DNA of 34,871 bases, taken from IMG/VR virus record IMGVR_UViG_2541047758_000018; one strand, given 5' to 3'. This DNA is from a virus (lineage: Duplodnaviria; Heunggongvirae; Uroviricota; Caudoviricetes). The position numbers and the translations under genes were made by a program. Shown here in pieces: positions 1-34,871 of this stretch (positions within the stretch are counted from its first letter, which is position 1; each line of letters opens with the position of its first letter). Under the pieces are notes generated by a model. It was given only the letters and a program-made list of their open reading frames with translations, was not told where the DNA came from and did not search any database.

Positions 1-1260
1 ATGCCAAAACTCACAGATATGCAGATCCGCACATGGATAAAGGCGGGAGACAGATTTGATGGCAAGGCAGACGGCAACGGCCTTTATATTTGCTACCCCA
101 AAAACTACACAGTCCCGTTCTGGCGATTCCGCTATAAGCTCGCAGGAAAGCAGCGGGCTATGGTTATAGGCTCTTACTCCGAACTGTCACTATCAAAAGC
201 CAGAGAAACAGCAAAAGAGCTGTCAGCCAGAGTTGCTCTTGGCTATGACGTAGCAGCAGAGAAACAGGAACGAAAAGCTGAAGCACTGGCAAAAATGGAG
301 GCTGAGAAAAACGCCATGCGTGTTTCAGATCTGGCCTCCGAATACTTCGAGCGCCAGATACTTCCGAGATGGAAACATCCCGATATCCTTCGCCGGAGAA
401 TTGATAAGGATATTAACCCCTGCATTGGGCATATGAAGGTAGAGGACGTTAAGCCACGTCACATTGACGACATGTTGAAAGGTATCGTTGACCGAGGAGC
501 ACCAACGATAGCAACAGATGTATTACGCTGGACACGCCGTATCTTTGACTATGGGATAAAACGCCACGCTCTGGAGATAAACCCTTGTTCAGCGTTTGAA
601 GTATCTGATGCTGGTGGTAAAGAGGTTTCCCGCGACCGTTGGCTAACTCGCGATGAGCTTATCAGGCTATTCGAGGCTATGCGCACCGCAAAAGGATTCA
701 GCCGCCAGAACGAACTGACATTTAAGCTATTGCTGGCACTATGCGTTCGTAAGATGGAGTTATGCGCCGCACGATGGGAAGAGTTTGATTTAGATGGTGC
801 GGTATGGCATTTGCCGGAAGAACGCAGCAAAAACGGAGACCCTATTGATATACCTCTACCTTCCCCAGCCGTTGAATGGTTGAGAGAGCTACACACCTTT
901 TCATGTAATAGCGCATGGGTGCTTCCAGCCAGGAAAATGCAAAACAGAATGATCCCACATATTCAGGAAAGCACTTTACCCGTAGCACTGGCTAAGGTTC
1001 GCGCCGAAATGCCGGATGTGCCTAATTTCACGATTCACGACTTCCGACGCACCGCACGTACTCATTTAGCAGCGTTGGGTGTTGATCCTGTCGTAGCGGA
1101 ACGATGCCTCAATCATCGCATTAAGGGCGTAGAGGGGATTTATAACCGCCATCAGTATTTTGATGAGCGTAAAGCAGCACTGGCACTGTGGGCTGATCTG
1201 CTGGTGGCACTGGAAAGCGGAAAAGACTACAACGTAACGCCTCTCAGAAGGGCGAACTAA
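1..1260 (+). CDS. int: P4-family tyrosine integrase (site-specific recombinase); begins at window edge
   Basis: 419 aa. The N-terminal arm-binding-like region matches CP4-57 IntA/P4 Int-type sequence patterns. The C-terminal catalytic region reads HDFRRTARTHLAALGVDP...YNRHQY, the typical R..H..R..Y tyrosine recombinase box. The adjacent tRNA/att site would lie upstream of the window. Confidence 0.9.
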   Translation: MPKLTDMQIRTWIKAGDRFDGKADGNGLYICYPKNYTVPFWRFRYKLAGKQRAMVIGSYSELSLSKARETAKELSARVALGYDVAAEKQERKAEALAKMEAEKNAMRVSDLASEYFERQILPRWKHPDILRRRIDKDINPCIGHMKVEDVKPRHIDDMLKGIVDRGAPTIATDVLRWTRRIFDYGIKRHALEINPCSAFEVSDAGGKEVSRDRWLTRDELIRLFEAMRTAKGFSRQNELTFKLLLALCVRKMELCAARWEEFDLDGAVWHLPEERSKNGDPIDIPLPSPAVEWLRELHTFSCNSAWVLPARKMQNRMIPHIQESTLPVALAKVRAEMPDVPNFTIHDFRRTARTHLAALGVDPVVAERCLNHRIKGVEGIYNRHQYFDERKAALALWADLLVALESGKDYNVTPLRRAN

Positions 1261-1355
1261 CTGAATAGATTGAGCCTAGCTCGACGGGGCGAAAAGCGGG
1301 AAGCCTTACCGCCTGGCTCAATCACAAAATAAGGCGCAGCGTAAAAGGTGACGCA

Positions 1356-2321
1356 ATGAACGACTCTCATGAAACAACTGCGGTGCATAGAAATTTATGG
1401 CAGGAATCAGGTATCCCACCTTTGGACTACTGCACGATAGAGCGAGCATCAAAATTATTAAATTGTGAAATTGATGATATATGGCATTGGAAAGATAGAC
1501 TACATATAGACTTTTATGTCTATGCTGACTTTCTTGATTTCATTGAAGCTGATGCCACCATCCACTTCAAAAAAGATGCTGATTTTATAACTGATTTATT
1601 ACTTATGTACCCAGAAGAAGTAAGGTTTACATTTCCTTTTCTTATTACCAGCGCAAGCAACGAAGTTTATATCCCAGCATCTGAAAGCGGTGCTTATGAG
1701 CTATTTTATGCACATAAACCACTGACAGTTGAAGACAGAGACAATAAAAATGTTTTTGAACAAATTGGCAAAAACTCTTTTATTGTAAGAAAATCAATTG
1801 CATGTGGATTGTTGCGTGTACGCGGTAGTACAACACGACATTATCATTCACAAGAATGTGGAGAGCCATATGTGCGACTTGAAGCAACATTTGATTGTGA
1901 TCTATATAAATTCAAAATGCAAAGTTCCCAGATTCACCTGAGTAGCCTGTCAGATAAAAACATTTATATAACAAAGGCTGATTTAGAATACCTTCACGAC
2001 GCAAAGGTTAATGGAAGCTTTGACGCAGCTAAGAGCAAAAAACGATACGAAATGGCGGTAGAACAGGAACTAATACCTGAAATAAAAAATAGCAACCATA
2101 ATGCCGAGAGACATGCTGAAAACAGGGAAAAACTTTTCAAATCAGCAATATATCTTTTGTCAAAGTATCCTGATGAATGCCGTGGCAAAAAGAAAGAAAT
2201 AAGCCCTGAGAAGTGGCGGGATTGCATAGTGGCTCATAAAGACGAAATTCCACCGTTAGCAATCACAAATGAAGATGTGATTTTGAGACACTTACGTGCT
2301 GCCGCCAACGGTAAGGGGTAG
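1356..2321 (+). CDS. hypothetical protein, AT-rich orphan cargo gene in int-alpA hotspot
   Basis: 321 aa intact ORF. It is visibly AT-rich compared with the flanking int and alpA genes. A strong rho-independent terminator follows it. No motif was recognised. Confidence 0.6.
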   Translation: MNDSHETTAVHRNLWQESGIPPLDYCTIERASKLLNCEIDDIWHWKDRLHIDFYVYADFLDFIEADATIHFKKDADFITDLLLMYPEEVRFTFPFLITSASNEVYIPASESGAYELFYAHKPLTVEDRDNKNVFEQIGKNSFIVRKSIACGLLRVRGSTTRHYHSQECGEPYVRLEATFDCDLYKFKMQSSQIHLSSLSDKNIYITKADLEYLHDAKVNGSFDAAKSKKRYEMAVEQELIPEIKNSNHNAERHAENREKLFKSAIYLLSKYPDECRGKKKEISPEKWRDCIVAHKDEIPPLAITNEDVILRHLRAAANGKG

Positions 2322-2337
2322 AGTAGCTAACTATTCA

Positions 2338-2366
2338 GGCACAGTATCATTACTGTGCCTTTTTAT
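2338..2366 (+). terminator. rho-independent terminator after orphan gene
   Basis: GGCACAGTA-tcat-TACTGTGCC stem followed by TTTTTAT. Confidence 0.7.
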
Positions 2367-2391
2367 TGTTCATATATGTACAGATACTTCC

Positions 2392-2432
2392 TCCCGTAAC
2401 GAAGCAACAACTATCGCTAAGAGGTTACGGGA
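2392..2432. promoter_or_regulatory. 9-bp perfect inverted repeat TCCCGTAAC(N23)GTTACGGGA just upstream of alpA start; candidate operator
   Basis: read directly; ends 4 bp before the alpA ATG. Confidence 0.4.
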
Positions 2433-2435
2433 AGC

Positions 2436-2639
2436 ATGAACACCGACACTATTCCTACAAAAGGCTATATCAGACGCTTTCGCCTGGCTGAATTGCTGGG
2501 CGTTAGTGTATCCACCATCGACCGTAAAGTAAGAAACGGTTCACTACCACGTCCGGTAAAGCTGGGAGAAAAAATAACTGCGTTTGATGCGGTTGAGATT
2601 CACAACTGGCTGGCAGAACGCCGCGGGAAGGTGGCCTGA
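2436..2639 (+). CDS. alpA: AlpA-family phage transcriptional regulator/excisionase-like DNA-binding protein
   Basis: 67 aa with an HTH region RFRLAELLGVSVSTIDRKVRNGSLPRPVKLG...AFDAVEIHNWL typical of the AlpA/Prophage CP4-57 regulatory family. It sits in the canonical position downstream of a P4-type int. Confidence 0.85.
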   Translation: MNTDTIPTKGYIRRFRLAELLGVSVSTIDRKVRNGSLPRPVKLGEKITAFDAVEIHNWLAERRGKVA

Positions 2640-3070
2640 TGGAAAAGAAAAACCGCCCATTACAGGCGGCTAATTCAGATATTCGCGTATCTGATGTTAC
2701 GCCCCTTACAAAATCCCTTCAAGAACCAAAGCGCACACCGAAAAAGCATCGTGCCCGAGTCTATATGCTGCGTACTGGTATAGAGGGATGGACAGAAAAT
2801 GACATTCTTCGCTACTGCCGTCTGTCTTCTGGTCGTAACTATGCAACAGAGTTAGAACGCCAGCTTGGAATCACTCTGGAGCGTATCGACGAAAAGAATC
2901 CTGATGGTATCGGAACACACCTTCGCTACCGTTTCTCCTGCCGTGGTGATGTTCTGAAAGTGATCACTCATGTTAACCATCTTGCGAACATAAATGATCA
3001 CAACGGACTTTCTCAGCAGGAAATTGCCGACATTCTGAAACTCTACCCGGACGCGTTTAACGCCGCCTAA
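2639..3070 (+). CDS. hypothetical satellite early protein
   Basis: 143 aa ORF whose start overlaps the alpA stop (ATGA). No family recognised. Confidence 0.55.
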   Translation: MEKKNRPLQAANSDIRVSDVTPLTKSLQEPKRTPKKHRARVYMLRTGIEGWTENDILRYCRLSSGRNYATELERQLGITLERIDEKNPDGIGTHLRYRFSCRGDVLKVITHVNHLANINDHNGLSQQEIADILKLYPDAFNAA

Positions 3071-3082
3071 CGGAGACTGAAA

Positions 3083-3916
3083 ATGAACATCGAAAAAAGC
3101 AGATTAATTTCTGAGGCCGCCCCTCATCTGAACGCCTCTCTGGGCACAATTAACGGTAATGAATTTGCCGCAATTGTCCCGGTTATTCCTGGTCATATCG
3201 GTGGGCGTGAAACCAATATTGTTAGCGCAAAAGCGTTACACAAAGCGTTGGGCGTGGGAAAAGACTTCTCTACATGGATCGCTGATCGCATCTCTGAATA
3301 TGACTTCACCATTGGGCACGATTACTCAGTCCATAAAACAATTTCCCCAAATTTGGGGAAAAGCCCGAATGGCGCGGCTTACAGCAAGATTAAGCACTCT
3401 GGCAGACCCGGCAAAGACTATCTGTTAAGTGTCGGAATGGCGAAAGAACTGGCAATGATCGAACGCAATGATCAGGGTCGCGCTATCCGTCGTTATTTCA
3501 TCCAGTGCGAGGAAGAATTACAGCGTAGCGTTCCTGAAATCGCCGCCCGCTATCGTCGCCAGCTAAAAGCCCGTATCAGTGCCGCAAACAACTTTAAGCC
3601 AATGTGCGATGCGCTGAACATGGCCCGTGCCGAGCAGGGGAAAACGACGCAGCAACACCACTACACAAACGAGAGCAATATGATTTCTCGTATCGTTCTT
3701 GGTGGGCTAACTGCTAAGCAGTGGGCGCGGATAAATGGCTATTCTGGCGAACCTCGCGACCATATGAACGCAGAACAGCTTGAGCACCTCTCATATCTCG
3801 AAAGCACCAATATCACGTTAATTGATATGGGCATGGAATATGAGCAGCGCAAAGGAGAACTCACCCGCCTGTCGCAACGCTGGCTCGCTAAGCGTCTGGA
3901 GGCGGTCAATGTCTAA
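3083..3916 (+). CDS. phage antirepressor, AntA N-terminal domain plus KilA-C-like C-terminal domain
   Basis: The N-terminal region SAKALHKALGVGKDFSTWIADRISEYDFTIGHDY matches the AntA-domain hallmark (LH..L.V.KDFS.WI..RI..Y.F.E..D). The C-terminal region has GMAKELAMIERNDQGRAIRRYFIQCEEEL. Confidence 0.75.
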   Translation: MNIEKSRLISEAAPHLNASLGTINGNEFAAIVPVIPGHIGGRETNIVSAKALHKALGVGKDFSTWIADRISEYDFTIGHDYSVHKTISPNLGKSPNGAAYSKIKHSGRPGKDYLLSVGMAKELAMIERNDQGRAIRRYFIQCEEELQRSVPEIAARYRRQLKARISAANNFKPMCDALNMARAEQGKTTQQHHYTNESNMISRIVLGGLTAKQWARINGYSGEPRDHMNAEQLEHLSYLESTNITLIDMGMEYEQRKGELTRLSQRWLAKRLEAVNV

Positions 3917-4091
3917 GCCAACAGGAACACCACAACCACAAAAACGCTACAAAGATGCCCACGGAGCACTCGTTACTGTCGAAAGCGTGTCTCACAACCG
4001 AGTGACGTTTTATCGCGACGGGTATCAATCGCCATGCGTACAACCGCTGGCACGTTTCATGAAGGAGTTCGCGGAGGTTAACAAATGCTAA
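3909..4091 (+). CDS. small hypothetical protein (60 aa), start overlaps upstream stop
   Basis: ATG at 3909 overlaps the TAA of the upstream gene. It is the internal Met of the listed 3822..4091 frame. Confidence 0.4.
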   Translation: MSKPTGTPQPQKRYKDAHGALVTVESVSHNRVTFYRDGYQSPCVQPLARFMKEFAEVNKC

Positions 4092-4559
4092 CCGCCCAGA
4101 AGAAGATATTTTCACTGGCTGGTATATCGCCAAAATCCAGCAATATGACAGCAAAGTCTGGCATTAATACAGCAGATACAAGCAAAGTTTATCATTTTCT
4201 GGTGGTAGGAGCGGATGCCTTAACTATGTCAGAAATTACGGTCGATGGTGTTAGCATTGAGAAGGTCAGCGGCTGCGCCAGAGAATTTCTGGTCGTAGAT
4301 GACCTGTTCTGCTCGCGTAGTGACTCCACAAAAATCTTCGTCCACGCGCGTGACGTTAACGAAATGAGCGCGATGTACTGTGCTTCTGGTTCTTCCAATA
4401 GTGAGTTTTCGGAGTCCATAAAAAAGAGCTTGCCGTTATGCGGCAACACGGTTTATGGTTATAAGGCACCTCATAAAACGGGTGCCGGGTTTCGCAGCCC
4501 GGAAATGTACGAGGCGACACATGACGCGCCGAGCGTCTTTTTTTGTGCCGTTAGCCAGA

Positions 4560-4746
4560 CTCACACTTTTTTCAGTGATGTGGTTATAATCCGCGTCGCT
4601 TGCAAAATTATGGTGGGCTGGACAGGGCAGCCGAAAGGCTGGCCGGTTTCCTTGTACGCCGGTACTGCGAACTCTGTTCAGTCCACCACCAGCGAGTTTC
4701 GCAGCTCCGGTGGTGGGAAGAATTCCCAGTACAAGGAGGCTGCCAC
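4560..4746 (+). promoter_or_regulatory. promoter-like -10 (TATAAT at about 4585-4590) plus GC-rich structured leader upstream of small gene
   Basis: One hairpin is CAGCC-GAAA-GGCTG (about 4628-4641). A second is an 8-bp stem CCACCACC(N18)GGTGGTGG (about 4683-4716). A strong SD AAGGAGG lies 7 nt before the ATG at 4747. Confidence 0.4.
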
Positions 4747-4941
4747 ATGCTGGCTACTACCCCTACCCAAAAACCGCAATTTATCTGGATTATCGCCGCA
4801 GTTCGCCGCGATTGCCCGACAATTACCGCCAAAATTCATCATATTGCTGCCGAGTCTGAACGCGATGCTCGCCGTTCTCTGGTGCGCGATCACGTCTGCT
4901 TTTTTGCTGGTCGTATCCGCATGGAGGTGGCACATGATTAA
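4747..4941 (+). CDS. small hypothetical protein (64 aa)
   Basis: Internal Met of the listed 4600..4941 frame. An AAGGAGG SD lies 7 nt upstream. Confidence 0.5.
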   Translation: MLATTPTQKPQFIWIIAAVRRDCPTITAKIHHIAAESERDARRSLVRDHVCFFAGRIRMEVAHD

Positions 4942-5152
4942 AACCTACGATGTGCATATGGACCCCCTCGAACGCACAAGCCAGATCATCACACTGACAG
5001 AAGTGATTAATGACATTCTGGTGAGCAACTCTCCCTCACGAGACGAAAAACTGAAGGCGTTACTCGCGATATTGGATCTCGCCGTTCGTGACGTTCATTT
5101 CCTGCTGGAAGGTGGCGAAATGCCGGTAAAAACGGGGGCAACCAATGAATAA
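4934..5152 (+). CDS. small hypothetical protein (72 aa)
   Basis: ATG preceded by GGAGGTGG. It overlaps the stop of the previous gene and is the 3' part of the doubtful 4085..5152 long ORF. Confidence 0.45.
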   Translation: MIKTYDVHMDPLERTSQIITLTEVINDILVSNSPSRDEKLKALLAILDLAVRDVHFLLEGGEMPVKTGATNE

Positions 5153-5339
5153 CTCAATCAATACCCCTCGCCTTACGTCCGCACTTCAATTAATCGAGCA
5201 AGCAGCGGCTGTCCTGCTTGCTGTCAGTCTTTCGGCTGAAGAAATGGATGCTGCTGATGTCGTGGATGCGATTAAAGCGTGCTCATCTTTGGTTAACGAT
5301 GCCCGTGCAGAGCTGGTAATTCTTGGGGGTGAAAAATGA
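5145..5339 (+). CDS. small hypothetical protein (64 aa)
   Basis: ORF track; overlapping start/stop chain typical of phage early operons. Confidence 0.5.
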   Translation: MNNSINTPRLTSALQLIEQAAAVLLAVSLSAEEMDAADVVDAIKACSSLVNDARAELVILGGEK

Positions 5340-5599
5340 ATATCAACTTAATTTATCGTCATCCGTGTGAGCTGGAAATTGAATCATTGCTGGGGCGCGA
5401 AGAGCCATATCCAGACACATTCACTCCCGCAGATTGCGCGACTGAACGGCTTACCAGAGCGCGCACAGGTCTGGTTCATGTGATGAATGAGATTATTCCC
5501 TCGGTGGGAGGGGAACAGGCGACAGTAATCAATAGCTGGCTACAAAAAGTTACCTTTCTGATAGATATCAGTTTAATCGATGTGGAGAGTGCGAAATGA
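5336..5599 (+). CDS. small hypothetical protein (87 aa)
   Basis: ORF track; ATGA overlap with previous. Confidence 0.5.
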   Translation: MNINLIYRHPCELEIESLLGREEPYPDTFTPADCATERLTRARTGLVHVMNEIIPSVGGEQATVINSWLQKVTFLIDISLIDVESAK

Positions 5600-5817
5600 C
5601 CAACATCCAGCTCATTGAAGCGCAATGTCGCATCGAACAGGTTCAGACTGTTTTAGGGTTCTGGCTTGAAGGGGCCAGCCCAAGCAACAGAGACAAGTTA
5701 ATGATTGGCGCGGTTATGTCACTGCTCAATGGCGTACCAGAAGCTATTCAGGAAGCAGACGAATTGTTGGGCAAATATGAGTTACAGAATCATTCAGGCG
5801 AGGCGAAACATGAATAA
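5596..5817 (+). CDS. small hypothetical protein (73 aa)
   Basis: ORF track; GGAGAG SD; overlap with previous. Confidence 0.5.
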   Translation: MTNIQLIEAQCRIEQVQTVLGFWLEGASPSNRDKLMIGAVMSLLNGVPEAIQEADELLGKYELQNHSGEAKHE

Positions 5818-6412
5818 TTTCTTAACTTTCCATGCAGAAGCAACGCCTGACGGCGTAAACATCATGCACCGCAGCAACGATGGCATGACAGAACGCGTTG
5901 AGACCGTCTCATATATTGATGCCGTAAATCGTCTGGATGCCGGGGATTATGACGATAAACCAGATGAAGGTATGTCAATACATCTCGCTATAGCCGATGG
6001 CGGCAACCAGGGATATTTCGATTACACATCACAGCATAACGTCATTATGTGGAGATGGTTGATCGCAACAGTATTCATGCTGGAAATGAGAGAGGAAAAC
6101 GGCACTGTCAGCATCATTGATGATACTGGCAATCCTTCCGAAGTGGCTGTTTATTCCAACGGCATCGTCGCCATGCCGCTGTATCCAGTAGCAGAGCGCC
6201 TCGCTATGGCAAACAACATTGAGGGCGCGATGATAGAACGTTTTGGCATCGAGTCTGGCACAGAACGCGCCATCATTTTCTACAGAGCCATGATGGATGT
6301 GGAACAAGGAACACTAACTCCATTTGGTCGTGAAACGCTTGCTGAACTTCACAACAGCTTTATAGCTGAACTGAATGAAAACGGCATGCCATCGGAACCA
6401 GTGACGCACTGA
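5810..6412 (+). CDS. hypothetical protein (200 aa)
   Basis: Internal ATG at 5810 of the 5705..6412 frame, overlapping the previous stop. Confidence 0.5.
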   Translation: MNNFLTFHAEATPDGVNIMHRSNDGMTERVETVSYIDAVNRLDAGDYDDKPDEGMSIHLAIADGGNQGYFDYTSQHNVIMWRWLIATVFMLEMREENGTVSIIDDTGNPSEVAVYSNGIVAMPLYPVAERLAMANNIEGAMIERFGIESGTERAIIFYRAMMDVEQGTLTPFGRETLAELHNSFIAELNENGMPSEPVTH

Positions 6413-6422
6413 GGATGGAGCC

Positions 6423-6764
6423 ATGATTACTAAAAATTTCCGACTGAATGCGCTGGCAAATAAGTATGCGTCGGCACTGTATAACCACATTACCTCCACC
6501 AGCGGCGGGGACTATTTCATGGTTGATGCGGACGGCGAGGCCGTCCGTGTGGAAATCGTCAATGGAGTAAAAGGCGTTCGCAGCCTGATCGATAGCTACA
6601 CACTGGCAGCCATGAAAGTGTTCTACCCGCAGTGGGAAACCGTGGGGATCGAGCTTCTTGAACGTTGCGTCACTAAGGACGGATTGACTGACGTCGGGCG
6701 TGAGATATGGCAAAGCATGGTTAATGACATGGGCGCAACTGTAGCGGGAGGTTCTCATGCGTGA
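6423..6764 (+). CDS. hypothetical protein (113 aa)
   Basis: ORF track; SD GAGGATGGAG. Confidence 0.55.
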   Translation: MITKNFRLNALANKYASALYNHITSTSGGDYFMVDADGEAVRVEIVNGVKGVRSLIDSYTLAAMKVFYPQWETVGIELLERCVTKDGLTDVGREIWQSMVNDMGATVAGGSHA

Positions 6765-7128
6765 AAATGCAGAAATGGCGCTTAGCTCCGCAATCGGAGA
6801 GCAGGTGGCAAAGATTGCTGGTGCTGTGTGGATTCATAACCTTCATTCTACTGGTGAAGAGAAAATGGCAATTCAGACGCCAGAGGGACGCACCATTACT
6901 ACATCTCTGAAGCCGTCAGATGTTTGTGATCTGATTTGCGCATTCATGTACCCAGCAATGAGGACTGTCCACGGCGATAAGTGGAAACTTGCGACAACCG
7001 CTGAATTTGATATGTGGCTAAACAATGATGGCATGCTGACTGATTACGGAATAACCAAGTGGCAGATGCTGGTTAGCCATATCGCAAACGCTATAGACCA
7101 CGTGGGGTACGGTGATGCGAAACATTGA
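6757..7128 (+). CDS. hypothetical protein (123 aa)
   Basis: ORF track; SD GGGAGG. Confidence 0.55.
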   Translation: MRENAEMALSSAIGEQVAKIAGAVWIHNLHSTGEEKMAIQTPEGRTITTSLKPSDVCDLICAFMYPAMRTVHGDKWKLATTAEFDMWLNNDGMLTDYGITKWQMLVSHIANAIDHVGYGDAKH

Positions 7129-9871
7129 TCTTATCCGTCAGGTTATCAGTGCGTCTGAAAACAACTGGCCTCATGTGCTGGGCTGCCTGAACATAAATGT
7201 CCCTGACTCTCCGCGCCGTCATGCTCCCTGCCCTGCATGTGGGGGCAAAGATCGATTCCGATTCGACGACAACGGGCGCGGTAGCTTCATCTGTAATCAG
7301 TGCGGCGCTGGTGATGGGCTGGATTTAATTAAACGCGTAAATAACTGCGACACAACAGAGGCGGCGTTGCTTGCCGCTGATGTTCTGGGTATTGATTACC
7401 GGACAACGGAAACACCAGAAGCCACCAGCCAGAAACGGGAACAACTGGAAACCGAGCGCCAGCGACGCGAACAGGAGCGCCTGAAAAGGGCAGAGAAGGA
7501 CGAACAACAAAGACGGGATACGTTTTCCCGTCAGTTTGATGACATGCGCAGAAAGGCTGTAAACGGCAAATCTGATTATCTGGTTGCGAAAGGGGTAGGT
7601 GATTTTACATTCCCCGTGTTGCCCGATGGATCTCTGTTGCTGGCGCTGGTGGATAAATCCGGCGCAGTCACAGCAGCACAGACTATTACCTCACATGGTG
7701 AAAAAAGACTCCTGACAGGTTCAGCAAAGCGAGGGGCATATCACGCCATAAACGCACCAGAAACAACACAGAGCATCTTAATCGCAGAAGGGCTGGCAAC
7801 GGCATTATCTGCCCATTTAATTCGTCCAGAGGCGCTGACAGTGGCGGCGATTGATGCCGGGAACCTGTTATATGTCGCCCAGGTACTGCGGGATAAATTT
7901 CCTTCAGCACAAATCATCATTGCTGCGGATAACGACCACAGCGAAGGAAGACAAAACACGGGGAGAATAGCAGCAGAAAAAGCAGCTTTATCTGTTTCTG
8001 GATGGGTGGCATTACCCCCGACAGATCACAAAGCAGACTGGAATGATTACCACCAAAAACACGGCATTAAATGCGCCACAGAAGCGTTCAATAAGTCAAT
8101 GTACCAACCACAGGGTAATGGCGTGAAACAGGAGCCACAGACCATTGAGGGAAGCGATTTTAAGGTTATGGATACCGACCCACTGAAACCAAGAATAGAA
8201 AGCCGCGAGGATGGTATTTATTGGGTATCTCCGAGAGCTGACAGCCAGAGTGGAGAAATCATCAATAACGAAAGCTGGTTATGTTCTCCGTTAAGCGTTA
8301 TCGGTACTGGCAGAGACGATAAAGACCAGTATCTCATTCTTCGCTGGCTGTCGTTTGGTTCTGAAACGCCGACAACCGCTGCCATTCCACTGGCTGATAT
8401 TGGTGAACGTGAAGGATGGCGCACACTTAAAGCTGGTGGGGTAAATGTCACGACCAAAAGCAGCCTCAGAGCAATACTGGCAGACTGGCTACAACGCAGT
8501 GGCTCTCGTGAATTGTGGCGTGTTGCTCATGCCACTGGCTGGCAATGCGGAGCGTACATCATGCCTGATGGGGAAATCATCGGAACACCTGAAAATCCTG
8601 TGCTGTTCAGCGGGAGAAGCTCAGCCGCAGCCGGATATACCGTCTCAGGGAGCGCGAAAAGCTGGCGTGATAACGTGGCGCGTCTGGCCTTTGGTAACTA
8701 TTCAATGATGACCGGGATCGGCGCAGCACTGGCAGCGCCATTGATTGGGCTGGTGGGCGCTGACGGGTTCGGCATTCATTTCTATGAGCAGTCGAGCGCA
8801 GGTAAGACCACCACGGCAAACGTGGCGAGCAGCTTATACGGCAACCCTGATTTACTGCGGCTGACGTGGTACGGAACCGCGCTGGGGCTGGCAAATGAAG
8901 CTGCCGCCCACAATGACGGACTAATGCCGCTTGATGAAGTTGGTCAGGGCGCTGATCCTGTCAGTGTTTCACAGTCTGCCTATGCGTTATTTAACGGTGT
9001 AGGGAAACTGCAAGGCGCTAAAGATGGTGGAAACCGGGATCTAAAACGCTGGCGTACAGTGGCAATCAGCACCGGAGAAATGGATTTAGAAACATTTATC
9101 GCTACTTCCGGGCGAAAAACCAAAGCCGGGCAACTGGTGCGACTGCTGAATATTCCGTTGAGTAAAGCAGTACGCTTTCACGATTACCAGAACGGAAAAC
9201 AGCACGCAGACGCACTGAAAGACGCTTACCAGCATCACCACGGCGCGTCCGGGCGTGAGTGGATTAAATGGCTGGCAGACCACCAGCAACAGGCTATTAA
9301 AACTGTTCGTGATTGCGAAAGCAGATGGAGAAGCCTGATCCCATCCGATTATGGTGAGCAGGTTCACCGTGTAGCCGCGCGATTTGCCATTCTGGAGGCC
9401 GCATTGTTGTTAGGCGAGGTTGTAACAGGCTGGGATGCTCAGACATGCCGTGATGCGATACAGCACAGCTATAACGCATGGTTGCGCGAGTTCGGCACAG
9501 GTAACAAAGAGCATCAGCAGATTATTGAACAAACGGAGGCATTTCTTAATGCCTATGGGCTTAGCCGTTTTGCACCATTTCCATACAGCCCGGCAGATTT
9601 GCCCATCAAAGATTTAGCCGGATACCGTCAGCGTGGAGAACATGACGAAAGTCCAATGATTTTCTACACATTCCCGGCCACATTTGAAAAGGAGATCGCA
9701 TGTGGTTTCAACGCAAAACAGTTTGCTGAAGTGTTGAAAAAAGCCGGGATGCTAACCCCACCAAACAGCGGTCGTGGATACCAAAGAAAATCACCACGTA
9801 TTCAGGGACGACAAATAAACGTTTATGTACTCAATTACCAGCCAGGAGATTACAACTCATCTGAAGAATGA
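7115..9871 (+). CDS. satellite primase-helicase (Zn-ribbon primase domain + Toprim + DUF927/D5-like P-loop NTPase)
   Basis: The CPACGGKDRFRFDD...FICNQCG zinc ribbon is present. A Toprim-like IAEGLATALS...IIAADND motif follows. A Walker A motif FYEQSSAGKTT is present. The ATG at 7115 follows the GTG at 7112 used by the track. This is the typical P4 alpha/PICI pri-rep architecture. Confidence 0.88.
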   Translation: MRNIDLIRQVISASENNWPHVLGCLNINVPDSPRRHAPCPACGGKDRFRFDDNGRGSFICNQCGAGDGLDLIKRVNNCDTTEAALLAADVLGIDYRTTETPEATSQKREQLETERQRREQERLKRAEKDEQQRRDTFSRQFDDMRRKAVNGKSDYLVAKGVGDFTFPVLPDGSLLLALVDKSGAVTAAQTITSHGEKRLLTGSAKRGAYHAINAPETTQSILIAEGLATALSAHLIRPEALTVAAIDAGNLLYVAQVLRDKFPSAQIIIAADNDHSEGRQNTGRIAAEKAALSVSGWVALPPTDHKADWNDYHQKHGIKCATEAFNKSMYQPQGNGVKQEPQTIEGSDFKVMDTDPLKPRIESREDGIYWVSPRADSQSGEIINNESWLCSPLSVIGTGRDDKDQYLILRWLSFGSETPTTAAIPLADIGEREGWRTLKAGGVNVTTKSSLRAILADWLQRSGSRELWRVAHATGWQCGAYIMPDGEIIGTPENPVLFSGRSSAAAGYTVSGSAKSWRDNVARLAFGNYSMMTGIGAALAAPLIGLVGADGFGIHFYEQSSAGKTTTANVASSLYGNPDLLRLTWYGTALGLANEAAAHNDGLMPLDEVGQGADPVSVSQSAYALFNGVGKLQGAKDGGNRDLKRWRTVAISTGEMDLETFIATSGRKTKAGQLVRLLNIPLSKAVRFHDYQNGKQHADALKDAYQHHHGASGREWIKWLADHQQQAIKTVRDCESRWRSLIPSDYGEQVHRVAARFAILEAALLLGEVVTGWDAQTCRDAIQHSYNAWLREFGTGNKEHQQIIEQTEAFLNAYGLSRFAPFPYSPADLPIKDLAGYRQRGEHDESPMIFYTFPATFEKEIACGFNAKQFAEVLKKAGMLTPPNSGRGYQRKSPRIQGRQINVYVLNYQPGDYNSSEE

Positions 9872-9896
9872 GCTTCTTCATGTGCGTAGAAAAGGT

Positions 9897-10007
9897 GTTG
9901 GTTCAGTTGGTTCAGTTGGTTCAATTTGTAAAGAGTATTGTTTTATAAGGATTTTATTCTTTTTATTGAACCAACACTGAACCAACAACACGGTATTTTG
10001 AACCAAC
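9897..10007. repeat. iteron-type replication origin: 3 tandem GTTGGTTCA direct repeats plus 3 inverted TGAACCAAC copies around an AT-rich spacer
   Basis: The direct repeats lie at 9897-9923. The inverted copies lie at about 9967-9975, 9978-9986 and 9999-10007. The cluster is immediately 3' of the primase-helicase gene, as in P4/PICI ori regions. Confidence 0.75.
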
Positions 10008-10327
10008 ACAATGTGACTGAATTGATGCGCACAACACCTGGCTGGCATCAGAGAGTGTTTTACGAGACTTTCGTAAAATCCTGTGTACAAGGGCGTGACG
10101 TTTTTGAAAGTGAGCACTACGAAATTTTCGTAGTTCAAAAAACAGCCTCTGAGAAGTTGTTATGCCTGTTCAGCAAACCATCCGCATAGCTGATCGCGAA
10201 TCAAATTACCAATGGAGCCAGAAGCAAGGGCAGAACTGAAAAGCACCTGCCGTGAAGAGTAATGCGATACCATAAATATAGTTTTTAGAGTCCATAAAAA
10301 ACCTGTCAAAACCTGACACACAGAACG

Positions 10328-10361
10328 ATGCCACCAGCTACTGAGCGGTGGCATTTTTTTT
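10328..10361 (+). terminator. rho-independent terminator (ATGCCACC-N11-GGTGGCAT + T8)
   Basis: read directly; closes the primase/ori module. Confidence 0.7.
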
Positions 10362-10456
10362 GTGCTATTTGTTTCATATTTTGCAATTACGATGATGAAT
10401 ATTGCGATTTGTGAAACTATAATAACTGTTGTTTTATACAGTTCTAAGGGGGCGTT

Positions 10457-10618
10457 ATGGCTATTTCAGTAAAGCCGGTATTGATAAGTGAGAAGCAAAT
10501 GGAAGCGATAAAGAAAATTCAGGAAGAGCAGCGTAAAAAATCAGGAATTGGAGTAGCGCCAACTCTGCATGAAATTGCACGAGGGTTAATAGATAAGGCG
10601 CTGGCAGGCTGTATGTGA
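10457..10618 (+). CDS. small hypothetical protein (53 aa) with strong SD
   Basis: TAAGGGGGCG lies 5 nt before the ATG. Frame and stop were hand-translated (MAISVKPVLISEKQMEAIKK...ALAGCM). It is below the 60 aa track cut-off. Confidence 0.4.
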   Translation: MAISVKPVLISEKQMEAIKKIQEEQRKKSGIGVAPTLHEIARGLIDKALAGCM

Positions 10619-10634
10619 AAATGGATGGCATCGC

Positions 10635-11096
10635 ATGGAACTAAAATTTATTGATAACCCTGTGCGATTACAGGCCTTTCTTAACGAGCCAGGCAATACC
10701 GAAAATATTGTTGAGCCGGGGCACACGTACTACATCAAGCCTGATGCGGTATATCTCGGCATCTACGAAGGATTAGTGCTGGCTGGCGTTCATGAAGTGC
10801 GTAACTTCTGGCATAGCGTTGTTGAATGCCATGCGGTGTACGACCCCGGATTCCGTGGTGAATATGCACTGCAAGGGCATCGATTATTCTGCAAATGGCT
10901 TCTCGAAAACTCACCATTCCTTAACAGCATCACTATGGTTCCTGACACCACGAAATACGGACGGGCAATTATCCGTTTGCTTGGCGCTACCCGTGTTGGT
11001 CACCTTGATGATGCTTATATCAGATGTGGTAAACCCGTCGGCGTAACGCTTTATCAGTTAACTCGGCAACAATATAAGGAATTCAGCGAATGTTAA
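10635..11096 (+). CDS. hypothetical phage protein (153 aa), first gene of ejection-protein-like module
   Basis: ORF track; overlaps start of next gene. Confidence 0.55.
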   Translation: MELKFIDNPVRLQAFLNEPGNTENIVEPGHTYYIKPDAVYLGIYEGLVLAGVHEVRNFWHSVVECHAVYDPGFRGEYALQGHRLFCKWLLENSPFLNSITMVPDTTKYGRAIIRLLGATRVGHLDDAYIRCGKPVGVTLYQLTRQQYKEFSEC

Positions 11097-11767
11097 TTAC
11101 CCATATAGCTCATAAACATCTCAATCGTGCCGTATACGAAAAAGGCGGTGATGGTGGTGCCTCTAAAGCTCAGGCGAAGGCCCAGCAGCAGGCAATTGAT
11201 TTGCAGCGCGAGCAGTGGAATACGGTGATGAATAATCTCAAGCCGTATGCAGAAGTCGGATTGCCTGCTTTACAACAACTGCAAGGACTGATGACTCTGG
11301 AAGGGCAGAATAAAGCCGCGAATGATTTCTTTGGTTCTGGTTTATATAAAACACAGGCAGATCAGGCCCGTTATCAGAACCTTGTCTCAGCAGAAGCTAC
11401 CGGGGGGCTTGGCTCAACAGCTACCAGTAACCAGTTATCTTCCATTGCGCCCATGCTTTATAACAATTGGCTCAGTGGGCAAATGCAAAATTATGGAAAC
11501 CTGCTAAATGTCGGGATGAATGCGGCATCAGGGCAGGCAACGGCAGGGCAAAACTACGCCAATAATACCGGACAACTCTTGCAGGGGCTTGGCGCTATTC
11601 GTGCAGGTCAGGCGCAGCAGCCATCCAGTCTTGCGCGTGGTATTGGTGGGGCAGCATCAGGCGCTTTAGCGGGTGCGCAACTTGGTTCCGTTGTTCCTGG
11701 AATAGGAACTGCGGCCGGCGCTATTGGTGGTGGGCTTATTGGTCTTGTTGGGGGGCTTGGATTCTAA
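11090..11767 (+). CDS. Gly/Ala/Gln-rich phage ejection (DNA-transfer/internal virion) protein-like, 225 aa
   Basis: N-terminal KGGDGGASKAQAKAQQQAIDLQREQW, a low-complexity G/A/Q body and a C-terminal hydrophobic GGLIGLVGGLGF tail. Size and order resemble the small ejection protein of P22-like phages. Confidence 0.55.
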   Translation: MLITHIAHKHLNRAVYEKGGDGGASKAQAKAQQQAIDLQREQWNTVMNNLKPYAEVGLPALQQLQGLMTLEGQNKAANDFFGSGLYKTQADQARYQNLVSAEATGGLGSTATSNQLSSIAPMLYNNWLSGQMQNYGNLLNVGMNAASGQATAGQNYANNTGQLLQGLGAIRAGQAQQPSSLARGIGGAASGALAGAQLGSVVPGIGTAAGAIGGGLIGLVGGLGF

Positions 11768-13086
11768 TGGCGACATGGCAACTTGGCGGGCTGCCTAGCA
11801 TGGCACCGCAAAATGATAATGCTCCTCGTTCTTCCGTTCCTCAGCCTGTGCAGTATCAGCAGCAGCCAAACGTAGGTTTAATGGCGCTACAGGGGCTAAG
11901 AGGCGTTGCTGAGATTAATCAGCAGGCGCAAATTTCCCAGCAGTTAAAAGAATATCAGGCACGGTTGGGTAGTGCGGTAGCTAATAATGATCGTGTTGGC
12001 GTGCAGAAGTTAATGGCCCAGTATCCCCAGTTTATGGCTGATTCTCAAAAACAGATGGGATTCATTGATGCTGAGCAAAATCGACAGACCGCTGACGCTG
12101 CCATGAATCTGCGTCTTGCGTCACAAACTGGAGATCCACTGACCATGCAGAAGGCCATTCAGCAGGCAAATCCAGTATTACAGCGATTTGGTCTTCCTGC
12201 TGAAGAGGTTTATCAGTCTTGGCAGAATGACCCACAGGAATTCAACAGAATCACTGACCTCATCCACCTCCATGCTGATCCAAATAGTTACTTTAGTGTT
12301 CAAGAGAAGCAGCAAGGGCAGAGCATTGCACAGCAGAACGCAGATACATCCGCATATAATGCTCAGGTTAATGCGGAACAGGGTAATCGACGTCTCGATA
12401 TGGAGCAGTTCAAAGTCCTATCCGATAACCAACTACGCACGAGAGAAATGGTTCTGAAAGCACGACTTGGACGTGCTCAAAATGACATCGAGAGAGACAA
12501 GCTCAATGCTGAACTGAGCAAGGTACAGCAGGCGAAAGTGGAGAAGATGAACGATAAAATTAATACTGTTGCAGGTAACATCGACTCCTTGAACTCTGCG
12601 CTTGAAGTGGGTCATGAACTGGCGGGAATTGTAGGGAAACATCCTTCGGCCGTTACCCGCTCGCAGAACTATAACCCCCTGACGCTGGGGTTTGGATTCC
12701 TTCCTGATGTAGCAGAAGACACACGAAGCCTACGCGCCAAAGCTGATGAATACAACCTAAAGGTTATTCTGCCTAGCCTCAAAGGGACTTTTGGCTCTAA
12801 CCCAACCGAAGGGGAAAGGGCTGCCCTTATGCAATCTCAAAATGGCATTAAGTCAGCAACCAGCAATGAGGCATTTTTGCGAGAGTTGAATAAAGCGCAG
12901 GACGTAATTATTCGAATGCAGAAACGACAGATTGCCGGGCTCGGTATTCCTGTAACCAAATCTAAGGACGAAGAAACTGATACCAAAATGCTGTTGCAGG
13001 ATCCTTCACTAGTTAAGGATTATGTGACCGCACATGGCTATCTGCCGGAAAGTTACTATCAGGCAAAACTTAAGGGATGGCAATGA
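11767..13086 (+). CDS. Gln-rich phage ejection/internal virion protein-like, 439 aa
   Basis: ATGG overlap with the upstream gene. It is Q-rich with predicted coiled-coil. It is the middle gene of a three-gene injection-protein-like set. Confidence 0.55.
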   Translation: MATWQLGGLPSMAPQNDNAPRSSVPQPVQYQQQPNVGLMALQGLRGVAEINQQAQISQQLKEYQARLGSAVANNDRVGVQKLMAQYPQFMADSQKQMGFIDAEQNRQTADAAMNLRLASQTGDPLTMQKAIQQANPVLQRFGLPAEEVYQSWQNDPQEFNRITDLIHLHADPNSYFSVQEKQQGQSIAQQNADTSAYNAQVNAEQGNRRLDMEQFKVLSDNQLRTREMVLKARLGRAQNDIERDKLNAELSKVQQAKVEKMNDKINTVAGNIDSLNSALEVGHELAGIVGKHPSAVTRSQNYNPLTLGFGFLPDVAEDTRSLRAKADEYNLKVILPSLKGTFGSNPTEGERAALMQSQNGIKSATSNEAFLRELNKAQDVIIRMQKRQIAGLGIPVTKSKDEETDTKMLLQDPSLVKDYVTAHGYLPESYYQAKLKGWQ

Positions 13087-15414
13087 TGGCACAACTGACA
13101 GAAAAACAGAAAGCCTATTCCCGTCATCTCGATGAAAAATATGGTTTCCCATCAGGGACGATGGAAACATTAGTTGGCAATGAATCTAGTGGTAACGGAA
13201 GTGCCGAGTCACCGAAAGGAGCTAGAGGATTTGCTCAACTGATGCCCTCAGTAATGAGTGATGCTGGTTATCGTGGAACAGATCCGCGCTCACTGCCATT
13301 TGAAAAGCAAATGGATATCGCAGCAAACCATCTCAATAAAGGAATGAAGCGATTTGGTGATATAGGTATGGCATTGGCTGGGTATAATTCTGGCTATGCT
13401 CGTATTAATGCCGTCAGAAACGGTAAATCTACACTGCCAGATGAAACGGCTAATTACGTAAGTAAATTTGCAGATGCTGGAATAATCCCTGATGACAGTG
13501 AAATCTTGCAGTTTGCACAAACCAGTCAACATCGCAATCTTCAGCAGCCTGACTACTCAGAGCTTGATAAAGAAATCTCTCAGGTGGGAGATATTTCTGC
13601 ATGGGAAGCAAAACGTCAGCAATTTAAGAACATAGAAGCAGGACTACCAACAGCCAGTTCATGGGAGCAGAAAAGAGCTCAGTTTCTCGCCGATGAAAAT
13701 GCCGGGGAACCGCAGCAGCAAGTAGCCAAGTCTAACCTTAATCCTGAGATGGAATATCTTTCGCCAGGACTGAAAGCTGCGCCAGAGCAGATGGCCAGAG
13801 GGATTGCTAATATACCGTTTGATGTAATGGACGCAGGCGTGGGGGTAGTCAATGCGGCGCAATCAGCCGGAGCATGGGCAGCTCAGAAGCTTGGTGTGGG
13901 TGATGGCACATACACGCCCATATCACCTGTCTTTCGCCCAGTAGACCAACCTACAGATCCATACGCGCAGGCTGGTGAGCAGCTAGCACCTTACCTTATT
14001 ACAGGATTAGGTGCAGGAAAGGCAGCTACCGCAGCTTCTTCAGTTGCCAACGCTCCACGTGCTGAACGTGCGGCCACAAAGGTGGCTAGTATGTTGGCAG
14101 AAAACCTGCCAGGTACATTGGTGAACGCCCAAAAGAACGGGCAGATCAGCCCAGAAGACCTAGCAAAAGAGACAGGTATTGGCCTAGCAGGATCGCTAGG
14201 AGCACGCGCTTTAATAAAGAGCGGACAGACAGCCAGTGACGTAATGCGAGATGTATTGCGGAGTAATACAAATCAATCAGGCCATGTGTTAGGGGCAGCA
14301 AATACTCTGGAAACCGCCAATGATGTATCGAAAGCAGCGCGTTCTGCCGTAGGCCGAGAGCATATCGCATCGCAGGCATCAAACGTCAGAGATGATGTCG
14401 CTAAGGCGGCGAAAATCACTGGTATTAATATCAACACCCTGACGCCTGGAATGCGCTCAGGTAGTCGTGGAATTGCCCAAGCAGAAGGTGTTCTGGCATC
14501 AACTCCTGGGAATGTTCAGGATGCTCACCTTACGGCCTTCAATGAAATATCCTCAAAGTTGAATAAGCAGTTGTCTGATTTCGGTGCTGAGTCTGGAAGC
14601 GCATCAGAAAAAAGCGCAGCAATTAAAGAGCGCATCATCGCGAGCCTCAGTGATATGAAAACAGCAGAGAATATGGCATGGGCAGAACTGCGAAGCACGA
14701 TGCCACGCGAAAGGATGAAAATGAGTAATGGGATGGCTGTCGTCCAAGCAGAAAAAGCAGCCAATGTTCCACTCAGCCCGGAGATGAAACAGTTTCAGGC
14801 TGCCAACAACCAAGGTGGCGGCATAACCTTCGACGGGATGAAGGCATGGCGTGCTAAGTTTGCTGATGCTGAACAAGCAAACACCCGGGCAGGTAAGGCC
14901 AATGCCGCCCGGATTGCCGGAGAAATGCGCAGAGCTATCACTGATGACATGCGCATCATGGCTGAAAAAGGAAACTTCCTCACAGAATGGCAGAAAGCTA
15001 ACGATCTCTCTAAAAGTTACATTATCGCCAAACAAAATGCCGAATCTGTTTTTGGTCGAGATCTCGCATCAGACGCTATGGTAAGAAAAGGTGCCGATAC
15101 GCTTAAGGCATCCGCAAACACTGGAACGGGAGCTTTTCACCGTCTTATCTCCGCGCTGCCGGAAGCAGAACGCCAACCTGCAATAGCATCTATTCTTCAG
15201 CATGCTGTGGCGCAGGGAGAGAAGGGAGGAATCGGTGAAGAGTCAGGTATCCAGTATTTTGCCAAGCTCATGACCCAGCAGAATGTAAACGCCATCAGTC
15301 GTCATGCGCCAGATCTCGGTAGAATGATGAAAGAGTTCGGTGTACTCGCTAAAGCCAGTACCAGACCGCAGCGATACGTAGAGCGCACGGGAAGAACAAC
15401 TGAGGCTCTCAAAA
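13077..15414 (+). pseudogene. large ejection/internal virion protein with N-terminal SLT lytic transglycosylase domain, 3' truncated by IS911
   Basis: SLT family-1 motifs are present: NESSGN...SPKGARGFAQLMP and the ALAGYNSGYARI (AYNxG) motif. The reading frame runs into the IS911 inverted repeat at about 15415, so the listed stop at 15569 is IS-derived. Confidence 0.75.
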
Positions 15415-15444
15415 TGAAGTGGTCAACAAAAACTGGCCACCGAG

Positions 15445-16628
<1,184 letters not shown>

Positions 16629-16664
16629 CTCTGTTCAGGTGGCCAAATTCAGTAAACCACTTCA

Positions 16665-18034
16665 GTTCCTGGAGATGATTCGTTGCTTGTGAGCAAGAGG
16701 TGGTCCGCTTTACTGGACAAGTTTTGCATTTGTTGAGTGGTGAAATGGAAGTAAAAAGAGCCCCTTTCTGGCAATGACTGAAAAAGTCAGTAGCGTGTGA
16801 CAGTAAAAACTAACATAAAGTGATTATCGTATGATTATGACAATGACTTATAACTTTTATGAAAAGAACAACAGAAACTATGAAACCATAGCAGATTCCT
16901 GAGACCATGTTTTTTGAGGTAGAGAAAATAATTCAAGAGTAAACCAGTTTGTTTTTTGATCAGTAAAGAACCATGCCTGATGTGAAAACGGGTAATCAAC
17001 ATTCAGTCTGCATGAGTGTCTGAGAATGTTGCTAATGTCGGTATGATACTATATACACATATTTTACTAAGTATTTTTACTAAGCATTTCAGTAAGTGTT
17101 ATACACGTATTTTCTACTAAGTGTTTTACCAGACATACACGTATTTTCATAAACACTTCTACAAGTGTTTTCATTAAGTATTGTTATACACATTGCTTTG
17201 TCTGACACACATCCAGTTTAGTAAATCTTTACGTTAGCTAAAATCAGTTTAAAGCTGCTACAAAGCAATCTTTCCTGTTTAAGCAATCAAGATGACATTC
17301 TGTTTTTCTGAAGTTACGTTTAACCTTTTCTGAGTTTTTGTGTTTTTGGTCGTTAACCGGAGAAAAGTATCTTTACGTAAAAACGCAAATCCGACTGAGA
17401 TAACCTGGCGTGATTTACGGAGTGCTTACGACGATTTAGTTAAATGGTTTTATGGATGATTTTGTAGCGATGAGGTTGATGAGATGATTAACTGGCCCTG
17501 GTGTTTTTTTTTCTCAGAGCAAGGCTCTTTTCAGAAAAAGCGTGATGATTGGTTCTGGTGTTTTGATTCAGATGAGGTTTACGTTATCGATGGTTAATCG
17601 CTTTTATGGTGCGTAGTGAAACGTAACATTTTCAGGATGAGAAAATCGATTCTGATGTTAGTGGTTTTTGTTCTTGGGGTGGGGTTATCTGTAAACAGGT
17701 TTTAAACGCGCTATTCGGCTCTGTGATTGAGTTGTGTGGTTAAGCTATAGGTTTTGGTGTTGTTGTTGATTCACAGCGCCAGAAATCGTTCTGATTGCGT
17801 TTTTGATGTTTTGTTTGCACGTTCTGTTGATCCGTTTCCCTTCTGACTTTTCTCGTCGTCCATGCCGTTTTTAAATTCATTTGCTGTTGTTGTGTTTTTT
17901 TACCATCTTTTCGTTTGTAGGGGATTCCATTTTTATCCGGAGTAGGTTGTGTTGCTCAATGGTGGGAGTTCGTAAAGTTTTACCGCGGTGATTAATGATG
18001 TGAAGTCAATCCAAATCAATGGAGATCTCTCATC
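16665..18034. other. 1.37 kb ORF-free AT-rich region with clustered short repeats (TTTTACTAAG x2-3, ACACGTATTTTC x2, AAGTGTTTT x3 around 17060-17170; T-runs)
   Basis: No ORF of 60 aa or more on either strand. Motifs were read directly. Confidence 0.5.
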
Positions 18035-18766
18035 ATGAATCAACCAATACACAATGCTTACTGGTTATCCCGTTTTGAAAGTATTCTCAACAGTGCCCTG
18101 GCGCAACACCGTGCCGTCTCGTTAATCCGGGTGGATTTACGTTTCCCTGAGTATATGCCTGCCACCATTATGGATACCGATTTAGATTCAGCGGTGATTT
18201 CTCGTTTTTTCGAATCCCTGAAAGCAAAAATTCAGGCTTACCAGCGACATAAACGACGTGCCAACAAGCGTGTGCATGCAACCACTCTGCGTTATTTCTG
18301 GTGCCGGGAGTTCGGCAAGGAAAAAGGCAGGAAACATTATCACGTGATATTACTGCTCAACAAAGATACCTGGTGCTCGCCAGGGGATTTCACCGTTCCT
18401 TCTTCGCTGGCGACGCTGATCCAACTGGCATGGTGCAGTGCTCTGCATCTTGAGCCCTGGCAGGGTAATGGACTGGTTCATTTTTCCAGGCGGACGCCTT
18501 TCCGTAAACCGACATCATCCGATGCTCGCCCTTCTTCCGATGACACGCCTTTACCTGGTGGATGTTCTGATACCCGGAAGGATTCTGACAAAAAGTCTGG
18601 TGGATCCGCTGTGCTCTGGATCAAGCGTGGTGATGTAGAAGCGATGCAGAAAGCCATGGAGAGAGCCCGTTATCTCGTGAAGTATGAGACGAAGCAGCAT
18701 GACGGTTCTGGTCAACGTAATTATGGTTGCAGTCGTGGAGCGGGGCGTCTACTGGATGGCAGGTGA
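18035..18766 (+). CDS. YfjJ/YagK-family (inovirus Gp2-like) protein, paralog 1
   Basis: Resembles CP4-57 YfjJ / CP4-6 YagK proteins (family assigned from memory). It contains an HUH-like HYHVILLL motif consistent with a rolling-circle Rep ancestry. A GGAG SD is present. Confidence 0.55.
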   Translation: MNQPIHNAYWLSRFESILNSALAQHRAVSLIRVDLRFPEYMPATIMDTDLDSAVISRFFESLKAKIQAYQRHKRRANKRVHATTLRYFWCREFGKEKGRKHYHVILLLNKDTWCSPGDFTVPSSLATLIQLAWCSALHLEPWQGNGLVHFSRRTPFRKPTSSDARPSSDDTPLPGGCSDTRKDSDKKSGGSAVLWIKRGDVEAMQKAMERARYLVKYETKQHDGSGQRNYGCSRGAGRLLDGR

Positions 18767-19116
18767 ACCCTGTAAAACGGCATCCGGTGCCTGAGCGTAT
18801 GCCACGGTAGGGCGTCAGCCAACGCCCTTACCTCGTATTCTGATCACTCATTCTGAAGTCATGCAACGGTATTTTTATCTGCTTCCGCTCTTGGAAACAC
18901 TCCGTCGGTAAAAACTTACCGCCTTGATTAATGATGTGAACCGAAGTCAACGGAGGTCATTCACCTTAAACCCACCTCAGGAATTTTACACCTGTCAGGT
19001 CTCCTGACTGTCCTGGCATACGACATCTGCCATCCCCGGTTCCACGGTTATTACATCAACAACCTCTGTACACGACGCCTTCAGTTTCACAATACGCTCG
19101 TCTTTCGCTGGCGGGG

Positions 19117-19722
19117 ATGCGTCGTGCGTTTCTATATGGAGCATATCTTATGAATGGTATCCCTCATTTCGACTATAGCCTGGCGCCCTTCTGGCCGTCT
19201 TATCAGAACAAAATCATCGGTGTTCTCAACCGTGCGCTGCGTGAACAGTCCTGCTCCCGGGTACGGCGGATCCTGCTTCGTCTGCCATGTGAATATGACA
19301 CTACCTTCAGTAGCAGAAAGACCTGGTTTGGTATGGACTTTATCGAAACTGTCAGTGCGCTGATGAATGCAAACCCCGGACGTGATCTCTGCTGGCTCCT
19401 GACTCGTCATCCGGAAAAGCCGGAATACCACGTGGTGCTGTGCGTCAGACAGGAGTATTTCGACGGCCCCGAACTGGATCGGTTGATACTGGATGCCTGG
19501 AGCAACGTACTGGGCTTCGCGTCACCGGGTGAAGCGGCACCGTACCAGAAGCAGATAACACGGGATGTGGTGCTGGACAGTCGTTCACCGGACTGCGAAG
19601 ACATCCTCAAAGAGCTGATATGGGCATTCAGTGATTTCGCCCGCGATCGTCGTGGTGTGCGCGATCCGGAAGCCCGTTACCTCGTCGGTAATCCCTGGTA
19701 TCCCGTAGCAGGCCAGCTCTGA
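19117..19722 (+). CDS. YfjJ/YagK-like protein, paralog 2 (likely starts at internal ATG about 19150)
   Basis: Shares a similar size and a degenerate HUH-like EYHVVLCV motif. The internal Met MNGIPHF has a GGAG SD. Confidence 0.45.
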   Translation: MRRAFLYGAYLMNGIPHFDYSLAPFWPSYQNKIIGVLNRALREQSCSRVRRILLRLPCEYDTTFSSRKTWFGMDFIETVSALMNANPGRDLCWLLTRHPEKPEYHVVLCVRQEYFDGPELDRLILDAWSNVLGFASPGEAAPYQKQITRDVVLDSRSPDCEDILKELIWAFSDFARDRRGVRDPEARYLVGNPWYPVAGQL

Positions 19723-19790
19723 AAGCACAGTTCAGCAGATTCACCCGCATTTGCCCAACCTTCATAAATCTCACAAAGGACATTCTGACC

Positions 19791-20024
19791 ATGTTGACCA
19801 CAACAAGCCACGACAGCGTATTGCTGCGTGCTGACGATCCCCTGATCGACATGAACTACATCACCAGTTTCACCGGTATGACCGATAAATGGTTTTACAA
19901 GCTGATCAGTGAAGGCCATTTTCCTAAACCCATCAAACTGGGTCGCAGCAGCCGCTGGTACAAAAGCGAAGTGGAGCAGTGGATGCAGCAGCGAATCGAG
20001 GAGTCACGAGGAGCTGCTGCATGA
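19791..20024 (+). CDS. AlpA-family (CP4-57 regulatory protein-type) DNA-binding protein, second copy
   Basis: 77 aa. Contains YITSFTGMTDKWFYKLISEGHFPKPIKLGRSSRWYKSEVEQWM, an HTH_17/AlpA-like pattern. Confidence 0.7.
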   Translation: MLTTTSHDSVLLRADDPLIDMNYITSFTGMTDKWFYKLISEGHFPKPIKLGRSSRWYKSEVEQWMQQRIEESRGAAA

Positions 20025-20289
20025 AACGTGTTGTAATACCGGTACGCTGGCGATGTGCAAAATGCCGGCGCTGGTATTGTGGAAATCAGCCCTGTCCCTG
20101 GTGCTGGCGACACTCTCGTTCATCTTTCTGCTGATACCCTCCTGTCAGTAGCGGGTTGTAGCTCTTCCCTGACCGATTTGTCATTCCACTCTTATTGTTT
20201 ATAACGGGTATTGAGCCGGTACTGGCGTGTTTTCCTGCATGTTTGCACCGGTTCAGTAAAATTCAACAGGATTCGAAAAGGAACATTTC

Positions 20290-20838
20290 GTGCAAATAAC
20301 CGAAGCATTACTTTCAGAGCCAGGGGAAATCCGGCGTTTTGTTCAGCAGGCGGTGGATCACTGGCCGCATCTGTTGGCATTTCACTTCACGCTCCATTCG
20401 GCTGAAGAAAACATCAACGGGCAACGGGTTCAGACATTCTGTACTTCCTTTTACCGGCAGGTACACGAACGTATTGCTGAACGTAATCACACGGCCAGTC
20501 CATCATCGCCGTTGGTATTACGCTGGTTGCGGGAACAACATGGAAAAGCAACAATACGATGCCTGTTGCTGCTCAGCCAGACGAGCATTTGCCATCCGCG
20601 AGCCAGTGTCACAGTTGATGAACAATGTTCGCAAGTGGTGGATTTACTGCAACATAGCTGGCAGGTGATAAGTGCTGGCGGACAATGCCGGGTGGAAAGG
20701 TGTTTTCGGGTTGCCCGGGGTGATACATCCGGTCAGTATGTTGCGTTAAAAACAGTCGCATTGTCTCTGGGGTTACCGGTTGTGACCGCCATTACCCATC
20801 GTCCGGTACAGCGCTGTACATTGATTACAGCTCAGTGA
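20290..20838 (+). CDS. YfjJ/YagK-like protein, paralog 3 (GTG start)
   Basis: 182 aa with AFHFTLHS in the equivalent position. Weakest of the three calls. Confidence 0.4.
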   Translation: MQITEALLSEPGEIRRFVQQAVDHWPHLLAFHFTLHSAEENINGQRVQTFCTSFYRQVHERIAERNHTASPSSPLVLRWLREQHGKATIRCLLLLSQTSICHPRASVTVDEQCSQVVDLLQHSWQVISAGGQCRVERCFRVARGDTSGQYVALKTVALSLGLPVVTAITHRPVQRCTLITAQ

Positions 20839-20839
20839 A

Positions 20840-21181
20840 TCAGCGCTTTCTGGCTTTTCGTCGGTCATTCAGCACCATTAGCCGGGCCTCTGCCTCTTTC
20901 TGTTCCTGTAGTGTCACTTCCCCGCACGGCAGCCCCTTCAGATCGTAACGGGCGCCATCTGCCATTAACGCACATGAATAGTGCGGAGACTGCACATAAG
21001 ACGCCACTGCCGCGTGTAATGTACCAGCGCCAAACGCCAGTTCTCTGATGGCGATATCCTGTATCAGGTCGTCAGGTATCTCAACTTTAAGCGGTTGGGG
21101 TTTTTCCCGGTTGAATAACTCAGGCCAGAGTTCCACAAGACGATTAATACGCTTACGGTTTTTACGCTGGCGTTTTGTCAT
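20840..21181 (-). CDS. ProQ/FinO-domain RNA chaperone-like protein
   Basis: The region PLKVEIPDDLIQDI...ASYVQSPHYSCALMADGARYDLKGLPCGEVTLQEQKEA tracks the ProQ N-terminal domain pattern PLKIGIFQDL...YTSSWRYLY...GATRVDLDGNPCGEL.EQHVEHA. Confidence 0.7.
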   Translation of the reverse strand: MTKRQRKNRKRINRLVELWPELFNREKPQPLKVEIPDDLIQDIAIRELAFGAGTLHAAVASYVQSPHYSCALMADGARYDLKGLPCGEVTLQEQKEAEARLMVLNDRRKARKR

Positions 21182-22017
21182 ATGCCGCCACGGTGTTTTT
21201 TCAGCAGAGCAGGGCTCTGTTTATCGTTCAACTGTGGTATCCGTTCCCTGGCCTTCACGTTGTGTGCAGTGTTCGTTTTATCCTGCAGCGGCGTTGCCGG
21301 TGATTTACTGAAAATGCCCTGTGGTTTACGGTTAATGGTCAGCGTTACCATCAGTATTGTTACCTCATGCTGTCAATGGAAGTAGTACTCCATCCAGAGC
21401 CTTGGCGACCCCGGGGCTGAAAACGAAACAATAACCCGCGCACAGTGCGAGGAGCCCGGGCGTGAAGCAATCAGCAGGTAATATTAATGGCAAGACCAGT
21501 AGGTTCTTTAAACAAACGAACAATATCAGCAAATACGACAACTCCCGGAGAGGTAAAAAGTTTTTCACTTGAGCACTTCTTAAAAAAATGGAGACGAACA
21601 AAAATGGGGCGACATACCTGGAAAGTATTGCTACCAGATGATGCTAAAAAGCAGAAATAGTGTTCCAGGCCTGAAAGGGATGAGAATCAGTATCTGTGTG
21701 TATTTATAACATCTTCTTGAAGAGGCTGGAGATTGTTAGTCCATTAGTATAATCGATATTCGTGTTCCTGCGAATATGCAGGCTACACCAGATATATGAT
21801 TGCTACCGAATTTCATCAGTTTGATGAAATTACGCATCATACTGCGGGCTTTTCTCATTAACATTAACGAAAGTGAATGGACTCAGACAAGTAGTGACCG
21901 GCGCAATTTCGCTAAGTATCAAATACAAAGAACGTTCTCTTACTTTCTGCGATGGCCTTTCCTTCGGAAAGGAAGTGACGATTAAGTACCGAAAAATGTG
22001 ATACACATATTATTTTT

Positions 22018-22046
22018 ATGGCAAATCACCTGATAGGATTTGCCAT
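22018..22046. promoter_or_regulatory. perfect 10-bp inverted repeat ATGGCAAATC(N9)GATTTGCCAT about 30 bp upstream of H-NS-like gene; candidate operator
   Basis: read directly. Confidence 0.4.
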
Positions 22047-22074
22047 AAATGAATGAAAAGCTGAGTGTTAATAA

Positions 22075-22509
22075 ATGAGTAAGAAGAAAATTTCTTTTGA
22101 AAATGAAGAGTTCATTACTTACCGGGCATTACTTCTGAGTATTGACTTTGTTAAAAAACTGGTTATAGAAATGTCTGATGAAGATTTAAATAAGGTTAAG
22201 GAAAACTTTGACATAGCTATTCAGCAACGTAATGAGCGAAAGGAAAATATGAAAGCTATCAAATCACTCATGGATGAACATGGTATATCTCTGGAAGATT
22301 TTTATTGTGAATTTGGCAAAAAATCACAGGCAGGCAGAAAAAGTGTGTCAGGAAGGCATAAATACGAGTATGACGATAACGGTAAAAGAATGTACTGGAA
22401 TGGACAAGGACGTCGGCCTAAGGCCATAGCAGAGGCTATAAAAGCCGGAGGTTCTCTTGATGATTTTCTTATATCTCAGGAAGTATCATCTGGTCCTGAT
22501 TATGAATAA
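22075..22509 (+). CDS. H-NS family nucleoid-associated protein paralog (xenogeneic silencer, Hfp/H-NSB-like)
   Basis: 144 aa. The C-terminus YEYDDNGKRMYWNGQGRRPKAIAEAIKAGGSLDDFLI matches the H-NS DNA-binding motif Y.Y.DENGE.KTWTGQGRTP..I..A...GKSLDDFLI. The N-terminus is a predicted coiled coil. Confidence 0.85.
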   Translation: MSKKKISFENEEFITYRALLLSIDFVKKLVIEMSDEDLNKVKENFDIAIQQRNERKENMKAIKSLMDEHGISLEDFYCEFGKKSQAGRKSVSGRHKYEYDDNGKRMYWNGQGRRPKAIAEAIKAGGSLDDFLISQEVSSGPDYE

Positions 22510-22925
22510 CAGCAATATATATTTTGATCTGTATTAATATCAAGAAATATATAGTAAACACTTCTCCGGAGTTGATATATTATCGGCAGGGAATGAAAAT
22601 GCCTGACTTCATGCTAATATATGGCAATAAAGATAAATGAGTTATACTGTAGAGTTATGAAATAACGATAGTGATAAGAGCCAGTCAGCGAGACTGATTG
22701 TTTTATCTGTACTGGCAGCAGGCAGTTTACCATGGCTTACTGCTTCAGCTTCTGAATCTGTGTTGATGATATTTATCTGTTTATAAGGCAAGGCTTGTCT
22801 CTGTGAGTTGGTAATCTTTATCCCGGGATAGCTTTTCTCTGTATTTTTAGTATAGCCAGTAATCGATTACTCCTGTATGCGCAAAAATATAGCAACTCAT
22901 CCATGGTAAACATGTCAGCTTTTAC

Positions 22926-23495
22926 CTACATATAGATAAATTCATATTTCACGATATACGACCCAATTTTATTAACACGAGCTGTTACCCATACACCTGT
23001 CATCCCCTGTTTATGGTGACTGCGCGGGAACTCTTTATTTGTACAAAGTTGTATCCATCTGGAAGTGTTTTGATCTTTCAACCAGAGTCCCGCTTCACAA
23101 TGTCCATACTTTCCTCTTGATGGTCCCGGAAAAACAACATCATATTCAGATTCATAGCTAATAACCTTATCCGGAAAAAGATAAACACAGACATCGTAAC
23201 AGTTCAGACTCAGTATAAATCCAAGACAAAATCCCCCCGTGAATGCATTTAATAAATACTTTAATGTTCTGTTAAAGGTGCGGATATAAAATGCATAAAT
23301 AAAAGAAAGAGAACCGGTGGTTATACCGGTGCAAAAATATGTTGTCCATTCAGGTACCGTATTTTGTAAAACAGTATAATGAGATATGGCGGATGCCCAC
23401 AACATATACCAGCACAAACCACCTGCAATAAGATATGTTATTGCTGTGGAAAACCATTTCCTGTATTTATTTTCAGGGTGATTGTTTTTGCCCAT
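22926..23495 (-). CDS. small membrane protein (3 predicted TM helices + about 85 aa C-terminal domain), downstream of dGTPase
   Basis: Hydrophobic segments: FSTAITYLIAGGLCWYMLWASAI, TYFCTGITTGSLSFIYAFYI and AFTGGFCLGFILSLNCYDVCVYLF. The ATG at 23495 is likely the true start (the track used TTG at 23498). It is 97 bp downstream of the dGTPase on the same strand. Confidence 0.55.
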   Translation of the reverse strand: MGKNNHPENKYRKWFSTAITYLIAGGLCWYMLWASAISHYTVLQNTVPEWTTYFCTGITTGSLSFIYAFYIRTFNRTLKYLLNAFTGGFCLGFILSLNCYDVCVYLFPDKVISYESEYDVVFPGPSRGKYGHCEAGLWLKDQNTSRWIQLCTNKEFPRSHHKQGMTGVWVTARVNKIGSYIVKYEFIYM

Positions 23496-23595
23496 CAACG
23501 CATTTCCAGAATATTTAAAAATAACCTGTCACCGAAACAGAATAAAGGCGCAATAACCATAACGGGAAAATATGCGCCTCTGGTAATCGACAGTG

Positions 23596-24828
23596 TTACT
23601 TCAGACAGTGAGTTTCCCATTCCTTGACTGCAAATGTATCCATCATACCTGAAATATAGTCAACCACTGCTCGTTTTTTGCTGATTTTAAATATATAGGA
23701 ATCTGGTTGGGGTAAGGTGAATTTAAGTTCAGGAGGCAGAAATTTATAATTCTCTCCTTCATTGTAAAAGTCATATAAATCCCTGATTATTTTATTTCCC
23801 CTGAACTCATAGGTGAGGATATTACGTTTTCGCATGATGACTTTAAAGAGAAGTTTTTTGAGCCCTTCGGATAACGCATTCAGTTTCCCGAATCCCAGTT
23901 CCTGAAAACCATTCAGGTTCGTTACTACAGAAATATCTGCAACGAGGCGATTGACAATATTTGAAGTTAACTCCTTGCGGAATATGATGGCAAATTCTTC
24001 TGAGGTTTTCAGTAAGTTAGCCTGAAAAGCGGTGTTTCTCGACTGAGTAACGATTTCCCTGAACTGTTCCCTCGCTCCCCGGAATTCGTCAGAAATCTGA
24101 AACTCATATTCAATATCTTCAATCGTGACCATGTTCCTGCTAAGGGCATCTTCCAGGTCATGCGCGGCATAGGCAATCTCATCCGCGAGATCCATTATCT
24201 GCGCATCAATCGTTTTCTCTCCGGGATTCAGATCGAGCTGATTTTCAGCAAGCAGGTTAATGTAAAAATAGTAATCATCATCATAAATGAACTTGCCGGC
24301 AGTAGCTGCAGCGCGGGGGATGGGATACTTAACAACCGAAAGTAAACTACGGTGAGTCAGATTTAATCCGTTGCAGTATGAAAATTTCTTCTCCAGTTTT
24401 CTCAGGATACGTAGCGCCTGTGCATTGCCTTCATAGCCGCCGATTTCTTCAGACAGTTCATTAAGCAGTTTTTCACCGGAATGACCGAAAGGAGGATTTC
24501 CGATGTCATGCGCCAGCGCTGCCAGTTCAACCACCACCGGGTTAACCAGTTTGAGGTCTGACGCGATACTTCGGGCGATCTGAGCAACCTCAAGACTGTG
24601 CGTTAATCTGTTTCTGTTGAATTTTTCAGGATCAATTTCAAAAAGTTGCATCTTTCCCTGCAGCCTGCGAAATGATGATGAATACAGAATACGCGCATAA
24701 TCCCGTTGATAATTATCCCGGCTTCTTGTTTCACCATCGGGGGACGGGTGCTCTCTGGTATCAGCAAGCGCACTGATAAGTTTTTGTTCCTGCTCTTGCG
24801 CAAATTCTTTTAATTCATTGCAGTACAT
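23596..24828 (-). CDS. dGTPase-family HD-domain deoxynucleoside triphosphate triphosphohydrolase (short form, about 410 aa)
   Basis: Contains NRNRLTHSLEVAQIARSIA and AHDIGNPPFGHSGE (cf. E. coli Dgt RTRLTHSMEVQQVGRYIA and MHDIGNPPFGHFGE), DLADEIAYAAHDLEDA, and an N-terminal RDYARILYSSSFRRLQGKMQ. The internal ATG at 24828 has an AAGGAAG SD. Confidence 0.85.
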   Translation of the reverse strand: MYCNELKEFAQEQEQKLISALADTREHPSPDGETRSRDNYQRDYARILYSSSFRRLQGKMQLFEIDPEKFNRNRLTHSLEVAQIARSIASDLKLVNPVVVELAALAHDIGNPPFGHSGEKLLNELSEEIGGYEGNAQALRILRKLEKKFSYCNGLNLTHRSLLSVVKYPIPRAAATAGKFIYDDDYYFYINLLAENQLDLNPGEKTIDAQIMDLADEIAYAAHDLEDALSRNMVTIEDIEYEFQISDEFRGAREQFREIVTQSRNTAFQANLLKTSEEFAIIFRKELTSNIVNRLVADISVVTNLNGFQELGFGKLNALSEGLKKLLFKVIMRKRNILTYEFRGNKIIRDLYDFYNEGENYKFLPPELKFTLPQPDSYIFKISKKRAVVDYISGMMDTFAVKEWETHCLK

Positions 24829-24978
24829 ATTTCTTCCTTTCTGGAGCATGTTACCAAATCAGAATACCGGATGAACAAAACTGGTGGCTACATCCTGTAG
24901 GGATTATGTATTAGTAAGCTCTGGCCATTAGTGCCATTTCAGGTTATGTGATCCTACTCACGTAATATGGACACAGGC

Positions 24979-25845
24979 CTAAGTGAGGTTCTGGTTTTCA
25001 AATTGTTCCGGACTGAGGCCGCCACACCAACTGTGCCGCCGCCACCGATTGTAATCACATTCGATATAATTAAACACCGTTGCCCGCATTATTTCCCGGC
25101 TGATAAAGTGTTCTCCATGGATACATTCCACTTTCAGCGAATGAAAGAAGCTTTCCACGCAGGCATTATCGTAGCAGCAACCTTTTGCGCTCATACTTCC
25201 ACGCAGATTATGCCGCTTCAGTTGCGCCTGATAATCTGCTGAACAGTACTGGCCTCCACGGTCCGTGTGAACGATAACGTTCCGGGGCCTCTTACGCCGC
25301 CACAGCGCCATCTGCAGGGCATCGCAGGCCAGTTGCGCCGTCATGCGTGGCGACATTGACCAGCCAATAACGGCACGTGACCACAGGTCAATGACCACTG
25401 CCAGATACAGCCAGCCTTCATCTGTACGTAAGTACGTGATGTCTCCTGCCCACTTCTGGTTCGGGCCACTGGCGTAAAAATCCTGCTCCAACAGATTTTC
25501 TGACACAGGCAGGCCGTGTGCGCGGTAGCTGACCGGGCTGAACTTCCGGGAGGCCTTTGCCCTCAGTCCCTGACGGCGCAGGCTTGCCGCCACGGTTTTT
25601 ACGTTAAAGGGGTAACCCTGAGCACGCAGTTCATCCGTCAGGCGTGGGGCACCGTAACGCTGTTTTGACCGGGTAAAAGCCGCGAGGACAACGCTGTCGC
25701 AGTGTTGGCGGAACTGCTGACGCGTGCTTATCCTTGTCCGCCGCTGACACCACGTATACCAGCCGCTGCGGGCCACCCGGAGCACGCGGCACATTGCTTT
25801 GATGCTGAACTCAGCCTGATGTTTTTCAATAAAGACATACTTCAT
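24979..25845 (-). CDS. insF: IS3 OrfB transposase (InsF-like, DDE)
   Basis: [32 protein letters not shown]...[26 protein letters not shown]...[10 protein letters not shown]... Confidence 0.85.
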
Positions 25846-26150
25846 TTCAGGCGCTTCGCGAAGTATGTCGCGGCCTTTTGGAGGATAGCCAGCTCTTCAT
25901 CCCGTTCTGCCAGCTGGCGTTTGAGACGTGCAATCTCGGTAGACATCTCCAGTTCACGTTCAGAAGACGTCTGCTGATTTTGCTGTTTACTGCGCCAGTT
26001 GTAGAGTTGTGATTCATACAGGCTGAGTTCACGGGCTGCGGCAGTAACACCGATGCGTTCAGCAAGCTTCAGGGCTTCACTGCGAAATTCAGGCGAATGC
26101 TGTTTACGGGGTTTTTTACTGGTTGATACTGTTTTTGTCATGTGAGTCAC
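25842..26150 (-). CDS. insE: IS3 OrfA transposase (InsE-like)
   Basis: [50 protein letters not shown]... Confidence 0.85.
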
Positions 26151-26297
26151 CTCTGACTGAGAGTTTACTCACTTAGCCGCGTGTCCACTATTGCTGGGTA
26201 AGATCACCCTGTGAACCATGTTGATATTGATACTATATTGACTATATGCCATACAGGTGGTAATGATTAGTTACTACCATACAGGAAAAGGTAGAAA

Positions 26298-27278
26298 ATG
26301 ACTCTTTTGGTAACGGCTGAGTGTGTTGACGATCTGATAAACGATGTTCATCAAGCTATCCTAGCGGATGGACTCAGTAACGATCCTACAAAAGGATCAA
26401 CTCTAGAGATTCTTGGTGCCTATCTTGTCCTTACCGACCCCCGCCGAAGAATAAGTAGAACAGAATCCCGAGGAAAACTAATTAGTTGCTTAGGTGAATT
26501 TCTGTGGTATCTCTCAGCTCAGAACGATCTTGAGTTTATAAAACACTTCATACCACGTTACGCTGAATCCGCTGAGTCAGATGGGAAAATACATGGTGGT
26601 TACGGGCCACGGTTGTTTAATATGCGTGGTTTATATAATCAGCTAAAAAATGTCATCAACCTTTTGCAGGAGAAAAAACCTACCAGACGTGCAGTAATAC
26701 AGCTTTTCGATGCCTCAGACTTGGTGCCCTCAAAAACTGAACAGCGAGAATACGTAGATATTCCTTGTACAATATCTATGCAGTTTATTGTCAGATGTGA
26801 AGAGCTGCATCTATTTGTTTGTATGCGTTCTAACGATGCCTTTATGGGGCTGCCTCATGATGTATTTGCGTTCACGATGCTACAGGAATTAGTTGCCCGC
26901 TTGATAGGATGCGAATTGGGTCACTATCATCACTTTGTATCCAGCCTACATCTCTATAAAAATGATTTAGAAAAAGTGAAGGCTCTTCAGAAAGAGGGGT
27001 TCATGAGCACCCTACCAGTCATGGGATCGATGCCTGAAATGCATTCCTTAGATGATATCTTACCCCTGCTTGAGGCAGAAAAAGCTCTTCGAGAGAATAA
27101 GGAATTTGATATTGACACTACTTCCTTGAATGACTACTGGAAGGATTTATTGCGTATATTAAAAATCCACTTTTTGTTACGTTCACATACACCCAACCAC
27201 AAAGGACTAGCCTTCCAAGAGTTGGCTGCAATGAAAAATCAGGAATATCGGTTTATTTTTGAAGGAAGACTACAATGA
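26298..27278 (+). CDS. thymidylate synthase-family enzyme (ThyA/dCMP-hydroxymethylase fold) with dCMP-type active-site signature
   Basis: Four motif matches support the TS fold. HGGYGPRLFNMRG matches TS GDLGPVYGFQWR. RRAVIQLFDASDL matches RRIIVSAWNPxDL. DIPCTISMQFIV matches the catalytic LPPCHALCQFYV. CMRSNDAFMGLPHDVFAFTML matches [21 protein letters not shown]. The specificity Asn of PFN is replaced by Asp (PHD), as in dCMP hydroxymethylases. Confidence 0.75.
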   Translation: MTLLVTAECVDDLINDVHQAILADGLSNDPTKGSTLEILGAYLVLTDPRRRISRTESRGKLISCLGEFLWYLSAQNDLEFIKHFIPRYAESAESDGKIHGGYGPRLFNMRGLYNQLKNVINLLQEKKPTRRAVIQLFDASDLVPSKTEQREYVDIPCTISMQFIVRCEELHLFVCMRSNDAFMGLPHDVFAFTMLQELVARLIGCELGHYHHFVSSLHLYKNDLEKVKALQKEGFMSTLPVMGSMPEMHSLDDILPLLEAEKALRENKEFDIDTTSLNDYWKDLLRILKIHFLLRSHTPNHKGLAFQELAAMKNQEYRFIFEGRLQ

Positions 27279-28219
27279 AAAGACATAATCAAATCAGTCA
27301 GCTGGTTAGTAATTTGCAAAATTTTAGCCGCAATGAACACAACCTAAATGGTCTAAGTTCTCCTGCCTGCTTTGATGTTTTAGCCTGTCAGATTATCGAC
27401 AGTATACGTCGTATACGCTATGTGGAAACTCTTGCATTACGGACCGATTATATGACTCCGTTACGAAAAGAGCCGAATTCTGATGTTTTTGATCCTCTCC
27501 GCGCTGCCTGCCTTTATCTTCGTGACAACAATTACGATGAAGCCTGCTGGCTGGTTTTCCTTGCCACACATTTCGGCAAGAGTAACAAAACCGGCTGGAT
27601 TTTGTGTCGAGATATATACAGTGGACTCGGTACACAAACGTGGACATGGGATACGATAACTGATGACTTTGCTGCTTTTGAACAATGGTTCGCCAGCGTC
27701 TCTGATGAGTTGACAGCTAACAGTAGCCTAAGACAATATGGTAACCATCGGAAATATGAAACGAAGAAATATCACTCTCGTCGTTCAATACCTGCGGTTT
27801 TTCGCTCTTACATCGGATTCATTGGTGCTACACACAGTCATGAGGCTAGGTTTGCAGAGGCCAAGAGCTTTTCATCTTCACCAGAATCTTTATTCGAACT
27901 ATTGTATTCAGGGCTAAATGCCGTGATCTCATTTGGACGAACCGCAAAATTTGATTACCTAACTATGCTCAAGAAAACGGGACTTCTGGATGTAGAGCCG
28001 GGTCATGCTTTTCTGAATGGAGCAACCGGGCCCCTTCAAGGAAGCCGGCTACTTTTCAGCAATAGCCGGACTGCTGGTGACACAATAGACGTATTGAATG
28101 AAAAACTAGCTGACCTTGCGGCAATTATTCCTGCACCCTACTTGAGAATGCAGGTTATTGAAGATGCGTTGTGCAACTGGCAGAAATCACCTGACCGTTA
28201 TGTCTATTTCGGCGGCTGA
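27275..28219 (+). CDS. unknown 314 aa partner protein, translationally coupled (ATGA) to TS-like gene
   Basis: No confident family. There is a weak helix-hairpin-helix-like segment ISFGRTAKFDYLTMLKKTGLLDV. It may be a DNA-binding/base-modifying or glycosylase-like protein. Confidence 0.55.
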   Translation: MKRHNQISQLVSNLQNFSRNEHNLNGLSSPACFDVLACQIIDSIRRIRYVETLALRTDYMTPLRKEPNSDVFDPLRAACLYLRDNNYDEACWLVFLATHFGKSNKTGWILCRDIYSGLGTQTWTWDTITDDFAAFEQWFASVSDELTANSSLRQYGNHRKYETKKYHSRRSIPAVFRSYIGFIGATHSHEARFAEAKSFSSSPESLFELLYSGLNAVISFGRTAKFDYLTMLKKTGLLDVEPGHAFLNGATGPLQGSRLLFSNSRTAGDTIDVLNEKLADLAAIIPAPYLRMQVIEDALCNWQKSPDRYVYFGG

Positions 28220-28221
28220 TA

Positions 28222-29304
28222 TCAGACGATATCTTCTTTACGGAATCTCACTTTAAACCGATTAAGGTGAGAAAAAGGTATATTACCTTCATGCTGCAAA
28301 TATCCCAGTACGATCCCTTTGGATACCCCCATTTTCCTAGCTAACCGGATGATCTCTTTCCAATGCCGGACACCATAGCGACTAAGTTGCTGCCGGTATT
28401 CTTCTGGGATAAGAACATCAACGGCAAATTTATCTGCTTCCTTTTCCTCTTCCGACGAAAGACTATCTTTACCTTCTACGCGAACTCGGACAGCTTCATG
28501 CAAGATGAGATGCCCAATCTCATGAAACAGCGTAAACCAAAAATGGTCATCGGTCAGATAACGGAAACTCATGACTAGGGTTGCGCGATCTGGTGTAAAA
28601 AAGCAGGTAGCACCACTTGCCCGACATCCCTTTGGCGTTGGCAACACAACGAGAGAAACTCCAGCAGTGGCGAGAAGGTCGCGAATGTAAGGGATAAAAA
28701 TCCTCATGTCGGGTTCATTTGTAGCTTTGCGCAGTTCTGGCAACAATGCTATCAGCACCTCTTTATCCCATACAGCACAGTTTTGGTTTGAGGTAAGTTG
28801 TGCAGCCCTAGTCAGCCACACCAAATCGGCCATAGGCTCGGTTGCCAGATTAAGAGATTTACGAAAAGCGACCAAAGGAGCATCTGACTGAATTTTATAA
28901 AAAAAATCATTGACGGAATTTATTCCGAAAAACGATAGGCAGTGCTGGAATTTACTTTCCCGAGTTGTAGTTTTGGGGATCCAACCAAACTCCATCATAT
29001 CACGTACAGGCAATGATTCGAGCCAATCATTATTCACTTTCTCGAGGTATCCAATTTGCTGGCGATAAGCGACTTCGCGCTTGATCCAGAAGTCTGTCGA
29101 TACGTTGAATAACTCCTCAAGCTTACAAGCCAGAGACTCATTGAGTCGGATTTTTCCTTCAAGAAGTTGCTGACCCCGGATAAGAGACAATCCAATCCTC
29201 TTACTCAGTTCTTCACCAGAAAGCCCATGTTCATCCATTAGATCTATAATTGTATCACCGGGTGGAGATACCCAGTCAGGCTGGAAGTCCTGCGTAACTA
29301 TCAT
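28222..29304 (-). CDS. HigA-like antitoxin/regulator: N-terminal XRE-family HTH fused to ImmA/IrrE (M78, HEIGH) metallopeptidase domain
   Basis: The N-terminus PGDTIIDLMDEHGLSGEELSKRIGLSLIRGQQLLEGKIRLNESLACKLEELFNVSTDFW is a HigA-type HTH. The C-terminus FHEIGHLILHE...EEEKEADKFAVDVLIP is an ImmA/IrrE zinc-peptidase motif. An ATGA overlap joins it to the upstream small gene. Confidence 0.75.
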   Translation of the reverse strand: MIVTQDFQPDWVSPPGDTIIDLMDEHGLSGEELSKRIGLSLIRGQQLLEGKIRLNESLACKLEELFNVSTDFWIKREVAYRQQIGYLEKVNNDWLESLPVRDMMEFGWIPKTTTRESKFQHCLSFFGINSVNDFFYKIQSDAPLVAFRKSLNLATEPMADLVWLTRAAQLTSNQNCAVWDKEVLIALLPELRKATNEPDMRIFIPYIRDLLATAGVSLVVLPTPKGCRASGATCFFTPDRATLVMSFRYLTDDHFWFTLFHEIGHLILHEAVRVRVEGKDSLSSEEEKEADKFAVDVLIPEEYRQQLSRYGVRHWKEIIRLARKMGVSKGIVLGYLQHEGNIPFSHLNRFKVRFRKEDIV

Positions 29305-29627
29305 TTCACGTCACCTATGAACACTAACCGTATCCGGCTAACTCGGGACCAGTTAATTGTATTATCTTGATTTTTGGGCTGAACTGTATTCCCACAGACA
29401 AATCCCATTTTTACATCACCGAGAATGGTAATTGTAATACACTCTTCCCCATCCTCAAAGCAGACCTCCGGCGAACCTACGGGCAACAGTAATATGTTGT
29501 CTGTCACGGAAAGATCGGAAAGTCGCGAGCGTAGTCTTGATGCCACTTTGTCACCAAAGATCTCATTTGCCTCATGCATACTCTCGCAAATAGTCCTTAA
29601 CTTCTTGCTTTGAAAGGTAATGAACAA
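29301..29627 (-). CDS. putative HigB/killer-protein (RelE-superfamily) toxin-like small protein, TTG start
   Basis: 108 aa. KKLRTICESMHEANEIFGDKVASRLRSRLSDL...ITITILGDVKMGF loosely fits the PF05015-like pattern K.L..LF...RL..L..A..L.DL...WSITV..NWRITF. The only in-frame start is TTG, which lowers confidence. Confidence 0.4.
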   Translation of the reverse strand: MFITFQSKKLRTICESMHEANEIFGDKVASRLRSRLSDLSVTDNILLLPVGSPEVCFEDGEECITITILGDVKMGFVCGNTVQPKNQDNTINWSRVSRIRLVFIGDVK

Positions 29628-29651
29628 AATTATCCACTTTTATTTTTCTTG

Positions 29652-29694
29652 GTTGCTACGTTTATAGCAAACTCAACGCTCATTCACAAAATGA
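29652..29694. promoter_or_regulatory. two palindromes in divergent intergenic region: TTGCTA(N6)TAGCAA and CTCATT(N5)AATGAG; candidate HigA/XRE operators
   Basis: Read directly. The region lies between the HigB-like gene and the MazG-like gene. Confidence 0.4.
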
Positions 29695-29770
29695 GATGTA
29701 GCGAATTAATGGACTCTGCACATATTAAATGTTAATGATGGACTTAAAATCACGGATTCGTAAGGGAAAC

Positions 29771-30034
29771 ATGAAAGGTAAACATCAAGACACTAAAGCC
29801 CTGTCTGACGTGCTAGCGGAAATGCAACGGCAGGATGCCAAATGGGGGGCAGACCGTAATCAAGATCCTTTTATCTGGGGAGCGATTCTCGGAGAAGAGG
29901 TGGGAGAATTTCATCAGGCTGTCCTCCATGATCGTTTTGGTGGTAAAGCAGCCGGTACCAGTAGGGAGGAAGCAGTACAAATTGCTGCTGTTGCACTGCA
30001 AATCATCGAATATTATGATCGCGTAATAGATTGA
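29771..30034 (+). CDS. small MazG-like all-alpha NTP pyrophosphohydrolase (87 aa)
   Basis: LSDVLAEMQRQDAKWG...FIWGAILGEEVGEFHQAVL carries the EExGE motif of MazG/HisE-type NTP-PPases common in phages (T4 dCTPase gp56 belongs to this superfamily). The internal ATG with an AAGGGA SD is preferred over the track start at 29729. Confidence 0.6.
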   Translation: MKGKHQDTKALSDVLAEMQRQDAKWGADRNQDPFIWGAILGEEVGEFHQAVLHDRFGGKAAGTSREEAVQIAAVALQIIEYYDRVID

Positions 30035-30336
30035 TAAATTAGAATTAATCAACTAAGAGTCTTTTACACGCGAAGATGAACTCTGGCAGCCATCTACCTT
30101 CGTGGGCCTGTAGAACACATCTAATTGCAATACTCCCAGTTAATCACTAACCAGCCTCTCCAGTAAGGCTGGTCGATTAGGTTTAATTAAACAGATATAA
30201 CAAGCAATTCACTTGGTATTACGCGGTTCACACAGACTTCTTTAGTTGTGTCATATCCTATAACTTTCAGAGGCTTATTTACGGTATTATCACGAACGGT
30301 GCAAAAGTGGCTCTTCCGCAACCTAGGTGGAGATTT

Positions 30337-30957
30337 TCATGCCAGTGGACTCATTACCCTCTGCCTAAGTAGTTCAAATCCGGCTCGACCATACATCAGA
30401 CGTTTCAGCATCTTCAGGCGATTTACATGACCTTCGACAACACCGTTACTCCAGCGGCTGCTGGTTGCCTCACATATAGCCGCGGCATCAGCTTCCATCC
30501 CCGCAGCCACGCGCCGAAGTTCTGCTGAACCGTTTTCGTGGACTCGAGTGAACCAACTGCTTAGATTTGATTTATTTGGGGTTTTCAGAATACGGTAGAA
30601 CTCAAGTACTAGTTGCTGCGCTATTTTCAGCGCCGGTTCTTTTTCACACATCAGACTAATAAATCGGGAAGCATAATTTTCTTCACCCCTGATTATTATC
30701 CAGGGCATCAACCAGCGGCTTACCCGGGACACTGAAGGAAGTCTGGCGGCAGTAGTAACTGGTGGGTTCCAGCCTTTACGCCATTTGGCAACAGCATCCC
30801 TGACGATGGTTTCACTGCCTGTAACCCCCGGCCACCATTTCCCGCCATATCCAGTCGCTGGTGTGCTGAATTGGTCATGTATGAAGGAAGATATCAATGG
30901 TGGTATCTCCCTTTCAAAAGGAAGTGAAAAGCTTGATGCCTGCTGCCAGGCAATCAA
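30337..30957 (-). pseudogene. ISL3-family transposase C-terminal fragment (remnant); ISL3-like part roughly 30337-30730
   Basis: The C-terminus WSNGVVEGHVNRLKMLKRLMYGRAGFELLRQRV matches the conserved ISL3 transposase end (WSNGxxEGxxNRLKxLKRxMYGRAxFELLRxRV). The N-terminal three quarters of the transposase are absent. Confidence 0.65.
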
Positions 30958-31454
30958 TATTACGTGCTTTTAACGACTATCCTAAATGGTGGTAGCTATG
31001 CAGAGCTCCCGGTCCTAGCGCTGGGAGCTTATCGCTTATCTTTACCGTAAGCGTAAACGGACCGCCGTATGTAGCCATTAAACCAGTATTGGTAACGTAG
31101 ATACCCACCTTTTCAAAAGGGAAGTGGATAAAAGATAGCGAAAATGCGAAGAGTTGATTAATGCATTGAAACAAAATTCATTAATGATGAACTTGGAGAA
31201 AAGCTCCATCGTTTTATTGGCTCAAAAAACATATCCCATAGATGATCAGCCATACCTTCATTGGTTAGCAAGGTATCCTGTGAGTAGCCATGGCTGAAGA
31301 TGCCCATTGATGGGCGAAAACCAAGGATCTGACCGTTAGAGCAGTTATGTCGTTAAACACATCACCACCATATGCCATCCGGCTCACTTCGTCGGCCAAA
31401 TTAGTGTGATATTCTTTCCAGAAATGCTGTTGTATCCACGACATAAGGCGATGA

Positions 31455-34400
31455 TTGATGGAGCAGTCTCTCAATTTTGAAATGTTGCGCAGCCAGTGGC
31501 CGGAACTGGCTGAACTCGCGTGTATGGCGGAACGCTATGTTCACTCCGATCCGGAAAGTTGTCTGGTCAAGCTGCGCAACTACACTGAATTGATGGTGCG
31601 CTGGTTGTATCGTCAGGAGCGGTTGCCGGAAGGTATTAAGGCTAATCTTTACGATTTAATGAATGCTGATGTCTTTACCAGCATGATGCCGGAAGCCATC
31701 ATCATGAAAATGGATGCGCTGCGTATCCATGGCAACCGTGCCGCGCACGGCGGACGTATCAAAGCTAAAGATACTTACTGGCTGCTCAAAGAAGCGTATT
31801 TGTTGGGAATTTGGCTGTATGTTCGCTACGCCCACGGTAATGTTGATGACTGCCCCAAATTTACACTCCCTCCATTAACACAATCTTCAGGTCGTGCAGA
31901 TGAAAAACGTCTGGAAGATGCAATCAGGGCTCAGGATGAAAGCCGTGAGCGCGAACTGGCGCTGCAACGCGCACTACAGCAAGAACAGGAAAAGGCCGAA
32001 CACCTCACTCAACGCCTGAATGAAGCCAGAGCGCGTAACCAGCATGTTGCCGATATTCTCTCTATTGATGAAGCGGAAACCCGCCGTCGCCTGATTGACT
32101 CTCGCCTGCTTGCTGCTGACTGGAATGTAGGCGAAGGCCTTAAAAATACCGATCAGGTTACGCAGGAACATCCCGTTAAAGAACAACCTACCGCGACCGG
32201 AGACGGTTATGCGGACTATGTCTTGTGGGATGAGGCACACAAACCGCTGGCGGTGGTGGAAGCAAAAAAAACCAGCGTCAATGCCGAGCAAGGACGAATT
32301 CAGGCCCGGCTGTATGCAGACTGGCTGGAAAAAGAATACGGCCAGCGTCCGATCATCTTCTACACCAACGGCTATGATATCTGGCTGTGGGATGACCATA
32401 AAACTCATGGTTATCCCCCGCGTCGGGTGTTTGGCTTCTACAGCAAGGAAAGCCTGCAATATCTTATTCAACAGCGTGAAACCCGTCTTCCGCTGAACAG
32501 TGTGCCGCACGTAAAAGATAACGAAGGTAAGGCCGTTGCCGGACGTTTGTACCAGCTTGAAACCATTGCCCGTGTCAGCGAGCGGTTTACCAACAAATAC
32601 CGGCAATCGCTAATTGTTCAGGCTACGGGTACAGGCAAAACCCGCGTGGCAATAGCGCTAAGCAAACTGATGATTGATGCCCGCTGGGTAAAACGCGTCC
32701 TGTTTCTTTGCGACCGCAAGGAACTACGTAAACAGGCGGCGAATGCCTTTAATCAATTCACCAATGAGCCGCTGTATGTGGTCGGGAAATCGAAAAAAGC
32801 AGACAGGCAGAATGCTAGGATCTACATCGCCACCTATCCTGGTATGATGAAAATCATGGACCATTTCGATGTTGGTTATTTCGATTTGATCATCGCCGAT
32901 GAATCCCATCGCTCTATCTACAACGTTTACGGCGATCTGTTTAAGTATTTTGATGCCCTCCAGATTGGCCTGACGGCCACGCCGATTGACATGGTGAGTA
33001 AAACCACTTTCGGCCTGTTTGGTTGTGAAGGACGTATTCCTACCGCCAACTACAGCCTGGAAGATGCCATCGCCGATAACAATCTGGTTCCCTATGAGGT
33101 TGTCACGCACACCACAGAATTCCTGCGCGAAGGCATCAAACGGGAGAAATTAAGCGACGCACAAATCCGCGAGCTGGAAGAACAAGGCATAGATCCCAAT
33201 ACGCTGGAGTTTGATGGCAAGGCGCTGGATGAGGCGATCTACAACAAAGACACCAACCGCTATATCCTGCGTAACCTGATGGAAAATGGCCTGAAAGATC
33301 GGGACGGCCAGTTGCCAGGTAAAACCATCATTTTCGCCCGTAACCACAAACACGCGCTGCTGTTGAATGAATTATTCGACGATATGTACCCGCAGTTTGC
33401 CGGGCGCTTCTGCCAGGTCATCGACAATTACGATCCCCGCGCCGAGCAACTGATTGATGATTTTAAAGGGCTGGATGAAAGCACCAACAAAGAGCTGACC
33501 ATCGCTATCTCCGTTGACATGCTCGATACCGGTATTGATGTCCCGGAAATTGTGAATCTGGTCTTTGCCAAACCGGTCAAATCAAAAGTGAAGTTCTGGC
33601 AGATGATTGGCCGTGGTACGCGCCTCTGTCCGGGGTTGTACGGTTACGACGATAACGGCAAACCTCTGGATAAACAGAAATTCCGCATTTTCGATCACTG
33701 GGGCAATTTTGAGTATCACGAACTGCATACCGAAGAGGCCGAAGTCACAGCGACAAAATCGCTTGCACAAAAACGCTTCGAAGCGTGGGTTATGCTGGGG
33801 GCCGCTGCGCAACGTAAATTCGACAAACAGGCGGTGGATTTAGTTGCTCACCAGCTACGCGAGCAAATCAATGCACTGGATGAAAAGTCGATTGCCGTCC
33901 AGGAAAAGTGGCATCAAAAAGCGCAGTACAGCGATGAAAAAGTGCTGCGCCAGCTTTCCCCGAAAACACAGCAGGATTTGCTATCTGTCCTGGCCCCGCT
34001 GATGCAGTGGCTGGACGTGCGCGGGCAAAGCGACGCTATGCGCTTTGATATGGATATTCTGGCGGCGCAAACTGCCCGTTATACCAACCCGGAAGAGCTG
34101 GATGTGCTCTGGCCGGTCATCGTCGAAAAAGTGGAGCGCCTGCCGCCGCATTTGGCGCAAGTCCAACAGCAAGGACCGCGGATCAATCAGCTTCGTGATT
34201 TAGGCTGGTGGAAGCAGGCCAGCCTGGAAGAGCTGGAAGATATCCGCATTCATCTGCGCGGCATCATGCACCTGATGGAAAAAGACGCGACGCCGAAATT
34301 TGGTTCGATACAGGTGGATATTACCGAAGATGCGAACCTGATTCAGACGGAAAACCGTAAAACCAACATCCGCTCGATTGACTTCAAACTCTATCGCCAG

Positions 34401-34871
34401 CAGGTGCAGGGAGCGCTGGAGCCGCTGTTCCAGCAAAATCCGGTGCTGAAGAAAATCCGCAACGGCGAGCCTGTGACGCAAAGCGAGCTGGATGAACTGG
34501 CTAAACTGGTGCTGATCCAGAACCCTAACGTTGATATCCGGGCACTGAAAGAGTTCTACCCGCAGGCGACCGCCAGCCTGGATAAACTATTGCGTACCAT
34601 CATCGGGATGGACAGCGACGCGGTGGAAGTGCGCTTTGCTCAGTTCGCCGCTGATAACAGCCTGACCAGCCAGCAATTGCGCTTCCTGTCATTGCTGAAA
34701 AACCACATTCGCGATTACGGCACCATTGAAATGCGGCAGCTCTTTGAACAGCCTTTTACGCATATCCACAACGAAGGCGTTACCGGTGTGTTCCCTGATA
34801 TAGAACAGATCGCCCGCCTACAAAAGATAGTCGAAGAGCTGGGTGTTGTGACCGACGCAGCAACGGTATAA
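31455..34871 (+). CDS. hsdR: type I restriction enzyme R subunit (HsdR), 1138 aa, ends at window edge
   Basis: The N-terminal nuclease domain reads GYADYVLWDEAHKPLAVVEAKKTSV (cf. EcoKI ADYVLFVGLKPIAVVEAKR). SF2 helicase motifs IVQATGTGKTRVAIAL, LIIADESHRS and GLTATP are present. An EcoKI-like DUF4145 N-terminus is present. The true start is the TTG at 31455 or the ATG 3 nt later. Confidence 0.9.
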   Translation: MMEQSLNFEMLRSQWPELAELACMAERYVHSDPESCLVKLRNYTELMVRWLYRQERLPEGIKANLYDLMNADVFTSMMPEAIIMKMDALRIHGNRAAHGGRIKAKDTYWLLKEAYLLGIWLYVRYAHGNVDDCPKFTLPPLTQSSGRADEKRLEDAIRAQDESRERELALQRALQQEQEKAEHLTQRLNEARARNQHVADILSIDEAETRRRLIDSRLLAADWNVGEGLKNTDQVTQEHPVKEQPTATGDGYADYVLWDEAHKPLAVVEAKKTSVNAEQGRIQARLYADWLEKEYGQRPIIFYTNGYDIWLWDDHKTHGYPPRRVFGFYSKESLQYLIQQRETRLPLNSVPHVKDNEGKAVAGRLYQLETIARVSERFTNKYRQSLIVQATGTGKTRVAIALSKLMIDARWVKRVLFLCDRKELRKQAANAFNQFTNEPLYVVGKSKKADRQNARIYIATYPGMMKIMDHFDVGYFDLIIADESHRSIYNVYGDLFKYFDALQIGLTATPIDMVSKTTFGLFGCEGRIPTANYSLEDAIADNNLVPYEVVTHTTEFLREGIKREKLSDAQIRELEEQGIDPNTLEFDGKALDEAIYNKDTNRYILRNLMENGLKDRDGQLPGKTIIFARNHKHALLLNELFDDMYPQFAGRFCQVIDNYDPRAEQLIDDFKGLDESTNKELTIAISVDMLDTGIDVPEIVNLVFAKPVKSKVKFWQMIGRGTRLCPGLYGYDDNGKPLDKQKFRIFDHWGNFEYHELHTEEAEVTATKSLAQKRFEAWVMLGAAAQRKFDKQAVDLVAHQLREQINALDEKSIAVQEKWHQKAQYSDEKVLRQLSPKTQQDLLSVLAPLMQWLDVRGQSDAMRFDMDILAAQTARYTNPEELDVLWPVIVEKVERLPPHLAQVQQQGPRINQLRDLGWWKQASLEELEDIRIHLRGIMHLMEKDATPKFGSIQVDITEDANLIQTENRKTNIRSIDFKLYRQQVQGALEPLFQQNPVLKKIRNGEPVTQSELDELAKLVLIQNPNVDIRALKEFYPQATASLDKLLRTIIGMDSDAVEVRFAQFAADNSLTSQQLRFLSLLKNHIRDYGTIEMRQLFEQPFTHIHNEGVTGVFPDIEQIARLQKIVEELGVVTDAATV

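Follow-up and report, generated by a model that had tools for sequence, protein, structure and literature searches.

The window, by which we mean the whole analysed stretch of 34,871 nucleotides, carries on its plus strand an open reading frame for a protein of 321 amino acids (positions 1356 to 2321, stop codon included). This ORF is a real gene. Besides its place in the ORF list, it is identical to a RefSeq CDS, WP_001000003.1 (hypothetical protein, E. coli EPSSH018), and its coding status is backed by full-length homologues of 58-73% identity in Salmonella, Enterobacter and Cedecea. Direct reading of the sequence located a Shine-Dalgarno sequence, AAGGTG, on the same strand at 1345-1350, 5 nt upstream of the ATG. 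Pfam searches identified the product of the upstream neighbour as a P4-type tyrosine integrase (Arm-DNA-bind_3, Phage_int_M and Phage_integrase) and that of the downstream neighbour as AlpA. We hereafter refer to the gene as X, and to its position between int and alpA as the slot.

The GC content of X is 0.376 (GC3, 0.304), lower than the values of int (0.493), alpA (0.500) and the whole window (0.471). AT-richness was common to every slot gene examined, with GC of 0.30-0.42 against 0.45-0.57 for the adjacent int. Downstream of X, a terminator-like sequence was detected on the plus strand at 2337-2370, consisting of a hairpin with a 10-bp stem and a 4-nt loop (2337-2360) followed by a T run. 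The fold z-score was -5.0 for this hairpin and the alpA leader taken together, and an equivalent hairpin was present downstream of the slot-gene homologues at loci L002, L005, L007, L009 and L025. The first-pass annotation had described a gene inserted between a P4-type int and alpA, strikingly lower in GC than its neighbours and with a strong terminator of its own, and on all these points it was correct.

Both flanks of X carry RNA or DNA elements. The gap of 95 nt between int and X holds a structured RNA, the int-alpA RNA (Rfam RF02996), which forms a three-way junction at 1269-1335 on the plus strand (60.6 bits against a gathering score of 35.8, E=1e-11; fold z-score, -3.0). It is an Rfam motif already known but uncharacterised. 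At L005, L007, L009 and L021 the same RNA directly precedes the slot gene, and at L017 it precedes a DUF6387 gene; it was absent at the empty slots of L016 and L018, and at L002, where the gap is 18 nt. Because it lies upstream of slot occupants and is missing from empty slots, the int-alpA RNA behaves as a leader of the slot gene, which points to a role as 5' leader or cis-regulator and not to an independent sRNA. On the other side of X, the alpA leader contains an inverted repeat, CCCGTAAC(23 nt)GTTACGGG, at 2393-2431 on the plus strand, of which the 8-bp arms (2393-2400 and 2424-2431) enclose the alpA Shine-Dalgarno site. Pairing of the arms is maintained despite changes on both sides at L009, L032 and L020, and the repeat follows the type of alpA, not the slot allele. 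Its role could be that of a palindromic operator or of an RNA hairpin blocking the translation of alpA.

In complete E. coli genomes, the element is located between yicC and dinD. The gene order is int, X, alpA, orf143, antA, a DUF4222 gene, an ORF of the 'ash family' and a DUF927/Toprim primase gene, followed by P22-type ejection-protein genes and cargo. Integrase, AlpA and primase genes come in the order that marks Gram-negative PICIs, with no capsid, tail or lysis genes, and the P22-like ejection-protein genes are the only downstream genes of phage structural type. By position and content, the element is an EcCIMP1-like phage-inducible island. With EcCIMP1, a PICI of E. coli, it shares the backbone of alpA, antA, DUF927 primase, P22-like ejection-protein genes and PerC; the two differ in that the integrase of EcCIMP1 is of the tRNA-Thr type and its slot contains only a tiny ORF, whereas the element in the window lies next to yicC and carries the 321-aa gene. 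Mobilisation of EcCIMP1 by the P22-like phage Kapi1, including helper induction and packaging, has been shown (PMC11773190), and the P22-like ejection genes indicate that the helper of the element in the window is likewise probably a P22-like podovirus. Within the annotated 355-aa 'ash family' ORF (4085-5152), isrK and C4 antisense RNAs were detected on the plus strand at 4466-4543 and 4606-4693, with scores of 69 and 81 bits. Given this RNA immunity module of P1/P4 type inside it, the long ORF is probably not all protein-coding.

Exchange of the slot gene as a cassette

Up to nt 1360, and then once more from nt 2393, the window and E. coli ECONIH5 share 99.1% identity. Between these two breakpoints, 1 kb of ECONIH5 encodes a different, 281-aa member of the same protein family and carries its own terminator. 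For a second allele of 316 aa, the breakpoints are at 1241 and 2102, the latter inside the coding sequence of the conserved C-terminal domain. These comparisons showed that the CDS of X forms, with its leader RNA and terminator, a self-contained cassette that is exchanged by homologous recombination. The left-hand limit of the exchange is the conserved int end together with the int-alpA RNA, and the right-hand limit is the alpA leader hairpin, the inverted repeat noted above, with the L028 breakpoint at 2393.

The alleles were then counted in a sample of 5,426 complete E. coli genomes. The yicC-type integrase was present in 335 genomes, the 321-aa allele in 77, the 281-aa allele in 38, the 316-aa allele in 41, an allele of 307 aa with the family N-terminus and a different C-terminus in 34, an allele of 293 aa with only a weak N-terminal match to the family (E=0.005) in 24, and an allele of 216 aa without detectable relation to the family in 112. 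These six alleles total about 326 as against 335 integrase-bearing genomes, adjacency to the integrase being confirmed for part of the matches only. The family of X accounts for 190 of the about 326 E. coli slot alleles and for nearly all cases outside E. coli. Loci retaining both flanks span 2249-2371 bp, the slot being neither empty nor enlarged. Throughout about 35 E. coli and about 20 other contexts, the slot always contained one gene of 216-434 aa; in the same contexts no recognised defence system was found in the slot, and the alternative occupants were without PADLOC match. Int (99% identical) and the att site are the same for alleles with almost no common sequence and even for unrelated proteins, and AlpA is identical (WP_001090781.1) across differing slot alleles.

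The unrelated occupants are the DUF6387 protein and the 216-aa family, for neither of which homology to the family of X was detected. The 216-aa allele (L019, L020 and L031) is the commonest slot allele in E. coli. It overlaps the integrase stop codon by 4 nt, as does iolg of the PICMI satellites with int, and it is uniformly 216 aa long, with 65-89% identity across genera, being far less variable than the 321-aa family.

The same backbone was also found without X. Elements at tRNA-Thr next to proA carry a different integrase and a near-identical backbone from alpA to the DUF927 primase gene (98-99.5% for orf143). Their similarity to the window starts only at nt 2629, and int, slot and alpA travel as one module relative to the remaining backbone. 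The slot of these elements is either empty, with a gap of about 400 bp (L016 and L018), or occupied by the DUF6387 gene (L017); a search of the gaps at L016 and L018 gave no remnants of X. EcCIMP1, also at the tRNA-Thr site, has only an ORF of about 67 aa in the slot, and it excises and transduces (PMC11773190). The existence of the same backbone without the gene shows that X is dispensable for the backbone.

Where X or a homologue is present, its position is nearly invariable. The order int, X, alpA was observed in 23 of the 24 contexts with enough sequence to judge, and in all 14 loci of close relatives; the only exception is a stand-alone Klebsiella member (L033, one record examined). In the distant relatives P0068, P0074, P0133 and P0172, int and X are followed by alpA or by a divergent HTH gene, and these elements carry different primases, one of them together with a P2-type capsid gene. 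The positional link holds for relatives with profile E-values of 1e-12 to 1e-28. It is kept also in a Pantoea element in which the integrase is 27% identical and AlpA is divergent. At loci whose integrases are 85-91% identical, only part of the slot protein can be matched, with 31-61% identity.

The interval between int and alpA had been interpreted in the first-pass annotation as a hotspot for variable cargo. Its variability across satellites was evident from the ECONIH5 swap, at least six E. coli alleles, the unrelated occupants and the empty tRNA-Thr slots, but a general cargo or defence hotspot does not fit with the single gene found each time, the one dominant family and the position kept in very distant satellites. 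The opposite case considered there, that X might turn out to be a core satellite gene without variability, was likewise half right: homologues do occupy this position in most related elements, yet their variability is extreme rather than absent.

Family and architecture of the slot protein

The exact 321-aa protein is present on at least 1000 contigs. A word-indexed search yielded 48 homologues of about 280-365 aa, and homologues were found in Escherichia, Salmonella, Enterobacter, Klebsiella, Cedecea, Pectobacterium, Pantoea, Serratia and other genera. A contig scan using the back-translated C-terminal motif alone gave 5 loci. A profile search against 1.84 billion representatives gave 600 cluster representatives at E<=1e-3 and 164 at E<=1e-10, all named matches being from Enterobacterales. 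Of the description in the first-pass annotation, the ORF, the low GC, the terminator and the int and alpA neighbours stood, but the gene is thus no orphan. The statement that no domain is recognisable did hold for sequence libraries: Pfam, NCBIfam and PHROG gave no assignment for the query, for 69 diverse members or for short members. Altogether, X is one allele of a large, unnamed, fast-varying and satellite-specific family located downstream of the integrase.

No credible PADLOC match was obtained for any of the family members searched (the query and 68 others). The query itself matched PDC-S31 over 84 residues (E=0.002, 15.5 bits); membership was rejected and the match taken as chance, because it is common to none of the 68 other members. 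A search of 50,697 phage records gave no homologue of the slot protein. Matches labelled as plasmid fell into three groups, i.e. mislabelled chromosomes, two circular Klebsiella records of about 22 kb, and the stand-alone chromosomal member of Klebsiella; one of the two circular records was examined, and showed the same order of int, X and alpA. The stand-alone member (L033 4986-5807; K. pneumoniae, NZ_CP129740.1) is a 273-aa protein encoded between a WbuC-like gene and cynR, with neither int nor alpA nearby. It matches the family profile at E=5e-31 and has a different C-terminus, and its N-terminal match recurs in six other Klebsiella records. This gene may be a domesticated or stranded copy.

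The AlphaFold2 model of the 321-aa protein was of moderate quality (mean pLDDT 74). When residues 58-321 were modelled alone, pLDDT was 49 and the middle region collapsed in the absence of the N-terminus. The model, combined with alignments and charge, divides the protein into four segments, all encoded on the plus strand: an N-terminal winged-helix domain of MerR/Xis/AlpA-like fold with an acidic 'recognition' helix, as seen in the model (aa 19-58; 1410-1529); a hypervariable, beta-rich and acidic middle region of variable length (aa 59-206; 1530-1973); a helical linker with a 'DLxIT' motif, from alignment and model (aa 207-248; 1974-2099); and a conserved basic C-terminal domain of four helices with the motif NAERHAxNRE...YPDECRG.KKEISPEKW...H..EIPPL (aa 249-321; 2100-2318). 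The first-pass annotation had proposed a structure and fold search; Foldseek with this model against PDB and the viral BFVD gave no significant match, the middle region included, nor did a sequence-profile search of PDB, and these structure and PDB profile searches revealed no resemblance to known folds, ArdA and Ocr among them.

The N-terminus has the beta-alpha-alpha-beta-beta winged-helix fold of MerR, Xis and AlpA. Neither the query nor the 69 family members reached the Pfam threshold of HTH_17 or Phage_AlpA, and the alignment of the family profile with AlpA by hhalign, though in register, was weak (20% probability only). Among 69 members, the mean charge was -2.1 for helix 2 and -1.7 for the winged-helix domain, the putative recognition helix being acidic and not basic; AlpA proteins have a charge of +3 to +8 and pI of about 10.5. 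Because this helix is acidic, sequence-specific DNA binding by the N-terminus is doubtful. The slot protein also differs from HTH_17 proteins of the MerR/Xis/AlpA type in its lack of Pfam match, its negative net charge, its five times greater length and its two extra domains. Across the family, the mean pI is 5.6, and the mean charge is -11 (down to -25) for the middle region, with only -5 in the query, and +2.5 for the C-terminal domain.

Conservation is distributed very unevenly. Among 47 relatives, pairwise identity was 76% on average (minimum 57%) for the C-terminal domain, as against medians of 31% for the winged helix and 16% for the middle region. The C-terminal domain contains 23 invariant columns in the 47 sequences, while G151 is the sole near-invariant residue of the middle region. 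The family alignments showed no conserved catalytic-type residues outside the C-terminal domain and no enzymatic motifs. A zinc-binding C-terminal domain was rejected on the ground that C290 is not kept across the wider family, and a HEPN-type Rx4-6H motif was rejected on sequence inspection. The wider family retains the C-terminal motif ER.A.NRE...P.EC...W...I..H, some members having alternative C-termini. These observations showed that the slot protein is composed of two functional modules, a variable module (the acidic winged helix and the hypervariable acidic beta-rich region) and a constant, basic, helical C-terminal domain.

At the level of sequence, the C-terminal domain is conserved better than Int or AlpA, from which it follows that its target may be one conserved across Enterobacterales. 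In the Pantoea element described above it is still about 60% identical to that of the query. Since the domain is kept alongside so divergent an integrase and AlpA, its partner probably lies outside the int/alpA module. The partner of the variable part is in turn expected to lie outside the island, because this part varies although Int, AlpA, att and the remainder of the island are 99% identical.

Candidate roles of the slot gene

Our preferred reading, to which we give a probability of about 0.4, is that X is an exchangeable phage-recognising cassette with a role in immunity or interference. An accessory cassette for phage recognition is favoured because the gene is dispensable, exchanged as a cassette and AT-rich. 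The lack of conserved catalytic-type residues in the variable part agrees with it. The integrated satellite would express the slot gene along with int or immediately after it. Its variable module would bind a phage-encoded partner, which is more likely a protein than a specific DNA sequence as the helix is acidic, and the conserved C-terminal domain would act on an Enterobacterales-wide target, be it a factor of the host or a conserved component of the phage. The result might be immunity or interference that is specific to the allele and directed against non-helper or competing phages, with the repertoire of alleles setting the range of phages affected.

Defence hotspots of P4 and P2 elements have reportedly been described by Rousset et al. 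in 2022. Like these hotspots and the immune genes at the 5' end of PICIs, the slot is variable, AT-rich, located between conserved satellite genes, exchanged by recombination and dispensable. The hotspots, however, contain many recognisable and often multi-gene systems and can be empty, while the slot contains one gene of 216-434 aa, mostly from one dominant family, and only six single-gene alleles were found in this integrase lineage. A passage in PMC11364771, citing Fillol-Salom 2022, places immune systems at the 5' or 3' ends of PICIs, and this we counted in favour of an immunity cassette. Several findings stand against it. A single-gene slot that is never empty within the integrase lineage looks more like a required component than optional cargo. 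The family was not seen in other defence hotspots and, the stand-alone Klebsiella gene apart, is confined to the position after int. Nor does it offer a PADLOC match, a homologue among the phage records or an effector chemistry that could be named. Finally, deletion of the gene at the same position in PICMI satellites abolished excision (PMC10803314).

The last point leads to a rival explanation, which we regard as possible but unlikely, that X is a component of the integrase/AlpA switch, a counterpart of PICMI iolg/icg, needed for helper-induced excision or induction. X would then be made constitutively together with Int, with its variable module detecting the cognate helper phage and licensing the switch. 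In the PICMIs, minimalist satellites of Vibrionaceae, iolg/icg is a single gene between int and alpA; it was reported to be essential for excision and has no known function (PMC10803314). X lies as a single gene in the same position, and both are lone genes directly after int and before alpA, occur in most elements in many dissimilar families, and are probably co-expressed with int. For PICMI, the slot genes belong to 13 unrelated families, and deletion of iolg in PICMI115 led to loss of excision, packaging and transduction (PMC10803314). The likeness is one of position and organisation, all named members of the family of X being from Enterobacterales. X differs from iolg, which overlaps int by 4 nt, in the long gap with its structured RNA that separates it from int in the window, and in that close backbones exist without the gene. 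Also in agreement with a switch component are the order int, X, alpA, which held throughout the satellite contexts examined, even with different primases or the 27%-identical integrase, the behaviour of int, slot and alpA as one module with similarity to tRNA-Thr elements beginning only after it, the absence of an empty slot in about 335 E. coli genomes, and the N-terminal fold, which is that of the excision factors Xis, AlpA and TorI. The gap between int and X is as short as 13-21 nt at L002, L015 and L026, and the 216-aa allele overlaps int.

Other observations weigh against this rival. Dissimilar alleles and even unrelated proteins share Int, AlpA and att, whereas a specific recombination cofactor should co-vary with them; as neither Int nor AlpA co-varies with the slot gene, the role of a specific cofactor of either is disfavoured. 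The winged helix is acidic. Elements with an empty slot are functional (PMC11773190), and the iolg deletion of PICMI was complemented only by int and iolg together, so that a polar effect on int is possible (PMC10803314). The strict linkage to int in divergent satellites, the single-gene slot that is never empty and the PICMI phenotype nevertheless keep a switch or helper-sensor model alive.

We consider it conceivable, on balance rather doubtful, that the family of X is the missing helper-phage sensor of this class of Gram-negative satellites: the hypervariable acidic module would bind a helper-specific phage protein, and the C-terminal domain would license the excision-induction switch of Int and AlpA. 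If so, the alleles would define the mobilising phage, X would correspond in function to PICMI iolg, and its regulatory leader would be the int-alpA RNA. The six E. coli alleles on 99%-identical backbones make up a ready-made series for deciding between an anti-phage cassette and a determinant of helper specificity. If the gene proves to be neither, the int-alpA RNA still gains a genomic role as leader of the slot gene.

In SaPI maps, stl adjoins int and lies just upstream of the rightward regulator. By analogy, X could be an Stl-like master repressor acting at the alpA promoter, with silencing relieved upon binding of a helper protein to the variable domain, a possibility that we consider improbable. 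X shares with Stl this map position, an HTH-type fold at the N-terminus and high diversity between otherwise similar islands, and its basic conserved C-terminal domain could bind nucleic acid. The model fits poorly because the putative recognition helix is acidic, the alpA leader is invariant across alleles and the element already has RNA immunity of P1/P4 type (C4 and isrK). The operator does not co-vary with the protein: the alpA leader and its repeat remain constant while the winged helix, and even the type of C-terminus, change completely (L021 and L028 compared with the window). X differs from Stl also in that it is not divergently transcribed, being co-directional with alpA and insulated from it by the terminator, and identical backbones occur without it. 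Another accessory role, as an acidic DNA-mimic or anti-restriction protein guarding the incoming satellite or as a modulator of a host regulator, is very improbable: the strong acidity of the family, the absence of enzymatic motifs and a C-terminal domain conserved across genera as if for a host target would suit it, but the middle region of the query is only mildly charged, known folds such as ArdA and Ocr gave no similarity, and hypervariability suits a variable partner better than a conserved restriction enzyme.

A large unannotated family of Enterobacterales is now defined at the int-alpA position, with an architecture of sensor plus constant domain, and natural allele swaps in otherwise isogenic elements as well as the link to an orphan Rfam motif are now described.

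Several further genes of the window were noted. The start of orf143 (2639-3070, plus strand) overlaps the alpA stop codon; the gene is 77-99% conserved in all related islands, newer RefSeq annotation lists it as 'PM1773 family protein', and no Pfam domain scores above threshold. The region 10635-15569 (plus strand) contains four consecutive genes related to the P22 ejection apparatus or injectosome, encoding DUF2824, gp7, a gp20-like translocase and an 830-aa SLT-domain protein. Further downstream, at 26298-28219 (plus strand), a thymidylate-synthase-like gene precedes one for aGPT-Pplase3/ADDT, an amino acid:DNA transferase. Such a pair is known from thymidine hypermodification in phages and is unusual in a bacterial chromosome. 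Near this pair, an HD/dGTPase-like gene (23596-24849) and a gene for an M78 peptidase with HTH (28222-29304) are located on the minus strand.

Follow-up and report, generated by a model that had tools for sequence, protein, structure and literature searches.

Two unrelated modules, an anti-phage-type dGTPase and a candidate phage-defence cassette, probably juxtaposed by IS3 activity in an Escherichia coli defence island

Introduction

The window analysed here, a stretch of 34,871 nucleotides (IMG/VR record IMGVR_UViG_2541047758_000018), carries within 8 kb the genes of a dGTPase, a TS-fold enzyme and a MazG-like protein, which raises the question whether these three genes form one functional unit. 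A preliminary description had regarded them as a cluster with a common theme that resembles a T-even-style nucleotide pathway, and had read the segment either as a composite defence island or as a captured phage cassette. We consider it reasonably probable that the interval consists of two unrelated modules that became juxtaposed by IS3 activity in an E. coli defence island, and that the second module is a candidate phage-defence cassette. Module 1 (22075-24828) consists of a dGTPase of the predicted anti-phage type that stands alone, accompanied by the genes of an H-NS-like and of a small membrane protein; the candidate defence system is module 2 (26207-30222), a mobile cassette that is complete in itself.

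Gene content of the interval

The three genes named above are real, located where they had been described, and intact in the E. coli island, and the H-NS gene, the IS3 element, the ISL3 fragment and hsdR had also been recognised correctly (Table 1). That gene list was incomplete, however, as it had overlooked the genes of the aGPT-Pplase clade 3 protein (aGPT3), of the XRE-HTH/M78 peptidase protein (XRE-M78) and of the small protein p108. The dGTPase reading frame extends to 24849, and the ATG at 24828 was taken as its start. Only the C-terminal part of an ISL3 transposase is matched, and PGAP annotates it as a partial, frameshifted transposase; from 31455 on, PGAP lists a DEAD/DEAH helicase, with the M and S subunits of type I after it.

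Table 1. Features of the interval and its right flank (positions in the whole window)
Feature	Position	Strand	Evidence
H-NS family protein	22075..22509	+	Pfam Histone_HNS 2e-12, HNS_N 2.5e-7
Hypothetical membrane-like protein, 190 aa, travels with dGTPase	22926..23498	-	
HD-domain dGTP triphosphohydrolase, predicted anti-phage dGTPase type, 410 aa	23596..24828	-	PADLOC, TIGR01353
Complete IS3, 1258 bp, junction of dGTPase block and cassette	24949..26206	-	
Promoter-like element of the TS/aGPT operon: TTGACT, N18, GGTGGTAATGAT	26238..26267	+	Promoter scan
Predicted TS-fold pyrimidine C5-(hydroxy)methylase, cassette gene 1	26298..27278	+	
aGPT-Pplase clade 3/amino-acid:DNA-transferase-like protein	27275..28219	+	Pfam PF18746 4.8e-90, PF18724 9e-59
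XRE-HTH + M78 (ImmA/IrrE) metallopeptidase, PD-lambda-2_B-like	28222..29304	-	Pfam HTH_3, Peptidase_M78
p108, 108 aa, TTG start, putatively HigB/RelE-like	29301..29627	-	
MazG-like all-alpha NTP pyrophosphohydrolase-fold protein, 87 aa	29771..30034	+	
ISL3-family transposase fragment, right edge of cassette block	30337..30957	-	Pfam DDE_Tnp_ISL3, NCBIfam transpos_ISL3
Type I restriction R subunit, runs off the window, neighbouring defence system	31455..34871	+	

An IS3 element separates two modules

For a joint action of dGTPase, TS-fold enzyme and MazG-like protein, be it in a T-even-style pathway or as a one-unit composite dNTP-depletion system, it could be argued that all three act on deoxynucleotide pools, that at least 186 E. 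coli genomes carry them within 8 kb, and that in cytosine specificity the TS-fold gene resembles gp42 while a MazG-fold dCTPase would be the analogue of T4 gp56. The distribution of the genes refutes this model, which we therefore regard as extremely improbable. The dGTPase occurs in none of the 104 compared cassette loci, which derive from 80 genomes of many phyla and 24 viral-collection contigs, and the independent distribution that had been named as speaking against a common unit is thus found for this gene. Among E. coli genomes, 344 contain the dGTPase block, 237 the cassette and 186 the whole interval, so that at least 107 of the 344 have the dGTPase block without the cassette. In strain ABU 83972, the block of H-NS, hypothetical protein, dGTPase and IS3 lies without the cassette next to fec genes; conversely, E. 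coli ET450 and other genera possess the cassette without the dGTPase. Co-localisation of the three genes is confined to one clonal E. coli island (at least 99% identity), and in a cytosine pathway there is no place for a dGTPase.

The junction itself agrees with two modules. The inverted repeats of IS3 are found at 24948-24987 and 26168-26207, and as the element is flanked by ATG on one side and CCC on the other, there is no 3-bp target duplication. Homology to the cassettes of Kluyvera and Yokenella begins at 26206-26208, which is exactly the end of IS3, and the shared block ends at 30026-30222 and thus includes the MazG-like gene. The link between the TS-fold and MazG-like genes holds, limited to Enterobacterales (11 of the 104 loci). 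The composite defence island is acceptable in the broad sense, as the dGTPase belongs to a validated family and the cassette is predicted to function in defence, but not in the sense of three genes that constitute one pathway.

The dGTPase matches the PADLOC dGTPase model (1.4e-109) and TIGR01353 (317 bits, cut-off 152), and with 285 bits it stays below the strict cut-off of 400 of the NCBIfam model NF041026 (antiphage_dGTPase). It is identical in 408 of 410 positions, without any gap, to the intact ABU 83972 protein WP_000271620.1 and must therefore be intact in the window; in near-identical RefSeq genomes the gene carries a 1-nt deletion and is annotated as frameshifted. By these matches, the protein is predicted to be a member of the validated dNTP-depletion defence family that depletes dGTP, and to act as a stand-alone module. 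We take it to correspond to the anti-phage dGTPase of dNTP-depletion defence (Tal et al. 2022): the 410-aa HD-domain protein of the window is likewise a single-gene system on an island, although it does not reach the strict NCBIfam cut-off, and it is unrelated to the cassette. The H-NS gene belongs to this dGTPase-side block and not to the cassette. The 190-aa gene adjoins the dGTPase in the annotation of several genomes, and its product gave no significant family match in Pfam, PADLOC, NCBIfam and PDB sequence searches.

The cassette and its conserved core

The universal core of the cassette consists of four genes, a TS-fold and aGPT3 operon and a p108 and XRE-M78 pair that converges on it. 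TS is present in 100 of the 104 loci, adjoining aGPT3, and 102 loci contain XRE-M78 and 92 contain p108; the four genes keep a fixed order and orientation in about 100 of the 104 loci, and the flanking genes are unrelated. The aGPT3 start codon overlaps the TS stop codon by 4 bp (ATGA), and the two genes are translationally coupled. XRE-M78 ends 2 bp from the end of aGPT3, and p108 overlaps the start of XRE-M78 by 4 bp. Promoter boxes upstream of TS are kept in five enterobacterial loci, including that of Pectobacterium (65% overall identity). Five cassette genes, i.e. the core and the MazG-like gene, are under purifying selection (dN/dS 0.05-0.24). The cassette is found on islands, plasmids and some proviruses, in enterics beside integrases and type I RM systems, and a relative occurs in about 420 of 185,579 species.

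This distribution also bears on the idea that the cassette was recently captured from a phage and is prophage debris without a host function. Phages are indeed the best-known source of TS-fold hydroxymethylases, aGPT-Pplases and MazG-like proteins, paralogues of the MazG-like protein follow gpA directly in P2-like prophages, and 24 IMG/VR contigs contain the cassette. These 24 contigs are, however, the only ones with aGPT-Pplase3 among 2.9 million, tblastn found aGPT3 in none of 50,697 phage genomes, and the roughly 420 carrier species are bacterial. Moreover, purifying selection is strong, catalytic residues are invariant, and the non-phage-like HigB/XRE-M78 pair is always part of the cassette. 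The reading as captured phage cassette is therefore already disfavoured and hardly credible.

The enzymes of the cassette

The TS-fold protein matches Pfam Thymidylat_synt (5e-25), and its closest solved relative is MilA, a CMP 5-hydroxymethylase (1.6e-41, as compared with 1e-18 for true TS), the match including the C-terminal helical extension. Cys157, Arg177-Ser178, Asp180, Asp188 and His218 are invariant in 73 of 73 family members, and Arg130 and Tyr220 are found in 72 of them. TS fold, catalytic Cys and an Asp at the position of Asn177 of E. coli TS are common to MilA, T4 gp42 and the window enzyme, which combines this cytosine-specifying Asp188 with the deoxy-type residues Ser178 and Arg130 like T4 CH and TS, whereas MilA has Ala176 and Lys133 (Ser/Arg rule according to PMC5175136). 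The earlier label as dCMP-type enzyme was therefore appropriate, and the protein is predicted to be a dCMP 5-hydroxymethylase. Its gene evolves with a dN/dS of 0.06-0.08. In contrast to the MilA and T4 gp42 systems, a partner of the MilB glycosidase, gp1 kinase or glucosyltransferase kind is absent here.

In aGPT3, the motif E296-D297-x-x-C300-N-W-Q-K is invariant in 80 of 80 sequences, and its Cys and acidic residues are reminiscent of the Cys and Glu that are essential in amino-acid:DNA transferases of clade 2 (PMC8989533). The aGPT-Pplase fold has been described as DNA-glycosylase-like. Like phage thymidine hypermodification, which uses a dUMP hydroxymethylase, a 5-hmU DNA kinase as well as an aGPT-Pplase/AADT of clade 2 (Lee et al. 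2018, 2021, PMC8989533), the cassette pairs a TS-fold hydroxymethylase with an aGPT-Pplase-family enzyme. It differs in that its enzyme belongs to clade 3, its hosts are cellular and not viral, its TS has the cytosine-type Asp and not the uracil-type Asn, and a 5-hmU DNA kinase, a PLP enzyme and a radical-SAM enzyme are absent. Characterised clade-2 enzymes have phosphorylated 5-hmU in DNA as their substrate and depend on the 5-hmU DNA kinase; as the cassette has no conserved kinase and the partner TS is of the cytosine type, the substrate of clade 3 cannot be deduced from clade 2.

The MazG-like protein gave no match in Pfam, NCBIfam and PDB sequence searches. Its AF2 model (pLDDT 92) is most similar in Foldseek to YpjD, AF_0060, HisE, Bacillus MazG, TM MazG and DCTPP1, and EEVGE and E..D motifs are conserved (dN/dS about 0.05), which supports the assignment at superfamily level only. 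The small all-alpha fold and the acidic motifs are like those of T4 gp56 and DCTPP1-type dCTP pyrophosphatases, with DCTPP1 and RS21-C6 among the structural matches, but the structural matches have weak E-values (0.03-3), and an HMM match is lacking. As in T4, the gene lies near that of a dCMP-type hydroxymethylase. It is transcribed divergently and is an accessory of the cassette's enterobacterial form only. Paralogues are found independently in a jumbo phage as well as in P2-like prophages, where they come immediately behind gpA.

The p108 and XRE-M78 pair

XRE-M78 carries a HEIGH motif and matches PADLOC PD-Lambda-2_B (3.3e-30) over residues 15-341, i.e. nearly its full length. PADLOC did not call a complete PD-lambda-2, and components A and C had no match. 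The gene of p108 is absent from the PGAP tables of RefSeq E. coli, annotated in ET450, and under purifying selection (dN/dS 0.16-0.24). Two of 30 family members match PF05015, weakly, homologues are named "killer suppression protein HigA" in the sources, a PDB profile match is absent, and the AF2 model has a pLDDT of 44. Tentatively, p108 may be regarded as HigB/RelE-like.

PD-lambda-2 is an experimentally demonstrated HigB-like/Xre-peptidase defence system, which is of the abortive-infection type and resides on mobile islands (Vassallo et al. 2022, PMC9519451). In both systems, a small HigB-like gene is followed by an overlapping gene for an Xre-HTH fused to a C-terminal M78/ImmA-IrrE peptidase. 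The cassette lacks the third component, which is related to a P4 antitoxin, and instead is invariably linked to the convergent TS-fold and aGPT3 operon; p108 does not match the PD-Lambda-2_A model, and the B match in the window is at the level of homologues and not of orthologues.

Defence context and alternative functions

Observed features of the cassette are the genes it contains, the conservation of their active sites, the fixed synteny, its mobility and its independence from the dGTPase; its role in defence we infer from context and machine-learning prediction, and no experiment on it was found in the searchable literature. In DefensePredictor Table S10, exactly this TS protein (WP_000174035.1) has the entry "Predicted novel defense gene" (log-odds 7.6), and the same 2026 study highlights aGPT-Pplase and MazG domains as predicted, unvalidated defence domains (PMC13092281). 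In other taxa, a census of neighbours, without a matched background control, found immediately next to the cassette, among others, a CBASS cyclase (1e-194), KwaB (8e-118), a DRT reverse transcriptase (2e-105), GajB, SduA, AriAB and type I RM genes. That TS-fold enzymes can belong to anti-phage systems has been proven experimentally by DS-4 ("NTTI") of DefensePredictor (Science 2026, PMC13092281), an E. coli defence operon whose first gene is of the TS-fold type and which includes domains of hypermodification pathways (TS, dNMP kinase, 5-hmdU DNA kinase, TIR protein and NMAD protein). Its TS (WP_087900468.1, 361 aa) is another protein than that of the window, and DS-4 does not have the aGPT-Pplase, XRE-M78 and HigB-like genes.

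What alternatives exist for a defence function? The cassette could hypermodify cytosines of its own or of mobile-element DNA, as an epigenetic mark against restriction or as partner of the type I R-M systems that repeatedly adjoin it, rather than being an inducible effector. Relatives of aGPT-Pplase are DNA-modifying enzymes with the mentioned glycosylase-like fold, the cassette has type I RM genes at its side in the window, in Kluyvera, Yokenella and ET450, and its occurrence on islands, plasmids and some proviruses would fit. This is nevertheless unlikely: the cassette has no conserved association with a dNMP kinase, a DNA kinase or a nuclease that depends on or is sensitive to modification, the flanks beyond the four or five genes are unrelated, the toxin-antitoxin-like pair better fits a triggered system than a housekeeping modification, and none of the 50,697 phage genomes, the usual home of protective modifications, contains it.

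Quite unlikely, too, is a mainly selfish toxin-antitoxin or addiction module, with enzymes that are metabolic cargo or produce a secreted or free small molecule derived from 5-hydroxymethylcytosine, comparable to MilA/MilB-type nucleoside antibiotics. It is true that MilA, from mildiomycin biosynthesis, is the closest characterised TS-fold relative, that proteins of the PD-lambda-2_B type are toxic by themselves, a toxicity which the A component neutralises (PMC9519451), and that the cassette occurs on plasmids. But Ser178 and Arg130 indicate the deoxy (dCMP) type and not the CMP type of MilA, a MilB-like N-glycosidase, a tailoring enzyme and an exporter are not conserved in the loci, the neighbours are defence genes and not biosynthetic clusters, and the strict four-gene synteny across phyla argues for a cooperation of the enzymes with the pair.

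A possible mechanism

If the cassette functions in phage defence, the HigB-like/XRE-M78 pair could serve as toxin-antitoxin-like sensor and regulator that releases the TS-fold and aGPT3 enzymes upon phage attack. The TS-fold enzyme would then convert dCMP to 5-hydroxymethyl-dCMP with methylene-tetrahydrofolate, and aGPT3 might attack C6 of the 5-substituted pyrimidine via Cys300, with Glu296 or Asp297 as acid, thereby either adding a nucleophile or destroying the nucleotide. Substrates and order of events are inferred here. To our knowledge, there is no hm-dCMP kinase in E. coli, and it is therefore uncertain whether the product is incorporated into DNA. The activity of the TS-fold and aGPT3 enzymes would drain the dCTP/dCMP pool, produce a nucleotide that poisons replication, or both. 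The MazG-like enzyme, in turn, could convert dCTP so as to supply dCMP, or could clear modified dNTPs on the host's behalf. The TS/aGPT3 cassette may be seen as a candidate phage-defence system that probably modifies cytosine nucleotides.

Gene content of the interval

A chromosomal island of E. coli makes up the window. Several RefSeq chromosomes match its interval 22075-30034 with 100% identity, and 186 of 5,426 complete genomes cover at least 80% of that interval. The gene order, as obtained from an ORF listing and family scans, is summarized in the table. The three genes on which the preliminary description had focused, namely those of a dGTPase, a TS-fold enzyme and a MazG-like protein, are all present, and the key to the interval lies in the three genes between the TS-fold and MazG-like genes that had been missed: a clade 3 aGPT-Pplase gene (aGPT3), a gene for an XRE-HTH/M78-peptidase protein (XRE-M78), and a small ORF, p108. 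Further to the left, positions 1-15414 share 98.6% identity with a prophage or satellite of other E. coli, an element with integrase / TOPRIM-DUF927 primase / DNA-ejection-protein / lytic-transglycosylase genes, and the first 22 kb of the window are contiguous in no complete genome of the collection.

Features of the interval 22075-30034 and of its right flank
Feature	Position	Strand	Remark
H-NS-like gene	22075-22509	+	
Hypothetical membrane-like protein	22926-23498	-	190 aa
HD-domain dGTPase	23596-24828	-	
IS3	24949-26206		complete
TS-fold gene	26298-27278	+	
aGPT3	27275-28219	+	aGPT-Pplase clade 3 / amino-acid:DNA-transferase family
XRE-M78	28222-29304	-	XRE-HTH/M78-peptidase gene
p108	29301-29627	-	108-aa ORF, TTG start
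MazG-like gene	29771-30034	+	small
ISL3 transposase fragment			right of the MazG-like gene
hsdR	31455-34871		type I restriction gene, right of the ISL3 fragment

A cassette of its own beside the dGTPase

When an alignment of aGPT3 homologues was searched against one genome per species (185,579 species), a relative was found in 420 species. Eighty loci were taken with 10-kb flanks, and the window proteins were searched against their six-frame ORFs, which recovered the TS-fold gene in 76, XRE-M78 in 79 and p108 in 74 of them. The arrangement is invariable: TS-fold gene and aGPT3, in this order, converge on p108 and XRE-M78, which are read from the other side. The loci span Proteobacteria, Acidobacteriota, Planctomycetota, Bacteroidota, Chloroflexota, Myxococcota, Verrucomicrobiota, Actinobacteria and Saccharibacteria, and the same cassette is found on 24 IMG/VR contigs. 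Within each operon the genes overlap by 4 bp (TS/aGPT3 and p108/XRE-M78), and the ends of the convergent operons are separated by 2 bp in the window and overlap in other taxa. The genes outside the cassette are unrelated from locus to locus. All five genes, p108 included, are under purifying selection (dN/dS 0.05-0.24). As to a co-occurrence of the three nucleotide-pool genes, the MazG-like gene does accompany the cassette, in 11 of the 104 loci and exclusively in Enterobacterales, but the dGTPase does so in none (0/104).

The boundaries can be read from related loci. Homology of the window DNA to the Kluyvera and Yokenella cassettes, which have hsdM and hsdS upstream and an integrase downstream, runs from 26206-26208, the very end of the IS3, to 30213-30222, shortly beyond the MazG-like gene; with Citrobacter, Enterobacter and Raoultella, the shared block reaches from 26235 to 30026. 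In E. coli ET450, a 79%-identical cassette that includes the MazG-like gene directly follows a leuX-site integrase, beside another type I restriction-modification (RM) system, and there is no dGTPase. Conversely, E. coli ABU 83972 has the same H-NS / hypothetical / dGTPase / IS3 block adjoining the fec operon and lacks the cassette; the dGTPase-IS3 junction there continues into IS1 and then into the fec operon. Among the complete E. coli genomes, 344 carry the dGTPase block and 237 the cassette, so that at least 107 dGTPase carriers must be without the cassette, and even the co-occurrence seen in E. coli is no independent evidence of linkage, as it stems from one clonal island with at least 99% identity. 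The IS3 has inverted repeats, but its flanking triplets differ (ATG versus CCC; 24946-24951 and 26204-26209), and this lack of a 3-bp target-site duplication suggests an IS-mediated rearrangement rather than a simple insertion. Recombination mediated by IS3 thus appears to shuffle the neighbours of the dGTPase.

Taken together, we are highly confident that the cassette is a unit, that its boundaries are as described, and that it is independent of the dGTPase. The view that the three enzymes form one pathway is refuted, as their distribution counts against it, and the thematic cluster is largely a coincidence made by insertion sequences, which have set a known single-gene defence, the dGTPase, beside a separate cassette. 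What was noticed first is therefore a chance neighbourhood.

Type I RM genes adjoin the cassette in three independent enterobacterial contexts, lying downstream in the window (31455-34871) and in ET450 (locus L113, 11834-17330), and upstream in Kluyvera/Yokenella (loci L002/L007, 5852-8675). In the E. coli island, hsdS is followed by an AAA ATPase gene.

The dGTPase itself is a full-length family match to the PADLOC dGTPase model (1.4e-109), has the Pfam HD and HD_assoc domains, and scores 317 bits against TIGR01353 (cut-off 152). It stays below the cut-off of the curated anti-phage dGTPase model NCBIfam NF041026 (284.7 bits versus 400, in two matched stretches), and judged by its sequence it is a family relative and not an equivalent at the curated exception level. 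The PGAP annotation as a pseudogene in near-identical genomes was ruled out for the window by direct comparison with the intact ABU 83972 protein WP_000271620.1: the alignment is gap-free with 408/410 identities, and the window dGTPase is therefore intact. Two genomes that are otherwise “100%” identical, NZ_CP022664.1 and NZ_CM188749.1, have a 1-nt deletion in this gene (region 23596-24849 of the window), which is annotated there as a frameshifted pseudogene; part of the lineage is in the course of losing the dGTPase.

The predicted chemistry of the cassette enzymes

The TS-fold protein is closest to the CMP 5-hydroxymethylase MilA (1.6e-41, including the C-terminal extension), with the best thymidylate synthase at 1e-18. 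It has the catalytic Cys in a P-C motif and the conserved Arg-Ser, Asp and His/Tyr residues, and Cys157, Arg177-Ser178, Asp180, Asp188 and His218 are invariant in 73/73 family members, Tyr220 in 72/73. Asp188 aligns with an Asn in TS (Asn177 of the E. coli enzyme) and with an Asp in MilA, which marks a cytosine- rather than a uracil-type enzyme. MilA has Ala176 and Lys133 where T4 dCMP hydroxymethylase and TS have a Ser and an Arg, and its A176S/K133R mutant switches preference to dCMP (PMC5175136). The cassette family has the deoxy-type residues (Ser178 in 73/73, Arg130 in 72/73) and not the ribo-type pair of MilA. With Asp188, Ser178 and Arg130, the earlier “dCMP-type” call was thus right, and we predict that the protein is a dCMP 5-hydroxymethylase. 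That the product would be hydroxymethylated rather than methylated is suggested solely by the nearest relative, MilA, and by the aGPT partner.

Upstream of the TS-fold gene, a -35 box and an extended -10 box are conserved as far as Pectobacterium. When scanned for promoters and terminators, the cassette yielded no more hits than shuffled sequence did, and this cross-species conservation is the only informative promoter evidence. The 9-mer CCATACAGG occurs there in two copies 28 bp apart (26249-26257 and 26277-26285), a repeat that is not conserved beyond close relatives.

The clades of the aGPT-Pplases were reportedly defined by Iyer et al. in 2013. The protein of the window matches PF18746 with 302 bits (cut-off 25, residues 34-313) and PF18724 with 199 bits, and its motif E296-D297-x-x-C300-N-W-Q-K is invariant in clade 3, with E296, D297 and C300 present in all 80 aGPT3 sequences. 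Clade-2 aGPT-Pplases, whose fold is predicted to be DNA-glycosylase-like, are amino-acid:DNA transferases: an essential Cys, helped by a neighbouring Glu, attacks phosphorylated 5-hmU in DNA at C6, and the exocyclic methylene that results is captured by an amino acid (PMC8989533). By analogy, the Cys of aGPT3 and its neighbouring acidic residue may correspond to these essential residues. The partner of clade 3 is here always the putative cytosine-type hydroxymethylase and never a kinase: no kinase, such as the 5-hmU DNA kinase by which the hydroxymethyl group is activated for clade 2, was found among the four to five conserved cassette genes, and an optional fifth gene has no kinase match either.

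Of the 80 loci, 19 have this fifth gene, of about 266 aa, inserted between TS-fold gene and aGPT3 (L016:9174-9974, L017:1391-2188, and 17 more). A Pfam search with it found nothing and a PDB search nothing meaningful, and a marginal match to a retron reverse transcriptase (E=0.004) was dismissed as chance. Its invariant motifs GLNPS, CHLDLIPYAT and GFNHNIQSS resemble, by eye, motifs of the uracil-DNA-glycosylase (UDG) superfamily. If the protein is truly UDG-like, this hints at an action on DNA.

Is the pathway a phage one? In a tblastn search of 50,697 phage genomes aGPT3 had no match, whereas ten plasmids were matched, which argues that the cassette is cargo of cells or mobile genetic elements and not a phage replication pathway. 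The idea of a captured phage cassette has to be given up on this ground, and the same search is to be held against the related reading that the cassette is phage debris. The suggested likeness to a T-even pathway did not hold either. The T-even hmC pathway (gp42, gp56, gp1 and glucosyltransferases) is phage-encoded and comprises a dNMP kinase and glucosyltransferases, whereas the cassette has neither. From phage pyrimidine-hypermodification pathways it differs in that it lacks a DNA kinase, is of the cytosine and not the uracil type, and is not phage-borne.

The small MazG-like family, in contrast, is phage-borne in its own right. Paralogues, some of them fused to DUF7415 (PF24187), occur in P2-like prophages of Klebsiella and Photorhabdus (loci L108-L112), where they directly follow the P2 gpA replication gene and precede the genes for portal and terminase, and one homologue occurs in the Yersinia jumbo phage fHe-Yen9-04. 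For the protein of the window, neither Pfam nor NCBIfam gives a hit, even at E<=10, nor does a sequence search of the PDB, and homologues are named MazG-like or “NTP pyrophosphatase” in their source annotations. Its AF2 model (pLDDT 92) is all-alpha with three long helices, in agreement with a four-helix all-alpha fold, and Foldseek lists YpjD, AF_0060, HisE, BcMazG (Bacillus), TM MazG (Thermotoga) and DCTPP1 as top matches, with probabilities of 0.9-1.0 and weak E-values (0.03-3), as is to be expected for an 87-residue helical protein. The metal-binding motifs EExxE (EEVGE) and ExxD are present, with E43, E46 and E67 invariant and E42, E80 and D83 conserved in at least 90% of 26 homologues. 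The name “MazG-like” is backed only by the structural comparison of the model.

A putative switch resembling PD-lambda-2

XRE-M78 matches the PADLOC model PD-Lambda-2_B over its full length (3.3e-30, residues 15-341) and has the Pfam domains HTH_3 and Peptidase_M78. PD-lambda-2 has been validated by experiment as a defence system of E. coli. Its first gene is HigB-like; its second codes for an Xre HTH fused to a peptidase, a protein whose toxicity on its own is relieved by the first gene; and component C, related to a P4 antitoxin, is an accessory factor needed for defence (PMC9519451). The pair p108/XRE-M78 resembles PD-lambda-2 A/B in gene order and overlap (4 bp in the window), and p108 has a fitting position and size, but component C is lacking: no third gene runs in the same direction, and no protein of the segment gives a PADLOC C hit. 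For p108 itself, two of 30 family members match PF05015, weakly, and the 30 members gave nothing relevant in PADLOC and no PD-Lambda-2_A hit; neither a phmmer single-sequence search nor a profile search with the family alignment A2 found a relative in the PDB, and the AF2 model is poor (pLDDT 44, shallow alignment). A HigB-like nature of p108 is thus only weakly indicated. The dN/dS of the gene is about 0.2; homologues are annotated in ET450, and those of Citrobacter and Serratia are called “killer suppression protein HigA”. PGAP annotation of near-identical E. coli genomes lacks it, and a by-product of this analysis is a conserved 108-aa gene that RefSeq annotation of E. coli misses.

The intergenic region between p108 and the MazG-like gene contains the palindrome TTGCTA-N6-TAGCAA (29653-29670), the right half of which, TTATAGCAAA, is conserved in five enterobacterial loci. 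This palindrome and the 9-mer repeat upstream of the TS-fold gene are possible operator sites for the XRE protein.

A possible role in defence

Within the searchable literature, the cassette is predicted, and neither validated nor mechanistically described; there is no experimental study of it, and it has been flagged only by DefensePredictor, a machine-learning defence screen of 2026. There, the exact TS-fold protein (WP_000174035.1) is listed in Table S10 as “Predicted novel defense gene” with a log-odds of 7.6. Among the domains that the screen predicts for defence but does not validate, it singles out aGPT-Pplase and MazG, and it validates DS-4, a different TS-containing system made up of TS, dNMP kinase, 5-hmdU DNA kinase, TIR and NMAD (PMC13092281); the mechanism of DS-4 is not discussed in its text. 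CMoRE was also considered and is unrelated to the cassette.

In other taxa, the genes directly beside the cassette include strong hits for a CBASS cyclase, KwaB, a DRT reverse transcriptase, GajB, SduA, AriAB and type I RM subunits, which are to be taken as examples and not as a rate, since redundant models of the type I S subunit dominate the output. A rival reading is that the cassette modifies cytosines of the cell's own DNA. A TA-like pair next to two enzymes could also be an addiction module with metabolic or antibiotic cargo, and this alternative has to be weighed against such neighbours. On balance, we lean towards a role of the cassette in conflict or defence.

The most economical model would be as follows. 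The pair p108/XRE-M78 could act as a TA-like sensor and regulator that, on infection, releases or induces both enzymes. The TS-fold enzyme would then convert dCMP to 5-hm-dCMP, and aGPT3 would derivatise or destroy this nucleotide, giving either a bulky 5-substituted (e.g. aminoacyl-methyl) deoxycytidine nucleotide or its cleavage, by which DNA synthesis would be starved or poisoned. In enterics, the MazG-like enzyme could feed dCMP from dCTP into this reaction or clear modified dNTPs. T4 gp56 supplies dCMP from dCTP, and DCTPP1 cleans up modified dNTPs. We regard this particular chemistry as rather doubtful, and it is likewise improbable, albeit conceivable, that we are dealing with an immune effector of a new kind, i.e. 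a cellular, kinase-independent cytosine-hypermodification pathway that is controlled by a PD-lambda-2-like HigB/XRE-M78 switch and poisons or starves phage DNA synthesis.

The cassette can be regarded as a hybrid, with a TA-like module as in PD-lambda-2 and, in addition, the front end of pathways for phage pyrimidine hypermodification. In only four to five genes, and in about 420 bacterial species of many phyla, it brings together a TA-like defence module, of a type that has been validated, and two enzymes that are otherwise known from phage DNA-hypermodification, with a chemistry that appears to be of the cytosine type and lacks the activating kinase. It merits experimental follow-up. Should it prove to be an immune system, the nucleotide-centred defences (dNTP depletion, viperins, DS-4) would gain a new effector chemistry and aGPT-Pplase clade 3 its first function, and the enzymes of the cassette may be of use in the site-specific C5 derivatisation of cytosine nucleotides. 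If the proposed mechanism is true, bacteria would have turned the phages' own DNA-hypermodification chemistry against them.

What the first reader, a model, noticed from the sequence alone, without database searches (positions are those of the whole stretch)
22926..24849. Short-form dGTPase-family HD hydrolase followed by a 3-TM membrane protein in AT-rich cargo
The 410 aa protein carries the full Dgt-type HD signature but is about 95 aa shorter than housekeeping E. coli Dgt. It lies in low-GC foreign DNA between an H-NS paralog and IS3. That context is typical of defensive dNTP-depleting dGTPases. A small membrane protein, with an N-terminal 3-TM bundle and a soluble C-terminal domain, follows 97 bp downstream on the same strand. 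It may be co-transcribed, possibly as an effector/regulator or an independent abortive-infection-like gene.
Basis: partly seen in the sequence, partly recalled or inferred. Interest (0 to 1): 0.55.

Follow-up and report, generated by a model that had tools for sequence, protein, structure and literature searches.

The report
Stand-alone antiphage dGTPase beside unrelated membrane gene
The 410-aa enzyme is an ordinary member of a known family of phage-defence enzymes that destroy dGTP and works as a single gene, while the small membrane-protein gene next to it is an unrelated, independently mobile gene of unknown function that is adjacent only in E. coli.

Summary
Both ORFs exist as described, on the minus strand in 35-41% GC DNA between an H-NS paralog and IS3. 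The island is a mosaic integrative one carried by about 7% of complete E. coli genomes.

The 410-aa protein is not housekeeping Dgt. The NCBIfam Dgt model gives 155 bits against a cut-off of 405, and PDB 4X9E gives 80 bits. It matches the PADLOC dGTPase defence model at 365 bits. Its closest solved relative is Vdg of Vibrio cholerae (9VWA; 386 bits, 55.6% identity). Vdg is an octameric dGTPase shown in 2026 to block phages. All catalytic and dGTP-pocket residues are conserved, as are 7 of 8 dAMP-site residues and most octamer-interface residues. Relatives at 64-82% identity sit as lone genes in prophages and defence islands.

The membrane protein is not a partner.
- None of 33 loci from other species that encode its family has a dGTPase within 8 kb.
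- None of 54 loci encoding dGTPase relatives (7 non-viral contexts, 47 viral contigs) has the membrane gene.
- About 40% of E. coli genomes with the intact dGTPase carry a truncated membrane gene.
- A hairpin follows the dGTPase stop codon.

The membrane gene is a real gene (dN/dS 0.09-0.22) of unknown function. It encodes three TM helices and a predicted periplasmic small beta-barrel.

Verdict: a known kind of defence gene, with low novelty.

The parts
23596..24828 (-). Vdg-type dGTP triphosphohydrolase, 410 aa (HD + HD_assoc). HD motif at H107-D108; catalytic dyad H116/E119.
   Evidence: PADLOC dGTPase 365 bits; 55.6% identity and 386 bits to Vdg (9VWA); all 11 catalytic and dGTP-pocket residues identical.
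24829..24948 (-). 120 nt of native upstream DNA between the dGTPase start codon and the IS3 end. Contains the Shine-Dalgarno AGGAAG. No sigma-70 consensus match was found.
23533..23581 (-). Stem-loop (9-bp stem AGAGGCGCA/UGCGCCUUU, 20-nt loop) starting 14 nt after the dGTPase stop codon, followed by a U-rich tail. Candidate terminator, and the 3' boundary of the dGTPase module.
   Evidence: -14.7 kcal/mol, z -2.2. The terminator scan did not call it because the loop exceeds 8 nt. Analogous hairpins follow the stop codon in 5 other contexts (z -3.1 to -8.3). Homology with other dGTPase loci ends at about the stop codon.
22926..23495 (-). Gene for a 189-aa inner-membrane protein of unknown function. 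Three TM helices and a predicted periplasmic small beta-barrel with two invariant cysteines. Not linked to the dGTPase outside E. coli.
22075..22509 (+). H-NS/StpA-like paralog, 144 aa, convergent with the membrane gene. Context only.
24949..26206 (-). IS3 (1258 bp) bounding the dGTPase module. The flanking triplets (ATG and CCC) are not a target-site duplication, which suggests an IS-mediated rearrangement joined the two sides.

Best explanation
The 410-aa protein is a stand-alone, single-gene antiphage dGTPase of the Vdg type. It is carried as cargo on a mosaic integrative island.

Inferred mechanism, by homology to Vdg (Shi et al. 2026, PMC13519002) and Sp-dGTPase (Tal et al., bioRxiv 10.1101/2021.04.26.441389):
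- The HD-domain enzyme assembles from dimers into an octamer.
- It binds dGTP in a conserved pocket and hydrolyses it to deoxyguanosine plus triphosphate, using the HD metal site and the H116/E119 dyad.
- A nucleotide site at the dimer interface tunes its activity. That site binds dAMP in Vdg.
- The loss of dGTP starves phage DNA replication.

The gene is probably monocistronic, ending at a hairpin just after its stop codon.

The 189-aa membrane-protein gene downstream is a separate, horizontally mobile single-gene unit with its own proximal upstream sequence. It lies beside the dGTPase only in the E. coli island and is not needed for the dGTPase to be kept. Its function is unknown. The structure suggests an envelope protein that presents a disulfide-bonded small beta-barrel to the periplasm.

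Shown here: family placement, residue conservation, accessory distribution, and the lack of linkage between the two genes. Inferred: dGTPase activity, octamer formation, phage defence, and termination at the hairpin.
For: Family placement:
- PADLOC dGTPase 1.4e-109, 365 bits.
- TIGR01353 317 bits, above its cut-off.
- Best PDB match is Vdg 9VWA/9VWC at 386 bits over the full length. The paper confirms these entries as the antiphage octamer Vdg.
- Identity to Vdg is 55.6%. Catalytic and dGTP-pocket residues are 11/11 identical, dAMP-site residues 7/8, and octamer-interface residues 9/14 identical with the rest conservative.
- The same residues are invariant or nearly so in 113 clade members.

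Not housekeeping Dgt:
- NF003429 155 bits against a cut-off of 405.
- E. coli Dgt 4X9E only 80 bits.
- Present in 385 of 5426 E. coli genomes.

Mobile and defence contexts of homologs:
- Next to the integrase of an O157 prophage and in Stx2c phages.
- In Klebsiella, in an island beside a 2092-aa NACHT protein.
- In a Morganella lambdoid prophage and at a Proteus prophage end.
- In Pantoea beside a SIR2 gene.
- In 47 IMG/VR viral contigs, at up to 82% identity.

No link to the membrane gene:
- 0/33 loci, 0/7 contexts and 0/47 viral loci.
- No conserved neighbour of the membrane gene in any of the loci.
- The upstream neighbour is divergent in at least 9 loci, so the gene must have its own promoter there.
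- About 131 of 318 E. coli genomes with the intact dGTPase allele have the membrane gene cut to 96 codons.
- A few genomes show the reverse, with the dGTPase truncated and the membrane gene intact (H82-84).

Module boundary:
- Hairpins follow the dGTPase stop codon in all contexts.
- Roughly the 45 nt upstream of the membrane gene align with its orthologs' upstream DNA.

The membrane gene is real. dN/dS is 0.09-0.22, and its GC is 3-22 points below its flanks in 31 hosts.
Against: No experiment exists on this E. coli protein.

Vdg's defence was shown by plasmid expression in E. coli BL21, so the physiological trigger and natural expression level are unknown.

The protein misses NCBIfam's curated antiphage_dGTPase cut-off (285 against 400 bits). 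It also lies outside the clade that Tal et al. found enriched near defence genes, defined as at least 45% identity to Sp-dGTPase. The full-length score to Sp-dGTPase 9P8W is only 169 bits.

One dAMP-site residue differs: Vdg R31 is E33 here.

The intergenic hairpin is weak (z -2.2) and has a long loop. No promoter-like site was found in the 97-nt spacer. Read-through co-transcription in E. coli therefore cannot be excluded.
Confidence: 0.78

Rival explanations
1. The dGTPase and the membrane protein form a two-gene defence system. The membrane protein would sense infection at the envelope or act as a second effector, and the two genes would be co-transcribed.
For: The genes share a strand and lie 97 nt apart, with no sigma-70-like promoter found in the spacer. 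The intact pair is kept at 98-100% identity in about 187 E. coli genomes.
Against: There is no co-occurrence outside E. coli in either direction: 0/33, 0/7 and 0/47. The membrane gene is truncated in about 40% of E. coli genomes that keep an intact dGTPase. A hairpin sits between the genes, as it does after the dGTPase stop codon in other contexts. Vdg defends as a single gene. The membrane protein's conserved domain is predicted to face the periplasm, away from the cytoplasmic enzyme.
Confidence: 0.04
2. The dGTPase is not a defence gene. It would be a nucleotide-pool or mutation-rate modulator, like housekeeping Dgt, that happens to ride on mobile elements.
For: Tal et al. found that homologs below 45% identity to Sp-dGTPase are seldom near defence genes and may be housekeeping. 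The protein is below the NCBIfam antiphage_dGTPase cut-off. Many relatives at about 50-55% identity come from metagenomes and diverse phyla, with unknown context.
Against: Distribution in E. coli is patchy, at 7% of genomes. The gene sits at prophage moron positions and next to NACHT, SIR2 and type I R-M genes. Its nearest characterised relative, Vdg, protects against T2, T4, T5, T6, T7 and phiX174 in a way that depends on catalysis. It is far from E. coli Dgt.
Confidence: 0.1
3. The membrane protein is itself an independent single-gene envelope defence. It could be a superinfection-exclusion protein, or an orphan immunity protein against a periplasm-acting toxin such as a bacteriocin or T6SS effector. 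It would be unrelated to the dGTPase.
For: It is a low-GC single-gene insertion in 31 hosts and is under purifying selection. The family is small and patchy, with 53 clusters at 50% identity among 1.84 billion representatives. Occasional neighbours include Imm63, PIN, a DUF2726 helicase and RlaP. The topology presents a disulfide-bonded beta-barrel to the periplasm.
Confidence: 0.15

Closest known systems
Vdg, the octameric antiphage dGTPase of Vibrio cholerae O1 (DGT1B_VIBCH; PDB 9VWA/9VWC/9VWG; Shi et al., Nat Commun 2026, PMC13519002)
   Same: The two proteins align over their full length (402 aa against 410 aa) at 55.6% identity and 386 bits. The HD motif, the H/E dyad and all dGTP-pocket residues are identical. 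So are 7 of 8 dAMP-site residues and most dimer-to-octamer interface residues. Both are single-gene systems.
   Different: Vdg R31, which contacts the dAMP phosphate and excludes dADP and dATP, is E33 here. Within the clade that position is R in 66 of the 115 aligned sequences (113 homologs plus the window protein and Vdg) and E/D/N in 38. Interface residues H235, K324 and Y382 are Y, R and F here. The residues that stack two octamers (C127, C366, N364) are not conserved. This E. coli protein is untested. Its context is an E. coli island rather than Vibrio.
Sp-dGTPase / E. coli G177 dGTPase (Tal et al. 2022; NCBIfam NF041026 antiphage_dGTPase; PDB 9P8W)
   Same: The HD dGTPase fold and the dGTP-depletion logic are shared. 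Both are found near restriction-modification and other defence genes. The PADLOC dGTPase model covers this protein too.
   Different: It scores only 169 bits to 9P8W and 285 bits against a cut-off of 400 for NF041026. Its sequence differs from all the dGTPases listed in Table S5 of Tal et al.. Sp-dGTPase is a hexamer of about 460 aa, whereas this protein groups with the octameric class.
Housekeeping E. coli Dgt (505 aa; PDB 4X9E/6OIY; NCBIfam NF003429)
   Same: The HD-domain dGTP triphosphohydrolase superfamily (TIGR01353) and the catalytic motifs are shared.
   Different: It scores 80 bits, with only the N-terminal stretch aligned, and 155 bits against a cut-off of 405. It is 95 aa shorter. 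It is accessory (7% of genomes) and borne on mobile elements rather than core.
Clover (CloA dGTPase + CloB nucleotidyltransferase; Yamaguchi et al. 2025, PMC12265719)
   Same: CloA is an octameric HD dGTPase used in phage defence. Clover is an example of a dGTPase that does have a regulatory partner gene.
   Different: The score to CloA structures is about 85-92 bits. No nucleotidyltransferase is adjacent, and the neighbour here is an unrelated membrane protein.

Membership tests
Vdg-type octameric antiphage dGTPase | HD plus HD_assoc architecture of about 400 aa, with full-length similarity to Vdg | tested here: met
   Pfam HD and HD_assoc. 386 bits, residues 1-407 against 1-390, 55.6% identity.
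Vdg-type octameric antiphage dGTPase | Catalytic HD motif, H/E dyad and dGTP-pocket residues (Vdg Q59, L60, N133, K165, Y166, K176, Y214, D218, E330) | tested here: met
   All are identical and invariant in 115 aligned clade sequences.
Vdg-type octameric antiphage dGTPase | Dimer-to-octamer interface residues, including those whose mutation abolishes defence (H235/E236; R322/K323/K324) | tested here: inconclusive
   9 of 14 are identical and 5 are conservative changes (H to Y, K to R, E to D, D to E, Y to F). Y400 and K402 lie outside the aligned stretch. The oligomeric state itself was not tested.
Vdg-type octameric antiphage dGTPase | dAMP allosteric pocket (R31, R35, R40, R44, Y47, Q81, K146, V286) | tested here: inconclusive
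   7 of 8 are identical. R31 is E33 here, so the ligand may differ.
Vdg-type octameric antiphage dGTPase | dGTP hydrolysis and catalysis-dependent phage protection | not testable with these tools
   Requires an enzyme assay and phage challenge.
Sp-dGTPase-type defensive dGTPase (NCBIfam NF041026; Tal et al.) | Score at or above the curated cut-off of NF041026 (400 bits) | tested here: not met
   284.7 bits in two stretches.
Sp-dGTPase-type defensive dGTPase (NCBIfam NF041026; Tal et al.) | At least 45% identity to Sp-dGTPase over at least 90% of its length | tested here: inconclusive
   Only the first 133 codons of Sp-dGTPase were available, giving 53.8% identity over a 104-aa local alignment. 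The full-length score to 9P8W is only 169 bits, in two stretches, which suggests the feature is not met.
Housekeeping Dgt (E. coli type, NF003429) | Equivalog score of at least 405 bits, a length of about 500 aa, and core-genome presence | tested here: not met
   155.3 bits; 410 aa; present in 385 of 5426 genomes.
Clover (CloA/CloB) | Adjacent CloB nucleotidyltransferase gene | tested here: not met
   The neighbours are a membrane protein with no Pfam family above cut-off and IS3. The score to CloA is about 85-92 bits.
   0/33 membrane-gene loci have a dGTPase. 0/7 genomic and 0/47 viral dGTPase loci have the membrane gene. The two genes are truncated independently in E. coli.

The most novel reading that the evidence does not exclude
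The 189-aa membrane protein may represent an uncharacterised, self-contained class of horizontally mobile envelope genes. It has three TM helices and a periplasmic, disulfide-bonded small beta-barrel. It inserts as a low-GC single gene between unrelated core genes in Enterobacterales and Pseudomonas. It could act as a solo exclusion or immunity factor against phage entry or periplasm-acting toxins. A much less likely reading (about 3%) is that E. coli has recently co-opted it to modulate the neighbouring dGTPase.
Probability: 0.15. Interest if true: 0.45.

Novelty: new member of a known kind. Interest (0 to 1): 0.2.

Why it matters
The result adds an untested E. coli member to the recently defined Vdg class of octameric dGTP-depleting defence enzymes. 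Members of this class travel as single-gene cargo on prophages (including Stx2c phages) and islands. That is useful for predicting phage susceptibility of clinical E. coli, but it is not a new principle.

The practical lesson is negative. Same-strand adjacency in an AT-rich island was not evidence of a functional pair here. The variable R/E residue in the allosteric pocket could be a handle on how different clade members are regulated.

Tried and rejected
1. A conserved partner for the dGTPase. ORFs from 33 loci were clustered, and 7 further non-viral contexts and 47 viral loci were inspected. None was found.
2. Function of the membrane protein from sequence. There is no hit in NCBIfam, PADLOC or PHROGs. 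The only Pfam hit is a sub-threshold chance match to Voltage_CLC (16 bits against a cut-off of 24.8). An exhaustive profile search found only same-architecture relatives.
4. Promoter and terminator consensus scans of the spacer found nothing. The hairpin was found only by folding.
5. Whether this protein is the E. coli G177 dGTPase tested by Tal et al. It is not.
6. Literature on the RefSeq accessions WP_000271621, WP_000271619, WP_000566662 and WP_021522448. None was found.
7. A link between the dGTPase and the neighbouring TS-like/aGPT-Pplase3 cassette. This was rejected. The cassette occurs without a dGTPase in Vibrio and Bradyrhizobium. IS3 between them lacks a target-site duplication.
Full report
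**Observation.** The two ORFs are real and lie on the minus strand. The dGTPase-family ORF is 23596-24849 (417 aa), or 410 aa from the ATG at 24828. The membrane-protein ORF is 22926-23498/23495 (190 or 189 aa). They are 97-100 nt apart. The 410-aa start is the right one. It has an AGGAAG ribosome-binding site, is the RefSeq start, and aligns from residue 1 with the closest solved homolog. GC is 0.35-0.41 across the pair, against about 0.5 in the flanks. An H-NS/StpA-like gene (22075-22509, +) lies on one side. A complete 1258-bp IS3 (24949-26206) lies on the other.

**Setting.** The window is an E. coli chromosomal island. In strain S3 the same block sits beside yicL/nlpA, among integrase remnants, CP4-type genes, a MazG-like gene and a type I R-M system. 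In the window itself the island begins with an integrase and carries AntA, Ash, a DUF927 primase and P22-type ejection proteins. It ends in a type I HsdR gene.

**What the enzyme is.**
- Pfam finds HD and HD_assoc. TIGR01353 (dGTP_triPase) scores 317 bits against a cut-off of 152. The PADLOC defence model 'dGTPase' scores 365 bits.
- It is not housekeeping Dgt. The E. coli-type equivalog NF003429 gives 155 bits against a cut-off of 405. PDB 4X9E (505 aa) gives 80 bits over the N-terminal stretch only.
- It is also not in NCBI's curated antiphage_dGTPase family built around the Tal et al. enzymes (285 against 400 bits). It differs in sequence from every dGTPase listed in that study's Table S5. 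It scores only 169 bits to the Sp-dGTPase structure 9P8W, and about 85-92 bits to Clover CloA.
- The best match by far is 9VWA/9VWC/9VWG at 386 bits over the full length. Shi et al. (PMC13519002) identify these entries as Vdg of V. cholerae.

**What is known about Vdg.** Vdg is a square octamer of four dimers. It hydrolyses dGTP and binds dAMP at an allosteric site in the dimer interface. When expressed in E. coli it protects against T2, T4, T5, T6, T7 and phiX174. Protection is lost in the H114A mutant and in octamer-interface mutants.

**Residue mapping.** Mapping those residues onto the window protein gives:
- 55.6% overall identity.
- Both dyad residues and all nine dGTP-pocket residues identical.
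- 7 of 8 dAMP-site residues identical, with R31 replaced by E33.
- 9 of 14 listed interface residues identical and the rest conservative.

In an alignment of 113 full-length homologs of at least 50% identity, together with the window protein and Vdg, the same positions are invariant or nearly so. The exception is the R31 position, which is R in 66 sequences and E/D/N in 38. The protein is therefore a regular member of the Vdg clade.

**Accessory and mobile.** The gene occurs in 385 of 5426 complete E. coli genomes. Of these, 344 carry this allele at 95% identity or more, and 41 carry a variant with 67% nucleotide identity. That variant (64% amino-acid identity) lies directly beside the integrase of a lambdoid prophage in O157:H7. 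The same variant is in two Stx2c-converting phage genomes. Other homologs occur as follows:
- Klebsiella (75%): in a CP4-like island beside a 2092-aa NACHT protein.
- Morganella (72%): a reverse-strand moron between the replication and antitermination genes of a prophage.
- Proteus (81%): just after a prophage integrase.
- Pantoea (75%): beside a SIR2 gene.
- Cronobacter (66%): beside PfkB/nucleoside-deoxyribosyltransferase and QueC genes.
- 47 IMG/VR viral contigs encode relatives, at up to 82% identity.

No neighbour recurs across these contexts. The enzyme travels alone.

**The membrane gene is not a partner.**
- Its family is small. The word-indexed search found 61 clusters at 90% identity. 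An exhaustive profile search of 1.84 billion representatives found 53 clusters at 50% identity. All are about 190 aa and come from Enterobacterales and Pseudomonas.
- A scan of one genome per species returned 33 loci with up to 8 kb on each side. None contains a dGTPase homolog.
- No gene family recurs next to it. The best non-self cluster is in 9 of 33 loci, and it is not adjacent.
- Sampled neighbours are mostly housekeeping genes: an MCP, an EamA transporter, a molybdopterin oxidoreductase, a sulfate permease, AmpC, a sulfatase and a solute-binding protein. An Imm63, PIN, DUF2726-helicase or RlaP gene appears occasionally.
- In at least 9 loci the upstream gene is divergent, so the gene must have its own promoter there.
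- Conversely, none of the 7 non-viral dGTPase contexts or 47 viral loci contains the membrane family, by tblastn or by profile HMM.

**Independent decay within E. coli.** About 187 genomes have the intact pair. About 131 more keep an intact dGTPase, 99.3% identical in locus L035, while the membrane gene is cut after codon 96 by a rearrangement that brings in pap-operon fragments. A few genomes have the opposite arrangement, with the dGTPase lacking its 5' part and the membrane gene intact (H82-84).

**The spacer.** A stem-loop starts 14 nt after the dGTPase stop codon and is followed by a U-rich tract (-14.7 kcal/mol, z -2.2). Stable hairpins (z -3.1 to -8.3) follow the stop codon in all five other contexts folded. 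Homology between dGTPase loci ends at about that point. The 45 nt or so proximal to the membrane gene's start align with the upstream DNA of its Serratia and Enterobacter orthologs. The 97-nt spacer therefore looks like the 3' end of one module abutting the 5' end of another. The consensus scan found no promoter or canonical terminator in the spacer. Read-through in E. coli therefore cannot be excluded from sequence alone.

**What the membrane protein is.**
- It is a real gene. dN/dS is 0.09-0.22 between E. coli, Serratia and Enterobacter orthologs, and 20 columns are invariant across 29 sequences.
- Its GC is 3-22 points below the surrounding DNA in all 31 hosts. This is the signature of a horizontally moving single-gene insertion.
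- AlphaFold predicts three TM helices and a beta-rich C-terminal domain (pLDDT 82). The C-domain modelled alone has pLDDT 89.
- Charge distribution (K/R 4, 0, 3 in the N-tail, loop 1 and loop 2) and two invariant cysteines place the C-domain in the periplasm.
- There is no match in Pfam above cut-off, NCBIfam, PADLOC, PHROGs or 50,697 phage genomes.

Its function is unknown. An envelope exclusion or immunity role is a guess with about 15% probability.

**Mechanism and verdict.** The most likely picture (confidence about 0.78) is a monocistronic, stand-alone Vdg-type dGTPase that depletes dGTP to block phage DNA replication, sitting by chance beside an unrelated mobile membrane-protein gene. 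Family placement, residue conservation, accessory and mobile distribution, and non-linkage are shown. Enzyme activity, octamer formation, the allosteric ligand, the infection trigger and termination at the hairpin are inferred.

The proposed functional pairing is not. This kind of system is already known and PADLOC detects it. The specific E. coli protein appears untested, since no paper cites its accession. I therefore rate it a new member of a known kind, with low interest.

**Noticed nearby.** Across IS3 lies a cassette of three genes. A thymidylate-synthase-like gene overlaps an aGPT-Pplase3/ADDT gene by 4 nt, and a convergent HTH-Peptidase_M78 gene follows (26298-29304). The same three-gene arrangement occurs in V. 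cholerae and Bradyrhizobium without any dGTPase. The aGPT-Pplase3 family has about 3900 members in the protein database, and the listed top hits with organism names are bacterial. The DefensePredictor paper lists aGPT-Pplase-containing systems as predicted but unvalidated defence candidates. That cassette is more novel than the finding examined here.

Noticed in passing
window 26298-29304 (TS-like 26298-27278 +; aGPT-Pplase3/ADDT 27275-28219 +; HTH_3 + Peptidase_M78 28222-29304 -): A thymidylate-synthase-like gene overlaps by 4 nt an alpha-glutamyl/putrescinyl-thymine pyrophosphorylase clade 3 / amino-acid:DNA transferase gene (PF18746 302 bits). These are enzyme types known from phage thymidine hypermodification. 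A convergent HTH-M78 gene follows, with a PADLOC PD-Lambda-2_B hit at 104 bits. The same three-gene arrangement occurs in V. cholerae (48-55% identity) and Bradyrhizobium (40-45%), without a dGTPase. The aGPT-Pplase3 family has about 3900 members in the protein database. No 5-hmdU kinase was seen nearby. DefensePredictor (PMC13092281) lists aGPT-Pplase systems as predicted but unvalidated defence candidates. This is a candidate conserved three-gene system acting on thymidine or dUMP.
   Followed up: partly
window 24949-26206: The complete IS3 between the dGTPase and the TS-like cassette has no 3-bp target-site duplication (flanks are ATG and CCC). The two sides were probably joined by an IS3-mediated rearrangement, not a simple insertion. 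The same junction is present in all E. coli carriers examined.
   Followed up: partly
window 1-16263: The island's left part has an integrase (1-1260), AntA and Ash-family genes, and a DUF927/Toprim primase (7112-9871). It also has a run of P22-type DNA-ejection proteins: gp7-like (11090-11767), an injectosome translocase (11767-13086) and an SLT-domain protein (13077-15569). No obvious capsid genes were seen. This is an odd satellite- or remnant-like arrangement. It differs from strain S3 at the same position relative to the dGTPase.
   Followed up: no
L035 (E. coli H9Ecoli, NZ_CP029180.1) 1-6000: In about 131 E. coli genomes the membrane gene is cut after codon 96. In the one such genome inspected (H9Ecoli, L035) it is replaced by pap fimbrial regulator fragments, and in that strain by an ISCR2-floR-tet(A) resistance region. 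The locus is thus a hotspot of rearrangement next to the retained dGTPase.
   Followed up: partly
L048 (Cronobacter, GCA_030710875.1) 2405-4540: Upstream of the Cronobacter dGTPase homolog lies a three-gene group: a 101-aa protein, a PfkB/nucleoside 2-deoxyribosyltransferase fusion and a QueC-like protein. The same group recurs on a second contig. It may be another nucleotide-targeting defence cassette.
   Followed up: no
dGTPase residue 33 (window about 24730-24732): The allosteric-pocket position equivalent to Vdg R31, which contacts the dAMP phosphate and excludes dADP and dATP, is Glu here. Across 115 aligned clade sequences it is R in 66 and E/D/N in 38. Subgroups of the clade may respond to different nucleotide ligands.
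   Followed up: partly

What the first reader, a model, noticed from the sequence alone, without database searches (positions are those of the whole stretch)
26298..28219. Two-gene operon: thymidylate-synthase-fold enzyme with dCMP-type active site plus unknown coupled partner. Candidate novel nucleotide-modifying (defence?) module
The 326 aa protein has all core ThyA/dCMP-hydroxymethylase motifs, including the catalytic Cys in PCTISMQF. The residue aligned to the dUMP-specifying Asn of the PFN motif is Asp (PHD). That is the hallmark of dCMP-specific family members such as T-even gp42. The protein also carries an about 60 aa N-terminal extension.

It is translationally coupled (ATGA overlap) to a 314 aa protein with no recognisable catalytic motif and a possible HhH-like DNA-binding segment. 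The pair sits in AT-rich IS-flanked cargo, next to a dGTPase-family gene, a MazG-like NTP pyrophosphatase and a TA-like module, and about 3 kb from a type I hsdR. In phages, TS homologs paired with accessory enzymes make hydroxymethyl-pyrimidine precursors for DNA hypermodification.

In a chromosomal island, the same chemistry could mark or poison replicating phage DNA or deplete dCMP. I know of no described anti-phage system built on a TS-fold enzyme.
Basis: partly seen in the sequence, partly recalled or inferred. Interest (0 to 1): 0.82.

Follow-up and report, generated by a model that had tools for sequence, protein, structure and literature searches.

The report
Cytosine-modifying four-gene defence-like cassette
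The two genes are real, but they are half of a four-gene mobile cassette found in over 400 bacterial species: a predicted dCMP hydroxymethylase and a relative of phage DNA-hypermodification enzymes, joined to a toxin-antitoxin-like control pair. The cassette is probably an anti-phage system that has been predicted in print but never tested.

Summary
Both ORFs and their ATGA overlap are as described. Gene 1 is a thymidylate-synthase-fold enzyme whose closest solved relative is the CMP hydroxymethylase MilA. It has Asp at the ThyA Asn177 position, an acidic residue at Leu143, and the deoxyribose-type Ser and Arg, so it is a predicted dCMP 5-hydroxymethylase. The claimed 60-aa N-terminal extension is wrong; the extra length is a MilA-like C-terminal domain.

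Gene 2 is not an unknown. It is a clade-3 aGPT-Pplase (Pfam PF18746) with a helix-hairpin-helix (HhH) glycosylase fold. It keeps the Glu-x-x-x-Cys core of the characterised phage amino-acid:DNA transferases.

The pair is almost always followed, convergently, by a HigB-like small gene and an HTH-M78 peptidase gene related to PD-lambda-2B. The four genes co-diverge across many phyla. A quarter of the cassettes add a UDG-fold gene. No kinase is linked, and the family is absent from 50,697 isolated phage genomes. The nearby dGTPase is not linked.

DefensePredictor (Science 2026) lists this exact TS protein as a predicted defence gene and validated a different TS-containing system, DS-4. I file this as a new, untested variant, with interest 0.58.

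The parts
26238..26267 (+). Promoter-like site of the TS operon (TTGACT, 17-18 nt spacer, TGGTAATGAT). A short imperfect palindrome overlaps the -10 element.
   Evidence: Found by the consensus scan. TTGACT and GTGGTAATGAT are conserved across eight enterobacterial cassettes, while the DNA further upstream is unrelated. Function is inferred, not shown.
26298..27278 (+). MilA-like thymidylate-synthase-fold enzyme, predicted dCMP 5-hydroxymethylase (326 aa; RefSeq WP_000174035.1).
   Evidence: Pfam PF00303 at 5.3e-25. The best PDB match is MilA, 5b6d/5jnh, at 1.6e-41 over residues 26-304. Determinant residues: Cys157=C146, Asp188=N177, Asp154=L143, Ser178=S167, Arg130=R126. Their meaning is taken from PMC5175136 and PMC13326640.
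27275..28219 (+). Clade-3 aGPT-Pplase (314 aa; WP_000820616.1). HhH-glycosylase fold, with the predicted catalytic pair Glu296/Cys300.
28222..29304 (-). HTH (Xre/HigA-like) fused to an M78 ImmA/IrrE metallopeptidase (360 aa, HEIGH motif). Homologous to PD-lambda-2B. Its stop codon lies 2 nt from the stop of gene 2.
   Evidence: Pfam HTH_3 and Peptidase_M78. PADLOC PD-Lambda-2_B at 3.3e-30. Present in 79/80 genome loci and 23/24 IMG/VR loci. The junction sequence was read directly.
29301..29627 (-). Small HigB/RelE-like protein (108 aa, TTG start). It overlaps the HTH-M78 gene by ATGA. It is not annotated in the E. coli RefSeq records inspected.
   Evidence: Its cluster is present in 78/80 loci. 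The alignment has conserved F5, L10, R11, C14, W93 and R98. The HigB signal is weak: Pfam HigB-like in 2/47 members at 0.0018, and PDB 'killer protein' 6f8s at E 0.85. ATGA overlap read directly. No CDS is annotated at this position in L001 or under the matches.
29729..30034 (+). MazG-like small protein. It belongs to the roughly 4 kb block shared by Enterobacteriaceae but not to the universal cassette.
   Evidence: RefSeq product name. phrog_24212 at 4e-37. The block 26206-30228 is shared with Kluyvera and Yokenella (94-95% identity), and a shorter block ending at about 30026 with Citrobacter, Enterobacter and Raoultella (about 80%). Homologs occur in only 7/80 genome loci and 4/24 viral loci.

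Best explanation
The finding is the enzymatic half of a self-contained, horizontally mobile four-gene cassette (window 26298-29627; the shared enterobacterial block is 26206-30228).

Operon 1 encodes two enzymes. The first is a MilA-like thymidylate-synthase-fold enzyme predicted to convert dCMP and methylene-tetrahydrofolate into 5-hydroxymethyl-dCMP. The second, translationally coupled to it, is a clade-3 aGPT-Pplase. This HhH-glycosylase-fold enzyme keeps the Glu/Cys pair that phage amino-acid:DNA transferases use to attack C6 of a 5-(phospho)hydroxymethyl-pyrimidine and swap the group on the C5 methylene.

Operon 2 is convergent, with its stop codon 2 nt from that of operon 1. It encodes a HigB-like small protein and an HTH-M78 peptidase homologous to the A/B pair of the validated abortive-infection system PD-lambda-2.

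My reading is that the TA-like pair senses or gates, and the two enzymes are the payload. On infection they would turn deoxycytidylate into a 5-substituted-methyl cytosine nucleotide that the cell cannot use normally. That would drain dCMP, dCTP and folate, or put an abnormal base into replicating DNA. In about a quarter of cassettes an extra UDG-fold protein could then recognise or excise that base. Either way, phage replication would be blocked.

What is shown: gene structure, family and fold membership, active-site residue conservation, four-gene synteny and co-divergence, and absence from isolated phages.

What is inferred: the substrates and products of both enzymes, whether gene 2 acts on nucleotides or on DNA, the regulatory logic, and the anti-phage role itself.
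For: - Synteny: the order TS+ (UDG-like+) Pplase+ HTH-M78- small- holds in about 70 of 80 loci from many phyla. TS is present in 76/80, HTH-M78 in 79/80 and the small gene in 78/80. The same cassette is found in 24 IMG/VR loci and on plasmids.
- Co-divergence: the pairwise-identity matrices of the four proteins correlate at r 0.67-0.75 over 65 loci.
- TS chemistry: MilA is the best solved relative, at 1.6e-41. Across cassette homologs, Cys is 72/72, Asp at N177 is 72/72, Asp/Glu at L143 is 65/72, Ser167 is 72/72 and Arg126 is 71/72. The meaning of these positions comes from PMC5175136 and PMC13326640.
- Defence link: the HTH-M78 protein matches PD-Lambda-2_B at 3.3e-30, and PD-lambda-2 is a validated Abi system (PMC9519451). 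WP_000174035.1 is a DefensePredictor 'predicted novel defense gene' with log-odds 7.6. About 45% of such predictions validated when tested. An aGPT-Pplase system is highlighted there as predicted, and a TS system (DS-4) was validated.
- Context: in this window the cassette sits between a dGTPase and a type I RM system, on IS-rich, low-GC cargo.
Against: - There is no experimental test of this cassette. It is not in the tested-system tables of PMC13092281 that are held as text.
- PADLOC has no model for either enzyme.
- No dNMP kinase or 5-hmdU-type DNA kinase is linked in any of the 80 loci. How a hydroxymethyl group would be activated, or how hm-dCMP would reach DNA, is therefore unexplained. 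From general knowledge, T4 needs its own gp1 kinase for hm-dCMP.
- Clade 3 lacks the FGPW Trp and the wedge Phe/Asp of the characterised clade-2 enzymes, so its substrate and co-substrate may differ.
- The clade-2/clade-3 profile alignment is statistically weak on its own (probability 2%, E 0.022). A clade-3 profile finds nothing in PDB by sequence.
- Flanking genes across taxa are heterogeneous. They include recombinases and integrases, some RM and GmrSD genes, and many housekeeping genes, so this is not a uniform defence-island signal.
- The HigB assignment of the small protein is weak.
Confidence: 0.5

Rival explanations
1. Pure addiction or stabilisation module. The HigB-like/HTH-M78 pair and the two enzymes would together form a toxin-antitoxin-type cassette that keeps the mobile element in the population, with the nucleotide-modifying enzymes as the toxic principle and no specific role against phages.
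For: The architecture is TA-like, with ATGA-coupled small and HTH genes. The cassette travels on islands, plasmids and prophage-like contigs. Flanks are enriched in recombinases and integrases rather than being uniformly defence genes. PD-lambda-2B is itself toxic when overexpressed.
Against: The closest characterised relative of the control pair does protect against phage. The machine-learning defence score is high. In Kluyvera/Yokenella and in this window the cassette lies next to a type I RM system. The two roles are also not mutually exclusive.
Confidence: 0.17
2. Self-DNA hypermodification. The enzymes would install a modified cytosine in the DNA of the host or the mobile element to protect it from restriction or to mark self, as phage thymidine-hypermodification pathways and bacterial dpd 7-deazaguanine islands do.
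For: Gene 2 is homologous to enzymes that modify DNA post-replicatively. The HhH hairpin-like FGRTAK motif is invariant. UDG-fold partners in 23/80 loci point to DNA-level events. The cassette lies next to RM genes here.
Against: No dNMP or dNDP kinase, DNA kinase or dedicated polymerase is linked that would get hm-dC into DNA. No cognate nuclease is conserved. The cassette is tied to a TA/Abi-like control pair rather than expressed like a constitutive modification system. The clade is absent from isolated phage genomes, where such protective pathways are found.
Confidence: 0.12
3. Small-molecule pathway at the nucleotide level, analogous to MilA/MilB or BcmA/BcmB. The TS homolog would make a hydroxymethyl-cytidylate, and the glycosylase-fold partner would cleave or convert it to a free 5-hydroxymethylcytosine-type base or antimetabolite.
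Against: Gene 1 has the deoxyribose-type Ser/Arg rather than MilA's Ala/Lys. Gene 2 keeps the Glu/Cys C6-attack signature rather than a glycosidase signature. No tailoring, export or resistance genes are linked. UDG-fold partners suggest DNA.
Confidence: 0.12
4. Ordinary or back-up thymidylate synthase, with an unrelated neighbour.
For: RefSeq names gene 1 'thymidylate synthase', and it matches Pfam PF00303.
Against: All ThyA equivalog models score far below their cut-offs. Asn177 is Asp and Leu143 is Asp. Synteny with three other genes is nearly invariant across phyla. The gene is present in only about 4% of complete E. coli genomes.
Confidence: 0.02

Closest known systems
[quoted passage not shown]
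   Different: The TS here is cytosine-type (Asp) rather than uracil-type. No DNA kinase is linked, so there is no phosphate leaving group. The FGPW Trp and the wedge Phe/Asp are replaced. No PLP, radical-SAM or FAD tailoring enzymes are present. The genes are carried by bacteria, plasmids and prophage-like elements and are absent from 50,697 phage genomes. They are coupled to a TA-like pair.
DS-4 (working name NTTI), a validated E. coli anti-phage system from DefensePredictor (PMC13092281)
   Same: It is a chromosomal or MGE-borne E. coli system containing a TS-fold enzyme with an acidic residue at the L143 position, alongside enzymes of the 5-hydroxymethyl-pyrimidine hypermodification tool-kit.
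   Different: The DS-4 TS is only 29% identical to gene 1 and has Asn at position 177, so it is uracil-type. DS-4 also has a dNMP kinase, a 5-hmdU DNA kinase, a TIR protein and a fifth gene, none of which is present here. It has no aGPT-Pplase and no HTH-M78/HigB-like pair.
PD-lambda-2, a validated three-gene abortive-infection system (PMC9519451)
   Same: It has a HigB-like first gene followed by a gene for an Xre/HigA-type HTH fused to a peptidase. The HTH-M78 protein here matches the PD-Lambda-2_B model at 3.3e-30 over nearly its full length.
   Different: The third component of PD-lambda-2, a P4-antitoxin-like protein, is replaced here by a convergent two-enzyme operon. The small protein gives no hit to any PADLOC model, including that for PD-lambda-2A.
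MilA / BcmA CMP 5-hydroxymethylases and T4 gp42 dCMP hydroxymethylase
   Same: The catalytic Cys, the cytosine-specifying Asp and the acidic residue at the water-access position are shared. The MilA-type C-terminal helical domain is also shared.
   Different: Ribose-determining Lys133/Ala176 of MilA are Arg/Ser here, which is the deoxy type. The genomic setting is neither an antibiotic cluster nor a T-even phage.

Membership tests
Housekeeping thymidylate synthase ThyA | Score above the NCBIfam equivalog cut-offs | tested here: not met
   The best model, NF002497, scores 81.4 bits against a cut-off of 327. All eight models are below their cut-offs.
Housekeeping thymidylate synthase ThyA | Asn177 (dUMP specificity) and a hydrophobic Leu143 (water exclusion) | tested here: not met
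   Asp188 and Asp154 align to these positions. The N177-equivalent position is Asp in 72/72 cassette homologs.
Thymidylate-synthase superfamily (PF00303) | Profile match plus the catalytic Cys146, Arg166, Asp169, His207, Tyr209 and Glu58 | tested here: met
   PF00303 at 5.3e-25, 88.5 bits against a cut-off of 24.3. All six residues are conserved in 69-72 of 72 homologs.
Deoxycytidylate 5-hydroxymethylase (functional class of T4 gp42) | Asp at the 177 position, Asp/Glu at 143, and the deoxyribose-type Ser167/Arg126 | tested here: met
   D188, D154, S178 and R130. The rules come from PMC5175136 and PMC13326640. RB69/DLP3-type enzymes with the same two substitutions make 5-hydroxy-dCMP instead, so the product is not certain.
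Deoxycytidylate 5-hydroxymethylase (functional class of T4 gp42) | Measured conversion of dCMP and CH2-THF to 5-hm-dCMP | not testable with these tools
   This needs an enzyme assay.
MilA/BcmA CMP hydroxymethylase | Lys133/Ala176 ribose determinants | tested here: not met
   In the HMMER alignment to 5jnh, Arg130 and Ser178 occupy these positions.
aGPT-Pplase clade 3 (Pfam PF18746) | Profile match above the gathering score over the full length | tested here: met
   302.2 bits against a cut-off of 25; residues 34-313 match profile positions 4-278 of 279. Newer RefSeq records name it as such.
Amino-acid:DNA transferase (clade-2 aGPT-Pplase; M6 gp51, PaMx11 gp46) | HhH-glycosylase-like fold shared with the solved enzyme | tested here: met
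   [not shown]
Amino-acid:DNA transferase (clade-2 aGPT-Pplase; M6 gp51, PaMx11 gp46) | Essential Cys, with Glu four residues upstream | tested here: met
   E296 and C300 are invariant and align to M6 gp51 E243 and C247. That alignment is weak on its own (probability 2%), but it lies inside the region covered by the PF18724 hit at 9e-59.
Amino-acid:DNA transferase (clade-2 aGPT-Pplase; M6 gp51, PaMx11 gp46) | FGPW motif (the Trp clamps the base and binds the amino acid) and the wedge Phe/Asp | tested here: not met
   FGPW aligns to FGRT, and MFKDP aligns to GATGP. The roles of these residues are from PMC11472151.
Amino-acid:DNA transferase (clade-2 aGPT-Pplase; M6 gp51, PaMx11 gp46) | Co-occurrence with a 5-hmdU DNA kinase and a uracil-type hydroxymethylase, in phage genomes | tested here: not met
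   No kinase cluster was found in the 80 neighbourhoods. The TS is Asp-type. There are 0 hits in 50,697 phage records and no PHROG match.
DS-4 (DefensePredictor) | TS together with a dNMP kinase, a 5-hmdU DNA kinase, TIR and a fifth gene | tested here: not met
   Only a distant TS homolog is shared, at 29% identity. None of the other components occurs in the window cassette or in the conserved neighbourhood.
PD-lambda-2 | B component: HTH fused to a peptidase | tested here: met
   PDLC03982 at 3.3e-30; residues 15-341 match profile positions 60-378 of 402. An HEIGH motif is present in the translation.
PD-lambda-2 | A component: HigB-like toxin-fold protein encoded upstream | tested here: inconclusive
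   The position and the ATGA coupling fit. The small protein has no PADLOC hit at E up to 10. Only 2/47 homologs touch Pfam HigB-like, at 0.0018.
PD-lambda-2 | C component: P4-antitoxin-like protein | tested here: not met
   It is not among the conserved neighbours. The TS/Pplase operon occupies the third position instead.

The most novel reading that the evidence does not exclude
A bacterial immune cassette that weaponises DNA-hypermodification chemistry against phages. On infection, the PD-lambda-2-like pair would unleash a dCMP hydroxymethylase and a kinase-independent clade-3 aGPT-Pplase. Together they would make a previously unknown 5-substituted-methyl-cytosine nucleotide or DNA base. 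The result would be to starve or poison phage replication, or to mark DNA for excision by the UDG-fold partner present in some cassettes. This would be the first known activity for clade 3, and the first aGPT-Pplase chemistry on cytosine.
Probability: 0.3. Interest if true: 0.8.

Novelty: new variant of a known kind. Interest (0 to 1): 0.58.

Why it matters
If the cassette defends against phage, it would show that bacteria have taken over the hypermodification enzymes phages use to escape restriction, in a form that needs no kinase and acts on cytosine rather than thymine precursors. That implies new enzymology for a family of about 3,900 protein clusters with no known activity. It would also add a mechanistically distinct member to nucleotide-pool and DNA-modification-based immunity, alongside dCTP deaminase, dGTPase, viperins and DS-4. 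Finally, it would show the PD-lambda-2-type HigB/HTH-peptidase pair acting as a portable control module for different payloads. The system is native to E. coli, only 3.3 kb long, and directly testable.

Tried and rejected
- PADLOC models for the two enzymes and the small protein: none found.
- NCBIfam and PHROGs for gene 2: none found.
- Sequence search of PDB with gene 2 alone and with the clade-3 profile: nothing meaningful. Only the fold search found the clade-2 structure.
- hhalign of the clade-3 profile against single M6 ORFs: failed. M6 gp51 was located by its ETVLC and FGPW motifs instead.
- Search for an operator shared by the two promoter regions: no shared word longer than 7 nt. The CCATACAGG direct repeat upstream of the TS gene is not conserved beyond close relatives, so I dropped it as evidence.
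- Linkage of the dGTPase (0/80) and hsdR (5/80) to the pair: rejected.
- Iyer et al. 2013 and Burroughs et al. 2015, the papers that defined aGPT-Pplase and predicted related conflict systems, are not in the held library. I could not check what they say about clade 3 and its TS neighbour.
- Literature searches found no experimental work on clade 3.
- The PMC13092281 figures are not held, so I could not confirm that its Fig. 6F/S12A 'aGPT-Pplase system' is this cassette.
Full report
OBSERVATION.

The two ORFs exist exactly as reported: 26298-27278 (+, 326 aa) and 27275-28219 (+, 314 aa). They overlap by ATGA, with a Shine-Dalgarno-like GAAGGAAG stretch upstream. The region has 40-45% GC, against about 50% or more in the window's GC-rich stretches. 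It lies between an IS3 (ORFs 24979-26150) and a gene annotated as a transposase remnant at the equivalent position in strain 4FM.

The whole 1.9 kb is at least 99% identical in 232-233 of 5,426 complete E. coli genomes, always on the chromosome. The window is therefore E. coli accessory DNA.

GENE 1.

Pfam gives Thymidylat_synt at 5.3e-25. Every NCBIfam ThyA equivalog scores far below its cut-off, for example 81 against 327 bits. The closest solved protein is the CMP 5-hydroxymethylase MilA (5b6d/5jnh, E 1.6e-41, residues 26-304). E. coli-type ThyA chains reach only about 1e-11.

I aligned the window protein with E. coli ThyA, the DS-4 TS and 72 cassette homologs. The correspondences are:
- Cys157 = Cys146 (72/72 homologs)
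- Asp188 = Asn177 (Asp in 72/72)
- Asp154 = Leu143 (Asp 49, Glu 16)
- Ser178 = Ser167 (72/72)
- Arg130 = Arg126 (71/72)
- Glu58, Arg166, Asp169, His207 and Tyr209 are also conserved.

Published work assigns these positions as follows. Asp at 177 specifies cytosine. An acidic residue at 143 admits water, which gives a hydroxymethylase rather than a methylase. Ser/Arg, rather than MilA's Ala176/Lys133, gives a preference for deoxyribose (PMC5175136; PMC13326640).

Gene 1 is therefore a predicted dCMP 5-hydroxymethylase. One caveat applies: RB69/DLP3-type enzymes carry the same two substitutions and make 5-hydroxy-dCMP.

The N-terminal offset to ThyA is about 10 residues. The extra length is a C-terminal helical domain shared with MilA.

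GENE 2.

This is not an unknown protein. It matches Pfam aGPT-Pplase3 (PF18746) at 4.8e-90 and ADDT (PF18724) at 9.1e-59. Newer RefSeq records already name it. It has about 3,900 homolog clusters. Its invariant residues include Q293, E296, D297, C300, N301, W302, Q303 and K304, and an HhH-hairpin-like FGRTAK motif.

The characterised clade-2 enzymes use a Cys to attack C6 of 5-phosphomethyl-dU in DNA. The phosphate is expelled and an amino acid is added to the exocyclic methylene. A Glu four residues upstream of the Cys is essential (PMC8989533; PMC11472151).

I located M6 gp51 in the phage genome (ETVLC at 243-247, FGPW at 152-155). Its homologs all carry PF18724. A profile-profile alignment of clade 3 against the M6-like set is weak statistically (probability 2%, E 0.022). 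However, it aligns MQVLEDALCNWQK with NIQEVETVLCKWKS, which puts E296 on E243, C300 on C247 and W302 on W249. It also aligns FGRT with FGPW and GATGP with MFKDP.

The catalytic core is therefore kept. What is not kept is the Trp that clamps the base and binds glycine, and the wedge Phe/Asp. The Thr next to the Glu, whose side chain helps hold the metal that contacts thymine O4 in PaMx11 gp46, is Asp here. This echoes the Asn-to-Asp switch in the TS, although that reading is my inference.

THE UNIT IS FOUR GENES.

A scan of one genome per species found 420 species with a relative of gene 2. I examined the best 80 loci. They come from Gamma-, Alpha- and Betaproteobacteria, Myxococcota, Acidobacteriota, Planctomycetota, Bacteroidota, Verrucomicrobiota, Chloroflexota, Actinomycetota, Saccharibacteria, Leptospira and others.
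- A TS homolog lies just upstream on the same strand in 76-77 loci.
- An HTH-M78 peptidase gene lies downstream on the opposite strand in 79.
- A gene of about 110 aa lies upstream of the HTH-M78 gene in 78.

The order TS+ (extra+) Pplase+ HTH-M78- small- holds in about 70 of 80 loci. The stop codons of gene 2 and the HTH-M78 gene are usually 0-10 nt apart or overlapping; in the window the gap is 2 nt. Three of the loci without a TS are cut by a contig end, and the fourth is an eroded cassette.

Pairwise-identity matrices of the four proteins correlate at r 0.67-0.75. This fits inheritance as one unit. The same cassette is annotated independently on an Agrobacterium plasmid. It occurs on 10 plasmids and in 24 IMG/VR contigs. 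Gene 2 has no match in 50,697 isolated phage genomes and no PHROG family.

In the window, the two extra genes are 28222-29304 (-) and 29301-29627 (-):
- The first has HTH_3 and Peptidase_M78 domains, an HEIGH motif, and a PADLOC PD-Lambda-2_B match at 3.3e-30.
- The second is 108 aa with a TTG start, is ATGA-coupled to the first, and is unannotated in the E. coli RefSeq records inspected.

The small protein looks HigB/RelE-like, but only weakly. PD-lambda-2 is a validated abortive-infection system made of a HigB-like protein, an HTH-peptidase that is toxic unless the first protein is present, and a third, accessory gene (PMC9519451).

WHAT IS NOT LINKED.

The dGTPase next door has no counterpart in any of the 80 loci. 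hsdR is found in 5/80. The MazG-like gene is found in 7/80, all close enterobacterial relatives.

The block shared with Kluyvera and Yokenella is window 26206-30228, and a shorter block ending at about 30026 is shared with other enterics. It starts at or just after the right end of the IS3. A conserved promoter-like site (TTGACT, 17-18 nt spacer, TGGTAATGAT, 26238-26267) lies inside the block and is intact.

No kinase of any kind is a conserved neighbour. Flanking genes across taxa are heterogeneous. They include recombinases and integrases, some type I methylases and GmrSD genes, and many housekeeping genes.

AN OPTIONAL FIFTH COMPONENT.

In 23 of 80 loci a gene of about 266 aa sits between the TS and Pplase genes. 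It has no Pfam family but about 2,400 homolog clusters.

PRIOR KNOWLEDGE.

The aGPT-Pplase family and its HhH fold were defined by Aravind and co-workers in 2013, as cited. I could not read that paper.

DefensePredictor (Science 2026, PMC13092281) bears on this finding in four ways:
- It validated DS-4, made of a TS, a dNMP kinase, a 5-hmdU DNA kinase, TIR and a fifth gene.
- It highlights an aGPT-Pplase-containing system as predicted but untested.
- Its Table S10 lists the exact protein WP_000174035.1 as a 'Predicted novel defense gene' with log-odds 7.6.
- That protein is absent from the tested-system tables held as text. Overall, 45% of tested predictions were validated.

The DS-4 TS is 29% identical to gene 1 and is Asn-type. 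I found no experimental paper on clade 3.

MECHANISM.

My best reading, at confidence about 0.5, is a conflict cassette. A PD-lambda-2-like HigB/HTH-peptidase pair would gate a two-step cytosine C5 pathway: dCMP to 5-hm-dCMP by gene 1, then Cys300/Glu296-dependent chemistry at the C5 methylene by gene 2.

The result would be one of two things. Either deoxycytidylate and folate are drained into a product the cell cannot re-use, or an abnormal cytosine appears in replicating DNA. The second outcome fits the UDG-fold partners. From general knowledge, E. coli cannot efficiently phosphorylate hm-dCMP, which is why T4 carries its gp1 kinase.

Rivals are:
- a pure addiction module (0.17)
- protective self-DNA modification (0.12)
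- a MilA/MilB-like small-molecule pathway (0.12)
- an ordinary ThyA (0.02)

The missing kinase, the replaced FGPW and wedge residues, and the lack of any experiment are the main weaknesses.

VERDICT.

The feature is a real, widespread, four-gene system whose enzymes belong to named families. It has been predicted to be defensive in print, but it is untested and has no known chemistry. I classify it as a new variant of a known kind, with interest 0.58.

Noticed in passing
window 29301-29627 (-): The conserved 108-aa HigB-like gene has a TTG start. No CDS is annotated at this position in the E. coli RefSeq records inspected (L001 and the 12 records listed). Its counterpart on an Agrobacterium plasmid is annotated. 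Conserved N-terminal residues F5, L10, R11 and C14 require the TTG start.
   Followed up: yes
[not shown]
   Followed up: yes
window 28217-28224 and related loci: The stop codons of the convergent Pplase and HTH-M78 genes are 2 nt apart here and overlap by 4-11 nt in many taxa. That leaves no room for terminators, so the two operons should transcribe into each other. Mutual antisense control is possible.
   Followed up: partly
window 29729-30034 (+): A MazG-like small protein is linked to the cassette only in Enterobacteriaceae (7/80 genome loci, 4/24 viral loci). By analogy with T4 gp56 dCTPase, which feeds gp42, it could supply dCMP from dCTP. This is speculative and untested.
   Followed up: partly
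window 23596-24849 (-): A dGTPase-family gene (PADLOC dGTPase 1.4e-109; NCBIfam antiphage_dGTPase below its cut-off) is intact here but frameshifted in strain 4FM. It is not linked to the cassette in other taxa (0/80).
   Followed up: yes
window 24979-26205: The IS3 sits immediately left of the shared cassette block, about 30 bp upstream of the -35 of the TS promoter-like site. The same insertion is present in strain 4FM.
   Followed up: partly
window 26249-26285: A direct repeat, CCATACAGG x2, flanks the -10 of the TS promoter-like site. An imperfect palindrome, GGTGGTAA-N7-TTACTACC, overlaps the -10. The repeat is not conserved beyond close relatives, but the GTGGTAATGAT..GTTAC core is.
   Followed up: partly
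window 1-9871: A P4-like satellite module: an integrase (1-1260), int-alpA RNA (1269-1335), AntA- and Ash-family genes, isrK (4466-4543) and C4 antisense RNA (4606-4693), and a DUF927/Toprim primase (7112-9871).
   Followed up: no
window 10635-15569: P22-type ejection-protein genes (gp7-like, injectosome translocase, SLT-domain protein) lie directly after the P4-like module. This is an odd mosaic for a satellite.
   Followed up: no
L002 (Kluyvera) and L007 (Yokenella), 275-7024: In these genera the same cassette follows a homolog of the window's type I hsdR and a type I methylase gene (hsdM-like), instead of preceding hsdR as it does here. The cassette and the RM system stay neighbours, but in a rearranged order.
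   Followed up: partly
window 31455-34871 (+): A type I restriction R subunit (PADLOC REase_I 1.3e-273) runs off the right end of the window.
   Followed up: no
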